A stretch of DNA of 64,000 bases from Bacteroidia bacterium. Its GTDB lineage: Bacteria; Bacteroidota; Bacteroidia; AKYH767-A; 2013-40CM-41-45. Positions 1 through 64,000 of this stretch are shown one piece after another. Both the position numbers and the translations under genes were made by a program. The notes below the pieces were generated by a model. That model saw nothing but the letters and a program-made list of their open reading frames with translations, did no database searches and was not told the DNA's origin. The stretch is from NCBI GenBank assembly GCA_038230515.1, contig JBBRND010000001.1, forward strand, positions 88,464 through 152,463, given 5' to 3'. Every line of letters starts with the position of its first letter. The first letter of the stretch is position 1.

Positions 1-512
1 CCGAAAACAATGGAATGGCTTTCGGGCTTGAGTTTGGTGGCTCGTTTGGAAAATTATTTTTGAGTGTGTTCCGCATTGCTCTAGTAACCGGTATTGGCTG
101 GTATTTGCGGTGGCTTATCAAATCAAAAGCAAGCATTGGCGCCATTACCTGTTTCTCTTTGATATTTGCTGGAGCTATCGGGAATATTATTGACAGCGCT
201 TTTTACGGAATGATTTTTTCTGACAGCGCTGATGGTATATCAACCATTTTTCCTGCGGCCAGTGGATATGCGGGGATTCTTCATGGTCGCGTTGTGGATA
301 TGTTGTACTTCCCGCTTTTGTCGGGTCAGTTTCCATCATGGGTTCCAGTGTGGGGCGGTGAATCGTTTTTGTTTTTTCGTCCTGTCTTCAACATTGCTGA
401 CTCAAGCATCAGCATTGGCGTAATGTTGCTGTTGATCTTTCAGAAAAAATTTTTCATACACCAAAATCCAGCGGCAAATACTGTGATGGCGGAAGAAAAT
501 TCTTTGGCTTAA
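1..512 (+). CDS. lspA: lipoprotein signal peptidase (signal peptidase II), 5' end cut by window edge
   Basis: Frame is open to the window edge. Motifs FAGAIGNIIDSAFYG, GRVVDMLYF and FNIADSSISIGV match the conserved Asn/Asp blocks of peptidase family A8. Hydrophobic segments are present. Confidence 0.8.
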   Translation, partial: ENNGMAFGLEFGGSFGKLFLSVFRIALVTGIGWYLRWLIKSKASIGAITCFSLIFAGAIGNIIDSAFYGMIFSDSADGISTIFPAASGYAGILHGRVVDMLYFPLLSGQFPSWVPVWGGESFLFFRPVFNIADSSISIGVMLLLIFQKKFFIHQNPAANTVMAEENSLA

Positions 513-1033
513 TGTGGCTTCTTCTTTTTTACTTCCGGAAAAGTTTTCGTCCACTTCACTTCGTTGGTTACATGAGTACCTTCTTCGTAAGTGTCGGCAA
601 GTTTGAACTGCAAATATTTGTCGGGAAACTCGTACTTGTATTCCATGCTTCCTGCTTTGCTGATCACTGCATCCGTCTTTGAATGTTCCTGAGTTTCAGG
701 AAAAGATATGGTATAGAAATAAACGCCCCTTACGTCTGTTACCACAAACTGTACATCGTACGATTCTCCTGTTAGGTTATAGGATTCATACTTGCCGTCT
801 TTTTTCATCACTGCCACTTTTGCGGCTTTGGGAAGCTTGATCACATCAAACAATGTGTCGTACTTATAGAATTCCTGGGTTGTACTAACCAACCAGATTC
901 CCTCGATGTCATCAAGCGAATCAAGATGCTTTGAAAAATATTCCTGGAACATAAATTCAGTTGTGAATTTTTGTGCTCGCGCACTAAAAGACGTTGTGAA
1001 AAACAACGTAAGAAAAAACAAGTTCCGTTTCAT
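509..1033 (-). CDS. hypothetical secreted protein
   Basis: 174-aa ORF with N-terminal signal peptide MKRNLFFLTLFFTTSFSARA. No domain recognised. Confidence 0.6.
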   Translation of the reverse strand: MKRNLFFLTLFFTTSFSARAQKFTTEFMFQEYFSKHLDSLDDIEGIWLVSTTQEFYKYDTLFDVIKLPKAAKVAVMKKDGKYESYNLTGESYDVQFVVTDVRGVYFYTISFPETQEHSKTDAVISKAGSMEYKYEFPDKYLQFKLADTYEEGTHVTNEVKWTKTFPEVKKKKPH

Positions 1034-1084
1034 GCAACGAAATTAGGAAATGCATGAATACAATTCAAGATTATTTTAGAGCAC

Positions 1085-2629
1085 TTAGTCTTCCTTCTTA
1101 TTCGGCATATCGCTTTTCACATCTACAGCGATGCGTTCCTCACGGTTTGCGAGTTCCCAGGCAGTGAGAAAAACAAGTTGCGTACGCTTAGTAAGAAGGT
1201 CAAATTGAATTTTATCAATCGTGTCGGTGGGCTTGTGGTAATCTGCATGTGTACCGTTGAAATAAAAAATGATTGGAATATTCTTCTTCGCAAAGTTGTA
1301 ATGATCGCTTCGGTAATAAAAACGATTCGCATCATCGGGCTGATTAAAAGTATAATCGAGTTCGAGTTTTGTAAAACAGGTATTCGCTTTCTCGTTGATT
1401 TGGTGAAGCGTTCTACTCAATTTATCCGAGCCGATGATATAAACATAATCGCGCACTAGAAGCGAATCATGTTTCTCGTCCGTTCTTCCAACCATGTCTG
1501 TGTTCAGGTCTGCAATTGTTTTGTCGAGAGGAACGAGAGGGTGCTTCACATAATATTTGCTGCCTAGTAATCCTTTTTCCTCTCCCGAAACCGTCATAAA
1601 TAAAATGCTTCTCCGCGGACGATTTCCTTCTTTTGTCGCCCGCGAAAATATTTTTGCCATTTCCATCACAGCTACTGTGCCGCTGCCATCATCATCCGCT
1701 CCGTGATAAATAAGCGAATCGCGTATTCCCAGATGATCGTAATGGGCGGTCAGAACAAGTACTTCTTCTTTTTTATCCGTCCCTTCTATAAAACCTACAA
1801 CGTTTTCCCCGCGAATGCAATCCGTGTTTTTTACGAAACTCAAGTGTGCTGGCAAGGCAGAAACAAAACTTTGTGGCTTTCCTTTTCGCAAAATTTTTCT
1901 TTCGGCTTTATCAAAAAAAGATTTTCTTTTTTCCGGAAAGAAAAAATTTGCCATTTCTTTTGTTACATAGGCAAATGGAATAGGGCTGTTCGCCATTTGA
2001 ATATTTCCATAAGACTCTTTTTCAATTATTTTTTCTAATGAATCAGTGATTACAATTGCAAGTGTTGCCCCACTATTTTTCGCGTTTATTAGTTTTTGAG
2101 GCAAGCTGATTTCGTTTTCTCCCAACAAAAATTTCCCCTTTCTATTTCTCGGCTCTCCATCAAAAAAAATTACGGCACGATTCTTTGCCGTTACTTTTTT
2201 ATAGTCATCATATTTTGCTTCGCTGATTCCGTATCCAACAAAAGCAATTGTGTCTAGCACATACAATGAATCATCAAATCCAGCCGGATAAAAATAATCA
2301 AGCATAAAAAGAAACTTTTTTTGGTTTACCTGAAAATTTTTTCCTTCATTAGCACGAGCACTTAATGATGTATGCTGAAAATATTCTCCATTAGAAACTG
2401 GCTTCAGCCCGAGTGCCTGAAATTGTTGTGCGATAAATTGTGCTGCTTTTTTCTGCCCCGGCTTTCCGGTTTCTCTTCCTTCGAGAGAATCAGAAGTAAG
2501 AACTTCAAGAAATAATCTCGTGTTCTCGGGGGTAATTTGAATTGCATAATGAATGGCGGTGGAATCTTGCGAGAATCCGTGTTGAATAGAAGAAATAAAA
2601 ACCGCGAGTAAAAAAATCAGTTTTTGCAT
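1085..2629 (-). CDS. M28 family metallopeptidase (aminopeptidase)
   Basis: Signal peptide present. AHYDHLG, ADDDGSGTVAVME and SGEEKGLLGS are metal-ligand blocks typical of peptidase M28. Confidence 0.85.
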   Translation of the reverse strand: MQKLIFLLAVFISSIQHGFSQDSTAIHYAIQITPENTRLFLEVLTSDSLEGRETGKPGQKKAAQFIAQQFQALGLKPVSNGEYFQHTSLSARANEGKNFQVNQKKFLFMLDYFYPAGFDDSLYVLDTIAFVGYGISEAKYDDYKKVTAKNRAVIFFDGEPRNRKGKFLLGENEISLPQKLINAKNSGATLAIVITDSLEKIIEKESYGNIQMANSPIPFAYVTKEMANFFFPEKRKSFFDKAERKILRKGKPQSFVSALPAHLSFVKNTDCIRGENVVGFIEGTDKKEEVLVLTAHYDHLGIRDSLIYHGADDDGSGTVAVMEMAKIFSRATKEGNRPRRSILFMTVSGEEKGLLGSKYYVKHPLVPLDKTIADLNTDMVGRTDEKHDSLLVRDYVYIIGSDKLSRTLHQINEKANTCFTKLELDYTFNQPDDANRFYYRSDHYNFAKKNIPIIFYFNGTHADYHKPTDTIDKIQFDLLTKRTQLVFLTAWELANREERIAVDVKSDMPNKKED

Positions 2630-2638
2630 TCAAAAAAA

Positions 2639-3082
2639 TTATTCAGCACGTTTTATCTTCTCTACCCGCTTAGCGTGTCTTCCTCCTTCAAATGAACTAT
2701 TTAGAAATGTCAACACAAATTGATTTGCTTCCTCCAAAGAAACAAAGCGCGCAGGAATACAAATCACATTTGCATTGTTGTGCTGCTTAGCAAGAGCCGC
2801 TACATCGTCTCTCCATGCAATGGCAGCTCTAACATGTGAATGTTTATTGGCTGTCATAGCTACTCCGTTCGCGCTACCGCACACAAGCACTCCAAGGTCG
2901 GTTTCTTTATTTTCCAATGAGTTTGCTACGGCATGTGCGAAGTCTGGATAATCAACCGAGTCGAGAGAAAAAGTTCCATAGTCCTTTACATCATATCCGT
3001 TTTCACGAAGCATTTTTACTATGGCTTTCTTGGTTTCAAAGCCCGCATGATCGCAGCCCGCGGCTATTTTGGGTTTACTCAT
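2639..3082 (-). CDS. rpiB: ribose-5-phosphate isomerase B
   Basis: 147 aa. N-terminal GCDHAGFETK and CGSANGVAMTANK are typical of the RpiB/LacAB family. Confidence 0.9.
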   Translation of the reverse strand: MSKPKIAAGCDHAGFETKKAIVKMLRENGYDVKDYGTFSLDSVDYPDFAHAVANSLENKETDLGVLVCGSANGVAMTANKHSHVRAAIAWRDDVAALAKQHNNANVICIPARFVSLEEANQFVLTFLNSSFEGGRHAKRVEKIKRAE

Positions 3083-3659
3083 GTTATAAACGTTTAATTT
3101 GTTGAGTTCAAAGGTATTGTTTTTGCTTTCAACAAGCGTTTTTCAAAAAACGCAATGTGTTTCAGTGTCAAATTCAGTTTGCTTATCAACAGATTTTCTG
3201 TTGATTAAATTATTTTCTGTTCCTAATTAGTTGTAAGTATAGATTGGATTGTTCATTACTTATTCTCCTTACAAACCCTTTTGTATCACACAAGAAAAAG
3301 ATTTAAAAAGTTCTTACGTGTTGTGAACAAAAATACGCGAGTAATGAACATTGTAAATAAAATTATTTTTCAACCGATAGTGTTATACACAACATGTTAA
3401 TTTCGCTTTATGTTTTACCATCTCAGTGTTTTACCGTTAATAACTCCGTTCATATCACAACATATAAAGTGGGTAACCCAAAAGTCAAGCAAAACGTAAC
3501 GAAGTTGCAAACAGTATAAACGGTATAGTAGTAATAGTAAATTTCTTTTAATAATAATTAATACTAATACAATTGTTGTTTGTTGGTGTGATCGGAAACT
3601 CCTGATGTGTTTCTGCGCAAAATTTATTCCGACATTTGCAGCCTATTTTAAAATGTCAG

Positions 3660-5219
3660 ATGAAAACAGGATTTTTTTTCAAGGGTGAAATGGCTTTCGC
3701 GAAGCAGTTGTTTTTTTCGATCTGCGTTTTGCTTTTTTCGCTTTTTGGTTTTTCGCAGATTCCACAAGACAGTTTGAAAAAAATTTATTATCCGTCCGGA
3801 AAACTTTCAAGCGAGGGAACAATGGTGAACGGAAAACCGGGCGGTTACTGGAAAAATTATTTTGAAAACGGCCAACTCAAGAGCGAAGGAAATAGAATTA
3901 ATTTGAAACTGGCAGGCACCTGGAAATTTTACAACGACAAGGGCGCAATGACTGCGGAGTACAATTATCGCGACGGAATAAAAGATGGTTTGCAAAAATA
4001 TTTTTACGAAAGCGGAAAACGTCAGAGCGAGGAAGTAGATTCGATGGCGGTGAAAAACGGGTTGCAAAAATTTTACAACGAAGATGAGAAACTTGTTAAA
4101 ACAATTCCATTCGTAAACGGAGTGGAACAAGGACTTGCGAAGGAGTACAGGGCGGATGGAACATTGATCACCATCATATCTTTCCGCAACGGATATTTTC
4201 AGAAGGAAGAAAAAATAAACCGCGTGGATAAACTTGGTTTAAAGCAGGGAATCTTCCGCGAGTACTATGAAAACGATTCGCCAAAATCAGAGGGCAATTT
4301 CAAAGATGACAAGAAAGATGGAATTTTTAAAGAGTATTCTGCTGATGGTCGTGTGATGAAAAAGGAAGAATACAGAGACGGAGAATTAGTTGTTGAGCAG
4401 AAAAAAGAGGAAGATAAATTTGAAGTGAAGCGGCAGTATTACAACACGGGCGTTACAAAGATAGTGGGTACTTACAAAAAAGGAATGCCCGAAGGAACAT
4501 TCAGGCAATACGATGAGCATGGAAATCTTGAAGGTGCCAAAGTTTACAAGGCAGGTCACGTTTTGCGCGAAGGAAAATATGACGGACAAGGCAGAGAGCA
4601 AGGACAGTGGAGAGAGTTTTATGAAAGTGGTACTCAGAAATCAATAGGAATATATGTGGATGGCAAGCGAGAAGGGGAATGGAAGTTTTCTCATGAGAAT
4701 GATTCGCTTGAGCAGATCGGCACATACATAAAGGGCAAACCCAACGGACCATGGAAGTGGTATTATCCAGATGGCGCTTTGCGCAGAGATGAAATTTACA
4801 CAAATGGAAAGGAGAATGGTTATATGAAAGAATATGATGAGGCCGGAAACGCCATTGCCGAAGGAAATTATGTTGACGGAAAACAGGATGGCGATTGGAA
4901 ATATAAAATTAACGGATACTCTGCTTCGGGAAAATTTGTTGATGGAAAAGAAGACGGCAATTGGAAACAATTTTACGATGACGGAAAACCCGCGTTTGAA
5001 GGAGAATATCTGGAAGGAGAAGAAACCGGAGAGCACAAATATTTTTATCCGAACGGGCGTATTAGCGAGATTCGCAACTATCGTCTCGGAGTTCCTGATG
5101 GAGTGTGGAAAAAATTTGATGATGGCGGAGCACATATTTTGCAAATCACTTATCAGGCGGGAGAAGAAAAAAAATGGGACGAAACAAATGTTCCCGAAGG
5201 AGACGAATCGGCTAATTAG
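3660..5219 (+). CDS. MORN-variant repeat protein (YwqK-like)
   Basis: About 20 repeats of G-x-W-K-x-[YF]-[YF]-x-[ND]-G-x-x-x-x-E-G. Signal-like N-terminus. Start taken at ATG 3660, because the track start TTG 3636 lies inside a -7-like box GACATTTG. ATG 3690 is also possible. Confidence 0.8.
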   Translation: MKTGFFFKGEMAFAKQLFFSICVLLFSLFGFSQIPQDSLKKIYYPSGKLSSEGTMVNGKPGGYWKNYFENGQLKSEGNRINLKLAGTWKFYNDKGAMTAEYNYRDGIKDGLQKYFYESGKRQSEEVDSMAVKNGLQKFYNEDEKLVKTIPFVNGVEQGLAKEYRADGTLITIISFRNGYFQKEEKINRVDKLGLKQGIFREYYENDSPKSEGNFKDDKKDGIFKEYSADGRVMKKEEYRDGELVVEQKKEEDKFEVKRQYYNTGVTKIVGTYKKGMPEGTFRQYDEHGNLEGAKVYKAGHVLREGKYDGQGREQGQWREFYESGTQKSIGIYVDGKREGEWKFSHENDSLEQIGTYIKGKPNGPWKWYYPDGALRRDEIYTNGKENGYMKEYDEAGNAIAEGNYVDGKQDGDWKYKINGYSASGKFVDGKEDGNWKQFYDDGKPAFEGEYLEGEETGEHKYFYPNGRISEIRNYRLGVPDGVWKKFDDGGAHILQITYQAGEEKKWDETNVPEGDESAN

Positions 5220-5277
5220 AAAAGCAGACTTGCTGTTAGTGGGGTGTTTAATGCGAAATATGAATGACGTAATTTTT

Positions 5278-6657
5278 TCATCTACCCATCAGTTCTTTCC
5301 ACATCTCATTGAAGGATTTCGGAGCAACCCTTGGAAGGGTTCTCTTATCTCCCCATTGTGTCTTAAAAAAATTCTGAAGCATAAAATTTTTTGCGTTTGC
5401 TCCGCCACGGTTCATAAACTTGCGGCTGAGCATAGCCTTTTTCCAAACACCGAAAATAAATTTTTCGCCTTTGGAATTTAACTTCTGCTCTACGGAGTCG
5501 CGCCTGTTTAAGAGAAGAAGTTTGTGCAGTTCAATTTTAACCGGACATACCTCAGTACATTTTCCGCAGAGAGAAGAAGCATAACTCAAGTGCTTGAATT
5601 CTTTCATGCCTTCGAGATGCGGAGTGATGACAGAACCGATTGGGCCGCTGTAAGTAGAGGCGTAAGCATGTCCCCCAACACCCTTATAGATAGGGCAACC
5701 ATTCAAACATGCACCGCAACGAATGCAGCTCAGTGCCTGCCGCTGTTCCTGCTGTGCAAGTAAGTTTGTGCGACCGTTGTCAAGCAGGATTACATAAAAT
5801 TCTTCGGGACCATCGTGTTCATCACTTTGGCGCGGACCGGTAGTAATAGAATTATACACTGTAATGTTTTGACCTGTGCCGTGGGTAGCAAGCAAGGGCC
5901 AGAACAAATCAAGATCAATAAGCGAGGGAATTATTTTTTCAATGCCCGCAATTGCAATCTGAACTTTTGGAAACGCGATGCTCATAAGCGCATTGCCTTC
6001 ATTTTCTGTAACGGCAACACCTCCGCAATCGGCAATTAAAAAGTTAGCACCCGTTATTCCCGCATCTGCACTTTGATATTTTTCGCGCAGCAACTTGCGC
6101 ACGTATGCGGTAATTTCTTTTGGAGTGCTTTCAATGGGAAGATCAAATTTCTCGTGGAAGGTTTTTGCAACATCTTCTTTAGAGAGATGCATTGCAGGAG
6201 TTACAATATGATAGGGATGTTCTCCACGAAGTTGCACAATGTATTCGCCCAAATCTGTTTCAAGTGACTCTATTCCTTCTTGCTGGAGCCGCTCATTCAG
6301 TTTGATTTCTTCCGTGGTCATGCTCTTTGCTTTTACCACTGTGCGGGCATTTACGCGCTTCAGAATTTTTACCACTTCGTCCATTGCTTCTTTTGCATCC
6401 TGAGCCCATAGAACTTTTCCGCCACGCCTGGTAACGTTCTGCTCGAACTCGCTCAACATTTTGTCGAGGTTTTCGATGGCTTTCCATTTTAGGTTTGCTG
6501 CGCGCTGCTTAGCAAGTTCCAGGTCGGCATATTGATGCTTGCCGTGCTCTACTTTTTTATCGTACTGCGCAATGTTGAACTCGAGCTTGCGCCTGTGTTC
6601 TTTATCGAACACAATGGTTTCTGCATCTTCTAAAAATTTTTCGGATTGTTCGCTCAT
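5278..6657 (-). CDS. lutB: LUD-domain iron-sulfur protein (lactate utilization protein B-like)
   Basis: Two 4Fe-4S motifs, CIRCGACLNGCP and CGKCTEVCP, lie downstream of a LUD-type domain. Start set at ATG 6657 (MSEQSEKF); the upstream extension runs into the repeat array. Confidence 0.8.
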   Translation of the reverse strand: MSEQSEKFLEDAETIVFDKEHRRKLEFNIAQYDKKVEHGKHQYADLELAKQRAANLKWKAIENLDKMLSEFEQNVTRRGGKVLWAQDAKEAMDEVVKILKRVNARTVVKAKSMTTEEIKLNERLQQEGIESLETDLGEYIVQLRGEHPYHIVTPAMHLSKEDVAKTFHEKFDLPIESTPKEITAYVRKLLREKYQSADAGITGANFLIADCGGVAVTENEGNALMSIAFPKVQIAIAGIEKIIPSLIDLDLFWPLLATHGTGQNITVYNSITTGPRQSDEHDGPEEFYVILLDNGRTNLLAQQEQRQALSCIRCGACLNGCPIYKGVGGHAYASTYSGPIGSVITPHLEGMKEFKHLSYASSLCGKCTEVCPVKIELHKLLLLNRRDSVEQKLNSKGEKFIFGVWKKAMLSRKFMNRGGANAKNFMLQNFFKTQWGDKRTLPRVAPKSFNEMWKELMGR

Positions 6658-6697
6658 TTTTCGTGGGCGAAAGTAAGGAAGTTTGTTTTGGGTTCGT

Positions 6698-6991
6698 AGA
6701 GTTCTGCTGATTTTGCGCAATGGATTGCGTTTTCCGGTTGCGTTTTGTGCGGATGGTTATGATTTTCTTCCGGAGGACAGTGTCTTTTATCCGGAGGGTC
6801 GTGATTTTCTTCGGGTGTGCTTTGTTTTTCGGTCGGAGAGATCTGTCTTTCTTCCGGAATGCGTTGTCTTCTGCCAGAATTGCTTTGTGTTTTACATAAT
6901 TGACAGTTTCTTTTGTCCGGAACGCTTTGATTTTCTTCCGGAGTGGTGTGATTTTCTTCCGGAACGCCATGTCTTATTGCGTGTTTGAAGA
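6698..6991. repeat. 21-bp phased array A (about 13 units, consensus GATTTTCTTCCGGA-N7)
   Basis: Units start at 6719, 6740, 6761, 6782, 6803, 6824, 6845, 6866, 6887, 6908, 6929, 6950 and 6971. Each carries a T3-5 tract and most carry a CCGGA core at a fixed offset. Confidence 0.85.
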
Positions 6992-7323
6992 AGTGTAAGT
7001 ATAAGAGAGAAATTTGTGTAACTTTTTTTCAGGTGCAAATTTTGCCGGAAATTGTGGGTTTGTGATTTGAAAGGTAAAGATTTTAGCTTTTTTTGGGCTG
7101 TTTGAAATGTTGCGATGAAACCGGGCGGTATAAAAATTAGCCCCGACAGGAGCGGCATCCTTTTTTTACCAAATTTTAAAATAAGAAAGAAAAAAAGATA
7201 TAGCGGATGGCGGGAGGGGTGGTGATTAGACGCGATGCATTTTCGCTCCAAAAAAAATTTAATGTTGACTTTGGTATATTGCCCGGGTATTTGATACAGC
7301 AGGGGGGCGTTTGGTAAGAGTGG

Positions 7324-8373
7324 TTATCTTGGGAAAATCCACCCTTCTTTATTGAGGGCTTTCATGCGGTTGAGTTCGGTGAATGCTTCTTCCCGCGAAG
7401 CAAAGCCCTCGTAACAAACGAGCTTGAGCCCTTCGCTGTTTTCAATAATGTGTGCATTGAGAAAGCCCTGCCGTTTTAGTTCGGTTTCTTTTTTAGCTGC
7501 GTTTGCAGCGGTTTTAAATGCGCCTGCAATGATGAAAAAATTTTGTGATGAAGTTTTTTTGCTGACGGCTTTATCCAGTTTACTCATGGATGAAGCTGCG
7601 CTTTGTATTGATATGGCAATGGGGGTGGTTTGTTTTACAAAAACGGTTTCTGTTTTGGCTGTTGCGGGTTGTGTGTATATTTCTGATTTGGTGATGGCGG
7701 GTGCGACCGGAGTGATGGGTTGTTGTTTTGTATAAAATGAAAACGGGTTGAGCGAAGCGAGATTTATTTTGGCTGGGGCTACGATGTAAATATTGAGCAT
7801 GAACCAAAGGACACTTCCGGTAAGCAGGAGGGTGTTTACCATATTGAGCCGAATTTTTTTTCGGGCAAAGGCGTTTCGTGGCTGCGACTGAGATGGGCGG
7901 AGTGAAATAAAATCGCGCAGTTGCTTTTCTACTTCCTGTTCAAAATCGCTGTGCAGCACGGGCATGAATTGGATTTGCGAAAGTCCGAAGGAATCTTTCA
8001 GGTAATTTATATTTTTAAATGGCTCGAACTGTAAGTTGCGCTCAACATCTCGCTTGAGTGTGCCTACCTTTTCGATGATAATTTTTTTTCCGGCATTGAG
8101 ATCGCGATGGCATAACTCGACATATTCTTCAATCTCACGGATTGCCTGCGGATAAGTGATATGGTCTTGCTGCGAGATATGATTTGCGAGCAAACCATCA
8201 TTCTGTTTGAGAAAAACATTGAAGCCGACTTTTTTTGACGGTGGAGAAAGTGTGTGCTGGGTAGGATGAATGTGCGAATGAGAATAGGAGGTTAGGAACC
8301 CGCCAAGCTCTGGTACGATTACGCATTGATGGTCGTACAACAATTCGCTGATGTGTTTATCGAACGTAGGCAC
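7324..8373 (-). CDS. HU-like (HU-CCDC81) plus SPOR domain protein
   Basis: N-terminus LLYDHQCVIVPELGGF, one TM segment, and a C-terminal SPOR-like block FFIIAGAFKTAANAAKKETELKRQGF... Confidence 0.75.
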   Translation of the reverse strand: MPTFDKHISELLYDHQCVIVPELGGFLTSYSHSHIHPTQHTLSPPSKKVGFNVFLKQNDGLLANHISQQDHITYPQAIREIEEYVELCHRDLNAGKKIIIEKVGTLKRDVERNLQFEPFKNINYLKDSFGLSQIQFMPVLHSDFEQEVEKQLRDFISLRPSQSQPRNAFARKKIRLNMVNTLLLTGSVLWFMLNIYIVAPAKINLASLNPFSFYTKQQPITPVAPAITKSEIYTQPATAKTETVFVKQTTPIAISIQSAASSMSKLDKAVSKKTSSQNFFIIAGAFKTAANAAKKETELKRQGFLNAHIIENSEGLKLVCYEGFASREEAFTELNRMKALNKEGWIFPR

Positions 8374-8494
8374 TGCAAAAGTTTATGGTGGCTAATTTAA
8401 ATGAAAACGAAAAGGAGGGAACTGATAGTGGAGAAAAGTTATGAAGGCGCGCGGCTTGAATTATAAACAAAAAGAGTTCTGCTGCGGGATTTTT

Positions 8495-8944
8495 TTATCC
8501 TCTCAACTTATCAAGAAGAGAATTCAATATTTCGGTTTCTTTTGGAGAAAGTTTTGCGGAATGATTTTCAAATTCTTTGTCGCGCTTATCGAGGTCGCTT
8601 AAAACCTTTAGTCCTTTTGGGGAGATAAGCACATCAACATGCCTGCGGTCTTGTTTGTTGGTGTGGCGCTCTACTAATTTTTTTTCTAAAAGTTTATCAA
8701 CGATTCGCGAAGCATCACTCATCTTGTCGAGCATTCGTTCTTTTATAAGCTTGATAGAGGTTGGTTTGGGGCTTTGACCGCGGAGAATACGAAGAACGTT
8801 GAATTGTTGAGTGGTGATGCCGTGTTCTTTAAAAATTTTTGTGTGAAGCGCGCTTAACCAACCATGCGTGTAAAGAATGTTCACGGCAACCTTATGTCGT
8901 TCATTCCGGAATTTTTGTTGCGCGATTTCGTCTTCCAACTTCAT
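8495..8944 (-). CDS. MarR family transcriptional regulator
   Basis: 149 aa with a winged-HTH core (TTQQFNVLRIL...LDKMSDASRIVDKLLEKKLVER..DRR). Confidence 0.85.
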   Translation of the reverse strand: MKLEDEIAQQKFRNERHKVAVNILYTHGWLSALHTKIFKEHGITTQQFNVLRILRGQSPKPTSIKLIKERMLDKMSDASRIVDKLLEKKLVERHTNKQDRRHVDVLISPKGLKVLSDLDKRDKEFENHSAKLSPKETEILNSLLDKLRG

Positions 8945-9010
8945 AAGGAAATGCCTTTGTTAGGGGGATACGAATGTACAAATGTTTTTGAACCAGCAAA
9001 AAGTGGGTGG

Positions 9011-9613
9011 TTACTCTCCTTTTGTTTCTACAAAAAGCGAACTGGGATTTCCGAATTTTTGTTCGAAGACAAGTTCGCTTAGTTCCTTACGATACCGAGG
9101 CATTGTTTCGCGCTCACGTAAATTTTCAGGAAGCGATTCATGATTGCCTGGGTAGCCACCAACGATGATGCTTATTACTTCGTACTCCACAGGCACTTCA
9201 AAGAGAATGCGGACATTCTCATAATTAATTCCTCCCATCTGGTGAAGAAAAATTCCCATTGAGGTTGCCTGCAATAGAAGGTTGCCGATGGAAAGACCGA
9301 CATCATGTTGCGAATGTGTGTTGGGAGAAGGATGTGAGCTGAAATTTTTTTTCGCAAGAACGATAATGAGAATTGCGCCATGCTGCGCCCAGATATGATT
9401 GTTTTCGCTGAGGCAGGAAAGTGTGCGCTGAAAATTTTCTTTGTCTTCTTTTCTTGCAACAATAAATCTCCACGGCTGCTCGTTGCGTGAAGAAGGTGCC
9501 CAGCGCGCGGCTTCAAAAATTTTGACGAGCGATTCATCATCAATACTTTTTTCGCTGAACGCGCGGATGCTTTTGCGGGAAGAAATTAATTCATGAATTT
9601 CGTTTCTATTCAT
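9011..9613 (-). CDS. nitroreductase family protein
   Basis: RKSIRAF near the N-terminus, APSSRNEQPWRF, and a length of 200 aa. Confidence 0.85.
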   Translation of the reverse strand: MNRNEIHELISSRKSIRAFSEKSIDDESLVKIFEAARWAPSSRNEQPWRFIVARKEDKENFQRTLSCLSENNHIWAQHGAILIIVLAKKNFSSHPSPNTHSQHDVGLSIGNLLLQATSMGIFLHQMGGINYENVRILFEVPVEYEVISIIVGGYPGNHESLPENLRERETMPRYRKELSELVFEQKFGNPSSLFVETKGE

Positions 9614-9845
9614 TGTGGTTTTCTTTTTCGTTATTCATTGTAAAGCTCAATGCACCTGAAGGGCATTTTTTTATTTGATCAACGATTTGTGGTGTATCAG
9701 CTTCTTCGGGTGAAATCCACGGCTGCACCCTGGGATCGAACACCTGCGGTAACCCGCTAAAACAAATTCCGGAATGAATGCAGATATGCGGTTTCCATAC
9801 GATGGTAACTTCACCGTTGCTGTATTGTTTTGTAATCGCTTTCAT
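9606..9845 (-). CDS. small (4Fe-4S)-binding protein (divergent mono-cluster type)
   Basis: 79 aa with CIHSGIC...GLPQVFD...KKCPSGAL. Overlaps its neighbours by 8 nt and 1 nt, suggesting operon coupling. Confidence 0.7.
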   Translation of the reverse strand: MKAITKQYSNGEVTIVWKPHICIHSGICFSGLPQVFDPRVQPWISPEEADTPQIVDQIKKCPSGALSFTMNNEKENHNE

Positions 9846-10243
9846 TATTTGATTTCAATCTTGCCTGTAAGCAGTTTATGAATCGGGCATTTGTCTGCAA
9901 CAAGCATCAACCGTGCGCGTTGTTCATCAGTAAGATTTCCTTCCAGAAAAACGTTCCGGTGAATAATGTTTTTCTCTACACCCTCTTCAATTACTTTTTC
10001 AATGTTCAAGGTTACTGAAATTTTCTTTAAATCCCACTGCTTGTGCCGGGCATACATGCGGAGCGTGATGGCGGTGCAATTGCCTAACGAAGCAAGAAGA
10101 AATTGATGTGATGCGGGTCCGAGATCTTTTCCTCCTGATTTTTCAGGTTCGTCACCGAGGAGCTGATGATTGCCGAGATCAATAGAGGTAGAAAAAATTC
10201 CACCATCATTAACGATTACAATGTCCTTTTCATACTTCAACAT
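9845..10243 (-). CDS. OsmC family protein
   Basis: 132 aa with LLASLGNCTAITLRMYA and a C-terminal CPIHKLL motif, the two conserved Cys of OsmC/Ohr. Confidence 0.85.
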   Translation of the reverse strand: MLKYEKDIVIVNDGGIFSTSIDLGNHQLLGDEPEKSGGKDLGPASHQFLLASLGNCTAITLRMYARHKQWDLKKISVTLNIEKVIEEGVEKNIIHRNVFLEGNLTDEQRARLMLVADKCPIHKLLTGKIEIK

Positions 10244-10244
10244 A

Positions 10245-10547
10245 TCAGTTCAAAGATATGGAAGGCATTACTAATGATGACTGATGATGAAAAGTAAGTT
10301 CGCTGATTTCTGGTTTCATGAATGCGATGAGCGGAAATTGTGCAAGTGTATCCATTACTGAATTTTCTGATTTAGCTACGATAATCGTCCAGAGCCGGGT
10401 GCGCTCAAGATTTAATGTGTAGCACATTATCACTCCTGCATCCATCAGCGAATTTATTTTTGCGCGCTGTTCGGGAATGAGTTCTACAAATTTTTCAGTA
10501 AGTGTTTCGGGGAGTTTAAACTCTACCATGTATTGTCTTAGTTCCAT
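10245..10547 (-). CDS. small conserved protein, possibly muconolactone delta-isomerase-like fold
   Basis: Start set at ATG 10547 (MELRQYMVEFKLPE), because the longer ORF would overlap trpS. The fold assignment comes from memory of similar about-95-aa Bacteroidota proteins and is not verified. Confidence 0.6.
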   Translation of the reverse strand: MELRQYMVEFKLPETLTEKFVELIPEQRAKINSLMDAGVIMCYTLNLERTRLWTIIVAKSENSVMDTLAQFPLIAFMKPEISELTFHHQSSLVMPSISLN

Positions 10548-10602
10548 TCCGGTTGATATTAAAAACGGGTTAGAATGAAAACAAAAAGCAAGATAAAAAG
10601 TT

Positions 10603-11604
10603 TCAGAAATGCCGGAAGCCAATCAATCTTCTAGCTTCTGAAATGGTTTGGGATGCGCTCTCACGCGCCTTCTCTGCGCCCTGAGTAGCTACTTTGTGAA
10701 TGAACTTTTCGTCAGAAGACAGGGCAAGAATTTTTTCGCGGAGCGGAGCAGTAAAAGCAATCATGTCTTCAGCCAATTGTTTTTTCATGTCACCGTAGCG
10801 TATCTTCATCGTGTTGTACAACTCTTCAAAATGATGCAGCGTTTCTGTTGAAGACACGACTTCCATGAGCGTAAAAATATTCTGAATCGCTTCGGGCTTC
10901 GGTTGGTTTTCAGTTGTAGGTCCGCTGTCAGTAACAGCGCGCATTACTTTTTTGCGGATCACTTCAGGAGCATCAGAAAGAAAAACAGCATTGCCCTCTC
11001 CTTCGCTCTTTCCCATTTTGCCCGCGCCATCCAACCCGGGAATTTTTACAAGCTGTGTTCCGTAATTAAATGCAACAGGTTCAGGAAATAAATCGTGCTT
11101 GTACATTCTGTTGAAACGGTTTCCGAAAGTGCGTGCAAATTCAAGATGCTGCTCCTGATCTTTTCCCACAGGAACTTTTGCTGCGCGGTGAATTAAAATA
11201 TCAGCAGCCATCAGCACAGGATAAGTAAGCAGTCCTGCATTTACATTATCAGGATGCTTGCGGACTTTTTCTTTGAAAGTAGTTGAGCGCTCAAGCTCTC
11301 CCACGTATGCATTCATGTTAAGAAGAAGAAACAACTCTGCGGTCTCAGGCAAATCGCTTTGAATATAAATCGTGCACGCATCAGGATCAATTCCGCAGGC
11401 GAGGTATTCCACCAATACCTGTTTTACGGTTGCATGAAGATCTCCGGGAGTGGGATGCGTGGTGAGCGAATGATAATCTGCGATAAAGAAAAAGCAATTG
11501 TACTCATACTGCATCTTCACGAAATTTTTTATCGCTCCGAAATAATTTCCGAGATGCAGGTTGCCGGTGCTGCGGATTCCACTTACAACTGTTTCTTTAC
11601 TCAT
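10603..11604 (-). CDS. trpS: tryptophan--tRNA ligase
   Basis: Class I signatures GNLHLGNY (HIGH-type) and KMGKS (KMSKS), plus AADILIH. Start at ATG 11604. Confidence 0.95.
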   Translation of the reverse strand: MSKETVVSGIRSTGNLHLGNYFGAIKNFVKMQYEYNCFFFIADYHSLTTHPTPGDLHATVKQVLVEYLACGIDPDACTIYIQSDLPETAELFLLLNMNAYVGELERSTTFKEKVRKHPDNVNAGLLTYPVLMAADILIHRAAKVPVGKDQEQHLEFARTFGNRFNRMYKHDLFPEPVAFNYGTQLVKIPGLDGAGKMGKSEGEGNAVFLSDAPEVIRKKVMRAVTDSGPTTENQPKPEAIQNIFTLMEVVSSTETLHHFEELYNTMKIRYGDMKKQLAEDMIAFTAPLREKILALSSDEKFIHKVATQGAEKARESASQTISEARRLIGFRHF

Positions 11605-11666
11605 TGGGCGAAAGTACAATCCAAATTACTTTGATCAAACACGAAATTATTGCAGCTAAAATATCG

Positions 11667-12275
11667 TCAATGGTTGATGAAGAAATCAATCAACTGAAGC
11701 GTGATGGAAGTATCTATTGGGTCATCTGTTCTCACCAATCCTACATCCTTCGCGTAATAAGATATTTCATAAAGTGTTTTCGGATAATTATAAAAAAAAG
11801 GGGATTCTTGATAAGCATCTACCCTGATTACATGATTATATAAAACTCCATTCACAATAAGCGCTGTATCAGTTGTCCCCACTTCTCTCCATGAAGTTTC
11901 TTTATAAGAATACACTAAAAGATAATCTCCGGTGTGTTCTGAAAGATAAGCAACCTGCGATAGTCCTTCATCGTTCGGTTGCTGCACATGGTTTTCGGCA
12001 GGTGTGGAATATCCGTAAATCGGTTTTCCATTCCAGAAAGGTACTTTGACTACATCCGTATAACTGTTGTTAAGTTCATAGCTTGGATATGAATGTTCCA
12101 TATAATTATTTTCTGTTTTATAAGTAACTGTGTCACCATTTCCTTTGAGGTATCTCCACCAGGAACCGGGATATACTGGAAGATAAGACAATGGATAGAT
12201 TGTCTGCAAAGGTTTGGATGGTTCCTTGCCGCATCCAGATACAATTGCTAAGAGAATTAAAAAATATTTTTTCAT
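11667..12275 (-). CDS. hypothetical lipoprotein
   Basis: Start ATG 12275 gives MKKYFLILLAIVSGC (lipobox). ATGA overlap with the upstream ORF stop. Confidence 0.6.
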   Translation of the reverse strand: MKKYFLILLAIVSGCGKEPSKPLQTIYPLSYLPVYPGSWWRYLKGNGDTVTYKTENNYMEHSYPSYELNNSYTDVVKVPFWNGKPIYGYSTPAENHVQQPNDEGLSQVAYLSEHTGDYLLVYSYKETSWREVGTTDTALIVNGVLYNHVIRVDAYQESPFFYNYPKTLYEISYYAKDVGLVRTDDPIDTSITLQLIDFFINH

Positions 12276-12883
12276 AACAGTACTCCTAGTGCAATGCATC
12301 CGAAGAGCTGCATCGAAGCTTGCGCTTTTTGTTTTTCAAAGGAAGAAAATAAAAGAGGGTCTGCATCCGTAAATATTGAATATGTAATACCCGCCAACGC
12401 TTCGCAATAAATTCTTTTGATGAAGAAGTATCTTATTCCATAATGTACCGAGATTTCATTTTTAGTTACCTCATGAGTTAAGGTTGCCCTAACAGGAATG
12501 CTCGGAACAGCAGTATCGTACATGATGACATCGTAATAGTAATGCAGATGTTGAAAATTAAATCCCGCATGTCTAATAAATTTCTTTGCCAAAGAATCAA
12601 CGAAAAACTTTATTCCAATATCCCACGATTTTTCATTGAAAATTTTGCGATCGTTTGTAGAGAATAAGAAACCGATACCAAAATCAAGTGAAATTTTTTG
12701 ATGAATAAAAATCAAGGAAGCTTGAGGTGATAAAGCATAATAAGGGCTATTGTTTTTTCTGATACGGATAGAAAAATCTCCATGAAAAGCACGTGCATTG
12801 ATTGTATCGTCTGCTTTCAAATCAAAGCAGTAAAAGAAAAGCACCGTGAATAAAAGAAAAATATAATTTGAGTTTTTAAGCAT
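12272..12883 (-). CDS. hypothetical secreted / outer-membrane-like protein
   Basis: Start ATG 12883 gives a signal-like MLKNSNYIFLLFTVLFFYCF. Alternating beta-strand-like sequence. Confidence 0.55.
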   Translation of the reverse strand: MLKNSNYIFLLFTVLFFYCFDLKADDTINARAFHGDFSIRIRKNNSPYYALSPQASLIFIHQKISLDFGIGFLFSTNDRKIFNEKSWDIGIKFFVDSLAKKFIRHAGFNFQHLHYYYDVIMYDTAVPSIPVRATLTHEVTKNEISVHYGIRYFFIKRIYCEALAGITYSIFTDADPLLFSSFEKQKAQASMQLFGCIALGVLL

Positions 12884-12966
12884 GGTTAATTCTTCAAAAG
12901 TAGAAATATTGCTCTTGCATCGCAATTTGATCTTTTAAGTTTAATTTTAGCCGCTGAAAAAAATAA

Positions 12967-14508
12967 ATGAAATCAAAACTAAAACTTCTCGATGAAAAAA
13001 TTGCCGAAGCTCAATTAGGTGGCGGCAAGAAACGCATCGAAGCACAACATAAAAAAGGAAAACTCACAGCACGCGAGCGCGTACATTTTCTTCTTGACGA
13101 AGGCAGCTTTGAAGAAATTGGAATGTTGGTTACGCACCGCTCCACAGAATTTGGTTTGGAGAAAGAAAAATACCTGGGCGATGGAGTGATTACCGGTTAC
13201 GGAACCATCAACAGTCGCCTTGTGTATGTGTATGCGCAGGACTTCACCGTGTTTGGCGGATCGCTGAGTGAAGCACATGCAGAAAAGATTTGCCGCATCA
13301 TGGATCTTGCAATGCAGAATGGTGCGCCCATTGTTGGACTAAATGATTCGGGCGGTGCGCGCATTCAGGAAGGAGTGGTTTCTCTTGGCGGCTACGCTGA
13401 TATTTTTTACCGCAACACGATGGCATCGGGAGTTATTCCGCAGATCAGCGCCATCATGGGACCATGCGCAGGTGGTGCGGTTTATTCTCCGGCAATCACC
13501 GATTTTATTGTGATGGTAGAAAACATGTCCTACATGTTTGTGACCGGACCGAATGTGGTGAAGACTGTTACGCACGAAGAAGTTTCGTCAGAAGAATTGG
13601 GTGGTGCGCAAACTCACGCTTCAAAATCCGGTGTTACTCATTTCACTTCTGCGAACGAATTGGAGTGCATTGCACTCATTAAAAAAATGTTGAGTTACAT
13701 GCCGCAGAACTGTGAGGACAGCCCTCCGGCTCTTGCGAATGAAAGTTCTGATGAATCGCGTCCCGGGCTCAACAATATTATTCCTGACAACTCGAATCAA
13801 CCATACGATATTAAAGAAGTAATTGAAAAAGTTTGTGACGAAGGAACTTTTCTCGAAGTGCATAAAGATTTTGCTGAAAATATTGTTGTCGGCTTTGCGC
13901 GGCTTGCAGGGAGGTCAATCGGCATCGTTGCCAATCAGCCTGCTCATCTTGCAGGTGTGCTTGACATTAATGCCTCCACCAAAGCAGCGCGCTTCGTTCG
14001 CTTCTGCGATTGCTTCAACATTCCGCTGTTGGTGTTTGAAGATGTTCCCGGTTTTCTTCCCGGCACGGATCAGGAATGGAACGGCATTATCACTAACGGA
14101 GCAAAACTTTTGTATGCATTCTGCGAAGCAACTGTTCCCCGCATTACGGTGATTACCCGCAAAGCTTATGGTGGTGCGTATGATGTGATGAACAGCAAGC
14201 ATATCGGTGCTGATATGAATTATGCATGGCCTTCAGCAGAAATTGCTGTGATGGGAGCAAAAGGCGCAGCAGAAATTATTTTCAAAAAAGAAATCAGTGA
14301 AGCCAAAGACCCCGATGCAAAACTGAAAGAGAAAGAAAAAGAATACATCGAACTTTTTGCTAATCCATACAAAGCAGCAGAGCGCGGGTATGTGGATGAG
14401 GTGATCAATCCGGAAGACACGCGGAAGAAATTAATTACCGCATTTAAAATGCTTGAAAACAAAGTAGCGAAACTGCCGAGGAAGAAGCATGGAAATATTC
14501 CTCTCTGA
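12967..14508 (+). CDS. acyl-CoA carboxylase beta subunit (carboxyltransferase; propionyl-/methylmalonyl-CoA type)
   Basis: 513 aa with [31 protein letters not shown] and a C-terminal HGNIPL. Confidence 0.95.
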
Positions 14509-14562
14509 TTCACGATGCACAAATCGCAATGCATGATTCACGATTCACAATTCACAATTAAG
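14507..14562. repeat. heptamer-phased word tract (8 x RATTCAC-like)
   Basis: GATTCAC GATGCAC AAATCGC AATGCAT GATTCAC GATTCAC AATTCAC AATTAAG in one 7-nt register. Confidence 0.75.
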
Positions 14563-15555
14563 AATGGGCTGGTTACATTATGCATTGCTGTTTGTGTATT
14601 GTGCATCTCCCTCTCAAGTTGTAATAACACCGATACAAAGCCAACAGCCAACAGCGAGAAACCGGTAGCTGCTTCCATAAGCGTTCCTTCTTTCAATGCG
14701 GACTCTGCTTATTCTTTTGTTCAAGCGCAATGCAATTTCGGACCGCGCACTCCGAATACAAAACAGCATGATGCCTGCGCTTCCTATCTTATCAGCAAAA
14801 TGAAAACGTATTGCGACACGGTGCTAGTGCAGAAAGGACAGGTAACTACTTTCAATAAAGTAAAACTGAACATTCAGAATATCATTTGCCAGTTCAATCC
14901 TCAAACAAAAAACCGGATTCTCTTATTTGCTCATTGGGATACGCGCCCGTGGGCTGATCAGGATACAGTTCATAAAGACGAACCGATACTTGCTGCTGAT
15001 GATGCAGGAAGCGGAGTGGCAGTGCTGATGGAGCTTGCGCGTATTCTTTCATCACAAAAAATTTCTGTTGGTGTTGATCTTGTTTTTTTTGATGCAGAAG
15101 ATTATGGTGTAAGAAGACAAGACGGACAGGATGATGACAGCTACGCATTGGGCACTCAGTACTGGTGCAAAAATCTGGTGCCCTCAACTTATTCTGCCAA
15201 CTATGGAATTTTACTCGACATGGTTGGCGCGCGCAACGCTACGTTTCATATTGAAGGATATTCAAAACAGTATGCCTCGTTTGTCGTTGATAAAGTGTGG
15301 GGTGCGGCAAATCATCTTGGCTACTCATCGTACTTTCAATATGCCGATGGTGGTTTTGTAACGGATGATCACGTGTATCCGAATCAGATTTTAAATATTC
15401 CCTGCGCGGATATTATTTATACCAAGCCCGGAACTTTTACGTTTGGTGATCACTGGCATACGCACCGCGATAACATGGACATTATTGACAGGAATACGTT
15501 GAAGGCGGTTGGGCAGACATTGATGCAGGTTTTGTTTACCGAAGCAGGAGCATAA
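14515..15555 (+). CDS. M28 family peptidase / glutaminyl-cyclase-like lipoprotein
   Basis: Lipobox LSSC, plus HWDTRPWADQD, ADDAGSGVAVLMELAR and FFDAEDYG. The start is uncertain (ATG 14515 or 14533) because the first codons lie in the heptamer tract. Confidence 0.8.
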   Translation: MHKSQCMIHDSQFTIKNGLVTLCIAVCVLCISLSSCNNTDTKPTANSEKPVAASISVPSFNADSAYSFVQAQCNFGPRTPNTKQHDACASYLISKMKTYCDTVLVQKGQVTTFNKVKLNIQNIICQFNPQTKNRILLFAHWDTRPWADQDTVHKDEPILAADDAGSGVAVLMELARILSSQKISVGVDLVFFDAEDYGVRRQDGQDDDSYALGTQYWCKNLVPSTYSANYGILLDMVGARNATFHIEGYSKQYASFVVDKVWGAANHLGYSSYFQYADGGFVTDDHVYPNQILNIPCADIIYTKPGTFTFGDHWHTHRDNMDIIDRNTLKAVGQTLMQVLFTEAGA

Positions 15556-15576
15556 CCCAATCGAATAACGAATCCT

Positions 15577-16710
15577 TTGCATTCTGAAAAACAGAAATTA
15601 TTTTTTCCAAATTTAGACGGGCTCCGGTTCTTCTCTTTCCTCGCTGTTTTTCTTTTACATGGTCTCGTTACAGATTCTCCGGCTATTCACGAAGCGAATT
15701 GGTTTAAGCAGAGCAAACTTCTCGCACATGCCGATCTGGGAGTAAGCTTCTTTTTCGTACTCAGCGGATTTCTCATCACCTATCTTTTGCTTTTTGAAAA
15801 TCAGTCGCGTGGAAAAATTGATGTAGGTTCATTTTATGTAAGACGTGTGCTGCGCATCTGGCCGCTTTATTTTTTCTGTGTCATTTATGGTTTTATCATC
15901 ACACCACATTTGCGAATACTGATGGGACAATCGCCTGCCGAAAATGCAAACCCGCTTTTGTCTGCAACATTTCTCAACAACTTCGACCGCATACACAACG
16001 GACCTCCGCAATCTGCCGTGCTTGGTGTGCTGTGGTCTATTGCGGTGGAAGAACAATTCTATTTGTTGTGGCCTCTTCTTCTTTTCTTCGTTCCTAAAAA
16101 ATATTTTCAATGGATATTTTTCACGGTCATAACAGTGTCCTTAGTTTACAGATCATTCCAGCAGGGTGAGGTGGCGGAAAATCATACGCTCGGTGTAATT
16201 TCCGACATGGCTATCGGTGGACTGGCTGCATGGCTTTCCATCCGGAAGAATTTTTTTGAAAAAATGTTTGAAAAGATTCCAAAGCCGGTTACGCTCATTT
16301 TTTACACCGTTACTTTTTTGCTCATTGTCTTTTGGTATCAGTTGTTTTCGTTTCGTGAATTAATTGTTTTCAGGCGGGTAATTATGGCAACTGCATTTGC
16401 ATGGATTATTGTGGAGCAGAACTACAATTCAAAATCATATTTCAAAATTTCGAACTTCAAAATAATTTCGCGGCTCGGGAAATATACGTACGGTCTTTAT
16501 TGCCTGCACCCGATAGCCATATCAGCTACCATAGTCGGCTTGCGGGCATTGGGAATAAATAAAACCGGCTGGCAGATTATTTTTCTTCAGATTCCCGTTT
16601 CGCTGCTCGTTTCCATTTTGCTCAGCTACGTAAGCTATCATGCTTTCGAAAAACATTTTCTGAAGCTGAAAGAACGCTTTGCTTACATCACGAAAGGGAA
16701 AGCGGTTTAA
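15577..16710 (+). CDS. acyltransferase family 3 membrane protein
   Basis: NLDGLRFFSFLAVFLLH N-terminal motif and about 10 TM segments. TTG is the only in-frame start upstream of the motif. Confidence 0.8.
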   Translation: MHSEKQKLFFPNLDGLRFFSFLAVFLLHGLVTDSPAIHEANWFKQSKLLAHADLGVSFFFVLSGFLITYLLLFENQSRGKIDVGSFYVRRVLRIWPLYFFCVIYGFIITPHLRILMGQSPAENANPLLSATFLNNFDRIHNGPPQSAVLGVLWSIAVEEQFYLLWPLLLFFVPKKYFQWIFFTVITVSLVYRSFQQGEVAENHTLGVISDMAIGGLAAWLSIRKNFFEKMFEKIPKPVTLIFYTVTFLLIVFWYQLFSFRELIVFRRVIMATAFAWIIVEQNYNSKSYFKISNFKIISRLGKYTYGLYCLHPIAISATIVGLRALGINKTGWQIIFLQIPVSLLVSILLSYVSYHAFEKHFLKLKERFAYITKGKAV

Positions 16711-16719
16711 CGGAGATTG

Positions 16720-16950
16720 CCTTCCGGCAAAAAGGATGGGCATTCCGGTCAAAAGGTTCAATTGAACGGTAAAATCGTTGGGTACTTCGGCAAAAGGGAT
16801 GGGTTGGCCAGTTAAACCGTTGGGTACTCCCGTAAAAGCGTTTGGTTGGCTGGGAAAACCGTTGGGGCCTCCAGTAAAACCGTTTGGTTGGCTGGGAAAA
16901 CTGTTGGGGCCTCCGGTAAAACCGTTGGGTTGGCTGGAAAAACCGTTGGG
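16720..16950. repeat. 21-bp phased array B (11 units, consensus NNCTCCGGTAAAACCGTTGGG)
   Basis: Units start at 16720 and every 21 bp through 16930. An A4 tract occupies positions 10-13 of every unit. The last six units alternate as a 42-bp super-repeat. Confidence 0.9.
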
Positions 16951-17295
16951 GTCATTTTTACAGCAAAACCACTTATTTTTCTCAAAATAAAGGTTTTTCG
17001 AAAAATCAATCCTTCCGCTTCGGGTGGCTTCAGGTGTTGTATGATGGATTGTGTGTGGCTCAACTCACGGATAGCGGGTGCACTTCTTCGGCTTTGCAGG
17101 TAGTTTCAATCAGGTGTATTTGGAGAGAATATTTTTTTGATGGGATGAAAAATTCCCGACCAGTTAAATATACCCTACTGTTTAAACCATGGACTATAGC
17201 TTTTATTTTTTCTGCCGGTTTATTTTCCGATTAAAACTTTTTCTATTTTCACATCCTCAAATTCAAAATTGTTCAACCCTAAAATTTAATTTATC

Positions 17296-17733
17296 ATGAG
17301 TGGAGTCAACAAAGTTATTTTGGTAGGTCATGTGGGCAAAGACCCAGAAGTGAAATACCTTGAAGGCGGAGTGGCAGTGGCAAAATTTTCTCTTGCTACT
17401 ACCGAAACGTATAAAAACAAAGAAGGTCAGAAGGTGGAAAACACCGAGTGGCACAACATCGTGATGTGGCGTGCACTTGCAGAATTGGCGGAAAAGTATG
17501 TACGCAAAGGAAATCTTCTTTATATTGAAGGAAGAATAAAAACACGCCAGTACGGAGAAGAGAATAATAAAAAGTATTTCACGGAAATACTCACAGACAA
17601 CATGACCTTCCTTGGGAGTAAAAAAGATGGTGCTGGCTCTTCGCAATCATCATCACCTGCTGACAGCGGCAGAACAATTGATGCACCCGCACCCGAAATG
17701 GCTGCAGGACCTACGGACGATCTTCCGTTTTAA
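17296..17733 (+). CDS. ssb: single-stranded DNA-binding protein
   Basis: OB-fold N-terminus NKVILVGHVGKDPEV, TEWHNIVMW, a Gly/Ser/Pro-rich linker and an acidic tip DDLPF. Confidence 0.95.
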   Translation: MSGVNKVILVGHVGKDPEVKYLEGGVAVAKFSLATTETYKNKEGQKVENTEWHNIVMWRALAELAEKYVRKGNLLYIEGRIKTRQYGEENNKKYFTEILTDNMTFLGSKKDGAGSSQSSSPADSGRTIDAPAPEMAAGPTDDLPF

Positions 17734-17756
17734 TTTTCAATACAACTCTTAAAATC

Positions 17757-17796
17757 AGGCGCAAGGTTTTTACATAACTTTGCGCCTCTTCTTTTC
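17757..17796 (+). terminator. stem-loop plus T-rich tail downstream of ssb
   Basis: AGGCGCAA (17757-17764) pairs with TTGCGCCT (17780-17787), followed by CTTCTTTTC. Confidence 0.45.
17775..17782 (+). promoter_or_regulatory. putative Bacteroidota -7 box (TAACTTTG) for gldE
   Basis: Matches the TAnnTTTG consensus. Lies in the loop and 3' arm of the ssb hairpin. This argues against the track start TTG 17780. Confidence 0.35.
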
Positions 17797-17806
17797 ATCA
17801 ACACAC

Positions 17807-19750
17807 TTGGATCACCCCGATTCTTATCATCCCGTTTTTTTTCTACTCCAGATTTCTACGGGAATCATCAATTCTGATTTTACTTTTTCGATGGCTTTTC
17901 TCAGTGGCTGCCTCGTTTTGCTCGCGCTACTCTTTACTTCGGGTTTTATTTCCGGTGCCGAAACTTCGTTTTTCTCAATCACACCTGCCCAGCTTTTTTC
18001 CCTCAAAGATTCAAAGAGCAAAAGAGAAAAAATGATCTACCATTTGCTGAACAAGCCGAAAGGATTGCTGGCTACGCTGCTCATCACCATAAACTTCGTA
18101 AACATTGCCATCGTTGTGCTCTCCTCATTGCTCATCAACCTGGTTTTTAATTTCAGCGCTCATGAAAGAGTGGGCTTTGTTATACAGGTAGTAGCGGTAA
18201 CGTTCGTCATTGTATTGTTTTGCGAAGTGATGCCCAAAGTATATGCGCAGCAAAACGCTTTGCGCACAGCCCGCATCAGTGTGTTTCCGGTTTTTGTTCT
18301 CGATAAATTGCTGAAGCCGCTTAGTTATTTTCTCGTGGCCTCCACTTCATTTGTAGAGAAAAGAATTAAAAGGAAAAGTTACGATGTAAATATTGATGAA
18401 CTCAATCACGCTATTGATATTACTTCGAATAAAGACACTCCGGAGGAGGAGAAAAAAATTCTGAAAGGCATTGCGCGCTTTGGTAATATTGACGTGAAGC
18501 AGATCATGAAACCGCGGATGGATGTGGTTGCCTTTGACAACGAAAAAAAATTCAGCGAATTGATTCCTGTCATTCTCGAAACGCGCTATTCACGCATCCC
18601 GGTTTTTAAAGAATCGTTCGATAGTGTTATTGGGGTACTTTATACCAAAGACCTTCTTCCATTTCTTAATCGTAAGGAAGATGATTCGTTTCAGTGGCAA
18701 TCGCTCGTGAGGCAGGCATACTTTGTTCCGGAGAGTAAAAAGATAAACGATCTGCTTCAGGAATTTCAGGAAAAGAAAATGCACCTCGCCATTGTAGTGG
18801 ATGAGTACGGAGGCAACTCAGGCATTGTAACGCTCGAAGATATTCTGGAAGAAATTGTGGGAGAAATAAATGATGAGTTTGACGAAGAAGAACTCACCTA
18901 TTCAAAACTTGACGATCATAATTTTGTGTTTGATGGAAAAGCATTGCTGAACGATGTGTGTCGCGTAACAGAACTCGACCGAAAATTTTTTGAGTCGAAA
19001 AACGATGATGTGGATACGCTGGCAGGATTGATACTGGAACTTTCTGGCAGCATACCTGTCCGCGGAGAAATTGTAGAGCACAACGGAATAAAATTAAAGA
19101 TTGAATCAGCAGACCGGAGACGAATTAAGCGCGTGAAGATTTCATTGCCCGAATCAACCATTTCAAAAAATAAAACAGGAACCGTTCCGGTGATCGTTTT
19201 TTTTATTCTCACCACTTTTTTATCAGCATGTAATCAAGAATATTCTCCAAAGCCAAAAGGATTCTTCCGCATTACACTTCCGAAAAAAGAATATCAGCAT
19301 TTTTCCCCGGCTGATTGTCCGTTTGAATTTGAAATGCCTGTGTATGCAACTACATCGCGCGATTCTTCACGCCTTGCAGAGCCATGTTTTATGGATGTAA
19401 ATTTCCCAGCGTTCAATGCAACAATTTATCTCACGTACAAACCGGTGAAAAATGATTTGCAAAAATTGTATGAAGACCACCGCAGCATGACGATGAAACA
19501 TATTCCGAAAGCAAATGCAATTGAGGAAGAAACATACAATGATGCACCACACAAGGTTTATGGCAGCCGGTACAATATTAAAGGCAATGCAGCGAGCAAT
19601 ACACAGTTCTATTTAACCGACAGCACAGCTAATTTCATTCGCGGCTCGCTTTATTTTTATTCCATGCCACAACCCGACAGCATTGCACCTGTGCTGGCTT
19701 TCATCAATGAAGACGTAAAACATTTGATCGAAACTTTTCGCTGGAAATAA
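17807..19750 (+). CDS. gldE: GldE-like CNNM/CorC-type protein (DUF21 + CBS pair + CorC_HlyC) continuous in frame with a GldD-like lipoprotein
   Basis: The N-terminal 4-TM domain, CBS region and C-terminal RRRIKRVKISL resemble GldE. From about 19145 a signal peptide with lipobox (FFILTTFLSAC) and a GldD-like body follow with no stop codon between. Start is uncertain (TTG 17807 or ATG 17891). Confidence 0.8.
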   Translation: MDHPDSYHPVFFLLQISTGIINSDFTFSMAFLSGCLVLLALLFTSGFISGAETSFFSITPAQLFSLKDSKSKREKMIYHLLNKPKGLLATLLITINFVNIAIVVLSSLLINLVFNFSAHERVGFVIQVVAVTFVIVLFCEVMPKVYAQQNALRTARISVFPVFVLDKLLKPLSYFLVASTSFVEKRIKRKSYDVNIDELNHAIDITSNKDTPEEEKKILKGIARFGNIDVKQIMKPRMDVVAFDNEKKFSELIPVILETRYSRIPVFKESFDSVIGVLYTKDLLPFLNRKEDDSFQWQSLVRQAYFVPESKKINDLLQEFQEKKMHLAIVVDEYGGNSGIVTLEDILEEIVGEINDEFDEEELTYSKLDDHNFVFDGKALLNDVCRVTELDRKFFESKNDDVDTLAGLILELSGSIPVRGEIVEHNGIKLKIESADRRRIKRVKISLPESTISKNKTGTVPVIVFFILTTFLSACNQEYSPKPKGFFRITLPKKEYQHFSPADCPFEFEMPVYATTSRDSSRLAEPCFMDVNFPAFNATIYLTYKPVKNDLQKLYEDHRSMTMKHIPKANAIEEETYNDAPHKVYGSRYNIKGNAASNTQFYLTDSTANFIRGSLYFYSMPQPDSIAPVLAFINEDVKHLIETFRWK

Positions 19751-19785
19751 ATTCTTGTTGTTACTTTCGCAGCCCATTCAATCTA

Positions 19786-20634
19786 ATGAAATTAAAAGCG
19801 GTACTTCTTATTATATTAACAGCGCTATCCACAGGTTCTTCAGCGCAGTTAATCCCAATTACGCCAGGAAAAAATAAAGGAGCTGTTTACCTGATGTGGG
19901 GATACAACCGCGACTGGTTTTCCAAAAGCGATATTCATTTTCATGGCACGTATCCGAATACTTACGAGAGCGGGAAAGGTGCCGGGCAGGAATACGATTT
20001 CACATTGTTAAATGTCAAGGCAGAGGATAGACCGCAATTTAATCACATTGCCGATTGGAACATTACCATTCCACAATTTTATTATCGTGTTGGTTATTAC
20101 TTTCCGAGTGAAAAAATTATCGGCATTGAAGTTGGTTTCGATCATGTGAAATATGTAATGAATTCAAACCAAACATTGCGGGTGCAAGGGCAAGTGTATG
20201 AAAAAGGAATTGATAAAGTGGTTACAGTTGACAAAGACACATTTGTTACGGATCACTTTGTACACTTCGAGCATACTAACGGTGCCAATTACATCATGCT
20301 TAGTTTTGTGAGAGGAATGGAATTGCTTACCACCAGAAGCGAGGTGCACACCATTTTATGTTTGGTAAAACCCGGTGCAGGAATTGTGTTTCCACGATCC
20401 GATGTTACCATAAATGACGACCGAAAGGATAATGCATTTCACGTGGCTGGTTACGTAGCAGGACTTGAAGTTTCGTTCCGCTATCTTTTCGATCAACATG
20501 TTTTTCTGGAAACCGCTGCGAAAGGGTGTTATGCAAACTATTCCAATGTGCTTACCACTCAGGGCAACACTGCGAATCATTCCTTCACAAGTTTTGAATG
20601 GCTCTTTTCAATCGGCTATCAGTTTCACTTGTGA
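19786..20634 (+). CDS. hypothetical outer-membrane beta-barrel-like protein
   Basis: Signal peptide MKLKAVLLIILTALSTGSSA, an alternating-strand pattern and an aromatic-rich C-terminus. Confidence 0.6.
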   Translation: MKLKAVLLIILTALSTGSSAQLIPITPGKNKGAVYLMWGYNRDWFSKSDIHFHGTYPNTYESGKGAGQEYDFTLLNVKAEDRPQFNHIADWNITIPQFYYRVGYYFPSEKIIGIEVGFDHVKYVMNSNQTLRVQGQVYEKGIDKVVTVDKDTFVTDHFVHFEHTNGANYIMLSFVRGMELLTTRSEVHTILCLVKPGAGIVFPRSDVTINDDRKDNAFHVAGYVAGLEVSFRYLFDQHVFLETAAKGCYANYSNVLTTQGNTANHSFTSFEWLFSIGYQFHL

Positions 20635-21642
20635 GAAGAAGAAGAGTGCAGTGATTAAAGAGGAGAAAAGAAAAAATCCCCCTATCTGATGCAGCGCAGC
20701 TAATACAACCGGGACATGATATAGCAGTGTGAATAATCCCAACAAAAACTGAACACACACAGCAAGCAAACAAACATTGATTGCTTTTGTCTGATGAACT
20801 GAGAGATTTTCTTTTCTGCATCTCCACCACAAAATAAAAATCAAGATTACAATGGTGAATGCAAGCAGACGGTGAATAAACTGTACCGTTAGAAGGTTTT
20901 CAAAAAGATTTATGTAAGCGGGACTCATTGCATTGATGCCTGACGGGATCCATTCTCCATCCATTTTCGGAAAAGTATTTGCAAGTAACCCGGCATGAAG
21001 TCCGGCAACGAATGCACCGTAGATGAGTTGAACAATAACAACTCCGAGAATCAGTTTTAAGAATGAGGAAATTTTTCTGATATGATTGTTCTCTTTTCTC
21101 TCAAACAGCAATTGCAGCGCATACCAGAATGTAAGACCAAATGTTATGAATGCTGCAATGAGATGTATCGCCAAACGGTAATGGCTCACGCTGGTGCGCT
21201 CTGTCAATCCGCTCTTCACCATAAACCAGCCAAGGAAACCCTGAAAGCCACCGAGCGCAAAAAGAAAAACTGATTTGCGAATCCATTCTTTGTTTAATTT
21301 TTTTTTCCATAAAAAATAAATAAATGGGAGAAGAAATACGACACCGATCGCGCGCCCGATAACCCGATGAAGATATTCCCAAAAAAAAATCTGTTTGAAA
21401 TCCGAGAGCCCAAAATCGTAATTCAGCTTTTGATATTGCGGAATCTGTTTGTACTTATCAAACGCTTCCTGCCATTGATTCTCGTTGTGCGGAGGAATTG
21501 CACCCATCATTACATTCCATTCTGTTATTGAAAGTCCCGAACCGGTAAGCCGCGTGATGCCACCAACTACCACCATTGAAAAAATAAGAAAGCATCCTGC
21601 AAGAAGCCAGAGAGCAACTTTCTTTTTATCCGCATCCATCAT
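20608..21642 (-). CDS. ctaA: heme A synthase (COX15/CtaA family)
   Basis: 8 TM segments with conserved His in HRVIGR, HLIAAF and HRLLAF. Confidence 0.85.
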   Translation of the reverse strand: MMDADKKKVALWLLAGCFLIFSMVVVGGITRLTGSGLSITEWNVMMGAIPPHNENQWQEAFDKYKQIPQYQKLNYDFGLSDFKQIFFWEYLHRVIGRAIGVVFLLPFIYFLWKKKLNKEWIRKSVFLFALGGFQGFLGWFMVKSGLTERTSVSHYRLAIHLIAAFITFGLTFWYALQLLFERKENNHIRKISSFLKLILGVVIVQLIYGAFVAGLHAGLLANTFPKMDGEWIPSGINAMSPAYINLFENLLTVQFIHRLLAFTIVILIFILWWRCRKENLSVHQTKAINVCLLAVCVQFLLGLFTLLYHVPVVLAALHQIGGFFLFSSLITALFFFSQVKLIAD

Positions 21643-21683
21643 GTGCGCGAAGGTAATTATTGGAAAAGTTTTCGTGCATCTTC

Positions 21684-21691
21684 TATCTTTG
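21684..21691 (+). promoter_or_regulatory. putative -7 box TATCTTTG upstream of ybeY
   Basis: Matches TAnnTTTG. Only 4 nt separate the box from ATG 21696, which implies a very short or absent leader. Confidence 0.3.
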
Positions 21692-21695
21692 CGAG

Positions 21696-22133
21696 ATGAG
21701 TAAAAAAGAGTTCTTTCATTTTTTTAAAGAAGGTGTGAAGTTTCGTTTCCAAAATCAGGAAGCGTTGAAGGAATGGATTGAAAGCGCATTCAAAAAAAAT
21801 AGAACGAAAGTTGAAAGCATCAGTTACATTTTCTGTGACGACAAATACCTACTTAAACTTAACAAGGATTTTCTTCAGCATAATTATTTTACGGACATCA
21901 TCACCTTTGATAATTCCGAACAGAAAGAAAAAATTGAAGCTGATATTTTTATTTCTATTGACCGCGTTACCGCAAACTCAAAAAAATTCAACACCACTTT
22001 TCAGAATGAACTTCATCGTGTGATGATTCATGGTGCGCTGCATCTCATCGGCTACAGCGACAAGACAAGAAAGGATGAAAGGGTGATGCGGGAGGCAGAA
22101 GAGTATTGGTTAAATAAAAGAAATTTTGTTTAG
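21696..22133 (+). CDS. ybeY: rRNA maturation RNase YbeY
   Basis: HRVMIHGALHLIGYSD zinc-binding H-x-x-x-H-x-x-x-x-x-H motif. 145 aa from ATG 21696. Confidence 0.9.
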   Translation: MSKKEFFHFFKEGVKFRFQNQEALKEWIESAFKKNRTKVESISYIFCDDKYLLKLNKDFLQHNYFTDIITFDNSEQKEKIEADIFISIDRVTANSKKFNTTFQNELHRVMIHGALHLIGYSDKTRKDERVMREAEEYWLNKRNFV

Positions 22134-23095
22134 AAGCAGGTTGCCATTATCAATCCAATCAAAGCCCATGCTGCCAGTTCATAGATCCAAAATCTCCGCT
22201 TTGCTGAAAGAAAATAATACGCCAAAAAAACCGAGAACGGAATGGCAAGTTGTGTGAAGTGATAAAAAGAAATCTGCGGAAGAAAAAACAACCCTGCAAC
22301 CGAGAGAATAAAAAACACAAAAAGTATTTCCTGCGTGCTTCTTGTCTTGATGGCGTTCCTGTAAAAGTTAGTTCGCAAGCGAACAAGGGCAAGCACAATC
22401 AACAATAAGAGGTAACCTGCAAAAGCGATCAGTGATTTAGTCAATGCTAATTCAGGGTGAATTTTATGCAATGAAAATTTTGAAAAAAAGTTATGTGCCG
22501 ATGAAGAAAGTGAATCTGTCCAGAAACCATACACCGCAACAAAAAAGAATGGCAACAGGAATCCTACAACTGCAATCATGAATTCACGGAAACTGAACGA
22601 GCGTAGATTGTTTATCGAATACAGAAACAGAAAAAACAAAATGAACGAGGGAAAATAAATGAGTGTGGAAACCGCGACCAGAAAACTGCTGTCGAATATC
22701 CCTGAGATTGGAGAGTCGTTTTTAAAAAGGGAAAACGTTCGATCGAGTGCACATATAATGATGAGGTTGGAAATAATCAGCGGATGAAATACCAACACAT
22801 CGCGATGAAAGCTCATCAGGATGACATAGAAAAATGCAGGTAAGTAAGAGTGACGGTAAAGTACCTCATGTTTGTTCACCACTGCATTCAGATAAATACC
22901 CCCAGCAGCAACCAATACAATTGAAATAATTATGCGTGCGTATTCCGGAATCTGCATCACCCAGTTTAAGAGTGCACTGTCGAATGAAACAATTGGAAGA
23001 CCGGTTTTAAAGAAACCAGGCAACCAAAATACGAGTGCTACCAGGGGAATGGTGAAAAGGGCAGCGGGTTGAATAGTTTTAAAGAAACGGATCAT
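22130..23095 (-). CDS. polytopic membrane protein, uncharacterised
   Basis: About 9 TM segments. Start set at ATG 23095 (MIRFFKT). Confidence 0.7.
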   Translation of the reverse strand: MIRFFKTIQPAALFTIPLVALVFWLPGFFKTGLPIVSFDSALLNWVMQIPEYARIIISIVLVAAGGIYLNAVVNKHEVLYRHSYLPAFFYVILMSFHRDVLVFHPLIISNLIIICALDRTFSLFKNDSPISGIFDSSFLVAVSTLIYFPSFILFFLFLYSINNLRSFSFREFMIAVVGFLLPFFFVAVYGFWTDSLSSSAHNFFSKFSLHKIHPELALTKSLIAFAGYLLLLIVLALVRLRTNFYRNAIKTRSTQEILFVFFILSVAGLFFLPQISFYHFTQLAIPFSVFLAYYFLSAKRRFWIYELAAWALIGLIMATCF

Positions 23096-23141
23096 GGTGG
23101 ACAAAGTAGAGAAAAATAGTTTTACGATGCGAAGAAATTTC

Positions 23142-23149
23142 TATTTTTG
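23142..23149 (+). promoter_or_regulatory. putative -7 box TATTTTTG
   Basis: Matches TAnnTTTG, 28 nt upstream of ATG 23177. Confidence 0.35.
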
Positions 23150-23176
23150 CGGCAACTTTAAAAAACGATTTCAATT

Positions 23177-23347
23177 ATGTGGTCAAGTATCTGGAATGCC
23201 ATTGCAAGTTTCTTTCAGTTCATCTTCAAGATTATGAATGCAGTATCTCCGTTCTGGAATAAGATGCTCATCTTTATCGGCTTCTTTGCTTTTTTTACCT
23301 GGCTGTGGTATATGAGCAAACATAAAGACGTAGAAAAATTTGATTAA
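23177..23347 (+). CDS. small (56 aa) predicted membrane protein, below the ORF-track cutoff
   Basis: Hand translation: MWSSIWNAIASFFQFIFKIMNAVSPFWNKMLIFIGFFAFFTWLWYMSKHKDVEKFD. Two hydrophobic helices, a -7 box upstream and a weak hairpin plus T-run downstream. Confidence 0.45.
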   Translation: MWSSIWNAIASFFQFIFKIMNAVSPFWNKMLIFIGFFAFFTWLWYMSKHKDVEKFD

Positions 23348-23462
23348 GAATTTTTTTTTCATCTCAAAGTCCTGCTCATCTTTTATGGATTGGCAGGATT
23401 TCTTTTTGGTGAAAACGACACCTACATCAACTCAATTAACTTAATCAACCCAACTTTCCTCC

Positions 23463-24851
23463 ATGTTGTCTCATACGAAAATAATAAACCTTCTTTCTTC
23501 AACTGAAGTTGACAGGGAAGTAACCGCTAAAGGATGGGTGCGAACCAAACGCGGAAATAAAAATGTTGCCTTCATCGCACTTAATGACGGTAGTATCATT
23601 CACAACATACAAGTGGTTGCCGAGGTTGTAAAATTTTCGGAAGAGTTGATGAAAGAAATTACAACAGGTGCCTGCCTGTGTGTGAAAGGAACACTTGTAA
23701 AATCTCAAGGACAGGGACAGAGCGTGGAGATTCAGGCAAAAGAAATTGAAGTGTACGGTTCGGCTGATGTGGAAACATTTCCGTTGCAGAAGAAAGGGCA
23801 CACCATGGAATTCCTCCGCGAGAATGCTCACCTGCGCCCACGCACGAATACATTTGGCGCGGTGTTTCGTTTGCGCCATCACATGTCTTTTGCGATACAT
23901 AAATTTTTTAACGACAAAGGTTTTTTTAATGTACATACGCCCATCATTACAGGCAGCGATGCAGAAGGTGCAGGAGAAATGTTTCATGTCACCACGCTTG
24001 ATTTAAAAAACCCTCCGAAAAATCCTGACGGTAGCATCAATTACAAAGAAGATTTTTTCGGAAAGGAAACAAACCTTACTGTGAGTGGTCAGCTTGAAGG
24101 AGAGCTTGCTGCGCTTGCGCTTGGATTAATTTACACCTTCGGTCCTACATTCCGTGCGGAGAATTCAAACACACCGCGCCACCTTGCTGAGTTCTGGATG
24201 ATAGAGCCGGAGATGGCTTTCTATGACATCAACGACAACATGGATCTCGCGGAAGAGATGTTGAAGTACCTCATTCAATACGCACTTGACACTGCAATCA
24301 GCGATCTGGAGTTTCTGAATAACATGTACGACAAGGAACTTCTTGCGCGGCTGAAATCTGTAATTGAAAAACCGTTTACACGTTTAACTTACACCGAAGC
24401 TGTTGAGGTGCTGATGCAAAACAATTCTAAGTTTGAATTCAAGGTAGAGTGGGGAACTGACTTGCAGAAGGAGCATGAAAATTATCTCGTAGAACATTTT
24501 AAAGGTCCTGTAATTCTTACCGGCTATCCGAAAAACATCAAAGCATTTTACATGAAGCAGAATGAGGACGGCAAAACCGTTCGTGCGATGGATGTTCTCT
24601 TTCCGTGGATCGGAGAAATTATTGGCGGTTCGCAGCGTGAAGATAATTTGGAAAAACTTTCTGCGCGCATGCGTGAGATGCACATTCCGGAAAAAGAAAT
24701 GAGTTGGTATCTTGATACGCGCAGGTTTGGCTCATGTCCTCATGCCGGCTTCGGGCTGGGCTTTGAGCGGCTTATGCTTTTTGTAACCGGCATGACGAAC
24801 ATCCGCGATGTAATGCCTTTCCCGCGCACACCGGGGAGTGCGGAGTTTTAA
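23463..24851 (+). CDS. asnS: asparagine--tRNA ligase
   Basis: Class II motifs [21 protein letters not shown] and GFGLGFERL, with an OB-fold N-terminus. Confidence 0.95.
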
Positions 24852-24863
24852 GCAGTCCCAAAA

Positions 24864-26510
24864 TTACTGCTTCACAAATTTACTTCGGAAAACTTTTGTG
24901 CCGCTTGTTACTTCGAGGTAATACATTCCTGAAGCAAAGAGTCTACAGTCCACAGTCCTCAATCGGCAGTCCACAGCCGAGAAAACTTTTTCTCCCATGA
25001 GATTGTAAATTGAAATGTCTATTTCTTTTTTGTCTTTGAGAAACGAACCTGTTATTTCTAATTTATCAACGACAGGATTAGGATGTATTTCTGCGGACTG
25101 TGGATTGAAGACTGCTGACTGCGCGGAAGCGATGACATTAAACACTGCCGCCTCCACCTCACACCCATTCGCATCTGAGCATACTACATTTTAATCCCCG
25201 CTTGATGGTGCTACATAAAAATAATTTGTTGCACCGTTGATGATATTGCCATTGAAGTACCACTGATAAGTTGCTGCTCCTGCATTTGCAAAGAGTGTAT
25301 CTCCGCTTTGGGCGATTCCCTGCGGTGCGGGTGGAGGATAAACTATAATGTAATTGCTAAGTAAAAGTGTATCGCTGCCGTTTGTGTTTGTTGCTATAAG
25401 TTGCACATCGTAGCTGCCGGAGTTTGCATAGCAAATGTTTGTTGGATTGGTGGCTGTGCTTGTATCGGGTGTGGCTCCGGGGAATGACCATTGGTAAGAA
25501 GTTGCGTTGGAGGAGAGATTGAGAAAGGAAGTGCAGGTGCCGGGGCAGATATGATTTGGTGCACTGAAAGATGCTATAGAATTACAAGCATTAATATCAG
25601 GTGTATATTCCCAAAAATCATTATAACATGTAGCCCCCCCATACCTGCCTAATCCAATATATCCCTTACTCGATATAGAAAAATAGGCCAGCTCATCCCG
25701 GATTGTACCAGGAAAATTTGTTTTTTGAACCCATGCATTCGTAGTCGGATTATATTCCCATAAATCATTTTGAAACGTTCCGATAGCGGGTCCTTCACCG
25801 CAACCATAATATCCTTTATCGCAAATGGCAAATGCAGCAGCATCACCTCTTGAGCCTCCCGCAAAATTTACTTTCTGAGTCCATGAATCGGTAATACTAT
25901 TGTACTCCCATAAATCAGATAAAAACACTCCAGCATAACCGCAAATAATATAAGCATTCGTTCCGATTACGAAACAATTTGCATCTTCCCTTGCCAGTCC
26001 GGTAAGGTTTGTCTTCTGCGACCATGTATCTGCAGAGGGATCGTACTGTCAAATATCATTTGAGGGTGCGCCAGTGCTTATATAGCCAAAATTACCTATT
26101 GAAAAGCCCGCTGCTGCATACCTGGCACCTCCTGCAAAATTTGCTTTGGGTGGCCAGTTATTTGCTATTGTATCATATTCCCAAAAATCATTTACCGAGT
26201 TGAATAAACTATCTCTTCCGAGCCCTGCATACCCTTTATTGCCTACTGAGAAACCTACGGGTGCCTGCCTACCAAGACCACCATAATCTGCTTTCTGTGT
26301 CCATACATTTGTTGCAGGATCATACTCCCAGAATTCTTTGACGTTATTTATGAAACAGGAATAACCACATCCTACATATCCTTTAGTTCCAATGGAAAAA
26401 CAAAAAGGATAATTATAGCCCATTCCCGGATAAGAAGTTTTCTGGGTCCAGTAATCAGCCCGTGCAATCAGCGAACAAAAAATAAAAACTCCAACCAAAA
26501 CTTTTTTCAT
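24864..26510 (-). pseudogene. T9SS-sorted Kelch-like beta-propeller / PKD-domain protein interrupted by two in-frame stop codons
   Basis: Track ORFs 26049-26510, 25191-25928 and 24864-25157 are all in one frame. TGA at 26049-26051 sits where the repeat D-[FL]-W-E-Y-[DN]-P requires Trp. TAA at 25191-25193 sits where SGD-Y-NVVCSDANGC expects Tyr. N-terminal signal peptide and C-terminal T9SS CTD are both present. Confidence 0.75.
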
Positions 26511-26619
26511 CCCCTCAAATGTAGTAAAGTATTTGCATCAGCATAAAACCGGTGGGTACTTAATAGTAAAGGTGTGCGTTTGCAACAGAAGCAATATTCC
26601 CTTTTTGTGCATTTTTCGG

Positions 26620-26903
26620 GTTTCCAGTTCTGGAAGTGCCATCCTGAACGTTCAGACCCCTACTTGCAGAAATGGAAGTGCCATCCTGAACGTTCAGACC
26701 CCTGCTTCCAGAAATGGAAGTACCATGCTGAACGTTCAGACCCCTGCTTCCGGAAATGGAAGTGCCATCCTGAACGTTCAGACCCCTGCTTCCAGAAATG
26801 GAAATACCATGCTGAACGTTCAGACCCCCGCTTCCAGAAATGGAAGTGCCATGCTGAACGTTCAGACCCCTACTTCCAGAAATGGAAATGCATGCTGCAT
26901 TCC
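26620..26903. repeat. 42-bp tandem repeat C (6 full units plus partials), each with the 12-bp palindrome CTGAACGTTCAG
   Basis: Units start at 26632, 26674, 26716, 26758, 26800 and 26842 (GGAAGTGCCATCCTGAACGTTCAGACCCCTGCTTCCAGAAAT). Roughly 88-100 percent identity between units by eye. Confidence 0.95.
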
Positions 26904-26968
26904 CATGGGGAATTCATCCTGTCAAAACCCCTCACCACACAAAACCTTTCCAATATCTTTGCCCTTTC

Positions 26969-28171
26969 ATGCACCACATCACTGCCGATTATGTTTTTCC
27001 CATCTCTTCTCCGCCCATAAAAAACGGAGTAGTTATTGCTGATGAAGAAGGAGAAATTGTAGAAGTGCTTCCTCCCGAAAAATATGAGCAGGGAGATTTA
27101 TCGGGCAACATTGTTTTCGAAAAATATTCAGGAATTATTTGCCCCGGCTTCATCAATGCACATTGTCATCTCGAACTTTCTCACCTGAAAGGAAAAGTTT
27201 CCGAAGGAAAAACACTGCCCGCATTTATTGGCGAAGTAGTGCAACATCGCGAAGCAGAAAAAGAAATTATTGCTGCTGCCATTGCAAGAGCCGAAGATGA
27301 AATGATTGCAAACGGAATTGTTGCCGTGGGAGACATCTGCAACACAGCCGATACGGTTTTTCAGAAAAAGAAAAAGCGTTTGCATTATCACAACTTCATT
27401 GAACTGTTTGATATAATACCTGCCAACTCTGATAAAGAATTTGAAAAAGGATTTGCGCTGATGAAAGAGTTCAACGAAACCGGAAGCACTTCCTCGCTGT
27501 CGCCACATGCGCCTTACACCGTGTCGCCACAACTGCTCAAGCGCATCTACGAACATGCATACTTGCACGACAGCATCCTCACACTTCACAACCAGGAAAC
27601 CAAAAGTGAAAATGAAATGTTCCGAAGCAAAAGCGGTGCGCTGTTTGAAAAACTTTCCACCTTCGGAAATCTTTACGACAACTGGAAACCCTCGGGCTTC
27701 AGTTCACTTGCATCCACGCTTGTGCATTTGCCGAAGTGCAACAAAACAATGCTCGTGCATAATACATACTCAACCGAGGAAGATATTACCTGGGCGCATC
27801 TATACAGTTCAGTTATCTGGTGGTGCTTTTGTGGCAACGCAAATCTCTACATCGAAAACCGTTTGCCGGATTTTCAGACTTTCATTGATGCAAGTTGTAA
27901 AATCCTTCTAGGTACAGATAGCTATGCAAGCAATTGGTCGCTCTCTATCCTTGACGAAATGAAAACCATCAGCAAACATTCTCCGAAAATAAAACTTCAG
28001 CAACTACTGAAATGGGCAACATTGAACGGAGCCAATTTCTTCGGATGGAAAAAACAACTCGGCTCACTCGAAAAAGGAAAACGCCCGGGCATCAACCTCA
28101 TTACCGATGTGAATCTTGAAACGATGGCACTGACTGTATATTCAGAAGTGAAGCCATTAGTTAATTTCTGA
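26969..28171 (+). CDS. amidohydrolase family protein (chlorohydrolase / nucleoside deaminase-like)
   Basis: GFINAHCHLELS metal-binding H-x-H motif and later HNTY...GTDS. Start set at ATG 26969, downstream of the repeat array. Confidence 0.8.
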   Translation: MHHITADYVFPISSPPIKNGVVIADEEGEIVEVLPPEKYEQGDLSGNIVFEKYSGIICPGFINAHCHLELSHLKGKVSEGKTLPAFIGEVVQHREAEKEIIAAAIARAEDEMIANGIVAVGDICNTADTVFQKKKKRLHYHNFIELFDIIPANSDKEFEKGFALMKEFNETGSTSSLSPHAPYTVSPQLLKRIYEHAYLHDSILTLHNQETKSENEMFRSKSGALFEKLSTFGNLYDNWKPSGFSSLASTLVHLPKCNKTMLVHNTYSTEEDITWAHLYSSVIWWCFCGNANLYIENRLPDFQTFIDASCKILLGTDSYASNWSLSILDEMKTISKHSPKIKLQQLLKWATLNGANFFGWKKQLGSLEKGKRPGINLITDVNLETMALTVYSEVKPLVNF

Positions 28172-28351
28172 ACAGACTTAGAAAAGAAATCTTTTCAACA
28201 ATATTTTTTCCGTAGTAACGTTTCTATAAAACAATAAGTATAATGTCATACTAAAATGAAGATTGGCGAAAGATTTTGGGCTGTTTACCAAAATTTCATC
28301 ACAAACCCCTATCATTGCCATATCTTAATACTTTATTAAAACTTAACAGGC

Positions 28352-29818
28352 ATGTCTGAAACCCTTGTTCACAAAGGTTTTCATTTCTCTCGTTTTTTCT
28401 CAGTTGCATTCCTTGCCGGAGTGTTGTCTTCATTTTGCGCTTTTGCTTCCGTAAATCTTTCTGACGATTCGCTAAAGAGTTTGTTGAGTAATTCTCCGAA
28501 ATCACTATTTCAACCCGACATGAATATTTCGGTTGAAGAAAATCATCTCAAGGCAGGATTACTTTATGATGTGGAAAATAAAAAAATTGTGTGGCAGAAG
28601 GACATGCAAAAATCATATCCCATTGCTTCTCTTACGAAGATGATGGTTGCATTTCTTACTGTGGAAGATATTCATGCCGGCAAAGTTCATTGGGTTGACC
28701 ACGTAACCTGGACGCGCGACATTTCTTATTATGCAAAGAACAGGAAAGTTCATGCCACTGCCGATGTTACTTATTCCTTGCAGGATATGTTTAAGAATAC
28801 AATGATCGCTTCTAACAACGAAGCGGCAGAACAGATGGCACGCTATGTTGGCGGAGGAAACCTTGACGGATTTATTCAGAGAATGAATTTCCGCGCCCGC
28901 GAACTTGGCATGATGAGTACGTATTACGGAAATCCAACGGGGCTTCCTTCTTACTCCAAACTCTACGATAATTCTTCCACACCTGCCGATCTTTTAATCC
29001 TGACCCTTGAGATGCTTAAGTATCCCGAGATTATTGATGTAACAAGAATGGATTATGCTGACATCACCTGCGGGAAAAATACAACGATCATCAGTAATCA
29101 CAATCACCTCACTATTGATTACAAAGGACAAGTGGATGGAATGAAAACGGGCTACACTAAGCGTGCGGGGTTTTGCCTTGTTGCCTCTTCCTACAAGTGT
29201 GATCAGCGGTTGGTAAGTATTGTGCTCGGAGCAAAGGCTCCTATAATCCGCAATGATCTTGTGAAGGATATGATTGATGATTACTATACATCCATTGGTC
29301 TCGATAAATTAAGTCCGAACTGCACCATGCCCGAACAGTTCACCACTGCTGGTTCCACCGATAATGAAGATGCCGATGCGTCAGAGGGTGCGTATGTTTA
29401 TCAAACGAAAGTTGCCTTCGTTACTCACTTGGTTCAGCGCGGAGAATTCCTAAGCTCCATTGCTGATAAATATAAAGTAACCATTCCGCAGATTAAACAA
29501 TGGAATCATTTGAAGTCAACGCATGTGCATCCCGGTCAGCATTTGCTCGTGAAGGGAACCGTGCGTCAGAAAGTGTGGGTTACTAAAGAAGATCAGAGCA
29601 ACAACGTACCTAAAGACAAAACACAAGTTAAATCTTCTGCCATTCCAGCCACAGATAATCAATATGTTTTTTATACCATTCAGCAGGGCGATACGCTCTA
29701 CAGTATTTCAAGGCAGTATAAGGACATCACTGTGTCGAAGCTGAAAGAAATGAACGGCATTGAAGATGAATCCTGCATTCATCCCGGAATGCAAATTAAG
29801 GTTCCAGTAAAAGGTTAA
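28352..29818 (+). CDS. D-alanyl-D-alanine carboxypeptidase (S11) with two C-terminal LysM domains
   Basis: SLTK (SxxK), SNN (SxN) and KTG motifs. LysM-like blocks HLVQRGEFLSSIADKY and YTIQQGDTLYSISRQY. Confidence 0.85.
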   Translation: MSETLVHKGFHFSRFFSVAFLAGVLSSFCAFASVNLSDDSLKSLLSNSPKSLFQPDMNISVEENHLKAGLLYDVENKKIVWQKDMQKSYPIASLTKMMVAFLTVEDIHAGKVHWVDHVTWTRDISYYAKNRKVHATADVTYSLQDMFKNTMIASNNEAAEQMARYVGGGNLDGFIQRMNFRARELGMMSTYYGNPTGLPSYSKLYDNSSTPADLLILTLEMLKYPEIIDVTRMDYADITCGKNTTIISNHNHLTIDYKGQVDGMKTGYTKRAGFCLVASSYKCDQRLVSIVLGAKAPIIRNDLVKDMIDDYYTSIGLDKLSPNCTMPEQFTTAGSTDNEDADASEGAYVYQTKVAFVTHLVQRGEFLSSIADKYKVTIPQIKQWNHLKSTHVHPGQHLLVKGTVRQKVWVTKEDQSNNVPKDKTQVKSSAIPATDNQYVFYTIQQGDTLYSISRQYKDITVSKLKEMNGIEDESCIHPGMQIKVPVKG

Positions 29819-29858
29819 AATCTTCTTTTCAAAAAAGATTTTCTACCGCTTTCCTTTT

Positions 29859-29866
29859 TAATTTTG
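29859..29866 (+). promoter_or_regulatory. putative -7 box TAATTTTG
   Basis: Matches TAnnTTTG, 24 nt upstream of ATG 29890. Confidence 0.35.
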
Positions 29867-29889
29867 CCTTCTCCTAAAATCATTCCTTT

Positions 29890-30462
29890 ATGAATAGAAT
29901 ATTTTTTGTTGCTGTTTTAGCATTCGCTGTTTCGTTCAGCGCAAATGCACAAAAGAAAAAAGAAGAACCCCTCCCTACTCCTCAATTACCTGTTGACAAC
30001 GTAACCCGTAAAATTACTTACGAAGAAGTAGTAGATGCAAGTGGAAAAAGCGCAGATGAAATTTATCAAAAAATTATTTTATGGTTTCGAACATACTATA
30101 AGAATCCCGCAGAAGTGATTCGTGAAAATGATTCAATAAAAAGATCGGTGATGGGTAAACCGCGTTTCCGTATTTCTAATCCCCCCGAAAAAGAAGGTAC
30201 AAAAACAGATGCGGGATTGGTGCAGTACACAATTATAGTTGCCGCAAAAGACGGCAGATTCAAATACACACTTACTGAATTCAATCAGAAACAGAACAGT
30301 TACTATCCTTGCGAACGGTGGTACGACACAGCGCTCCCGTCATACACAAGAGCGATGGAAGAATACCTGCGTCAAACTGATAACTATGCAAAGACCACGA
30401 TTGCAGATCTGAAAAGTTCAATCACCAATGAGAAGCCCGTGAAGAATAAAGATGACTGGTAA
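29890..30462 (+). CDS. DUF4468-like secreted protein
   Basis: Signal peptide, then KITYEEVV...EIYQKIILWF as in Bacteroidota DUF4468 proteins. Assignment is from memory. Confidence 0.65.
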   Translation: MNRIFFVAVLAFAVSFSANAQKKKEEPLPTPQLPVDNVTRKITYEEVVDASGKSADEIYQKIILWFRTYYKNPAEVIRENDSIKRSVMGKPRFRISNPPEKEGTKTDAGLVQYTIIVAAKDGRFKYTLTEFNQKQNSYYPCERWYDTALPSYTRAMEEYLRQTDNYAKTTIADLKSSITNEKPVKNKDDW

Positions 30463-30580
30463 GATTTAGTTAGGCGTATTGGGTTCGTGAACAAAAATTG
30501 CCAGACGGTTCCCCCGGATAACCAATAATAGTTAACGAACAACTTTTTTTCTACCTTCGCTTGCACCAAACTTAACTACT

Positions 30581-31465
30581 ATGTCAACTACACTTTCAAT
30601 CACACCATTTATCATCGGAGCAATTGTTCTGTTTTTCCTTGGCGTTCGCATTATTCGGCCAACCCATCGCGGACTAATTGAACGACTCGGCAAGTATCAC
30701 CATTTTGCAGAGCCCGGATTTCATTGGATCATTCCGTTCATTGATAGAATGTATCAGATCAATACTACGGAACAAATGATCAATGCCGAAAGCCAGGAGA
30801 TCATCACGTTTGATAACCTGAATGCACGTGTGGATGCACAAGTGTATTTTAGAATAAAGCCAGACGAGGTGAGCGTAAAGAATTCGCAGTATAACGTGAA
30901 CAACATTGCCTATCAGATAGTGAATCTTGCGCGCACTACACTGCGCAATATTATCGGCACCATGACACTGAAGAGCGCGAACAGCGAGCGCGGAAAAATA
31001 AATAAGAGCTTGTATTCCACATTGCTTGAAGAAACTCATGATTGGGGAATTGATATTGTGCGCACCGAGTTGAAAGAAATTGATCCCCCAAAAGATGTTC
31101 AGGAAACGATGAACAAAATTGTAAAAGCAGAGAATGAAAAAATGGCTGCCATTGATTTTGCAACGGCTGTTGAAACAAGAGCAGACGGAGAAAAACGTGC
31201 GGAGATAAAAAAAGCAGAAGGAATTAGGACAGCTAATATCCTTACTGCAGAGGGAGAAGCTCAGGCAATTGCATTGGTTAACGAAGCAGCCGAAAAATAT
31301 TTTGTCGGGAATGCACAATTACTTCGCAAGCTGCAGGCAGTGGAGACAGCGCTTGCAAACAATTCAAAAATTGTTCTTTCAAGCGATAAGCAGTTGGTGA
31401 ATGTTATCGGAGATATGGCTGGCGTACTGCCATTGACAGGCCCATCTTTAAGTACGAAGGAATAA
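30581..31465 (+). CDS. SPFH/band-7 (stomatin-like) membrane protein
   Basis: N-terminal TM segment, an SPFH core (RIIRPTHRGLIERLGKY...TFDNLNARVDAQVYFRI) and a coiled Ala/Glu-rich tail. Confidence 0.9.
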   Translation: MSTTLSITPFIIGAIVLFFLGVRIIRPTHRGLIERLGKYHHFAEPGFHWIIPFIDRMYQINTTEQMINAESQEIITFDNLNARVDAQVYFRIKPDEVSVKNSQYNVNNIAYQIVNLARTTLRNIIGTMTLKSANSERGKINKSLYSTLLEETHDWGIDIVRTELKEIDPPKDVQETMNKIVKAENEKMAAIDFATAVETRADGEKRAEIKKAEGIRTANILTAEGEAQAIALVNEAAEKYFVGNAQLLRKLQAVETALANNSKIVLSSDKQLVNVIGDMAGVLPLTGPSLSTKE

Positions 31466-31512
31466 CGCTGAAACTTTTGTTCGGCAAGTATGTTTCACAT
31501 CTATGTTAATCA

Positions 31513-31917
31513 ATGAACATGGATCCTGATCAGCGATACAAGCCAGGGGTCTGCAACATGGGTGATCGCGAGGTTTCCGTCAGGAAAAAATTTCTCGCCT
31601 TTTTTACTCTCATAATGATAGCGTTTACGGTATCCTGTTTTACATATTGCGATTCCTTGTTCTGCTGGTTTGCACTCATCGGATCATCGTTTGCTGCTAT
31701 CACCATTTATCTCGAAATAAGATTCCGATTTTGCATTCTCTTCGGATTTTTTAATTTATACAATTTCAAGCATCTTGGAAATCTTGAAGAAGTAAATTGT
31801 AAAGACGACCAGCGTTGCGACCGTAAGCGCGTAAGGAAAATAATTTTTCAATCAGTATTTGTTTCCGTGATTTATTCCTCCATCATTCACCTGATGGCAA
31901 TGAGTCATCCTTTCTGA
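31513..31917 (+). CDS. small membrane protein, uncharacterised
   Basis: 134-aa ORF with 3-4 hydrophobic segments. The start is uncertain. Confidence 0.5.
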   Translation: MNMDPDQRYKPGVCNMGDREVSVRKKFLAFFTLIMIAFTVSCFTYCDSLFCWFALIGSSFAAITIYLEIRFRFCILFGFFNLYNFKHLGNLEEVNCKDDQRCDRKRVRKIIFQSVFVSVIYSSIIHLMAMSHPF

Positions 31918-31932
31918 GAAGATAGGTGCACT

Positions 31933-31960
31933 AAAAAAAATGCCGAACATTGTTCGGCAT
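31933..31960 (-). terminator. rho-independent terminator downstream of the glutamate dehydrogenase gene
   Basis: Perfect 9-bp stem ATGCCGAAC / GTTCGGCAT (31940-31960) with a 3-nt loop. The A8 run on the plus strand gives a U-run after the hairpin on the minus strand. Confidence 0.55.
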
Positions 31961-31989
31961 TGAAGTTCCATTAAAGTTATAGCAAATGC

Positions 31990-33414
31990 CTATGGGAAAA
32001 TTCCGAGCGCCTGATAGGACACTCCGAGCTTGTTGATTCCGCTTACAAATGCTGCAGTGCGCAGGTCTTCAATTTTCGGGTTCCTCTTTTTCACTTCGCG
32101 TATTTCATTGTAGGCAAAAATCATGGTCTCTTCCAGTCCGCTTCGAACCAGATCAATTTCATCAGCACCGTGCGTGATAATTTTTTTATCAATTGCATTG
32201 AGTGCCTTGCCGGTAATATTTTCAACCGCAGTGATCAAATGCCCTGTTGACATTTCCTGGAAACGCTTTTCCATTCTTCCGAAACGAACGTGAGAAAGAT
32301 TTTTCAGCCACTCGAAATATGAAACCGTTACACCGCCAGCGTTCAGGAAAAGATCGGGAATGATGAGAACGTTTCTCTGGTTGAGAACCGCCTCTCCGTT
32401 TTTTGTAACCGGACCATTTGCACCTTCAGCAATTACTTTTGCTTTGATGCGAGGAGCGTTGTCTTTTGTAATTTGATTTTCGAGCGCAGCAGGAATAAGA
32501 ATATCACACTCTGCTTCGAGAACCCCCATGGAGTCAGTGTAATTTTTTGCTCCCGCGAAATTTAAGATCGAACCTGTTTCTTTTCTGTGTTTGAAAACAT
32601 CGTCTATGTTCAAACCCTTCTCATTGTAAATTCCTCCTTCGCGTTCAGCAATACCAACGATAAGTGCACCTGCTTCCATACAGAATTTTGCAGAGTAGAA
32701 ACCTACGTTACCAAGTCCCTGCACAATAATTTTCTTTCCTTCAATGCCCGGAGTCATGCCGCGTGCCTTCATATCTTCAGTGTTATTCATCGCTTCACGC
32801 ACTCCGAAGAAAACACCCTGACCGGTAGCTTCTGTTCGTCCCTGAATACCGCCTTGTCCGATCGGTTTACCGGTAACACAACCGAGCGCATTCAGATCAT
32901 CGTATTTAAAAGTTGCATACGTATCCGCAATCCATGCCATCTCTCTCGGACCGCTTCCGTAATCAGGAGCGGGAACATCCACTGATGGTCCGATCATATT
33001 TTTCTTGATTAACTCAGTCGTATATCTGCGTGTTATGCGTTCCAATTGTCGTGGAGTGTAGTCAGCAGGATTTACTTTGATACCGCCTTTCGCCCCGCCA
33101 TACGGAACATCAACAACTGCACATTTAAAAGTCATCAACGTAGCAAGTGCTTTAACTTCGTCTTCGTTTACAAACTCGCTGTATCGAATACCCCCCTTGG
33201 TTGGTGTTTTGTGATGTGAGTGCTGAACACGTATCCCTTCTATTACCCGCACCTTCCCTTCAATCTCGATAGGAAAATACATTTTGTAAATGCTGTTGCA
33301 GATTTTTATCTGGTGAAGCAGTCCGGGTTCAAAGTTTGTGAAAGCCGCGGCTTTGTCGAAGTAAGAGAGTACATCGTTGTAAAACTTACTGCCATTTTCG
33401 AGATCGTTTTTCAT
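31990..33414 (-). CDS. Glu/Leu/Phe/Val dehydrogenase (glutamate dehydrogenase-like)
   Basis: VPYGGAKGGIKV catalytic Lys block and a GLGNVG Rossmann motif. Confidence 0.9.
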   Translation of the reverse strand: MKNDLENGSKFYNDVLSYFDKAAAFTNFEPGLLHQIKICNSIYKMYFPIEIEGKVRVIEGIRVQHSHHKTPTKGGIRYSEFVNEDEVKALATLMTFKCAVVDVPYGGAKGGIKVNPADYTPRQLERITRRYTTELIKKNMIGPSVDVPAPDYGSGPREMAWIADTYATFKYDDLNALGCVTGKPIGQGGIQGRTEATGQGVFFGVREAMNNTEDMKARGMTPGIEGKKIIVQGLGNVGFYSAKFCMEAGALIVGIAEREGGIYNEKGLNIDDVFKHRKETGSILNFAGAKNYTDSMGVLEAECDILIPAALENQITKDNAPRIKAKVIAEGANGPVTKNGEAVLNQRNVLIIPDLFLNAGGVTVSYFEWLKNLSHVRFGRMEKRFQEMSTGHLITAVENITGKALNAIDKKIITHGADEIDLVRSGLEETMIFAYNEIREVKKRNPKIEDLRTAAFVSGINKLGVSYQALGIFP

Positions 33415-33500
33415 TAAATATAAATTTGGGGTGGCAAAAGTAACAGAAGTAGTGAATCGTGCAAAACGAATTCTGATTAGCAGCCCTCAAACAATTGACT

Positions 33501-33508
33501 TAATTTTG
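33501..33508 (+). promoter_or_regulatory. putative -7 box TAATTTTG upstream of sufS
   Basis: Matches TAnnTTTG. The box ends 8 nt before ATG 33517. Confidence 0.3.
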
Positions 33509-33516
33509 CATTGAAA

Positions 33517-34812
33517 ATGGAATCACCAATTCAGAATAAAACAGTTACCTCCTTCGATGTAAAAAAGGCGCAGAAGGATTTCCCTATCCTCACGCAAACT
33601 GCTTACGGCAAGCCGCTTATCTACTTTGACAATGCCGCCACTTCACAAAAGCCGCAGTTTGTAATTGATGAGTTGACAAAATATTATTCCGAATACAATG
33701 CAAATATTCACCGCGGAGTGCATTGCCTGAGCCAAAAGGCATCGCAGGCGTTTGATAATGTTAGGGTAAAAGTTCAAAAGCTGATTAGTGCAAAATCAGA
33801 AAGAGAAATAATTTTTACGCGGGGAACAACGGAGTCTATCAATCTTGTTGCTTCAACTTGGGGAAGAAAAAACATTTCTGCCGGAGATGAAATTATTATT
33901 TCAGCCATGGAGCATCACAGCAATATTGTTCCGTGGCAGATGTTATGCGAAGAAAAGAAAGCGATCCTCAAAATTATTCCGATGAATGATGCAGGTGAAT
34001 TACTGATGGATAAATTTGAATCGTTGCTTTCTCCCAAAACAAAATTCATTTCCGTTGTTCATACTTCCAACTCCCTCGGCACAATCAATTCTGTGAGAGA
34101 AATTATCCGCCAAGCTCATGAGCAGAATATTTTGGTGATGATTGATGGAGCACAGGCAATTGCGCATAGTGAAATTGATGTGCACGAAATGGATTGTGAT
34201 TTTTTTGCTTTCAGCGGACATAAAATGTTCGGACCAACAGGCGTTGGTTGCCTCTATGGAAAATTAAACCTTCTCGAAGACATGCCACCATACCAGGGCG
34301 GAGGAGAAATGATTCACTCTGTTACTTTTGAAAAGACAACCTACAATGAAGTGCCTTTTAAGTTTGAGGCGGGTACACCGAATATTGCAGATGTAATCGC
34401 ACTAGGAACAGCAGTTGACTACATTCAATCGCTCGACAGAAAAATAATTTCAGAATACGAACATGAACTGATGCGGTACACATCAGAAAAATTATCAGCG
34501 ATTGACGGAGTGCGCTTAATTGGCACGGCAAAAGAAAAAACGAGTGTTGTATCTTTTATCATCGAAGAAGTGAATGCCCTTGATGTGGGAATGTATCTTG
34601 ATACATTGGGGGTCGCTGTCCGCACGGGACATCATTGTAATGAACCAGTGATGGATCGTTTTAAAATTCCCGGAACCATCCGCGCATCTTTTTTATTCTA
34701 TAATACGAAAGAAGAAATTGATGTGATGGTTGAAGGGGTTAAGAAAGCCATCAAGCTACTCAGGCCTCACCCACAACCTCTCTCCAAGGGAGAAGGGAGA
34801 AATCCTCAATAG
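33517..34812 (+). CDS. sufS: cysteine desulfurase, SufS type
   Basis: FSGHKMFGPTG (PLP Lys) and RTGHHCNEP (active-site Cys). First ATG at 33517. Confidence 0.9.
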   Translation: MESPIQNKTVTSFDVKKAQKDFPILTQTAYGKPLIYFDNAATSQKPQFVIDELTKYYSEYNANIHRGVHCLSQKASQAFDNVRVKVQKLISAKSEREIIFTRGTTESINLVASTWGRKNISAGDEIIISAMEHHSNIVPWQMLCEEKKAILKIIPMNDAGELLMDKFESLLSPKTKFISVVHTSNSLGTINSVREIIRQAHEQNILVMIDGAQAIAHSEIDVHEMDCDFFAFSGHKMFGPTGVGCLYGKLNLLEDMPPYQGGGEMIHSVTFEKTTYNEVPFKFEAGTPNIADVIALGTAVDYIQSLDRKIISEYEHELMRYTSEKLSAIDGVRLIGTAKEKTSVVSFIIEEVNALDVGMYLDTLGVAVRTGHHCNEPVMDRFKIPGTIRASFLFYNTKEEIDVMVEGVKKAIKLLRPHPQPLSKGEGRNPQ

Positions 34813-34815
34813 AAT

Positions 34816-35385
34816 TTACGCGTACTGAAACCTGAAGTTTAATCGGTTGATCAACCTGCGATAATTTTTTTTCAGATCGCGGTCAACTGCACGTACATCT
34901 TTGTACTCCTGAAATTTTCTGATCAACAACATATCGAAAACGGAACTTTCAAGAAAATCAATATCGCTTTTGAAACCGCACACACACAGCGCGCGCGTTG
35001 TCTGCAAAAACTTCTTGATGTTTCGTTCATCTGTGTCAAGTGTGTTGCAGCTACCGAAATGAATAATCTTATCCACGCAGGAGCCATTCAGCGTTTCGGC
35101 AAGCTCTTCAAGGTTCAGATAATCTTTGCCAACCTTTATTTGTTCTGGATGCCCGTGAAAAGCCAGATACATGATGGTATAATTCTGATACCGCTTCTGT
35201 TTCCACAGCGAGAGGTAATATTTCAGGTTGTCTTTTGTTCCACAATTTTTGTGGATGTATTCAATGCCGCAGTTGGCATGAAGAAAGTCGAGTGCCGCGG
35301 TTACACTTGATTTGTTACGCAGATCTTTTTCCCAATCCCCTTCGAGGCAGAATACATTTTTGTTGAGGTTCTTTGCAATTCTCAT
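34816..35385 (-). CDS. uncharacterised 189-aa protein with a His-Gly / Cys dyad pattern
   Basis: Clean ORF. A hydrophobic strand plus HG (IMYLAFHGHP) and a hydrophobic strand plus C (KIIHFGSCNT) are arranged as in clan CD peptidases. No signal peptide. Confidence 0.7.
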   Translation of the reverse strand: MRIAKNLNKNVFCLEGDWEKDLRNKSSVTAALDFLHANCGIEYIHKNCGTKDNLKYYLSLWKQKRYQNYTIMYLAFHGHPEQIKVGKDYLNLEELAETLNGSCVDKIIHFGSCNTLDTDERNIKKFLQTTRALCVCGFKSDIDFLESSVFDMLLIRKFQEYKDVRAVDRDLKKNYRRLINRLNFRFQYA

Positions 35386-35497
35386 AATCTAATCTCCTTT
35401 TCCTTTTTATTGTAAATGTTGCCGCCATAGCTTTTTTATTTTTATCTGCGAAATACCCATCATCCGAAATTACGAATGAAAGTAATCTTGACTTCTC

Positions 35498-36346
35498 CTA
35501 TCTTTTGAAATTCGGTTTGCGTTTTTCGAGAAAGGCAGCTACGCCTTCTTTCACATCGTCTTTTGCAAAACATTTTCCGAATTCTTCTGCTTCGAAATTA
35601 AATCCGTCAACTCCGGAAGTGCAATAAGCATCAACGCATTTCACGATGCCCGCCACTCCAACCGGGCTCATCATCGCAATCTTCTTGATGATCTCTTCGC
35701 ACTTGTCAATGAGATATTCCAGTGACATTACATGATTAACTAGACCGAGCTTTAATGCAGTATCTGCATCAATCATATCGCTGGTCATCATCAGTTCCAT
35801 TGCTTTGCCTTTGCCGATGAGCTGAACCATGCGTTGAGTTCCACCATAGCCTGGAATCAAACCCAAACGAACTTCCGGCTGACCGAATTTTGCATTGTCA
35901 CTTGCTACACGCATGTGGCAGCTCATTGCCAACTCGCAACCACCGCCCAATGCAAAACCGTTTACTGCTGCGATAACGGGTTTTGGGCAAAGTTCAATGC
36001 TGCGAAAAACCTTTTGTCCGTCAGCGCTTAGCTTTTTTCCTTCATCAGGAGAATAATTTGCAAACTCATAAATATCTGCCCCGGCGACAAATGCTTTATC
36101 TCCGACTCCTGTAATTATTATTCCGATTACTGTTGAATCATTTGCTCCCTGGTCAATCGCTTTCCCGATTTCTTGAATTGTAAGATGATTGAGAGCGTTC
36201 ATTTTATCAGGACGGTTTATTGCTATCTTCAGAATATTGCTTTCAACTTCGGCAAGAATATTTTTATATGCTAAAGAAGACGTTGGTTGCTGAATGTTGG
36301 ATGCCGGAGTTGTTCCAAGTCCGCTTAAGTTAAGGTTGTCGCTCAT
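35498..36346 (-). CDS. enoyl-CoA hydratase/isomerase family protein
   Basis: Crotonase blocks FVAGADI, AAVNGFALGGGCELAM and GQPEVRLGLIPGYGGTQR. Confidence 0.9.
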   Translation of the reverse strand: MSDNLNLSGLGTTPASNIQQPTSSLAYKNILAEVESNILKIAINRPDKMNALNHLTIQEIGKAIDQGANDSTVIGIIITGVGDKAFVAGADIYEFANYSPDEGKKLSADGQKVFRSIELCPKPVIAAVNGFALGGGCELAMSCHMRVASDNAKFGQPEVRLGLIPGYGGTQRMVQLIGKGKAMELMMTSDMIDADTALKLGLVNHVMSLEYLIDKCEEIIKKIAMMSPVGVAGIVKCVDAYCTSGVDGFNFEAEEFGKCFAKDDVKEGVAAFLEKRKPNFKR

Positions 36347-36357
36347 AATTTTCGGGC

Positions 36358-36807
36358 TTAAAAATTTCTTCTCTTCGTTACTTCTTCTTTTATGTATTTC
36401 ACAATTTCATTAGTGTTGGTCCCCGGGTCGAAAAGTCTTCCGGCACCAAGTTCATTCAGCTTCTTCGTATCATCTGACGGAATAATTCCTCCGCCCGTTA
36501 ACAAAACATCGTTCATGCCCTTCTGTTTCATTAGCGAAATAATTTTCGGAAACACCGTGTTGTGTGCGCCCGAAAGAATGCTGATGCCGATTACATCTAC
36601 ATCTTCCTGCATTGCAGCATTCACTACCATCTCCGGAGTTTGTCGCAAGCCGGTGTAAATTACTTCCATGCCTGCATCGCGAAGAAATGATGCAATCACT
36701 TTTGCTCCTCGATCGTGTCCATCCAATCCAACTTTTGCAATGAGCACGCGGATTGGTCGCGTGAATTTTTTTTCTGATAAGGTTGTTGAGATTTTTTCTT
36801 CCTGCAT
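36358..36807 (-). CDS. cobalamin B12-binding domain protein (methylmalonyl-CoA mutase small/C-terminal domain)
   Basis: D-x-H-x-x-G motif in [12 protein letters not shown], followed by SILSGAH and GGGIIP. Confidence 0.9.
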
Positions 36808-37008
36808 AACTGCTCGCTTACGAGTTCAAAGTTAGAAAACAGAAGCGGCTTTGGAAACCTTTTCTGCATAAAAATTTGTTAAAAACGTATTTGGTTAAGT
36901 ATCAAAAGGAAAACGTTTTTATTGCCAATTTATTATATATTTTATTTTTAATTATCAATTTTTGTTATTTGATTTTATATTTACAGTAAAAGAAAGGTCG
37001 AAGAGGTG

Positions 37009-37260
37009 TTTTCGGAAGCTGAAAGGGGAGCTGCGGAAGGGGTAAATGGTGACACGGATAAGAGTAAATGGATTGCGGATAAGGAAAAGGGAAGCCCGGA
37101 TGAGGGAAAATGAGTTGCGGATAAGAGAAAAAGGATCTCCGGAAGAGAGAAAAGGAGATGCGAAAATGGGAAATGGGATTGCGGAAGGCAGAAAAGGAAG
37201 CGCGGACTAGTGAAAAGAGTCCGCGGATGAAAGAAAAGGAAGCATGGAAATGATAAAAAT
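37009..37260. repeat. 21-bp phased array D (12 units, consensus NNTGCGGATAAGNGAAAAGGN)
   Basis: Units start at 37009 and every 21 bp through 37240. A [CG]CGGA core sits at positions 4-9 and an A3-5 tract at positions 15-19. Confidence 0.85.
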
Positions 37261-37539
37261 GCCGTTTTCGGCATAAAAAATACGTTTTTGTAGAATGAGT
37301 TCACAAAAGGGATCTAAAATGGTGTTCGCTTTATACTGTCTTAATGACATAGAAGGGGCAGGTGGAAATATATTATCAATAAGGTAAAAGTATAAGCTTT
37401 GAAACCCGAGAGGATTTACAAACCTTCATTAAAGAAAACGTATAGAAATTTACTATTTAACTTAATCGGGAAAGCTATTTGTGATAAGAGACAATCATTT
37501 CAATATTCCATTTCATACTTTTACCAAAAATAAATCGTC

Positions 37540-38169
37540 ATGAGTTCATCCCTACTAGCTACCATTCACATCATCACCGTAAATCTTTTTTTGCTTTTGT
37601 ATTTAGTGAAAACGATTTTGCTTTTCAGCAATGTGTCTATGCTTGAAAAGTTTACTCGCGCAACGAAGATGCTTGAAATGATTGTGAGCACGCTTTTTCT
37701 TGCCAGTGGTGTGTGGCTTTTATTTATTCTGGGTGCTGTAAAAACTTTGTTCATTGTAAAATTTATTCTGGTGTTTGCCGCAATTCCAATTGCGGTGGTT
37801 GGATTTAAGAAACAGAATAAGATGCTTGCTCTGCTTTCGCTTGTATTGATTGTTGGTGCATACGGATTGGCCGAGGCATCGAAGAATAAACCATTTCTAC
37901 CGAGCAAGGTTGAGGTGAATGGAAATGCTGATGAAACTGCGAAGCTGGGCATCAAGACATACATTGCTAATTGCGCAATGTGTCACGGGAAAGATGGTAT
38001 GAAAATGTATCGCGATGCAAAAGACCTTTCTGCTTCAGCACTTGATGGGGCTTCTATAGAGATGATGGTGAAAGAAGGAAGCAAAGGAAAGATGCCTGCT
38101 TTTGCGGGTGCTTTGAGCGATGAAGAGATTATAGCAGTGAGCGCGTATGTGCAAACGTTGAGAAAATAA
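37540..38169 (+). CDS. membrane-anchored c-type cytochrome
   Basis: 4 TM segments, then a CAMCH heme-binding site and a distal Met (GKMPAF). Confidence 0.8.
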   Translation: MSSSLLATIHIITVNLFLLLYLVKTILLFSNVSMLEKFTRATKMLEMIVSTLFLASGVWLLFILGAVKTLFIVKFILVFAAIPIAVVGFKKQNKMLALLSLVLIVGAYGLAEASKNKPFLPSKVEVNGNADETAKLGIKTYIANCAMCHGKDGMKMYRDAKDLSASALDGASIEMMVKEGSKGKMPAFAGALSDEEIIAVSAYVQTLRK

Positions 38170-38242
38170 TTTTATGGCGTAATGATTTAAAAATTTGAAG
38201 ATGAACATAAAACACTCCCCCCTTCACGTTTTTCGTAATTTG

Positions 38243-38250
38243 TATATTTG
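38243..38250 (+). promoter_or_regulatory. putative -7 box TATATTTG upstream of hflX
   Basis: Matches TAnnTTTG, 34 nt upstream of the TTG start at 38284. Confidence 0.35.
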
Positions 38251-38283
38251 AAAATGAGTAGTTATTCGAGGGGGTAAAAAACT

Positions 38284-39525
38284 TTGGCACAAAAAACATT
38301 CAGCACACAAAAGAAAACGGAGACCGCAGTTCTTATCGGTGTTTCCGTTCGTTCGCAAGAGGGAGATCGCCTGAACGAATATTTAGACGAACTGCAATTT
38401 CTTGCGGAGACAGCGGGAGCAAAAACATTAAAACGGTTCACTCAGAAATTAGATCATCCTGATCCGAAAACTTTTATCGGAAGCGGAAAGCTTACAGAGA
38501 TTTGTGAGTACATAAAACAGCATGAAGTTGACATCATAATTTTCGATGATGAACTGAGTGGAACGCAAATTCGAAATATTGAGAAAGTAATCAATCCTGA
38601 TCCGCTTAAAAATGAAGGATATAATTGTCGCGTGCTTGATCGTACAAATTTAATTCTCGACATTTTTGCAAAGCGTGCACGCAGCGCCCAATCAAAAGCA
38701 CAGGTTGAATTGGCTCAATGTCAATACCTGCTTCCACGACTTACACGTATGTGGACACATTTAGAAAAACAGCGCGGAGGTATCGGAATGCGCGGACCTG
38801 GTGAATCGGAAATAGAAACCGATAAGCGAATGATTCGCGAAAAAATTGCGAAGCTGAAGGATCAGCTAAAAAAGATTGACAAGCAAAGCATTACTCAACG
38901 CAAGCAACGTGGGGAGATGATCCGCGTAGCGTTGGTGGGTTACACAAACGTTGGCAAGAGTACCATTATGAATCTGCTTAGCAAAAGCGATGTGTTTGCA
39001 GAAAATAAATTATTCGCTACGCTTGATACTACGGTACGTAAAGTTGTTTATGATCAGGTTCCGTTTTTACTTTCTGATACAGTTGGATTCATCCGCAAGC
39101 TGCCGCACGATCTGGTGGAGAGTTTTAAATCAACGCTGGATGAAGTTCGCGAAGCAGATATTCTTTTACATGTGGTAGATATTTCTCATCCTGAATTTGA
39201 AGAGCAGATTCATGTAGTGAATGAAATGCTCGTAGAACTTAAAGCAGCCGAGAAACCAATGCTTCTTATCTTTAATAAAATTGATTCATACTCTTTTACA
39301 GAGAAAGAAGAAGATGACCTCACACCTTCAACAAAAGAAAATGCTTCTCTTGCCGATCTGAAAAAATCATGGATCGGAAAAGTGACTACACCATGCGTTT
39401 TTATTTCTGCGACAAATAAAATAAACGTAGCAGAACTTCGGAATAAGCTGACTGAGATGGTGAAGGAGTTGCATTTTAAGAGGTATCCAAATTATTTTGG
39501 GGATCAGAGAGACTTTCAGGGTTAA
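38284..39525 (+). CDS. hflX: GTPase HflX
   Basis: G1 GYTNVGKST, G3 DTVGF and G4 NKID, with an HflX N-terminal domain. TTG start; no in-frame ATG nearby. Confidence 0.9.
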   Translation: MAQKTFSTQKKTETAVLIGVSVRSQEGDRLNEYLDELQFLAETAGAKTLKRFTQKLDHPDPKTFIGSGKLTEICEYIKQHEVDIIIFDDELSGTQIRNIEKVINPDPLKNEGYNCRVLDRTNLILDIFAKRARSAQSKAQVELAQCQYLLPRLTRMWTHLEKQRGGIGMRGPGESEIETDKRMIREKIAKLKDQLKKIDKQSITQRKQRGEMIRVALVGYTNVGKSTIMNLLSKSDVFAENKLFATLDTTVRKVVYDQVPFLLSDTVGFIRKLPHDLVESFKSTLDEVREADILLHVVDISHPEFEEQIHVVNEMLVELKAAEKPMLLIFNKIDSYSFTEKEEDDLTPSTKENASLADLKKSWIGKVTTPCVFISATNKINVAELRNKLTEMVKELHFKRYPNYFGDQRDFQG

Positions 39526-39598
39526 TATTTTCAAGCGCTCTAAAATTCTTTCCTGCATTTAACGTTTACTTTTACCAACCAACGTCTTGTAAACACTG

Positions 39599-42500
39599 AT
39601 GTGCAGAACTTTTGCTGCTGTATTTTTTATTCTTAGTCCGTTTTTTTCTTTTTCGCAGATGAGCAACCTGCGTGAGAAATTTATTTCCGCCAAGGCGGAT
39701 ACAGTTCAGCTTGATTCGGGGAGTGTTGTTGCGAATTCAATTTTTGTGTTGAATGAAGGAAAGGTTTTAGATAAAAAGGCTTACGCAGTAGATGCAGCGA
39801 AATCAATTCTCATCTGGCAAAAAAAAATCGATGAGTACAAAAATATTTCCGCTGACAGTTTGGAAATTCATTTTCGTGTTTTCCCATTTTCATTTTCTGA
39901 AAGTGTGCAGCACAAAGACATTGGCAGAATTTCAAAACAATCTGCAAACGGAATGAATCAGTATGTGTACAATCCGGCAGAATCTGAGCCCTCTTTTTTT
40001 AAGTATGAGGGATTGCAAAAAGCAGGAAGCATTTCACGGGGAGTAACGTTTGGAAATAACCAGGATGTGTTTGTGAATTCAAGTTTGAATTTGCAACTGG
40101 CAGGAAAATTAAATGATCAGGTAAATATACTAGCTGCAATCACGGATGAAAATATTCCCGTGCAACCAGAAGGAAACACACAACAGATTCAGGATTTCGA
40201 TAAGGTATTCATTCAGCTTTACAACGATAACAGTAAACTGATTGCAGGAGATTTTGAATTGAAGCGTCCCGAAAGTTATTTCATGAACTTTTTCAAGAAG
40301 GCTCAAGGTGGACTTTTCACAAACAACAGTGTATTGGGAAAAGCAATGGCAAACGGCAAACCTAAATTCGTGAACAGAGTTGGGTTAAGCGCAGCGGTAT
40401 CAAAGGGGAAATTTGCGCACAACACCGTTGCTGCTCTTGAAGGAAACCAAGGACCATATCGTTTAACCGGGAGCAACAATGAATCATTTATCATCGTGCT
40501 CGCAGGTACTGAGAAAGTTTACATTGACGGGCAACTGATGAAACGCGGTTTGCAATATGATTACACAATTGATTACAATGTTGCGGAACTCACGTTTACT
40601 GCAAAGCGGTTGATCACAAAAGAGGCGCGCATCACGGTGGAGTTTGAATATTCAGAAAAAAGCTATGCTCGCTCACTTCTTTTTCTCAACGATGAAATAG
40701 AGAGTGAAAAAATAAAAATAAAATTCAATGCATACAGCGAACAGGACAGCAAGAATCAGCCGTTGCTAATTGATCTTGACAGCGCGAAAAAAGCGGTGAT
40801 GGCAAGTGTTGGCGACAGTATTCAAAATGCTTTTTACCCAACTTACGATAGTGTGCAATACAATGCTGATGAAATTCTTTACAAGAGAATAGATACAACG
40901 ACTTCCCTCGGAACCTATCCGGAAATTTTTGTTTACTCAGCAGATAGCGCACACTGGCGAGTTACATTTTCAAATGTTGGATTGGGCAATGGCGATTACG
41001 TGCAGGACAGTAGCAGCGTGAATGGCAGGGTGTTTAAATGGATAGAGCCGGTTGCAGGTATTCATCAGGGTTTGTATAAACCGGTAGGATTGTTGGTTAC
41101 ACCGAAAAAACAACAACTATTTACGCTGGTAACGGACTTGAAACTTTCAAAAAATAATACGGCAGGTTTTGAAGTAGCGATGAGTAATTACAATGTCAAT
41201 TTGTTTTCAAAGAAGGATAGAGGCAATGATCTTGGTTATGCGGGAAAAGCATATTATCAGAACATTACCTCACTTGGAAGCGATTCAGTGAAATCATGGA
41301 GGCTAACCTCCAATCTCAATTACGAATTTGTGAACCGCGACTTCAAACCGATTGAGCGTTTTCGCAACGTTGAATTTGAGCGCGAATGGAATCTTGGTAC
41401 AACTTCCATTTATCATGATGAATATATTGTAGCAGGCCAGGTTGCGTTGTCGAAATTAAATCTTGGCAATGTTTCTTATCAGTTGAAAAGTTTTCAGAAA
41501 GGAAGCGATTACAACGGATTGCTTCACAATGCAGGATTGCTTGCAACTGTCGCAAAGTTCACACTCAATACTACAGGAAGTTTGCTCACCACCAAAGGTG
41601 CAACAGTGAAAACGGAATACTACAAGCACAGCGTTGATTTATCGAGAGGAGTCTGGAAGCTGATTATCGGGACAAAAGAAAACACGGAACATAACGTGTT
41701 TAAAAAAATTGTTGGTGATTCGCTTACTGTCGCAAGTTTTTCTTTTCAAGAATACAGCGGATACATCAACACAAAGGACTCATTGAAAAATAAATTCGGG
41801 TTGAATTACAAAAAGAGATACGATGATCGTGTTGCAAATAATCAGTTCAAACGTGCTACCGATATTGATGAAATAAATTTTTCAGCAGAATTCACGAAAG
41901 AACAAAACAATCAGTTGCGGATTTATACTTCATACCGGAATTTAAAAGTGCTTGATTCCGCACTTACACAGCAGGCAGAAGCAAAAACACTGTTGAACAG
42001 GATTGATCACAACCTGATTTTGTGGAAAGGAGTAATTAGCGCAACGACATATTACGAAGTAGGTACAGGTCAGGAACGAAAACTTGAGTATTATTTTCTT
42101 CAAGTTCCTGCCGGACAAGGTTCTTACATTTATCGCGGTGATGCAAACGCTAATGGAGTTAAGGATCTTGACGAGTTTGAAGTTGCAGCGTTTGCTTATC
42201 AGGCTGACTACATAAAAGTTTTTACACCAACCAATCAATACATCAGCACGCGTACGAATCAATTCAACGAAGTGTTCAACATCAACCCCTCAGCTGCCTA
42301 CAAATCGTTTCAAGGGAGGCAGCAAGTTCTTTCGAGATTCTCAAATCAGCTTTCCGTTCGCCTCGATAAAAAAACAAAAGAGGATGATGCGTTTCGTTCA
42401 TTGAATCCGTTTGATCAGAAAATCGGAGACAGTTCTTTAGTGTCAACCAACTCAAGCTATCGCAATACGCTTTACTTTAATCGCTCATCCTCTGTGTTCG

Positions 42501-43093
42501 GCTGTGATGCAACCTGGACCAAGAACGAAGGAAAGACACTTCTCATCAATGGATTCGAAACGCGTACACTTACTTCTTATGAAGGAAATACGCGATGGAA
42601 TCTTTCGCGGCTGCTGTTGGTTACTGCAAACTATCAGCATAACGATAAAGTAAATGGCTCGGAATTTTTTCCTGCACGCAATTATCATCTCTTAACAGAT
42701 CATGGAGAACCGAAGTTGAGTATTCAGCCAGGAACAGCATTCCGTACTTCGTTGTCGTATGAATATTCAATCAAGAAAAATGTTTATGGAACTGGAGGGG
42801 AGAAGGCAGAGCAAAACAAACTCGGGCTTGAAATGAAATACAACACCACAGGTACTGGCAGCATTTCTGCAAAAATAAATTACATAGGAATTATTTTTAA
42901 TGCGGAGGATAATTCTTCACTCGCTTATGAAATGCTGGATGGATTGCACAAGGGAAAAAATTTTACATGGAATACATCCGTTCAACGATCTCTTGGAAAT
43001 TCGATTCAACTCAGTTTAAATTATGACGGAAGAAAATCGGAAAACAACAAAGCCATTCATACAGGAGGGGTACAGGTGAGAGCTTATTTTTAA
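39599..43093 (+). CDS. large (1164 aa) uncharacterised outer-membrane protein
   Basis: Signal peptide MCRTFAAVFFILSPFFSFSQ, beta-rich composition and a C-terminal ...GGVQVRAYF typical of OM beta-barrels. Confidence 0.75.
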   Translation: MCRTFAAVFFILSPFFSFSQMSNLREKFISAKADTVQLDSGSVVANSIFVLNEGKVLDKKAYAVDAAKSILIWQKKIDEYKNISADSLEIHFRVFPFSFSESVQHKDIGRISKQSANGMNQYVYNPAESEPSFFKYEGLQKAGSISRGVTFGNNQDVFVNSSLNLQLAGKLNDQVNILAAITDENIPVQPEGNTQQIQDFDKVFIQLYNDNSKLIAGDFELKRPESYFMNFFKKAQGGLFTNNSVLGKAMANGKPKFVNRVGLSAAVSKGKFAHNTVAALEGNQGPYRLTGSNNESFIIVLAGTEKVYIDGQLMKRGLQYDYTIDYNVAELTFTAKRLITKEARITVEFEYSEKSYARSLLFLNDEIESEKIKIKFNAYSEQDSKNQPLLIDLDSAKKAVMASVGDSIQNAFYPTYDSVQYNADEILYKRIDTTTSLGTYPEIFVYSADSAHWRVTFSNVGLGNGDYVQDSSSVNGRVFKWIEPVAGIHQGLYKPVGLLVTPKKQQLFTLVTDLKLSKNNTAGFEVAMSNYNVNLFSKKDRGNDLGYAGKAYYQNITSLGSDSVKSWRLTSNLNYEFVNRDFKPIERFRNVEFEREWNLGTTSIYHDEYIVAGQVALSKLNLGNVSYQLKSFQKGSDYNGLLHNAGLLATVAKFTLNTTGSLLTTKGATVKTEYYKHSVDLSRGVWKLIIGTKENTEHNVFKKIVGDSLTVASFSFQEYSGYINTKDSLKNKFGLNYKKRYDDRVANNQFKRATDIDEINFSAEFTKEQNNQLRIYTSYRNLKVLDSALTQQAEAKTLLNRIDHNLILWKGVISATTYYEVGTGQERKLEYYFLQVPAGQGSYIYRGDANANGVKDLDEFEVAAFAYQADYIKVFTPTNQYISTRTNQFNEVFNINPSAAYKSFQGRQQVLSRFSNQLSVRLDKKTKEDDAFRSLNPFDQKIGDSSLVSTNSSYRNTLYFNRSSSVFGCDATWTKNEGKTLLINGFETRTLTSYEGNTRWNLSRLLLVTANYQHNDKVNGSEFFPARNYHLLTDHGEPKLSIQPGTAFRTSLSYEYSIKKNVYGTGGEKAEQNKLGLEMKYNTTGTGSISAKINYIGIIFNAEDNSSLAYEMLDGLHKGKNFTWNTSVQRSLGNSIQLSLNYDGRKSENNKAIHTGGVQVRAYF

Positions 43094-43099
43094 TTTGGA

Positions 43100-43116
43100 A
43101 TTTATGATTCTTGATT
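43100..43116. repeat. solo copy of the atp-cassette-B inverted-repeat arm
   Basis: ATTTATGATTCTTGATT is identical over 17 nt to 62165-62181, and to the reverse complement of 62587-62603. Confidence 0.85.
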
Positions 43117-43147
43117 TCAGATAAATGGCAAAATATTTTTGAAACAG

Positions 43148-44649
43148 ATGTACAAAACATCGGATTTATTTTTCTACATCGGGATAACAGGTGTTATTCT
43201 GTTTTCATTTTTTTCTTTTTCATACGCTTATTATCCGTTCTTCAATTCTGATTCTGCGCTCTCTGTTCTGATGGCGTATCATTACCATCTTCCGGAAGAT
43301 ATTTATTGCTGGGGACAAAACCGTGGCGGCACTTTTGAAATGATGATCGCTCATTTTTTTATTTCTCTTTTTCATTCAAGTCCGGTTATTACTGCATCAA
43401 TAATTCATTACCTCATCCTAATCGCAGGTTTTTTTGCAGGATTTCATTTTATCAGAAAATCTTTTTATCGTTTTGCGCTTGCAGTGCTTTGGTTTTTTCC
43501 GTCAGGATTCTTTATTGAAATAATTATTTACCAATTCAGCGTTCAGTTCAGCTTATTCATGATCGCAATTTTCTTTTTGAGCAAATCATTTTCTGTTTCT
43601 GCAAAGAAAAATTTCTTTCTCTCTTTGTCATTTCTGTTTATGATTCTGAATGTGTGGGTTCTTGACCTTGGAATTATTCCGACAACTTTTCTTTTTCTGT
43701 TTTTGAGCACAACTATTTTAGTAAAAAACAATAAAGGAAGAGCAACTCTTCAAGGGATTAAATATTTTTCTTCAAAACCGACTCTTTTTCTCTCCGCTTT
43801 GTGGATTGTTTCAGGAGCCGCATTTATTTATTGGGCAAAGCATCTCACGAATTATACCATTGGATACTCTGAAACATCCCCGAACAATCCTTCCGAAATT
43901 TATTTTTCTCTCCTCTCCATTTCGAAATCGTTCTCTGAGGCGTTTCTTTTTCATAGGAAATTTTTTTCAGATAGCATGCTCGTTTATTCAGTTGCAATAT
44001 TTTTCGTTTTCTATTTATTTTATTTTATCAAACCGAAACAAACTTATTCCCTTGTAATTTTTTTTCGCTCATTTTTCTCGGGCAATCTCTGTTCGGGGTT
44101 TTAATTCTTCTTCTTTCCAGACAGGTTTACCTGAACGATGTACCCGTGCGATACTTTGCCGGATCGTATCTTTCCTTTGCAATTTTTATTATCATGAAAC
44201 TTGATTCAATAGAAAGCCAGAAAGTTCTATTCAAACTTCCGATTATCGTAGTAATCACGTGCTTTATTTTCAACTCTCTGCACGAAACTTATTTACCTGA
44301 AAAACTTCCTCCAATGATAAATGATTTTCAAAAGCTGAATTCGTTGAAGCCGGTTGGCATAATTGGTAGTTACTGGAACTCGTATGTGTTCGCAGCTATT
44401 GATCCTGAACATATCAAAGCAACTCCTTACGATAAGGATATGTTTCGAAACAGAGAACTGGCTAACGAAGTACTAAATCAACCCAAACTTCTACTCGTGC
44501 AAAATGAATGGCTTATAGATTTTCCCGATTCAATTCCTCAATTCGGAAAAATGCTTGTGAGAAAAGGAAATCCTTTTTTACTCGGGACTTACATCACGTG
44601 GCAGGAAATTAATGATGTAATGGCTTGCGAATATTACAAGGTATTGTAA
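43148..44649 (+). pseudogene. polytopic membrane protein split by a 1-nt frameshift in a T8 run
   Basis: Track ORFs 43139-44104 and 44146-44649. The second frame is open back through 44058 and reads as a TM helix (SLIFLGQSLFGVLILLLS). T8 at 44058-44065; one extra T would fuse the two into about 500 aa. Confidence 0.6.
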
Positions 44650-44701
44650 AAAGCAAAGGGCAGAAAAAAAGTCATTCCTTATTAATTATTTTAAGACAAA
44701 A

Positions 44702-45628
44702 TTATTTCATATCAATGGTCGAAGTACCAATGAGGTTACCGATGTGATAAATCTCCACGTTATATTTTCCTTTAACAAACGGTGTACCTTTCGCCCAAAT
44801 TACTTCAACAGGTAAATCGGCATTTGCATATTCAAGAGTTTGTTTCATTGTGTACACTAGCGACTGTCCATGACTGTCAAAGGTTGCCTGATCGCTTGAC
44901 ATTACAGCACCGTCTGGCCCGAGGACGCGCACATACAAATCAACCTGTCCAGCATCTATCACCCTGTTTTCGGTAAGCAAAAAACTTGTACGAACCTTTT
45001 GAACTTGTTTCGCTTTCAGTGTAACAAGCGCTTTTCCGTTACTCTTATAGCGCAGTCCTTCGGTTTTGATATTCATTGCTTTCAAAACGCTTCCCGCAGC
45101 CACTTTGCCCGCAAGTTTTGAATTCTGATCATTCAGATTCTGGACTTTACTTTTCTCATCACTAAGTGTTGAACTCAGATTCTGGTTCTCTGCTTGCAAT
45201 AAGGTATTCACTTTATTGAGTGAATCAATTTGAGCCATGTACATATTATTCATCTCACGAAGTTGTGCCATCTCTTCTTTTGCTTTCGCAATTTGTGCAG
45301 GCCCACCAATGGCAATAAGCCGTTGTATCTCCGCTACCTTCGCCTTAATTTCCTCATCCTTCGATGAAAGTTCTGTCTCCAGATTGGCATTTTCTGATTT
45401 CACTTTTTCATACTCATTCTTGATCTGGTCGAGTTGTGCCTGAACGGCATCCCTCTCGGCTTTGGTGGTTATAATCTGTTGATTCGCTTGTTCAAGATTG
45501 GTTTTCTTCTCGAAGAACTGCCAAAGTAAGAGCCCGTTAGTGCCGAGTAGAATGGCAATTACAATAATGACGATCCCCTTCTTGGGACCTTGTTCTTGAA
45601 TATCTGATTTAGTAGAGTCGTTATCCAT
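44702..45628 (-). CDS. membrane-anchored coiled-coil protein, uncharacterised
   Basis: N-terminal TM segment (IVIIVIAILLGTNGLLLW), about 150 aa of heptad-rich Q/E/K/N sequence and a beta-rich C-terminal domain. Confidence 0.7.
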   Translation of the reverse strand: MDNDSTKSDIQEQGPKKGIVIIVIAILLGTNGLLLWQFFEKKTNLEQANQQIITTKAERDAVQAQLDQIKNEYEKVKSENANLETELSSKDEEIKAKVAEIQRLIAIGGPAQIAKAKEEMAQLREMNNMYMAQIDSLNKVNTLLQAENQNLSSTLSDEKSKVQNLNDQNSKLAGKVAAGSVLKAMNIKTEGLRYKSNGKALVTLKAKQVQKVRTSFLLTENRVIDAGQVDLYVRVLGPDGAVMSSDQATFDSHGQSLVYTMKQTLEYANADLPVEVIWAKGTPFVKGKYNVEIYHIGNLIGTSTIDMK

Positions 45629-45637
45629 ACTTTAACT

Positions 45638-45907
45638 TTAGGTGATTATTTGTTGTTTATTGGTTTCGTCAACGTAGTTCAATCGAAGTTCAGTAAGGGC
45701 GCTTTCAAGTGCGCGGCTAAGTTCAGCGGAAAGGTTGTTGGAAGTTTTTTGTTTGAGTACTTCAAGCAAGTCAATGGATTGCTTCGCCTGCTCAAGATCG
45801 CGCTCCACCTTGTCGGTCATGGGATTCTTGAGCTTGCCCATAGCGATCATGGCGTTCTGATGAAAGATCAGTATAAACTGAATGAAAAGTTGATCGTTGC
45901 TTGTCAT
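45638..45907 (-). CDS. DUF1844-like small protein
   Basis: 89 aa with FIQFILIFHQNAMIAMGKLKNPMT... typical of DUF1844. Assignment is from memory. Confidence 0.7.
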   Translation of the reverse strand: MTSNDQLFIQFILIFHQNAMIAMGKLKNPMTDKVERDLEQAKQSIDLLEVLKQKTSNNLSAELSRALESALTELRLNYVDETNKQQIIT

Positions 45908-46019
45908 GCGGTGCTAAAATTTTAGAATGGAAACAAAGGTAATATTTTTTTAATGTGACCAAATTTTTCTTCGACTTTTGTACCGCATTCCTACATCAGA
46001 TGTTTCTATCATAAAAAAC

Positions 46020-47183
46020 ATGCTCATCGAACAAATTATTTCTTCCGGCGAAAAAATTAAACTACTTAGTAGCGGAAAGATTTTTTTTGATACGCTTGAG
46101 AAACTGATCAATGAAGCTAGGGCTGAAATTCATTTTCAGATTTATATTTTTGAAAATGATGAAACGGGTATTCGCATAGCAAATGCTTTGCTGAAAGCTG
46201 CGATAAAAGGAGTAAAAATTTATCTGCTGATTGATGCATTCGGCTCCTCTAATCTTCCGCAGGAGATAACTACGCAACTAAAAAATGCCGGTGTGGGACT
46301 AAAGCGGTATGGGCCTTTTTTATCAGGTAGAACGCTTCATCTCGGCAGACGGCTACACCGGAAGGTAATTGTATTCGACCGGAAGATTGCTATTGTAGCA
46401 GGACTAAACATCAGCAATAATTACAATGATGTTGGCGACAAAAAACCATGGCTTGATTTTGCTGTGATTGCAGAGGGAAACATTGTGGCGAAGCTTTATT
46501 CTGTTTGTCTTCAACGATGGATTAAGAAGCGGCTGCGACAGTTGCCGCTGAAGAAAATTCTTTCTGAAAGAAAGATATTTTCATCTCTCATTCGTGTGCG
46601 GCAAAATGATATGATTCGCGGATTAAATGAAGCGAATGCTTCATACCGAAGAGAAATTAAAAATTCGAAGACGTCTTTATTTGTTGTTGGCGGCTATTTT
46701 CTTCCGGGCGGAGGAGTAAGAAGATTGTTGAGGTATGCAGTACTGCGGGGAGTTCGAGTAACTGTTATTCTTGCTGCTGAATCGGATGTAACACTTCAGC
46801 GGAATGCTGTTCAATATTTATATCAGTGGATGTTACGTATCGGAATTCAGATTTATGAATACCTACCATCCAATGTTCATGGCAAAGTTTTGATTGCTGA
46901 TAAAAAAAATATTTCAATCGGCTCGTATGATCTAAATAACCTCAGCACGTTTAGCAACATTGAACTGAATCTTGATATTCCGAATGAGCAACTGGCAACT
47001 GCATTTCAAAATGAGTTGGAGAAAATTATGGTCGCAGAGTGCCGCCTTGTAACAATTGAGGATCTTTATAGAAGAACAAATATCTGGAAACGATTAAAAT
47101 ATTTTGTCTCTTACCAAATTGTGAAATCATTTTTTGTTTTAGCGCTCTGGACAGCAAGAAAAGATAAGGAAGAGTACCAGTAA
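46020..47183 (+). CDS. phospholipase D family protein (cardiolipin synthase-like)
   Basis: Two HKD motifs, HRKVIVFDRKIAIVAGLN and HGKVLIADKKNISIGSYD. First ATG at 46020. Confidence 0.85.
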   Translation: MLIEQIISSGEKIKLLSSGKIFFDTLEKLINEARAEIHFQIYIFENDETGIRIANALLKAAIKGVKIYLLIDAFGSSNLPQEITTQLKNAGVGLKRYGPFLSGRTLHLGRRLHRKVIVFDRKIAIVAGLNISNNYNDVGDKKPWLDFAVIAEGNIVAKLYSVCLQRWIKKRLRQLPLKKILSERKIFSSLIRVRQNDMIRGLNEANASYRREIKNSKTSLFVVGGYFLPGGGVRRLLRYAVLRGVRVTVILAAESDVTLQRNAVQYLYQWMLRIGIQIYEYLPSNVHGKVLIADKKNISIGSYDLNNLSTFSNIELNLDIPNEQLATAFQNELEKIMVAECRLVTIEDLYRRTNIWKRLKYFVSYQIVKSFFVLALWTARKDKEEYQ

Positions 47184-47314
47184 AAAATGCGAGTTCTTAG
47201 CAGGTGGTATCAACTTTGTTAGAGAACAGTCTTCCTTACTCAGGATTGCCAAAAGAACATTACAACTCCAAATAATAGAAGGAATATTAAATTCCTTTAT
47301 TTTGAATCAAACGT

Positions 47315-47500
47315 TTAGACTCGGATGTGCTCCCTATTGTCTGTTTGCTTAAATAATTCCTTAAAAGAAACTACAGTTTTAATATGTTTGTAATTTGGAA
47401 CCGGTTTCAAACAATTTCTTTCATTAAACTCACTGAAAAATATTTCTTCCCTTTCTGAAGAAACAATATTGATAGCTTTATCAAATTGTCCCTAAGGCAT
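47315..47500 (-). pseudogene. possible remnant small ORF (61 codons) with TAG at codon 3
   Basis: ATG 47500, CCT, then TAG (47492-47494), followed by 58 open codons (GQFDKAINIVSSEREEIFFSEFNERNCLKPVPNYKHIKTVVSFKELFKQTDNREHIRV) and a 7-bp hairpin at about 47283-47301. No homology recognised. Confidence 0.25.
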
Positions 47501-47580
47501 ATAGATCTTCAAGTAACTTGCGAAGAAAAAATATTTAGAGTTAAAGAATAGGGCTGGATAAAAAGAGGATAGCTGAAAAA

Positions 47581-56410: not shown

Positions 56411-56604
56411 ACATACCCATGAGCAGCAGCGGGAAAAGACATGAAGTGCGTGGCTTCCGCAACGATGTAAGTGACGCTTGATTTACTTTCATGAGGGTTT
56501 GCAGGAAGGAAAGAAGTGTATTATCAAATGCTACTTTCTACTGAAGAGACGAGAGAGGCGAATGCGATGATGACACACGATGATGCAGAGGTGACAGGGG
56601 TGTT

Positions 56605-56697
56605 TTATTCAATCACAAACTTGCCGGTAGCGAATTGTTCATTGTTCGAAGTAAGTTGAAAGAAGTACAAGCCATTTCTCATTACAATTATTGATTG
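56605..56697 (-). pseudogene. 3' remnant of a T9SS C-terminal sorting domain
   Basis: Minus-strand translation ...MRNGLYFFQLTSNNEQFATGKFVIE-stop resembles the C-terminus of the 57423-58949 protein (DGLYFFQLTTSGMQSATRKFVIE). No upstream coding body. Confidence 0.5.
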
Positions 56698-57051
56698 CTA
56701 TTCGCGTACAATGATTTTGTCCCGGGTTATTTCAATGAATGAATAGTTTTGAATCAGTTCGATCAAAACAGGGAATGTTCGGGAAAAAAGGTCAAGCAAC
56801 TCGGGGTTCGAAATGTTTCCGGTTGTTACCAACATCAGTTTTGCAGGTTGGGATTTCAGGTAAAAACTATTTTCGAAATCAACATCTTTTGTAATAAGAC
56901 AGCACTGTTCCGCGTTGCATATTTTGCGGATTGTGTCGTCATCGGAAGTATTGGCTTCGGGCAATTCAAGAGTGTGAATGCTTTCACATTCCTGGTCGTT
57001 GAGCCATTGCGATAATGCTTTGGGAAGTTATGCGTCAACTAAAAATTTCAC
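56698..57051 (-). pseudogene. DUF5615-type PIN-like toxin gene with a premature TAA at codon 8
   Basis: GTG 57051 overlaps the DUF433 stop (GTGA). Translation is VKFLVDA-TAA(57028-57030)-LPKALSQWLNDQECESIHTLELPEANTSDDDTIRKI...ITKDVDF, matching the MKFLVDENLP... family pattern. Confidence 0.7.
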
Positions 57052-57287
57052 GATGCGGCTTTCACGATGCTCTTCACCTGTATTACTCGCGCTGCATATT
57101 CAAGGCAGGCAAGCATGTCTTCTTTTTCCAGATCGGGATAATCTTTCAGAATTTCTTCAATGCTCATGCCGGATGCAAGCAGTTCAAGCATGTTCTCCAC
57201 AGGATAGCGCAAACCACGGATGGTAGGTTTGCCGTGACAAATTTCAGGCAGCAAAGTAATTCTGTTTATATAAGATGGCTGAATCAT
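57048..57287 (-). CDS. DUF433 domain protein (putative antitoxin)
   Basis: 79 aa with CHGKPTIRGLRYPVENMLELLASGMSIEEILKDYPDLEKEDMLACLEYA, the typical DUF433 core. Confidence 0.85.
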   Translation of the reverse strand: MIQPSYINRITLLPEICHGKPTIRGLRYPVENMLELLASGMSIEEILKDYPDLEKEDMLACLEYAARVIQVKSIVKAAS

Positions 57288-57422
57288 GAATACGAAGTTA
57301 GTTATTTCCTTTCATTGTCATTCACACAAATAAAATATTTCTAAACGGAGAGAGAATTATTGAGAAATCTGCTTTCACTTTCCTGTGCGAATAGCGAAAC
57401 ATTACGAATTTACGAATTTGCA

Positions 57423-58949
57423 CTATTCTATCACAAACTTTCGGGTTGCTGATTGCATGCCGCTTGTGGTGAGTTGAAAAAAGTAAAGCCCATCACTCAA
57501 ATTTTTTCTGTCAATTTTTATCTCGCTTGAAGTGTTCCCGTGTAAAGATTCTACGAGCGCACCCATGGTGTTGTAAATTTTGAGTTCGTAATTTTTATTT
57601 TCTGAGTTATTGATGATAAGGGTGGCGGTGGTGTGGAAGGGGTTGGGGGAAATCACAAGAACCTTATCAGTGGAAACAAGATTTGAAGTCGAATTTATAT
57701 TGTAGCAATAAGTAGTTTCATTTAAGATGACCGGAAGAATTGTTTGGGTATATGTTACGACAGTTGATATGTTGACTGATGTTTGTAAAGTAATAGGGGA
57801 TGAGTTTACCATTAATGGATGATGTGTTATTAAAACCGGACTCATGTTGCAGGTTCCTTGATTTGATGAATCTGCCTTGACGATGTAAATATCGGTGGAA
57901 TCAGGACCGCTTATAGAGCCCGCAGAGACAATGCTACCATCAGAGAGAGAATCAATAAAATCTAACTCCGAAGGATTAATGCTGTTTATAAAAGATTGAA
58001 CAATATTTCCTAACGAGTCCGTTTCAATAAATCCAGGGTATATGTATTGCAAAGAATCATAATAATATCCGTTACAAAACAAATGCCCTGAACTTTTTAC
58101 AACGCACGAATTTAACGCCTGAAAATTGTCGTACTGTTCTTGCCATAAAACTGAACCCAAGGAATCATAACAAATTAACGAATAGGGGCTGGGTTCAATG
58201 AAAGAATTTGAACCCGTACGATAGCAATGAGAGGATAAGCCACCACCAAAAGTAAGGTAATTTGTTGCAAAGGAATGAATAGCATTTCCTAGTGTATCAA
58301 GTTTCATAGTAAAGAGGAAATAATTTGAACTAAGATTCGGTTCGTAAATTCCGGACATTAAAAAATTACCATCATCGGTTTGCACAAATGATTGGCCGAT
58401 TAAAGAAGATGATGAATCAATGTTGTATGATTTGCACCATTGTGAATTCCCTAATGAATCTGTTTTTAGAATAAGCCATCTGTCTATGGAGTCATTGTAG
58501 CTGGCCCAAAGTATAAATCCAAGATCTCTTGTTTTATAAACTCGATAAAATCCTCCGGGGAATGATGGTATTGAATAACTATTGCTCCAAATGAGGTTAC
58601 CTGCTGTATCAAGTTTAATCAAAATAAATTCCGAAAGGTTGCTATAAGATACAAGAATATTTTGGTCATAAGTTTTTTCGAGATGGAAAGGAGCAAAACC
58701 TTGATTATAAAAAGTAGTTGATATTCTTTTCGACCAAACAACATTTCCGATCTCGTTTATTTTCAGAAGCAAAAATCCTGAATCGGGAAACATATAATTA
58801 TTTGCACTTACAACACTACTGTTATCATTGAATGTGATTATATCGTTGGCTGATTCATTACGAATAGTACCGTAGCCCTTCTGAAAAGTAACCTGTCCTT
58901 CCACAAAAAAAGAAATGCAACAAAATAAAAAGAGTAATTTTTTTTTCAT
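57423..58949 (-). CDS. T9SS C-terminal-target-domain secreted protein (repetitive beta-propeller-like body)
   Basis: Signal peptide, repeated D..GN..WSK motifs and a C-terminal CTD (ISPNPFHTTATL...KIYNTMGALV...GLYFFQL...KFVIE). Confidence 0.8.
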   Translation of the reverse strand: MKKKLLFLFCCISFFVEGQVTFQKGYGTIRNESANDIITFNDNSSVVSANNYMFPDSGFLLLKINEIGNVVWSKRISTTFYNQGFAPFHLEKTYDQNILVSYSNLSEFILIKLDTAGNLIWSNSYSIPSFPGGFYRVYKTRDLGFILWASYNDSIDRWLILKTDSLGNSQWCKSYNIDSSSSLIGQSFVQTDDGNFLMSGIYEPNLSSNYFLFTMKLDTLGNAIHSFATNYLTFGGGLSSHCYRTGSNSFIEPSPYSLICYDSLGSVLWQEQYDNFQALNSCVVKSSGHLFCNGYYYDSLQYIYPGFIETDSLGNIVQSFINSINPSELDFIDSLSDGSIVSAGSISGPDSTDIYIVKADSSNQGTCNMSPVLITHHPLMVNSSPITLQTSVNISTVVTYTQTILPVILNETTYCYNINSTSNLVSTDKVLVISPNPFHTTATLIINNSENKNYELKIYNTMGALVESLHGNTSSEIKIDRKNLSDGLYFFQLTTSGMQSATRKFVIE

Positions 58950-59010
58950 CTCTCAGAATTTTCTTTTGTAAATCTATACAAAAAACTCTCCGCTTCCTAA
59001 AATATTTGGC

Positions 59011-59048
59011 GAAAACAAAACCGCCCCTCTCATTGCTGAAAGAGGCGG
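59011..59048 (-). terminator. rho-independent terminator after atpG
   Basis: Minus strand: CCGCCTCT...AGAGGGGCGG stem with a 2-nt bulge, followed by TTTTGTTTT. Confidence 0.5.
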
Positions 59049-59072
59049 CTGTGTTTTACTGCTTAGTGTTAT

Positions 59073-59957
59073 TTATCCGTTGAGGGCTTCTGCACCGGCA
59101 ACGATTTCAAGAATTTCTCCTGTAATGGCTGCCTGTCTGCGTTTGTTGTATTCGAGGCGGAGGGCTTTGAGAATTTCTCCTGCATTGTCGGTTGCTTTGT
59201 TCATGGCTGTCATGCGGGCACCGTGTTCGGAAGCGTGAGAGTCGAGCAATGCTTTGTAGAGTTGAATCTTGATTGTCTTTGGGATGAGTTCGAGAACGAG
59301 GTCTTCTTTGTTGGGTTCGAAGATGTAATCGTTGATGGCTTTGCTTTCGTTTGCTTTTTTAGCAGGAGGTACAATGGGTAATACCTGTTCGGTAATTACA
59401 TATTGAACTGCGGCATTCTTAAACTGGTTGTACACTACTTCTACTTTATCGTAGTTGCCGTCTGCAAATTCCTTCATCACTTTTTCTGCGATGAGAGAAA
59501 CATTGGCGAAGTTGAGCTTTGTGTAAATGTCGTTGTGATTTCCTGCAGACAGGTTTGCGTGTTTGCTGAAAAAATCGTTTGCCTTCTTTCCGATGGAAAG
59601 TACTTTTACATTTCCTTCTTTTGCTTGTGCAGAATAATCTTCGCGGATGAGTTTGTTTACTGTGCGATTCACATTTGCATTGAAGCCACCGCACAATCCG
59701 CGGTTGGAGTTAACAGCAATGATCAATACTTTGTTTACAGGACGCGCTGCCGCAAACACACCACCGGTGCTGCTGTCCAGCGTTTCAGAAATATTTTCCA
59801 TGATGGCGCGGAGTTTTGCTGCATACGGTCGCATTTGCACAATTGCTTCCTGCGCGCGCCTGAGCTTGGCTGCACTCACCATCTTCATCGCCTTTGTAAT
59901 CTGCTGTGTGCTGATTACGGATGCGATGCGGATTCGGACTTCTTTTAAATTGGCCAT
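59073..59957 (-). CDS. atpG: F0F1 ATP synthase subunit gamma
   Basis: N-terminus LKEVRIRIASVISTQQITKAMKMVSAAKLRRAQ and C-terminus ITGEILEIVAGAEAL. Confidence 0.95.
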   Translation of the reverse strand: MANLKEVRIRIASVISTQQITKAMKMVSAAKLRRAQEAIVQMRPYAAKLRAIMENISETLDSSTGGVFAAARPVNKVLIIAVNSNRGLCGGFNANVNRTVNKLIREDYSAQAKEGNVKVLSIGKKANDFFSKHANLSAGNHNDIYTKLNFANVSLIAEKVMKEFADGNYDKVEVVYNQFKNAAVQYVITEQVLPIVPPAKKANESKAINDYIFEPNKEDLVLELIPKTIKIQLYKALLDSHASEHGARMTAMNKATDNAGEILKALRLEYNKRRQAAITGEILEIVAGAEALNG

Positions 59958-59964
59958 GTTGTTT

Positions 59965-60560
59965 CAGTTGGCAGTTGGCAATTTGCAGTGAGCAAATGAA
60001 CAGCCAAATTTTTAGTGTGCAATTGGCAGTGTGCAGTATGCAAAGTGAACAGCCAAATAGCGCATTGATTTATTTTTTATTCAATTATTTTTTCCCCTTT
60101 TGCGAACTGCTAACAGCTATTTGCTAACTACTTTTTATTGTTTTGATATTTTTCAGGATTCTCAATCATGTGATTCAACATTTTTCCTACTTCCTCCGAT
60201 TTAATAATTAAATCTTTATATATTGATTCAACAATGTATTTACAAGATAAGGAATAATCTAACCAAACCTGCGTCTCCGCATTTTCCATATCGGCATCGC
60301 TTGACTTGCTAACGAAGTGCGCCTGGTACTGTCTTTTGCGATACCCCTCACCGATATTCGAACAAACTGATCTTGATGACCTTCTTATCTGTGATATCAA
60401 TCCGTACTTTTCTTCATTCGGAAATTTCTTTGTGATCTCAAATATTTCCATTGAAAGTTTGAATGCTTTCTTGTAAACAGTCAGATCACGAAATGTTCCC
60501 ATTTGTGCCAGTGGTCAGTTTGCAAACTTTTTTGGGCTGCTAATTGCAAACTGCCAACTG
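59965..60560 (-). mobile_element. inverted-repeat-bounded four-helix-bundle ORF cassette A (IVS-like insertion between atpA and atpG)
   Basis: Arms CAGTTGGCAGTTGGCAATT (59965-59983) and AATTGCAAACTGCCAACTG (60542-60560) are complementary at 18 of 19 positions. The flanks are heptamer-phased words. Mobility is inferred, not shown. Confidence 0.4.
60128..60502 (-). CDS. four-helix-bundle protein (23S rRNA intervening-sequence protein family)
   Basis: 124 aa with FRDLTVYKKAFKLSMEIF and QIRRSSRSVCSNIGEGY, characteristic of the family (PF05635/TIGR02436 type, from memory). Confidence 0.85.
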   Translation of the reverse strand: MGTFRDLTVYKKAFKLSMEIFEITKKFPNEEKYGLISQIRRSSRSVCSNIGEGYRKRQYQAHFVSKSSDADMENAETQVWLDYSLSCKYIVESIYKDLIIKSEEVGKMLNHMIENPEKYQNNKK

Positions 60561-60572
60561 CATTTTGCCAAT

Positions 60573-62153
60573 CTAGCCCTTGTATTTCGGTACTAACTCT
60601 GATGCCACTTTTTCAAGTACAGAAGTAATGCTGTCATCAAGCGTTCCTTTCCTAAGTGCATCGAGCGTAGAGCGATGTTGTGCATCAAGTAATCCGACAT
60701 ATTCAATTTCAAATTCACCTATTCGTTTTACGGGAACATCGCGAAGCAATCCTTTTGTACCGAGATAAATAATTGCGATTTGTTTTTCTACGGGAATCGG
60801 AGAGTACTGACCTTGCTTCAGAATTTCCACATTGCGAATACCTTTTTCAAGAGTAGCTTTTGTTGATGCATCGAGATCGGAACCGAATTTTGAGAACGCT
60901 TCAAGTTCGCGGTATTGCGCCTGGTCAAGCTTTAGTGTACCCGCAATTTTCTTCATGGATTTGATCTGTGCATTACCACCCACGCGTGATACAGAGATAC
61001 CCACGTTGATGGCGGGACGAACACCTGAGTTAAATAAATTCGACTCAAGGAAAATCTGTCCGTCAGTAATGGAGATTACGTTTGTGGGAATGTATGCTGA
61101 TACGTCACCTGCCTGCGTTTCGATAATCGGAAGAGCCGTTAATGATCCGCCACCTTTCACCATGTGTTTGATGGATTCAGGAAGATCGTTCATCTGGCGC
61201 GCAATCTCATCAGTGTTGTTGATTTTCGCTGCGCGCTCGAGCAATCTTGAGTGAAGATAAAATACATCACCCGGGTATGCTTCGCGTCCCGGAGGTCTGC
61301 GGAGGAGAAGAGAAACTTCGCGATATGCAACTGCCTGTTTGGAAAGATCATCATACACGATCAATGCCGGACGACCGGTGTCGCGGAAAAATTCTCCGAT
61401 AGATGCACCTGCCATTGGTGCGAAGAACTGCATTGGTGCAGGATCGGCTGCTGATGCAGCAACGATGACTGTGTAAGCCATTGCTCCGTGTTCGGTCAAT
61501 GTCTTTACGATCTGTGCAACGGTAGAACCTTTTTGTCCGATTGCAACATAGATGCAAAACACCGGCTCACCTTTTTCATAAAATTCTTTTTGGTTGATGA
61601 TGGTGTCAATCGCAACAGCAGTTTTTCCGGTCTGGCGATCACCAATGATCAACTCACGCTGACCGCGACCGATTGGAATCATTGCATCAATCGGTTTCAA
61701 ACCTGTTTGCAACGGCTCGTTCACCGGCTGACGATAAATTACTCCAGGTGCTTTGCGCTCCAGCGGCATTTCATATACATCGCCTGTGATCGGTCCTTTG
61801 CCGTCAATCGGTTTTCCAAGTGAATCAACCACGCGCCCCAACATTCCTTCACCAACTTTTATGGATCCGATTTTTCCGGTACGCTTTACTACATCACCTT
61901 CTTTAATGTCGTTCGAACTTCCGAGCAACACAGCACCCACGTTGTCTTCTTCAAGATTCAACACGATGCCTTGCAAGCCGGTTTCAAATTCAATCAACTC
62001 TCCTGATTGAACTTTTGTGAGTCCGTATATGCGCGCGATACCGTCACCTACCTGTAACACGGTACCAACTTCTTCGAGTTCAGTTTCTGTTTTGAAGCCC
62101 GCGAGTTGTTGTCTTAAAATCGCTGATACTTCATCCGGTCTAACTTCTGCCAT
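60573..62153 (-). CDS. atpA: F0F1 ATP synthase subunit alpha
   Basis: Walker A GDRQTGKT and the 526-aa canonical alpha sequence. Confidence 0.97.
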
Positions 62154-62162
62154 TTTTATTTA

Positions 62163-62605
62163 TGATTTATGATTCTTGATTTATGATTGAAATCCTTCAA
62201 TCTCTATTTTTTATTTTGATTTATTTTATTTCGAACTGTTATTGCTGATGCCGCAAATATTGCTGTTAACTCATCTGCTTCTTTCCACAATTTTTTTATC
62301 TCTTCATCTTTTATCATTTCTGATTCTTCAAGTATTTCAAACCAGTACGCACATTCATCTGATTCTTCTTCGCAGATCGAAATTCTGGAAGCAAAATCTG
62401 CGTCTGTTCTCGAACGGCAGGTGCTTCTGTAATTTGCTCCGACCGATGTACCACTCTTTGCCAACTGATATTCTATCACTGATGCTGCTTTTGATTTCGG
62501 CATCTTCTCAAGGAACTTCAAAACATCAATCGCAAATTTTTTCGTTCTCTTCTTTAACTCGACACTGTTCATGGTTGCTTGTCTTTAATCAAGAATCATA
62601 AATCA
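62163..62605 (-). mobile_element. inverted-repeat-bounded four-helix-bundle ORF cassette B (IVS-like insertion between atpH and atpA)
   Basis: Perfect 19-bp inverted repeat TGATTTATGATTCTTGATT (62163-62181) / AATCAAGAATCATAAATCA (62587-62605). Mobility is inferred, not shown. Confidence 0.45.
62204..62572 (-). CDS. four-helix-bundle protein (23S rRNA intervening-sequence protein family), second subtype
   Basis: 122 aa with RTKKFAIDVLKF, QLAKSGTSVGANYRS and ESDECAYWFEIL motifs. Confidence 0.8.
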   Translation of the reverse strand: MNSVELKKRTKKFAIDVLKFLEKMPKSKAASVIEYQLAKSGTSVGANYRSTCRSRTDADFASRISICEEESDECAYWFEILEESEMIKDEEIKKLWKEADELTAIFAASAITVRNKINQNKK

Positions 62606-62615
62606 GCAATGTGCG

Positions 62616-63173
62616 TTAGTTCTTCCGCACGTAAGACGTATCCACCAACTCCTGCCTCAACTGCCGCAGCTCGCTTTGGATACTTGCATCGTATTGTTTA
62701 TCGCCCACGCGGAGAACAAATCCTCCGATGAGGTTCTTGTCAACTTTTTCCAACAATTCAATTTCGCTGTTTAAACTTTCTTTGATGATTTTGAAAACAT
62801 CGCTTCGCAATTTATCATCAAGCCCAATAGCAGAAGTAACAATTGCGGTTTGAATTCCTTTGAACTCTTTATAAAGCCGGATAAATTCTTTGGCAATTCC
62901 TTCAAGATGCGACTCCCGACCTTTCTTGGTGATGATCTCGAAAAAAGAAATGGAAAGCGTATTCATCTTTCCTGCAAATACTTTTTTCAAAATGGTCAGT
63001 TTCTTATCAGCGTTGATAATTGGACTGCCAAGCAAAAGAGAAAGATCTTTGTTGTTCTCGCACACGGAAGCAAGCAACTTCATGTCTTCCATAACTGCTT
63101 CAAGCACTCCTCTTTCTTTTGAAAGATCGAGAAGAGATTTCGCGTATCGCTTGGCTACTTTAGTTTCAATCAT
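62616..63173 (-). CDS. atpH: F0F1 ATP synthase subunit delta
   Basis: 185 aa with VAKRYAKSLLDL at the N-terminus (OSCP/delta family). Position in the operon fits. Confidence 0.9.
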   Translation of the reverse strand: MIETKVAKRYAKSLLDLSKERGVLEAVMEDMKLLASVCENNKDLSLLLGSPIINADKKLTILKKVFAGKMNTLSISFFEIITKKGRESHLEGIAKEFIRLYKEFKGIQTAIVTSAIGLDDKLRSDVFKIIKESLNSEIELLEKVDKNLIGGFVLRVGDKQYDASIQSELRQLRQELVDTSYVRKN

Positions 63174-63177
63174 CTTC

Positions 63178-63672
63178 TTAGTTCAATGAAATATCCTTCA
63201 TCAAATTTTCCATCAGAGATTTTTGTTTCTGATCATTGCTCAACTCCTGACGAAGAATTTTCTCTGCAATTTCGATACTCATGCTTGCCACCTGATTTTT
63301 TATTTCAGCAATGGCAGCATTCTTTTCTGTGTTGATAGTTTCGCGCGCCTGTGCCATTATCTTGTTCGCTTCTGTCTGCGCTTTTGTTTTTGATTCGGAG
63401 ATGATGGCATCTTTTGTATCACGCGCTTCTTTCAACATGGCATCGCGTTCTGCGCGCGCCTGTTGAATCAGCTTTTCGTTATCTGCCTTCAGCGAAGCCA
63501 TTTCTTCTTTTGCTTTCTTCGCAGTGTTCAGCGCTTCAGAAATAGATTCTTCGCGCGTCTTCAACGAGGCAAGAATGGGTTTCCATGCAAACTTCTTCAA
63601 CAGAAAAAGCACGATTAAGAATGATACGAGCATCCAGAAGAGCAGCCCGATATCAGGTGTTACTAATTTCAT
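63178..63672 (-). CDS. atpF: F0F1 ATP synthase subunit b
   Basis: N-terminal TM segment plus a long charged helix. Position in the operon fits. Confidence 0.9.
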   Translation of the reverse strand: MKLVTPDIGLLFWMLVSFLIVLFLLKKFAWKPILASLKTREESISEALNTAKKAKEEMASLKADNEKLIQQARAERDAMLKEARDTKDAIISESKTKAQTEANKIMAQARETINTEKNAAIAEIKNQVASMSIEIAEKILRQELSNDQKQKSLMENLMKDISLN

Positions 63673-63715
63673 TGGGTGAAATTTTTAAAGCCGCACCAAA
63701 AAATTCTCTTGTGTC

Positions 63716-63790
63716 ATGCCGAACTTATTTCGGCATCTGCTAAATCAAAGTATGTGCTTTGATTGAAGGGATGCTGACATTCGTCAGCAT
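63716..63790 (-). promoter_or_regulatory. two 8-bp stem-loops in the atpE-atpF spacer
   Basis: ATGCCGAA (63716-63723) / TTCGGCAT (63729-63736) and ATGCTGAC (63771-63778) / GTCAGCAT (63783-63790). Confidence 0.4.
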
Positions 63791-63828
63791 GACAACGCTT
63801 ATTTTGATGCGAGCGGTTAAACTTTTAA

Positions 63829-64000
63829 TTAAGCAAGACCAACAATGAACGCAAGAGCGACTGCTGCAAGAGCAACCCCTTCAACCAACGCTGCTGCAAC
63901 GAACATGTTCGAAACCAGGTCGCCTTTCATTTCGGGCTGACGAGCCATTGATTCCAATGCACTGCCACCGATTCTGCCGATACCGATACCTGCACCTACT
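63829..64000 (-). CDS. atpE: F0F1 ATP synthase subunit c, 5' end beyond window
   Basis: Hand translation ...GAGIGIGRIGGSALESMARQPEMKGDLVSNMFVAAALVEGVALAAVALAFIVGLA-stop, the canonical c-subunit hairpin with R-Q-P loop. Confidence 0.9.
   Translation of the reverse strand, partial: VGAGIGIGRIGGSALESMARQPEMKGDLVSNMFVAAALVEGVALAAVALAFIVGLA

What the first reader, a model, noticed from the sequence alone, without database searches (positions are those of the whole stretch)
59958..60572. Cassette A: four-helix-bundle (23S-rRNA-IVS-protein family) ORF bounded by an 18/19 inverted repeat fills the atpA-atpG gap
The 615-bp gap between the atpA stop (60573) and the atpG ATG (59957) holds a 124-codon ORF on the atp strand. 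The ORF carries the family motifs FRDLTVYKKAF and QIRRSSRSVCSNIGEGY. The gap is bounded by CAGTTGGCAGTTGGCAATT (59965-59983) and AATTGCAAACTGCCAACTG (60542-60560), which are complementary at 18 of 19 positions. The arms lie 7 nt from the atpG ATG and 12 nt from the atpA stop. The flanks are built from heptamer-phased words, about 14 in register from 59965, including a duplicated GCAAA(T)GAACAGCCAAAT. In the polycistronic RNA the arms could form a duplex of about 19 bp that loops out the entire ORF. That is the architecture of 23S rRNA intervening sequences. Those sequences gave this protein family its name and are excised by RNase III at the stem formed by their flanks (established). I infer an IVS-like, possibly mobile, cassette resident inside an essential mRNA operon. 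Cleavage at the stem would separate the atpA and atpG messages and leave atpG with a very short leader. The family is also related to the Avd accessory protein of diversity-generating retroelements, but no reverse transcriptase is present here.
Basis: partly seen in the sequence, partly recalled or inferred. Interest (0 to 1): 0.85.

Follow-up and report, generated by a model that had tools for sequence, protein, structure and literature searches.

The report
IVS-type hairpin cassette in atp operon
The gap between two ATP-synthase genes holds a small conserved gene bracketed by inverted runs of 7-base repeats, the same design as the elements that interrupt 23S ribosomal RNA, and the same cassettes turn up between genes of many operons in several bacterial phyla.

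Summary
ORF 60128-60502(-) is a PF05635/TIGR02436 four-helix-bundle protein. The arms are 18/19 complementary, extending to 22/24, and are built of in-phase heptamers.

A second cassette of the same design fills the atpH-atpA gap, with a perfect 18-nt inverted repeat.

- **Relatives:** 77 of the 78 genomes where the atpA-atpG gap could be read have 4-193 nt there; one holds a different family ORF.
- **Other sites:** ORFs 63-85% identical, with the same CAGT-core heptamer arms, sit co-directionally in atpH-atpA, nuoH-nuoI, kinase-regulator, MoxR-DUF58 and other pairs.
- **Other subfamilies:** these carry other heptamers, but nearly always as inverted arrays. This holds in Nostoc plasmids, in Xanthomonas accB-accC (the published GGGAATC repeat), and in a genuine Azospirillum 23S IVS.
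- **Selection:** the ORF is under strong purifying selection.

Best reading: a promoter-less, IVS-type cassette that has moved over evolutionary time. Its arms should pair in the operon RNA and be cut by RNase III, as shown for the Coxiella IVS. That step is inferred here, not shown.

I found no paper linking this protein family to the unexplained bacterial heptamer repeats.

The parts
60573..62153 (-). atpA (ATP synthase alpha), the gene upstream of cassette A
   Evidence: Pfam ATP-synt_ab E=9e-77
60538..60572 (-). Cassette A 5' heptamer array: ATTGGCA AAATGCA GTTGGCA GTTTGCA ATTAGCA. It starts right after the atpA stop.
   Evidence: sequence
60537..60560 (-). Cassette A 5' arm of the outer inverted repeat (22/24 with 59965-59988; core 18/19)
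   Evidence: It pairs with the 3' arm in the MFE and centroid RNA folds.
60509..60525 (-). Reverse-orientation heptamers that can form a local hairpin with 60544-60560 (15/17). This competes with the long-range stem.
   Evidence: pair I6
60128..60502 (-). Cassette A ORF: 124-aa four-helix-bundle protein (23S rRNA IVS protein family)
   Evidence: PF05635 E=1.9e-33; TIGR02436 E=2e-29. PDB 2rld E=2.6e-9. dN/dS about 0.06 where it could be calculated.
60100..60127 (-). Forward-orientation heptamers just after the ORF stop (TTAGCAA ATAGCTG TTAGCAG TTCGCAA)
60014..60048 (-). Inner copy of the 3' reverse array. It is part of a 49-nt tandem duplication and pairs 80% with the 5' arm.
   Evidence: D3, I3
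59965..59999 (-). Cassette A outer 3' heptamer array (TCATTTG CTCACTG CAAATTG CCAACTG CCAACTG). The arm proper is 59965-59988 and ends 7 nt before the atpG ATG.
59073..59957 (-). atpG (ATP synthase gamma), the gene downstream of cassette A
   Evidence: Pfam ATP-synt E=8e-97
62582..62610 (-). Cassette B 5' arm (perfect 18-nt core 62587-62604, GATTTATGATTCTTGATT), 11 nt after the atpH stop
62204..62572 (-). Cassette B ORF: 122-aa four-helix-bundle protein, about 25% identical to the cassette A ORF
   Evidence: PF05635 E=9e-17; TIGR02436 E=1.5e-21
62154..62188 (-). Cassette B 3' heptamer array AATCATA AATCAAG AATCATA AATCATA AATAAAA (perfect core 62164-62181), ending 10 nt before the atpA ATG
   Evidence: The closing stem appears in the MFE and centroid folds.
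62616..63173 (-). atpH (delta/OSCP), the gene upstream of cassette B
   Evidence: Pfam OSCP E=6e-45
59019..59050 (-). Terminator-like hairpin (14 pairs, T-run) after atpG. No terminator-like site lies in either cassette gap.

Best explanation
Cassette A, and its neighbour cassette B, belong to a widespread class of promoter-less 'ORF-in-a-hairpin' elements. Each is a PF05635 four-helix-bundle gene bracketed by two inverted arrays of about four 7-nt repeats. This is the same element type that forms the ORF-bearing intervening sequences of 23S rRNA.

The cassette sits in the sense orientation in the spacer between two co-transcribed genes and is transcribed as part of the atp mRNA.

**Shown here:**
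- family membership of the ORF;
- the inverted heptamer architecture;
- the absence of any family ORF at this site in 77 of the 78 relatives where the gap could be read;
- the same ORF-plus-arm unit at other sites and in other operons;
- co-orientation with the neighbouring genes;
- purifying selection on the ORF;
- a predicted long-range stem.

**Inferred:** in the polycistronic RNA the two arrays pair into a stem of about 20-25 bp. Its base lies 12 nt after the atpA stop and 7 nt before the atpG start, so the whole ORF is looped out.

The stem is then a substrate for RNase III, as demonstrated for the Coxiella IVS. Cleavage would excise the ORF-bearing loop and leave the atpA and atpG messages either separate or held together by the remaining basal duplex.

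The tandem repeats give many alternative pairing registers, which makes the stem robust to slippage.

The cassette spread to new intercistronic sites over evolutionary time by an unknown mechanism. Recombination between arrays of the same heptamer type, including ORF-less hairpins, is one candidate.
For: **1. Family.** PF05635 at 115 bits and TIGR02436.

**2. Arms.** 22/24 for cassette A, perfect 18 nt for cassette B.

**3. Predicted RNA structure.**
- The MFE and centroid folds of both gaps keep the long-range closing stem (z=-3.1 and -2.5).
- No terminator-like site lies inside either gap; a terminator-like hairpin follows atpG.

**4. Site occupancy.**
- The atpA-atpG gap could be read in 78 of 80 relatives. 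77 hold 4-193 nt with no family ORF; L019 (477 nt) holds a different family ORF.
- The closest relative, L188 (atpA 94.5%), has 84 nt.
- L100 has the cassette at the same site as the window.
- L003, L082 and L113 have it in the atpH-atpA gap, with homologous arms.

**5. Other operons.** The same ORF subfamily (63-85% aa) with CAGT-core arms sits in nuoH-nuoI, His-kinase/response-regulator, MoxR/DUF58, ExbD and other pairs.

**6. Statistics on the non-redundant cassettes.**
- Inverted-repeat score median 14 versus 8 in controls, p=4e-23.
- Lag-7 autocorrelation about 0.5 versus about 0.25 at other lags.
- CAGT appears 255 times upstream and ACTG 249 times downstream, mostly spaced 7 nt apart.
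- 56/57 upstream and 59/63 downstream neighbours are co-directional.

**7. Arms change together.**
- AGTTGGC/GCCAACT, AGTCGGC/GCCGACT and AGTAGGC/GCCTACT are seen as matched pairs.
- Arms of the same cassette pair better than arms taken from different cassettes (p=3e-7).

**8. Other subfamilies** have other heptamers, in all but one case inverted.

**9. Real IVS.**
- Azospirillum L186 has the same design inside 23S rRNA.
- The Coxiella IVS has heptamers in its stem, and RNase III cuts there (PMC4990558).

**10. Selection.** dN is 0.14-0.28; dS exceeds 2 or cannot be calculated.
Against: - There are no transcript data, so pairing, cleavage and translation are all untested here.
- The 5' flank can also fold locally (60509-60525 with 60544-60560). 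A translating ribosome ending at the atpA stop would cover the base of the stem.
- Across cassettes the arms are only about 79% complementary. The commonest mismatch is G/A. Sense G-U mismatches (122) only modestly outnumber A-C (89), so there is no clear RNA-strand signature.
- Matched changes in the two arms would also arise if both arrays were binding sites for one protein.
- Splitting an essential operon mRNA looks costly.
- In Coxiella the ORF is decaying and probably untranslated. Here it is as conserved as its housekeeping neighbours, so the protein must do something this model does not explain.
- Synonymous sites are saturated between copies, so no recent transposition was caught. No target-site duplication was found.
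Confidence: 0.6

Rival explanations
1. **DNA-level mobile element.** The inverted heptamer arrays are terminal inverted repeats made of reiterated protein-binding sites. They would be bound by the toroidal pentameric four-helix-bundle protein itself or by a host enzyme. The cassette would move or be copied as DNA, by transposition, hairpin or cruciform-directed recombination, or gene conversion between arrays. ORF-less hairpins would be its non-autonomous derivatives, as in MITE/REP systems. RNA pairing would be incidental.
For: - TIR-like symmetry, with the same ORF-plus-arms unit in many contexts.
- ORF-less hairpins of the same heptamer type, such as L082 5034-5113 and window 24933-25122.
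- A 4-nt conserved core plus a 3-nt variable spacer looks like reiterated binding sites.
- Both PDB relatives were deposited with 5 chains per entry, and the Xanthomonas one is described as a homopentamer (PMC4990558).
- Each arm carries about 4 units.
- Each protein subfamily keeps its own heptamer type.
- Purifying selection on the ORF fits a protein needed for the element's own propagation.
Against: - No catalytic domain or known transposase fold; the protein is a 120-aa helical bundle.
- No target-site duplication (and inspection).
- No transposase or integrase among the 28 window ORFs scanned.
- Near-absolute co-orientation with host operons is not needed for a DNA transposon. It points instead to dependence on read-through transcription.
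- Synonymous divergence is saturated between copies.
Confidence: 0.2
2. **Ribonucleoprotein regulator.** The pentameric protein binds the heptamer arrays in the mRNA, one unit per subunit, as TRAP binds spaced triplets. Binding would control its own translation and the stability, processing or coupling of the flanking cistrons. The cassette would then be a domesticated post-transcriptional module rather than a selfish insert.
For: - The ORF is as conserved as its neighbours: hbB is 88% identical between the window and L188, against atpH 75% and atpG 84%.
- dN/dS is about 0.06 where it could be calculated.
- The arrays hug the upstream stop codon (median 9.5 nt) and lie just ahead of the next start.
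- Single-orientation heptamer arrays sit directly upstream of start codons elsewhere in the window (14525-14568, 53617-53662).
- The same placement is reported in Beggiatoaceae (PMC4679880).
- The core-plus-spacer periodicity.
Against: - On the RNA the upstream (CAGU) and downstream (ACUG) motifs are different sequences. One RNA-binding surface would not read both.
- Hosts of the cassettes are functionally unrelated operons.
- Most relatives do without it at this site.
- No RNA-binding data exist for stand-alone family members.
Confidence: 0.12
3. **Fixed accessory gene.** The ORF is a vertically inherited accessory gene of this clade's ATP-synthase operon, and the inverted repeat is an ordinary intercistronic regulatory hairpin.
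For: Several relatives carry a family ORF somewhere in the atp operon (L003, L010, L019, L082, L100, L113, L188).
Against: - The position varies: atpB-atpE, atpH-atpA or atpA-atpG.
- The subfamily varies.
- 77 of the 78 relatives with a readable atpA-atpG gap have no family ORF there.
- Close homologues sit in nuo, two-component, MoxR, ExbD, accBC and rRNA contexts.
Confidence: 0.03
4. **DGR remnant.** The ORF is an Avd accessory protein or a remnant of a diversity-generating retroelement.
For: A weak match to bAvd (PF22296, 39.7 bits) and to NF033474 (31.4 bits). The two families are homologous (PMC10053308).
Against: - Both scores are below the curated cut-offs of 40 and 80 bits.
- No reverse transcriptase is among the 28 window ORFs scanned, nor among the called genes next to the homologues looked up.
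Confidence: 0.02

Closest known systems
ORF-bearing intervening sequences (IVS) of 23S rRNA. Coxiella burnetii helix-45 IVS with S23p (Warrier et al. 2016, PMC4990558). Leptospira IVS (Ralph & McClelland 1993, as cited there). Azospirillum lipoferum IVS, seen here as L186.
   Same: - Same protein family in the loop, in sense orientation to the host transcript.
- Bounded by inverted repeats built of tandem heptamers: GACAGAT x3-4 in Coxiella; CAGAGGA CGGATGA ... / ... ATCCGTC CTCTGTC in L186.
- Sporadic distribution, which implies horizontal or intragenomic spread.
   Different: - The host RNA here is a protein-coding operon mRNA, and the site is an intercistronic spacer rather than a 23S helix.
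- RNase III excision is demonstrated for the Coxiella IVS but untested here.
- The Coxiella ORF is decaying and apparently untranslated. Here it is under strong purifying selection.
Bacterial heptamer repeat arrays of unknown function: cyanobacterial STRR (from memory, Mazel 1990); TAACTGA repeats (MacGregor 2015, PMC4679880); GGGAATC / GGGGA(C/T)T repeats (Rehm et al. 2015, PMC4692102)
   Same: - Tandem 7-nt units with a conserved core.
- About 4 units is typical.
- Located between co-directional genes, close to stop and start codons, and transcribed.
- Frequent convergent (inverted) pairs in Xanthomonas.
- The Xanthomonas family gene studied here is flanked by exactly the GGGAATC repeat.
   Different: - Those papers treat the arrays as stand-alone repeats and name no associated ORF. 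Searches of both texts for 'S23', 'helix bundle' and 'intervening' found nothing.
- Many arrays are single-orientation or ORF-less.
Avd accessory protein of diversity-generating retroelements (bAvd, PF22296)
   Same: Homologous four-helix-bundle fold. Pentameric assembly is described for bAvd (from memory) and for XCC0516.
   Different: No RT and no template or variable repeats are nearby, and the Avd model scores fall below their cut-offs. Avd genes are not described as being bracketed by heptamer arrays.
REP/RAYT 'REPtrons' and MITE/autonomous-element pairs
   Same: A small gene flanked by inverted copies of a short repeat that also occurs, without the gene, in many intergenic sites as hairpin-forming units.
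   Different: The encoded protein is not an HUH/Y1 or DDE transposase. The repeats are tandem heptamer arrays rather than single palindromes. Orientation relative to host genes is strictly sense.
Integron gene cassettes
   Same: Promoter-less ORFs inserted co-directionally and expressed from an upstream host promoter. A hairpin-forming repeat marks the cassette boundary.
   Different: There are two arms rather than a single attC, no integrase or attI platform, and the cassettes are scattered singly in housekeeping operons.

Membership tests
PF05635 / TIGR02436 four-helix-bundle (23S rRNA IVS protein) family | Profile-HMM score above the curated cut-off over the full domain | tested here: met
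   - hbA: PF05635 115.3 bits (cut-off 33.8), residues 5-110 of 124; TIGR02436 101.9 bits (cut-off 24).
- hbB: 61.6 and 76.6 bits.
PF05635 / TIGR02436 four-helix-bundle (23S rRNA IVS protein) family | Four-helix bundle assembling into a toroidal homopentamer | not tested
   Sequence match only: PDB 2rld (E=2.6e-9) and 2gsc (E=6.7e-8), each deposited with 5 chains. The pentamer is described in PMC4990558, citing Lin 2006. No structure was predicted here.
23S rRNA intervening sequence (IVS) element | Inserted within a 23S rRNA gene (helix 25 or 45) | tested here: not met
   It lies between atpA and atpG, and no rRNA or other Rfam family is found in 58900-63900. By contrast, L186 lies inside RF02541.
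23S rRNA intervening sequence (IVS) element | ORF of the S23p family, sense to the host transcript, in a loop closed by flanking inverted repeats | tested here: met
23S rRNA intervening sequence (IVS) element | Tandem heptamer repeats in the stem arms | tested here: met
   Five units in each arm. The same feature is seen in L186 and in Coxiella.
23S rRNA intervening sequence (IVS) element | Excision from the precursor RNA by RNase III at the stem | not testable with these tools
   Only predicted folds are available. Transcript end mapping or an enzyme assay is needed.
Diversity-generating retroelement (Avd component) | Score above the curated Avd model cut-offs | tested here: not met
   NF033474 31.4 bits against a cut-off of 80. 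PF22296 39.7 bits against 40.
Diversity-generating retroelement (Avd component) | Adjacent reverse transcriptase | tested here: not met
   The 28 window ORFs scanned include no RVT domain. The immediate neighbours are atp genes.
Transposon / MITE-type element | Terminal inverted repeats | tested here: met
Transposon / MITE-type element | Target-site duplication and an encoded or nearby transposase | tested here: not met
   No direct repeat abuts the arms of either cassette (sequences). The ORF is a helical bundle, and no transposase is among the window ORFs scanned.
Heptamer simple-sequence arrays (STRR / TAACTGA / GGGAATC class) | Tandem 7-nt units with a conserved core, intergenic, between co-directional genes | tested here: met
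   The Xanthomonas member carries the published GGGAATC unit.

The most novel reading that the evidence does not exclude
The PF05635 toroidal pentamers may be the missing protein partners of the enigmatic bacterial heptamer repeats (cyanobacterial STRR, TAACTGA, GGGAATC), with roughly one 7-nt unit read per subunit.

Gene plus inverted arrays would form a self-propagating 'hairpin cassette'. It rides on host transcripts, whether rRNA or operon mRNA. Over time it would seed the ORF-less hairpins and single arrays that litter the intergenic regions of Cyanobacteria, Bacteroidota, Xanthomonas and Beggiatoaceae.
Probability: 0.3. Interest if true: 0.9.

Novelty: new variant of a known kind. Interest (0 to 1): 0.72.

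Why it matters
Two old puzzles meet here.

- **The IVS protein.** The function of the '23S rRNA IVS protein' family has been unknown since the 1990s. The two searches made with the window's own ORFs alone returned more than 7,000 homologues.
- **The heptamer repeats.** The origin and role of bacterial heptamer repeat arrays, known since about 1990, are also unexplained.

The evidence here shows that family ORFs in Bacteroidota, Cyanobacteriota, Pseudomonadota and Gemmatimonadota are bracketed by inverted short tandem arrays. This holds for both mRNA-borne and rRNA-borne copies. Each subfamily carries its own repeat type.

That gives a concrete, testable model: RNase III processing of an ORF-bearing stem-loop inside essential operons, possibly with protein-repeat recognition.

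It also gives tractable test systems, namely Xanthomonas accB-XCC0516-accC and cultured Mucilaginibacter.

The finding bears on genome annotation too. These 'four helix bundle protein' genes mark inserted cassettes, not operon members. It also raises the question of how an essential operon tolerates such an insert.

Tried and rejected
- **Source genome.** It is not in genome contigs; the best atpA match is 91%. Exact insertion boundaries therefore could not be set by comparison with a conspecific.
- **Spacer comparison.** Spacers of relatives share no alignable sequence with the window outside the arms.
- **Target-site duplication.** None was found for either cassette.
- **RNA versus DNA pairing.** I compared sense G-U mismatches with A-C mismatches in the arms. 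The result, 122 versus 89, is too weak and is confounded by base composition.
- **Rfam.** There is no family in the region, only a chance lncRNA hit at E=0.19.
- **More family ORFs in the window.** Only the two were found, by tblastn and by an iterated HMM.
- **RT, transposase or integrase in the window.** None was found among the 28 ORFs scanned. Four of those 28 have no Pfam match.
- **dS between copies.** It is saturated, so the insertions could not be dated.
- **Literature.** Searches for PF05635, TIGR02436, S23p and 'four helix bundle protein' found no paper that describes these genes in operon spacers or links them to heptamer arrays. The library lacks most subscription journals, so prior description cannot be excluded.
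- **G-quadruplex reading (Rehm et al.).** It does not fit the A/T-rich or CAGT-core arrays seen here.
- **Exception.** L182 (Oscillatoria plasmid) has arrays in direct rather than inverted orientation, and its neighbours are on the opposite strand.
Full report
**1. Observation**

The minus strand of 59-64 kb carries atpF, atpH, atpA and atpG.

The 615-nt atpA-atpG gap holds a 124-codon ORF, 60128-60502(-), here called hbA.
- It matches PF05635 (E=1.9e-33, 115 bits, cut-off 33.8) and TIGR02436 (E=2e-29).
- It falls below the cut-offs of the Avd models.

The quoted arms are complementary at 18/19, extending to 22/24 at 59965-59988 / 60537-60560. They lie 12 nt from the atpA stop and 7 nt from the atpG ATG.

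Both flanks are heptamer-phased.
- The 5' flank reads ATTGGCA AAATGCA GTTGGCA GTTTGCA ATTAGCA.
- The 3' flank ends CTCACTG CAAATTG CCAACTG CCAACTG.
- A 49-nt (7x7) tandem duplication gives a second, in-register 3' array.

Such runs are almost unique to this gap in the 64 kb: 4 of 5 GCA-phased runs lie here, against 0.1 expected.

**2. A second cassette**

The atpH-atpA gap holds another PF05635 ORF, 62204-62572(-), here called hbB. It is only about 25% identical to hbA.

A perfect 18-nt inverted repeat brackets it (62587-62604 / 62164-62181). The repeat is made of different heptamers: GATTTAT GATTCTT GATT ... AATCATA AATCAAG AATCATA AATCATA.

Its arms lie 11 nt after the atpH stop and 10 nt before the atpA ATG.

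**3. RNA-level predictions**

Folding each whole gap as RNA keeps the long-range closing stem in both the MFE and the centroid structure.
- Cassette A: -157 kcal/mol, z=-3.1.
- Cassette B: -101 kcal/mol, z=-2.5.

Neither gap has a terminator-like site. A 14-pair terminator-like hairpin follows atpG. No Rfam family matches.

A competing local hairpin exists in the 5' flank of cassette A (pair I6).

**4. Occupied versus empty sites**

I examined 80 Bacteroidota atp loci (atpA 77-91% aa).
- The atpA-atpG gap could be read in 78 of them.
- 77 hold only 4-193 nt.
- One, L019 (477 nt), holds a different family ORF.

The closest relative found is L188 (atpA 94.5%, hbB 88%).
- It has hbB at the same atpH-atpA site, with the same TGATT-type arms.
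- Its atpA-atpG gap is 84 nt and ORF-less. It is itself an inverted heptamer hairpin of another type, GTTATTG.../...AATAAC.

Other relatives place the hbA-type cassette as follows.
- L100 (atpG 86%) has it in the atpA-atpG gap.
- L003, L082 and L113 have it in the atpH-atpA gap, with homologous arms.
- In L082 the atpA-atpG gap is an ORF-less hairpin of the same heptamer type. Its 3' end is nearly identical to the window's: TTGCCGACTGCCAACTGAAAGACAATG against TTGCCAACTGCCAACTGAAACAACATG.

L010 carries yet another family ORF between atpB and atpE.

The site is therefore variably occupied, and the unit 'arms plus ORF' is found at different sites.

**5. The same unit in other operons**

hbA has more than 5,600 homologues at E<1e-5. 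The top 120 are 69-85% identical.

Look-ups and a metagenome scan gave 78 non-redundant cassettes, 63-82% identical among the metagenome loci. Pfam assignment of the neighbours gave these contexts:
- nuoH-nuoI;
- His-kinase / OmpR-type regulator (about 12);
- a small ORF / geranylgeranyl-reductase-like gene (about 12);
- MoxR / DUF58 (5);
- ExbD (4);
- atpH-atpA (4);
- others.

Neighbours of at least 100 aa are co-directional in 56/57 cases upstream and 59/63 downstream.

**6. Statistics of the arms**
- The best upstream/downstream inverted-repeat score has median 14, against 8 for 93 control genes in the same loci. Scores of 12 or more occur in 47/67 versus 0/93 (p=4e-23).
- The intergenic flanks have lag-7 autocorrelation of 0.48-0.52 against about 0.25 at other lags, with echoes at 14 and 21.
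- CAGT occurs 255 times upstream (ACTG 24 times). ACTG occurs 249 times downstream (CAGT 38 times). Successive cores are 7 nt apart in 146 and 174 cases.
- The median is 4 units per arm.
- The upstream array begins a median of 9.5 nt after the upstream stop codon.
- The arms change together: AGTTGGC/GCCAACT, AGTCGGC/GCCGACT, AGTAGGC/GCCTACT.
- Arms of the same cassette pair better than arms from different cassettes (13.5 versus 10, p=3e-7).
- This co-variation fits selection for pairing. It fits equally well a single protein that reads both ends.
- The sense G-U versus A-C mismatch count (122 versus 89) does not settle RNA against DNA.

**7. Generality across subfamilies and phyla**

In 16 of the 17 other family ORFs whose flanks I read, the gene is bracketed by inverted short tandem arrays of its own type.
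- **L095, nuoF-nuoG:** GAGTTCG AGGTTCT TGGTTC / GAACCAAGAACTTCGAAC, 18/19.
- **L172:** TTAGnnn / nnnCTAA.
- **L010:** AATTAAG AATTCAC / CTTAATT.
- **hbB relatives:** L188 at the same atpH-atpA site as the window, and L190 in Band_7/M24, both keep the TGATT type. L193, at 52% identity, has AATTTTG / AAAATTC.
- **Cyanobacterial plasmids:** five of six copies carry inverted arrays abutting the start and stop codons. In Nostoc these are (AGCAGGG)n and (CCCTGCT)n.
- **The exception:** the sixth plasmid copy, L182, has arrays in direct orientation.
- **Gemmatirosa:** period-8 arrays.
- **Xanthomonas:** the crystallised XCC0516 type sits between accB and accC. It is flanked by GGGAATC GGGAGTG GAGAATC GGGAATC ... 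CCCATTC CCCATTC CCGACTC CCTATTC.
- **L019:** arms with partial complementarity.

The Xanthomonas unit is the GGGAATC repeat of Rehm et al. 2015. They reported 70-75 convergent pairs per genome, between aligned ORFs and transcribed. Searches of that text for 'S23' and 'XCC0516' found nothing (PMC4692102).

The Azospirillum lipoferum copy (L186) lies inside a 23S rRNA gene (Rfam RF02541, 2155 bits). It has CAGAGGA CGGATGA CAGAGGA CGGAGGA ... ATCCGTC CTCTGTC TTCTGTC ATCCGTC around it.

**8. Link to known biology**

For the Coxiella 23S IVS, which carries this same ORF family, Warrier et al. 2016 reported (PMC4990558):
- 3-4 tandem heptamers (GACAGAT) just upstream of the ORF, variable in number between strains;
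- excision by RNase III in vitro;
- an ORF that is probably untranslated and decaying.

They also relay the older idea (Ralph & McClelland 1993) of a mobile element whose ORF serves its mobility.

MacGregor 2015 (PMC4679880) described TAACTGA heptamer arrays just upstream of start codons in Beggiatoaceae, Cyanobacteria and Bacteroidetes. No protein partner was identified.

I found no paper that places this family in operon spacers or ties it to heptamer arrays. The library is incomplete.

**9. Selection**

Against the other hbA-type copies, dN is 0.14-0.28. dS exceeds 2 or cannot be calculated. Where a ratio could be computed (4 pairs), dN/dS is about 0.06.

hbB is 88% identical between the window and L188, where atpH is 75% and atpG 84%.

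The protein is therefore functional and old. No recent jump was caught.

**10. Interpretation**

*Shown:* an IVS-type cassette, made of a PF05635 ORF between inverted heptamer arrays. It is promoter-less, in sense orientation, variably present, and found as a unit in many operons and in rRNA.

*Inferred (confidence about 0.6):* the arms pair in the atp transcript, loop out the ORF and are cut by RNase III, as in the rRNA members. This leaves atpA and atpG either on separate messages or tethered by the residual duplex.

*Rivals:*
- a DNA-level TIR element whose arrays are reiterated binding sites for the pentamer (0.2);
- a domesticated RNP regulator (0.12);
- a fixed atp accessory gene (0.03);
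- a DGR remnant (0.02).

The strict co-orientation with host transcription favours dependence on the host RNA. The strong conservation of the protein is not explained by the pure 'RNA element' view, and it keeps the protein-repeat hypothesis alive.

**11. Verdict**

The novelty lies in two things. The element type sits in mRNA operons rather than in rRNA. And there is a general, apparently undescribed, association between this protein family and heptamer arrays.

Noticed in passing
window 62154-62615 (-): A second cassette of the same design lies in the atpH-atpA gap. It is a 122-aa PF05635 ORF (about 25% identical to cassette A's) between a perfect 18-nt inverted repeat made of AATCATA-type heptamers. 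L113 keeps the same AATCAAGAATCATAAATCATAAATA array before atpA, although an hbA-type ORF occupies its gap.
   Followed up: yes
window 24933-24972 and 25095-25122: An ORF-less inverted pair of CAGT-core heptamer arrays, the same type as cassette A's relatives, about 120 nt apart. On the minus strand it lies inside a T9SS C-terminal sorting-domain ORF (24864-25157, Por_Secre_tail E=3e-10). That ORF is separated by a stop or frame break from the Kelch/PKD ORF 25191-25928, so the gene may be disrupted.
   Followed up: partly
window 14525-14568: A single-orientation heptamer array, GATTCAC GATTCAC AATTCAC AATTAAG, sits directly before a likely ATG of the M28 peptidase gene, after the carboxyltransferase gene. 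The heptamer type is the same as the arms of the L010 atpB-atpE cassette.
   Followed up: partly
window 53617-53662, 51502-51534, 48689-48732: Further heptamer arrays at or near gene junctions: TTCGGTT x3 at the GAF/Big_5 junction, CTCAAAC-type at gltX/folB, and CTTGATA-type near the start of a methyltransferase ORF.
   Followed up: no
L082 5034-5113; L188 4488-4580; L010 about 2690-2830: ORF-less hairpins made of inverted heptamer arrays fill atp intercistronic gaps in relatives. The L082 hairpin is homologous to the window's cassette A arms. They look like 'empty' versions or remnants of cassettes.
   Followed up: partly
L186 (Azospirillum lipoferum 4B, AZO_p2 13192-15939): A family ORF (34% identical to hbA) sits inside a 23S rRNA gene, flanked by inverted heptamer arrays. 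The stretch carries no annotation in the plasmid gene table used here.
   Followed up: yes
L199/L201 2424-2873 (Xanthomonas): The crystallised XCC0516-type protein is encoded between accB and accC. It is flanked by inverted GGGAATC heptamers, with the downstream array running straight into the accC ATG.
   Followed up: yes
L182 (Oscillatoria nigro-viridis plasmid) 1320-2050: An exception. Long G-rich GGGAGAGT-type arrays flank the family ORF in the same (direct) orientation, and both neighbouring genes are on the opposite strand.
   Followed up: no
L180 1474-2898 (Nostoc sp. UHCC 0926 plasmid pn4): A tyrosine recombinase gene lies 45 nt downstream of a cassette and is co-directional with it. 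This is a single instance.
   Followed up: no
L095 397-879 and 3001-3384: Two cassettes of different subfamilies and heptamer types sit in one nuo operon, at nuoF-nuoG and nuoH-nuoI. This parallels the two cassettes in the window's atp operon.
   Followed up: partly
window 39599-43093, 43139-44104, 44702-45628, 49040-49912: Four sizeable ORFs (1164, 321, 308 and 290 aa) have no Pfam match at E<=1e-5.
   Followed up: no

Follow-up and report, generated by a model that had tools for sequence, protein, structure and literature searches.

What is the element that takes the place of the spacer between atpH and atpA in this operon, and how can an essential operon carry it? The window referred to throughout is the whole stretch of DNA that we analysed, 64 kb long. 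On its minus strand, the element (cassette B) and its two neighbours are arranged as follows.

60573–62153, minus strand: atpA (alpha subunit), the downstream cistron
62158–62188, minus strand: 3′ arm (mRNA sense), 31 nt of AATC-type words (AATCATA AATCAAG AATCATA AATCATA AAT)
62204–62572, minus strand: cassette B ORF, promoter-less, a PF05635 (23S_rRNA_IVP)/TIGR02436 four-helix-bundle protein of the B subtype
62582–62610, minus strand: 5′ arm (mRNA sense), GATT-type 7-nt words (TGATTTAT GATTCTT GATT), core 62587–62605
62616–63173, minus strand: atpH (OSCP/delta subunit), the upstream cistron

The core of the element is a perfect 19-nt inverted repeat, with TGATTTATGATTCTTGATT at 62163–62181 and its exact reverse complement at 62587–62605. 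On the atpA side, 9 nt separate the arm core from the ATG (62153); on the atpH side, 10 nt separate it from the stop codon (62616). Complementarity extends to 29 nt at 86% (62158–62186 and 62582–62610), and each arm is built of about 4.5 seven-nucleotide words, which take the form GATTnnn in the 5′ arm and nnnAATC in the 3′ arm. The full 3′ array (period 7, 4.4 copies, 83% matches) ends 4 nt before the atpA ATG. Between the arms there is a single ORF of 122 amino acids on the atp strand, with the motifs QLAKSGTSVGANYRS and ECAYWFEIL. The initial annotation had described the repeat, its spacings of 9 and 10 nt, the lone ORF and its motifs, and all of this proved exact. Cassette B replaces the atpH–atpA spacer from stop codon to start codon.

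Both arms are AT-rich and repetitive, and the repeat might on that account be put down to accidental complementarity in a low-complexity, AT-rich spacer. However, no other perfect inverted repeat in the window with a gap of up to 600 nt is as long, and the maximum reached in 30 second-order Markov simulations was 16 nt. The arms are also kept among relatives whose synonymous sites are saturated, and the architecture recurs at 80 loci in many phyla (see below). We consider the probability of a chance origin negligible and rule it out.

The protein encoded between the arms scores 61.6 bits against PF05635 (cut-off 33.8) and 76.6 bits against TIGR02436 (cut-off 24), and its profile matches PDB entries 2RLD (protein BT_0352; E = 4e-32) and 2GSC, each with five chains. 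These scores and the 2RLD match support the four-helix bundle that had been read from the sequence. PF05635/TIGR02436 is the '23S rRNA intervening-sequence protein' family, whose ORFs are found inside intervening sequences (IVSs) of 23S rRNA (PMC4990558). Measured against its counterpart in the closest relative, L002 (AtpA 94% identical), the ORF has a dN/dS of 0.035 at a pS of 0.69; judged by these substitution rates, it is under strong purifying selection. The family is large, with 1,477 database matches for the cassette B query. Close relatives of the B protein were obtained via exact-protein look-ups; a metagenome scan for them returned only matches of at most 54% identity. In the PADLOC library of defence systems, neither this ORF nor that of the sister cassette A (see below) found a match, and PHROGs contained nothing for the cassette B ORF.

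Cassette B occupies the atpH–atpA gap in several relatives as well (L002, L009–12, L105 and the P0004 contig). The identities of the cassette proteins (88, 76 and 70%) parallel those of atpH and atpF, and as far as sequence comparison goes the cassette is shown to have resided in this gap for a long time by vertical descent. Elsewhere, B relatives that are 71–79% identical and carry the same arm words lie in a Band_7/M24 gap (L004) and in a cox gap (L106), and a further one, known from the protein level, lies in the atpB–atpE gap of the P0007 contig. The arm words track the subtype of the ORF and not the insertion site, so the arms are not native atpH–atpA spacer, a reading that we discarded. 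Hairpins of the same words but with no ORF lie in gaps neighbouring cassettes; such forms are common, with 15 of 93 inverted array pairs separated by less than 100 nt. Every atp gap in L002, L009 and L114 holds heptad hairpins, with or without an ORF.

These observations bear on the possibility that the arms act chiefly on DNA, as single-strand hairpin or cruciform substrates for recombination or transposition in the manner of integron attC sites, REP/RAYT or the terminal repeats of MITEs. A trans-acting enzyme would then recognise the arms, perhaps aided by the PF05635 protein, and the RNA stem would be a by-product. The occurrence of ORF and arms as a unit in unrelated gaps of different genomes, the association of arm words with ORF subtype, the MITE-like abundance of ORF-less hairpins, the colonisation of one and the same gap by A and B subtypes, and a conservation of arm sequence well past the needs of pairing would all suit such a role. 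On the other hand, no transposase or recombinase (and no reverse transcriptase) was found in or beside the cassettes examined, no target-site duplication was seen by eye at six B-type cassettes (all of them occupied sites), the widely differing arm words of the lineages speak against conserved termini, and the cassette has long been inherited vertically in the atp gap. We regard a chiefly DNA-level role as a real, if minor, possibility.

A sister element for comparison lies in the next gap of the same operon, and a solitary arm lies elsewhere in the window.

43098–43116, plus strand: solo 5′-type arm (GAATTTATGATTCTTGATT), 17/19 matches, with neither a partner array nor an ORF
59019–59050, minus strand: strong intrinsic-terminator-like hairpin after atpG, the sole such hairpin on the operon strand
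59965–59988, minus strand: cassette A outer 3′ arm (CCAACTG-type words, mRNA sense), pairing with 60537–60560
60128–60502, minus strand: cassette A ORF (PF05635, A subtype) in the atpA–atpG gap
60537–60560, minus strand: cassette A outer 5′ arm (CAGTTGG-type words, mRNA sense)

The ORFs of cassettes A and B share 21% identity (phmmer E approximately 4e-5), and that of cassette A also scores above the PF05635 and TIGR02436 cut-offs. The two are the same kind of element in different subtypes and with different arm words, as the initial annotation had held. The outer arms of cassette A span 24 nt with 92% complementarity, and its layout resembles hairpin–ORF–hairpin more than an ORF in a loop. 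Its relation to cassette B is that of an independent insertion, again as first proposed: L002 has cassette B, and its atpA–atpG gap holds only an ORF-less hairpin in place of a cassette A ORF, whereas in L114 an A-type cassette occupies the atpH–atpA gap. The solo arm, also claimed at the outset, is real. It lies in a short intergenic gap, beginning 4 nt past the upstream gene's stop codon, and the genes on both sides run in the same direction. A search of the window for the B arm with up to three mismatches gave four matches against 0.1 expected, and the 64 kb contain 12 period-7 segments, one full cassette B and one solo arm.

Since the only strong terminator on the operon strand follows atpG, both cassettes would lie inside the transcription unit; on that strand, no terminator was found within the cassette region. 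A sigma-70 promoter scan returned 9 against 7.8 in shuffles, with a model that is unsuited to Bacteroidota promoters. The arms matched no Rfam family, whether at the gathering score or with E values up to 1, and there is no rRNA in the window.

On the transcript strand, the predicted fold of cassette B contains the 19-bp closing stem in both the minimum-free-energy (MFE) and the centroid structures (z = −3.1). All six B-type cassettes are predicted to fold with long-range closing stems, and their RNAalifold consensus is a stem of 22 bp, split into four blocks with period 7. In homologous cassettes, too, the two arms are complementary to each other, so the refuting condition that the initial annotation had set did not arise. 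As to whether compensatory changes maintain the pairing, the arms are conserved and do not covary, with a single compensatory pair. Since the cores of the arms do not vary among the six cassettes that can be aligned, covariation is uninformative and speaks neither for nor against the stem. The 3′ arm is almost unchanging across these six cassettes and their four contexts. Perfect pairing is peculiar to the lineage of cassette B itself; in most relatives, the stem has mismatches of 1–2 nt every 7 nt and may be a poor substrate for RNase III. If left uncleaved, a stable stem that ends 9 nt short of the atpA ATG could get in the way of initiation. Strong conservation of the arm sequence and strong selection on the protein would be better explained by sequence-specific recognition than by a stem that serves RNase III alone.

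We then surveyed 80 distant homologous PF05635 loci from at least eight phyla. The longest complementary run between the flanks has a median of 12 nt compared with 7 nt in controls, and 59% of the loci surpass the 95th percentile of the controls. Autocorrelation at lag 7 is 0.44 and 0.43 in the two flanks compared with 0.26 in controls, and lag 7 is the top lag in 74–75% of the loci. Arrays are 31–32 nt long in the median and hold tightly to 4–5 words. The median distance is 2 nt from the upstream stop codon to the 5′ array and 4 nt from the 3′ array to the next start codon, and 56 of 68 loci have co-directional neighbours on both sides. Cultured carriers include Mucilaginibacter sp. FT3.2 (L017) as well as Flavobacterium procerum and F. 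macrobrachii (L034, L063). Host gaps include pyrR–pyrB, nuoJ–nuoK, nuoD–nuoE and murD–ftsW, and others adjoin an amino-acid kinase (argB-like, L055) or an LpxA-type acyltransferase (L042). With arrays abutting stop and start codons in nuo, pyr, mur–fts, arg and lpx operons of distant relatives, the targeted or strongly selected placement that had been argued from the window is upheld. The word families differ widely between lineages and gaps. In several relatives, the ORF runs through the 3′ arm and stops at the next ATG or overlaps it. Translation of atpA might be coupled to that of the cassette ORF, but we rejected this as a general mechanism: in cassette B of the window, and likewise in 18 of 31 loci, the ORF stops before the 3′ arm.

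Could the arrays be a host regulatory device, with heptad hairpins punctuating the operon and setting the stability or translation of the atp cistrons, and with the PF05635 protein a putative domesticated RNA-binding factor that would recognise the arrays of about five words as a pentamer and modulate them? Such a device would agree with the presence of hairpins in all atp gaps of L002, L009 and L114, with the closeness of the 3′ array to the next start codon and with the low dN/dS. It would also agree with the match between arrays of 4–5 words and the five chains of solved family members, XCC0516 having been reported as a homopentamer (PMC4990558). Yet the presence of the ORF varies at a single site among close relatives (cassette A in one, ORF-less hairpins in others), the word families change across lineages and gaps, and the distribution is patchy over unrelated operons and phyla, resembling the spread of an element more than an ancestral regulator. 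We judge a host device unlikely.

A relation to retro-elements was considered as well. Avd, the accessory protein of diversity-generating retroelements (DGRs), is described as a pentamer. Its four-helix-bundle fold is homologous to PF05635 (PMC10053308), and cassette A weakly matches bAvd, DivGenRetAVD (31 bits against a cut-off of 80) and the Avd family phrog_3206 of PHROGs. Cassette B might then be a relic of a cycle in which the excised stem-loop RNA was reverse-transcribed by a reverse transcriptase acting in trans, with an Avd-like PF05635 accessory, and the cDNA re-integrated; the orientation bias of the loci would fit an RNA intermediate. However, no reverse transcriptase gene adjoins the cassettes examined, the neighbours of cassette B being atpH and atpA, unlike the setting of DGR Avd, which lies beside a reverse transcriptase with template and variable repeats. 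In addition, the B subtype matches no Avd model, DivGenRetAVD included, and PF05635 is far commoner than DGRs (the A query alone gave 5,604 matches, beside those of the B query). We therefore consider a retro-element origin very improbable.

With moderate confidence, we favour the reading that cassette B is a co-transcribed, IVS-type hairpin cassette that sits in mRNA instead of rRNA and is processed at the RNA level. The cassette would be transcribed within the atpBEFHAG message, and its arms would pair into a stem of 20–30 bp with the ORF in the loop. By analogy with the IVS of Coxiella, RNase III would cut this stem and free an atpH-proximal RNA, the cassette RNA and an atpA-proximal RNA, leaving both cistrons undamaged. 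A G-poor, A/C-rich remnant of the 3′ arm would then form the atpA leader. The element would persist because it is nearly harmless, and it may in addition serve to signal processing or stability between cistrons. Its spread would be rare and would proceed via some DNA-level step; because such a step must exist, a DNA-level role of the arms is compatible with the RNA-processing reading. As a working guess, the PF05635 pentamer binds the arrays of about five words.

If processing at the RNA level is correct, it would allow a selfish insert to be tolerated in essential operons (atp, nuo, cox, mur–fts) free of polar damage, and the cassettes could serve as portable processing or leader modules. Binding of the protein to its own arrays would be the first function for members of PF05635 outside DGRs. 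So far, 23S rRNA IVSs with an ORF, a huge Avd-related family of 'four helix bundle proteins' and abundant intergenic heptanucleotide repeats have been the subject of separate reports. Our full-text searches found no literature link between the three and no published account of heptad-armed PF05635 cassettes filling operon gaps. We suggest that the three phenomena are faces of one element type of strict architecture, in which an ORF or a short loop is enclosed by a GATT-type array on its 5′ side and an AATC-type array on its 3′ side; each array has about 4.5 words, and the whole extends from stop codon to start codon. A wider proposal, which we hold to be doubtful at present, is that PF05635 cassettes and ORF-less hairpins make up one pan-bacterial selfish class with no recognisable transposase, in which the pentamer would read arrays of its own subtype and direct spread or maintenance where one cistron's stop meets the next one's start in highly expressed operons, and in rRNA helices. 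If true, it would account for the rRNA IVSs and for much of the excess of heptanucleotide repeats (STRR, GGGAATC, TAACTGA).

Among known systems, integron cassettes have a single attC downstream of a promoter-less ORF and are arrayed by intI/attI, whereas here two arms flank the ORF within a housekeeping operon. In phage T7, RNase III cuts intercistronic stem-loops in polycistronic mRNA to yield separately stable mRNAs; these hairpins are not known to be mobile, to hold an ORF in the loop or to have heptad structure. The Correia/NEMIS elements of Neisseria are small, intergenic, co-transcribed inverted-repeat elements whose hairpins are bound and cut by RNase III, altering the fate of the mRNA (PMC2649163). 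The ORF-less heptad hairpins look analogous to them, and both have terminal inverted repeats. They differ in that Correia elements lack an ORF, duplicate a TA target and end in conserved terminal repeats, whereas in the cassettes the words depend on the lineage, no duplication is visible and a conserved protein gene is often present.

Heptanucleotide repeats of the STRR type were reportedly described in cyanobacteria by Mazel et al. in 1990. Intergenic repeats of GGGAATC are found in Xanthomonas and of GGGGAYT in Nostoc (PMC4692102), and TAACTGA repeats in Beggiatoaceae, Cyanobacteria and Bacteroidetes (PMC4679880). Like the cassette arms, they are period-7 arrays in short co-directional gaps, a few nucleotides from start and stop codons, and at least 70 convergent (inverted) pairs of GGGAATC are known from Xanthomonas (PMC4692102). 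The STRR, GGGAATC and TAACTGA repeats are made of identical units, whereas the words of the cassettes vary at 2–3 positions and their arrays have a fixed length of 4–5 words. Unlike simple heptanucleotide repeats, the cassette arrays always run from GATT-type to AATC-type around an ORF or short loop. In the published accounts the repeats figure as simple sequence repeats, as formers of G-quadruplexes or as sites for regulators (PMC4692102, PMC4679880). The G-quadruplex reading (PMC4692102) is inapplicable to the cassette arrays, whose words are A/T-rich with no G runs. The S23p protein is mentioned in neither of the two papers. The published Xanthomonas repeat table nonetheless sets a GGGAATC array against XCC0516, a crystallised family member (PF05635, PDB 2GSC): this Xcc repeat is 6 nt away from bccP and overlaps the XCC0516 start as annotated.

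The closest known system is the ORF-containing IVS of 23S rRNA, found in Coxiella and also in Leptospira, Xanthomonas and Brucella. In the IVS of Coxiella burnetii, an S23p ORF is accompanied by tandem heptameric repeats and a terminal stem of 28 bp; RNase III cleaves this IVS in vitro, and the 5′ cut falls at the first repeat (PMC4990558). For cassette B, such cleavage is a prediction. Cassette B lies in an intercistronic gap of a protein operon and not in helix 25 or 45, and both of its arms consist wholly of heptad words. Its ORF is, as far as substitution rates tell, under purifying selection, whereas that of Coxiella is decaying and probably untranslated (PMC4990558). Nevertheless, the tandem heptameric repeats are common to both, those of Coxiella lying between the stem and the start codon. 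Cassettes and 23S IVSs alike carry a PF05635 ORF in an element of about 430–480 nt, have terminal inverted repeats that can form a stem of about 20–30 bp around the ORF, and are embedded in, and co-oriented with, a host transcript of high expression.

Cassette B, an ORF with inverted arms, fills the atpH–atpA gap of the window, in which the atp genes lie on the minus strand. TGATTTATGATTCTTGATT, on the plus strand at 62163–62181, has its exact reverse complement at 62587–62605, confirming the coordinates of the 19-bp inverted repeat and the 9- and 10-nt spacings given in the initial annotation. The single 122-codon ORF described between the arms, on the atp strand, was also found.

Layout of cassette B and its neighbours
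62616, minus strand: end of atpH, 10 nt before the first arm
62204–62572, minus strand: sole ORF between the arms, 122 aa
62153, minus strand: start of atpA, 9 nt from the perfect core and 4 nt from the full 31-nt array of the second arm

Complementarity between the arms reaches 29 nt at 86%. The 19-nt repeat is the longest perfect inverted repeat in the whole window (arms up to 600 nt apart), and 30 second-order Markov simulations of the window gave perfect repeats of at most 16 nt. Folding had been suggested earlier as a check of arm pairing, and when the transcript strand was folded as RNA, the 19-bp stem formed the closing helix of both the minimum-free-energy and the centroid structures (z = −3.1). 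A solo arm copy, originally placed at 43100–43116, is real and occupies 43098–43116 with 17/19 matches, beginning 4 nt past the preceding gene's stop codon. Overall, we judge the earlier reading of cassette B to hold and the finding to be real.

The cassette B ORF passes the curated cut-offs of both PF05635 (23S rRNA-intervening sequence protein) and TIGR02436 (four helix bundle protein). A profile built from its subfamily matches PDB entries 2RLD (E = 4e-32) and 2GSC (XCC0516), each of which contains five chains; XCC0516 is reported to be a toroidal homopentamer (PMC4990558). The window has only two members of the PF05635 family, this ORF and that of the sister element, cassette A, in the atpA–atpG gap (60128–60502, minus strand). 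The two are only 21% identical, consistent with the different subtypes previously proposed, and the cassette A ORF also gives weak matches to Avd models.

Both arms of both cassettes have a period of 7 nt (Tandem Repeats Finder) and, as claimed, belong to different word families, CAGTTGG-type in A and GATT-type in B. For the six B-type cassettes, the closing stem predicted by RNAalifold has 22 pairs, arranged in four blocks at 7-nt spacing; the word cores GATT/AATC are invariant and paired in it, with frequent mismatches at the one or two variable positions of each word. Covariation thus speaks neither for nor against the stem: the cores do not vary, and just one compensatory pair is seen. Although synonymous sites are saturated, the six cassettes share an almost identical 3' arm, AATCATAAATCAAGAATCATAAATCATAAAT. 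The 5' arm of the window has TAT where relatives have TC(G/T), the perfect 19-bp stem here being a derived state. The flanks of cassette A (59958–60127 and 60503–60572) depart from a simple ORF-in-loop: the ORF comes after a complete small hairpin (60509–60525/60544–60560) and is followed by a second 5'-type array and long 3'-type arrays. This looks like a hairpin–ORF–hairpin layout, the same as in A-type relatives L109 and L112.

We surveyed 80 loci of the cassette B subfamily, scanning one genome per species, in Bacteroidota, Verrucomicrobiota, Acidobacteriota, Planctomycetota, Nitrospirota, Ignavibacteriota, Chloroflexota and other phyla.

Flanks of surveyed loci
Longest perfect complementary run between flanks: median 12 nt, versus 7 nt in the control (mismatched loci)
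Complementary run above the control 95th percentile: 59% of loci
Complementary runs of up to 34 nt: include irregular words
Lag-7 autocorrelation of the two flanks: 0.44 and 0.43, versus 0.26 in the control
Lag 7 as top lag: 74–75% of flanks, versus 6–15% in the control
Array length: median 31–32 nt (IQR 26–33), 4–5 words
Start of 5' array: upstream stop codon + 2 nt (median)
End of 3' array: 4 nt (median) short of the downstream start codon
Both neighbours co-directional: 56/68, versus 59/91 control genes (p = 0.02)

The arms of homologous cassettes are thus complementary to each other, and the stop-to-start fit in housekeeping operons of relatives bears out the suggestion of a targeted or strongly selected placement. 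Array polarity is fixed, with GATT-type C-poor words upstream and AATC-type G-poor words downstream. Pfam confirmed the host gaps pyrR–pyrB, nuoJ–nuoK, nuoD–nuoE and murD–ftsW, as well as single neighbours encoding an amino-acid kinase (argB-like, L055) and an LpxA-type acyltransferase (L042).

In other assemblies, the atpH–atpA gap holds proteins 74–88% identical to that of cassette B (loci L002, L009–L012 and L105, and contig P0004). Compared with L002, the ORF of the window has pN 0.065, pS 0.69 and dN/dS 0.035, and is better conserved than atpH (88% versus 75% identity); in three lineages, its divergence parallels that of atpF and atpH. The gene's residence in this gap, with purifying selection acting on it, therefore exceeds the time needed for synonymous saturation; both ORF and arms are under selection. 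The atpA–atpG gap of L002 and L009 contains only ORF-less hairpins, the one in L009 being a plain hairpin with the CAGTTGG/CCAACTG words of the cassette A flanks, whereas that of other genomes holds A-type proteins (80–85% identical). An A-type protein (77% identical) also occupies the atpH–atpA gap of L114–L117, which has thus been colonised by both subtypes. These differing histories show that cassettes A and B are independent, as the initial annotation had it.

Cassettes have occasionally relocated. B-type proteins at sites other than atpH–atpA are 71–79% identical: cassettes with the same arm words are flanked by Band_7 and M24 peptidase genes (L004–L008) or by two cytochrome-oxidase-like genes (L106; identified by eye), and a protein on contig P0007 lies upstream of atpE, a site known from the protein only. 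Arm words go with the ORF subtype and not with the site, A-type cassettes in any gap always having CAGTTGG/GTTGGCA ... CCAACTG/TGCCAAC words and B-type cassettes GATTTCN/GATTCTT ... AAGAATC/ATAAATC words; what moves is therefore the ORF together with its arms. At the cassettes examined, we saw neither a transposase, recombinase or reverse transcriptase nor a target duplication. In a Verrucomicrobia MAG (L065, 14–1053), two nearly identical B-type cassettes stand side by side with long CAAATCG/GATTGCC arrays between them, the entire unit having been duplicated in tandem. A Verrucomicrobiaceae MAG (L089, 4286–4391) has an ORF-less hairpin with words ATTTATGATTTATGATT... / ...AAATCATAAATCATAAAT, nearly those of cassette B, which could reflect convergence or cross-phylum transfer.

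ORF-less derivatives occur, and in L002 and L114 most atp gaps carry heptad hairpins. The collected loci (576 kb) contain 93 inverted pairs of period-7 arrays with bimodal spacing, 15 under 100 nt and the others 350–800 nt apart. The window has 12 period-7 segments versus 0.55 expected from shuffles, some within coding sequence. Arrays without a PF05635 ORF, with GATTCAC, AACCTCA, CTTGATA and TTCGGTT word types, lie at 14508–14565, 51505–51529, 48699–48728 and 53624–53654; two of them immediately precede start codons where a short gap separates co-directional genes. Inverted AGTCCAC-type and GTGGACT-type arrays (24940–24976/25090–25125) fall inside the minus-strand region that encodes a T9SS-type C-terminal sorting domain and translate as ...SAQSAVFNPQSAE... 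and ...SAVDCRLRTVDCRLFA..., so that a heptad hairpin appears to lie in frame within the protein.

Other features of the window are of different kinds. Two GC-richer hairpins in the atpE–atpF gap (63680–63800), GTCATGCTGACGAATGTCAGCATCC and GATGCCGAAATAAGTTCGGCATGAC, are REP-like and not heptad arrays. Tandem repeats with periods of 21 or 42 (16767–16951, 26631–26891 and 37055–37198; up to 6.2 copies, 92% identity) are probably repeat-containing coding regions. The plus strand carries a Flavo-1 RNA motif (7135–7221; 59.5 bits, gathering score 42) and a tRNA gene (51966–52036). Together with the T9SS sorting domains and the gene order atpBEFHAG, the Flavo-1 match indicates a genome of the Bacteroidota. 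Two small adjoining minus-strand ORFs of 88 and 79 aa (56698–57287) resemble, by eye, a DUF433-type antitoxin and a PIN-like toxin.

We found no terminator within the cassettes, the only strong one lying after atpG, and cassette B should therefore be transcribed within the atpBEFHAG message. There, the arms are predicted to pair, and the stem should be an RNase III substrate, as in the analogous 23S rRNA intervening sequence (IVS) and in Correia elements (PMC2649163). Its cleavage would free the ORF RNA, with the A/C-rich remnant of the 3' arm left as the atpA leader. In relatives, the stem may be a weaker substrate because of its periodic mismatches. Conservation of arm sequence, the 4.5-word length and strong selection on a putatively pentameric protein point to sequence-specific recognition of the arms, which the RNase III model does not require.

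Heptanucleotide arrays have been described in Xanthomonas (GGGAATC, at least 70 convergent pairs) and Nostoc (GGGGAYT), where they were read as G-quadruplex formers (PMC4692102), and TAACTGA arrays lie just upstream of start codons (PMC4679880); neither paper mentions an S23p/PF05635 protein. In the Xanthomonas supplementary table, repeat 15 lies 6 nt from bccP and overlaps the annotated start of XCC0516, the crystallised PF05635-family member. A full-text search of open-access papers and bioRxiv by family name found no paper describing the general cassette architecture; nor did the literature covered contain the strict heptad-array architecture, the stop-to-start placement in essential operons across phyla or the link to heptanucleotide repeats in intergenic regions. 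As the gene family and the precedent of the IVS are already known, the cassette is not a new kind of thing. The 428-nt IVS of Coxiella 23S rRNA has a 28-bp terminal stem and two to three tandem GACAGAT heptamers ahead of the start codon of its S23p (PF05635) ORF, and RNase III cleaves it in vitro, on the 5' side at the first repeat (PMC4990558). Stem, heptamers and PF05635 ORF thus follow the same layout in the IVS and in the cassette.
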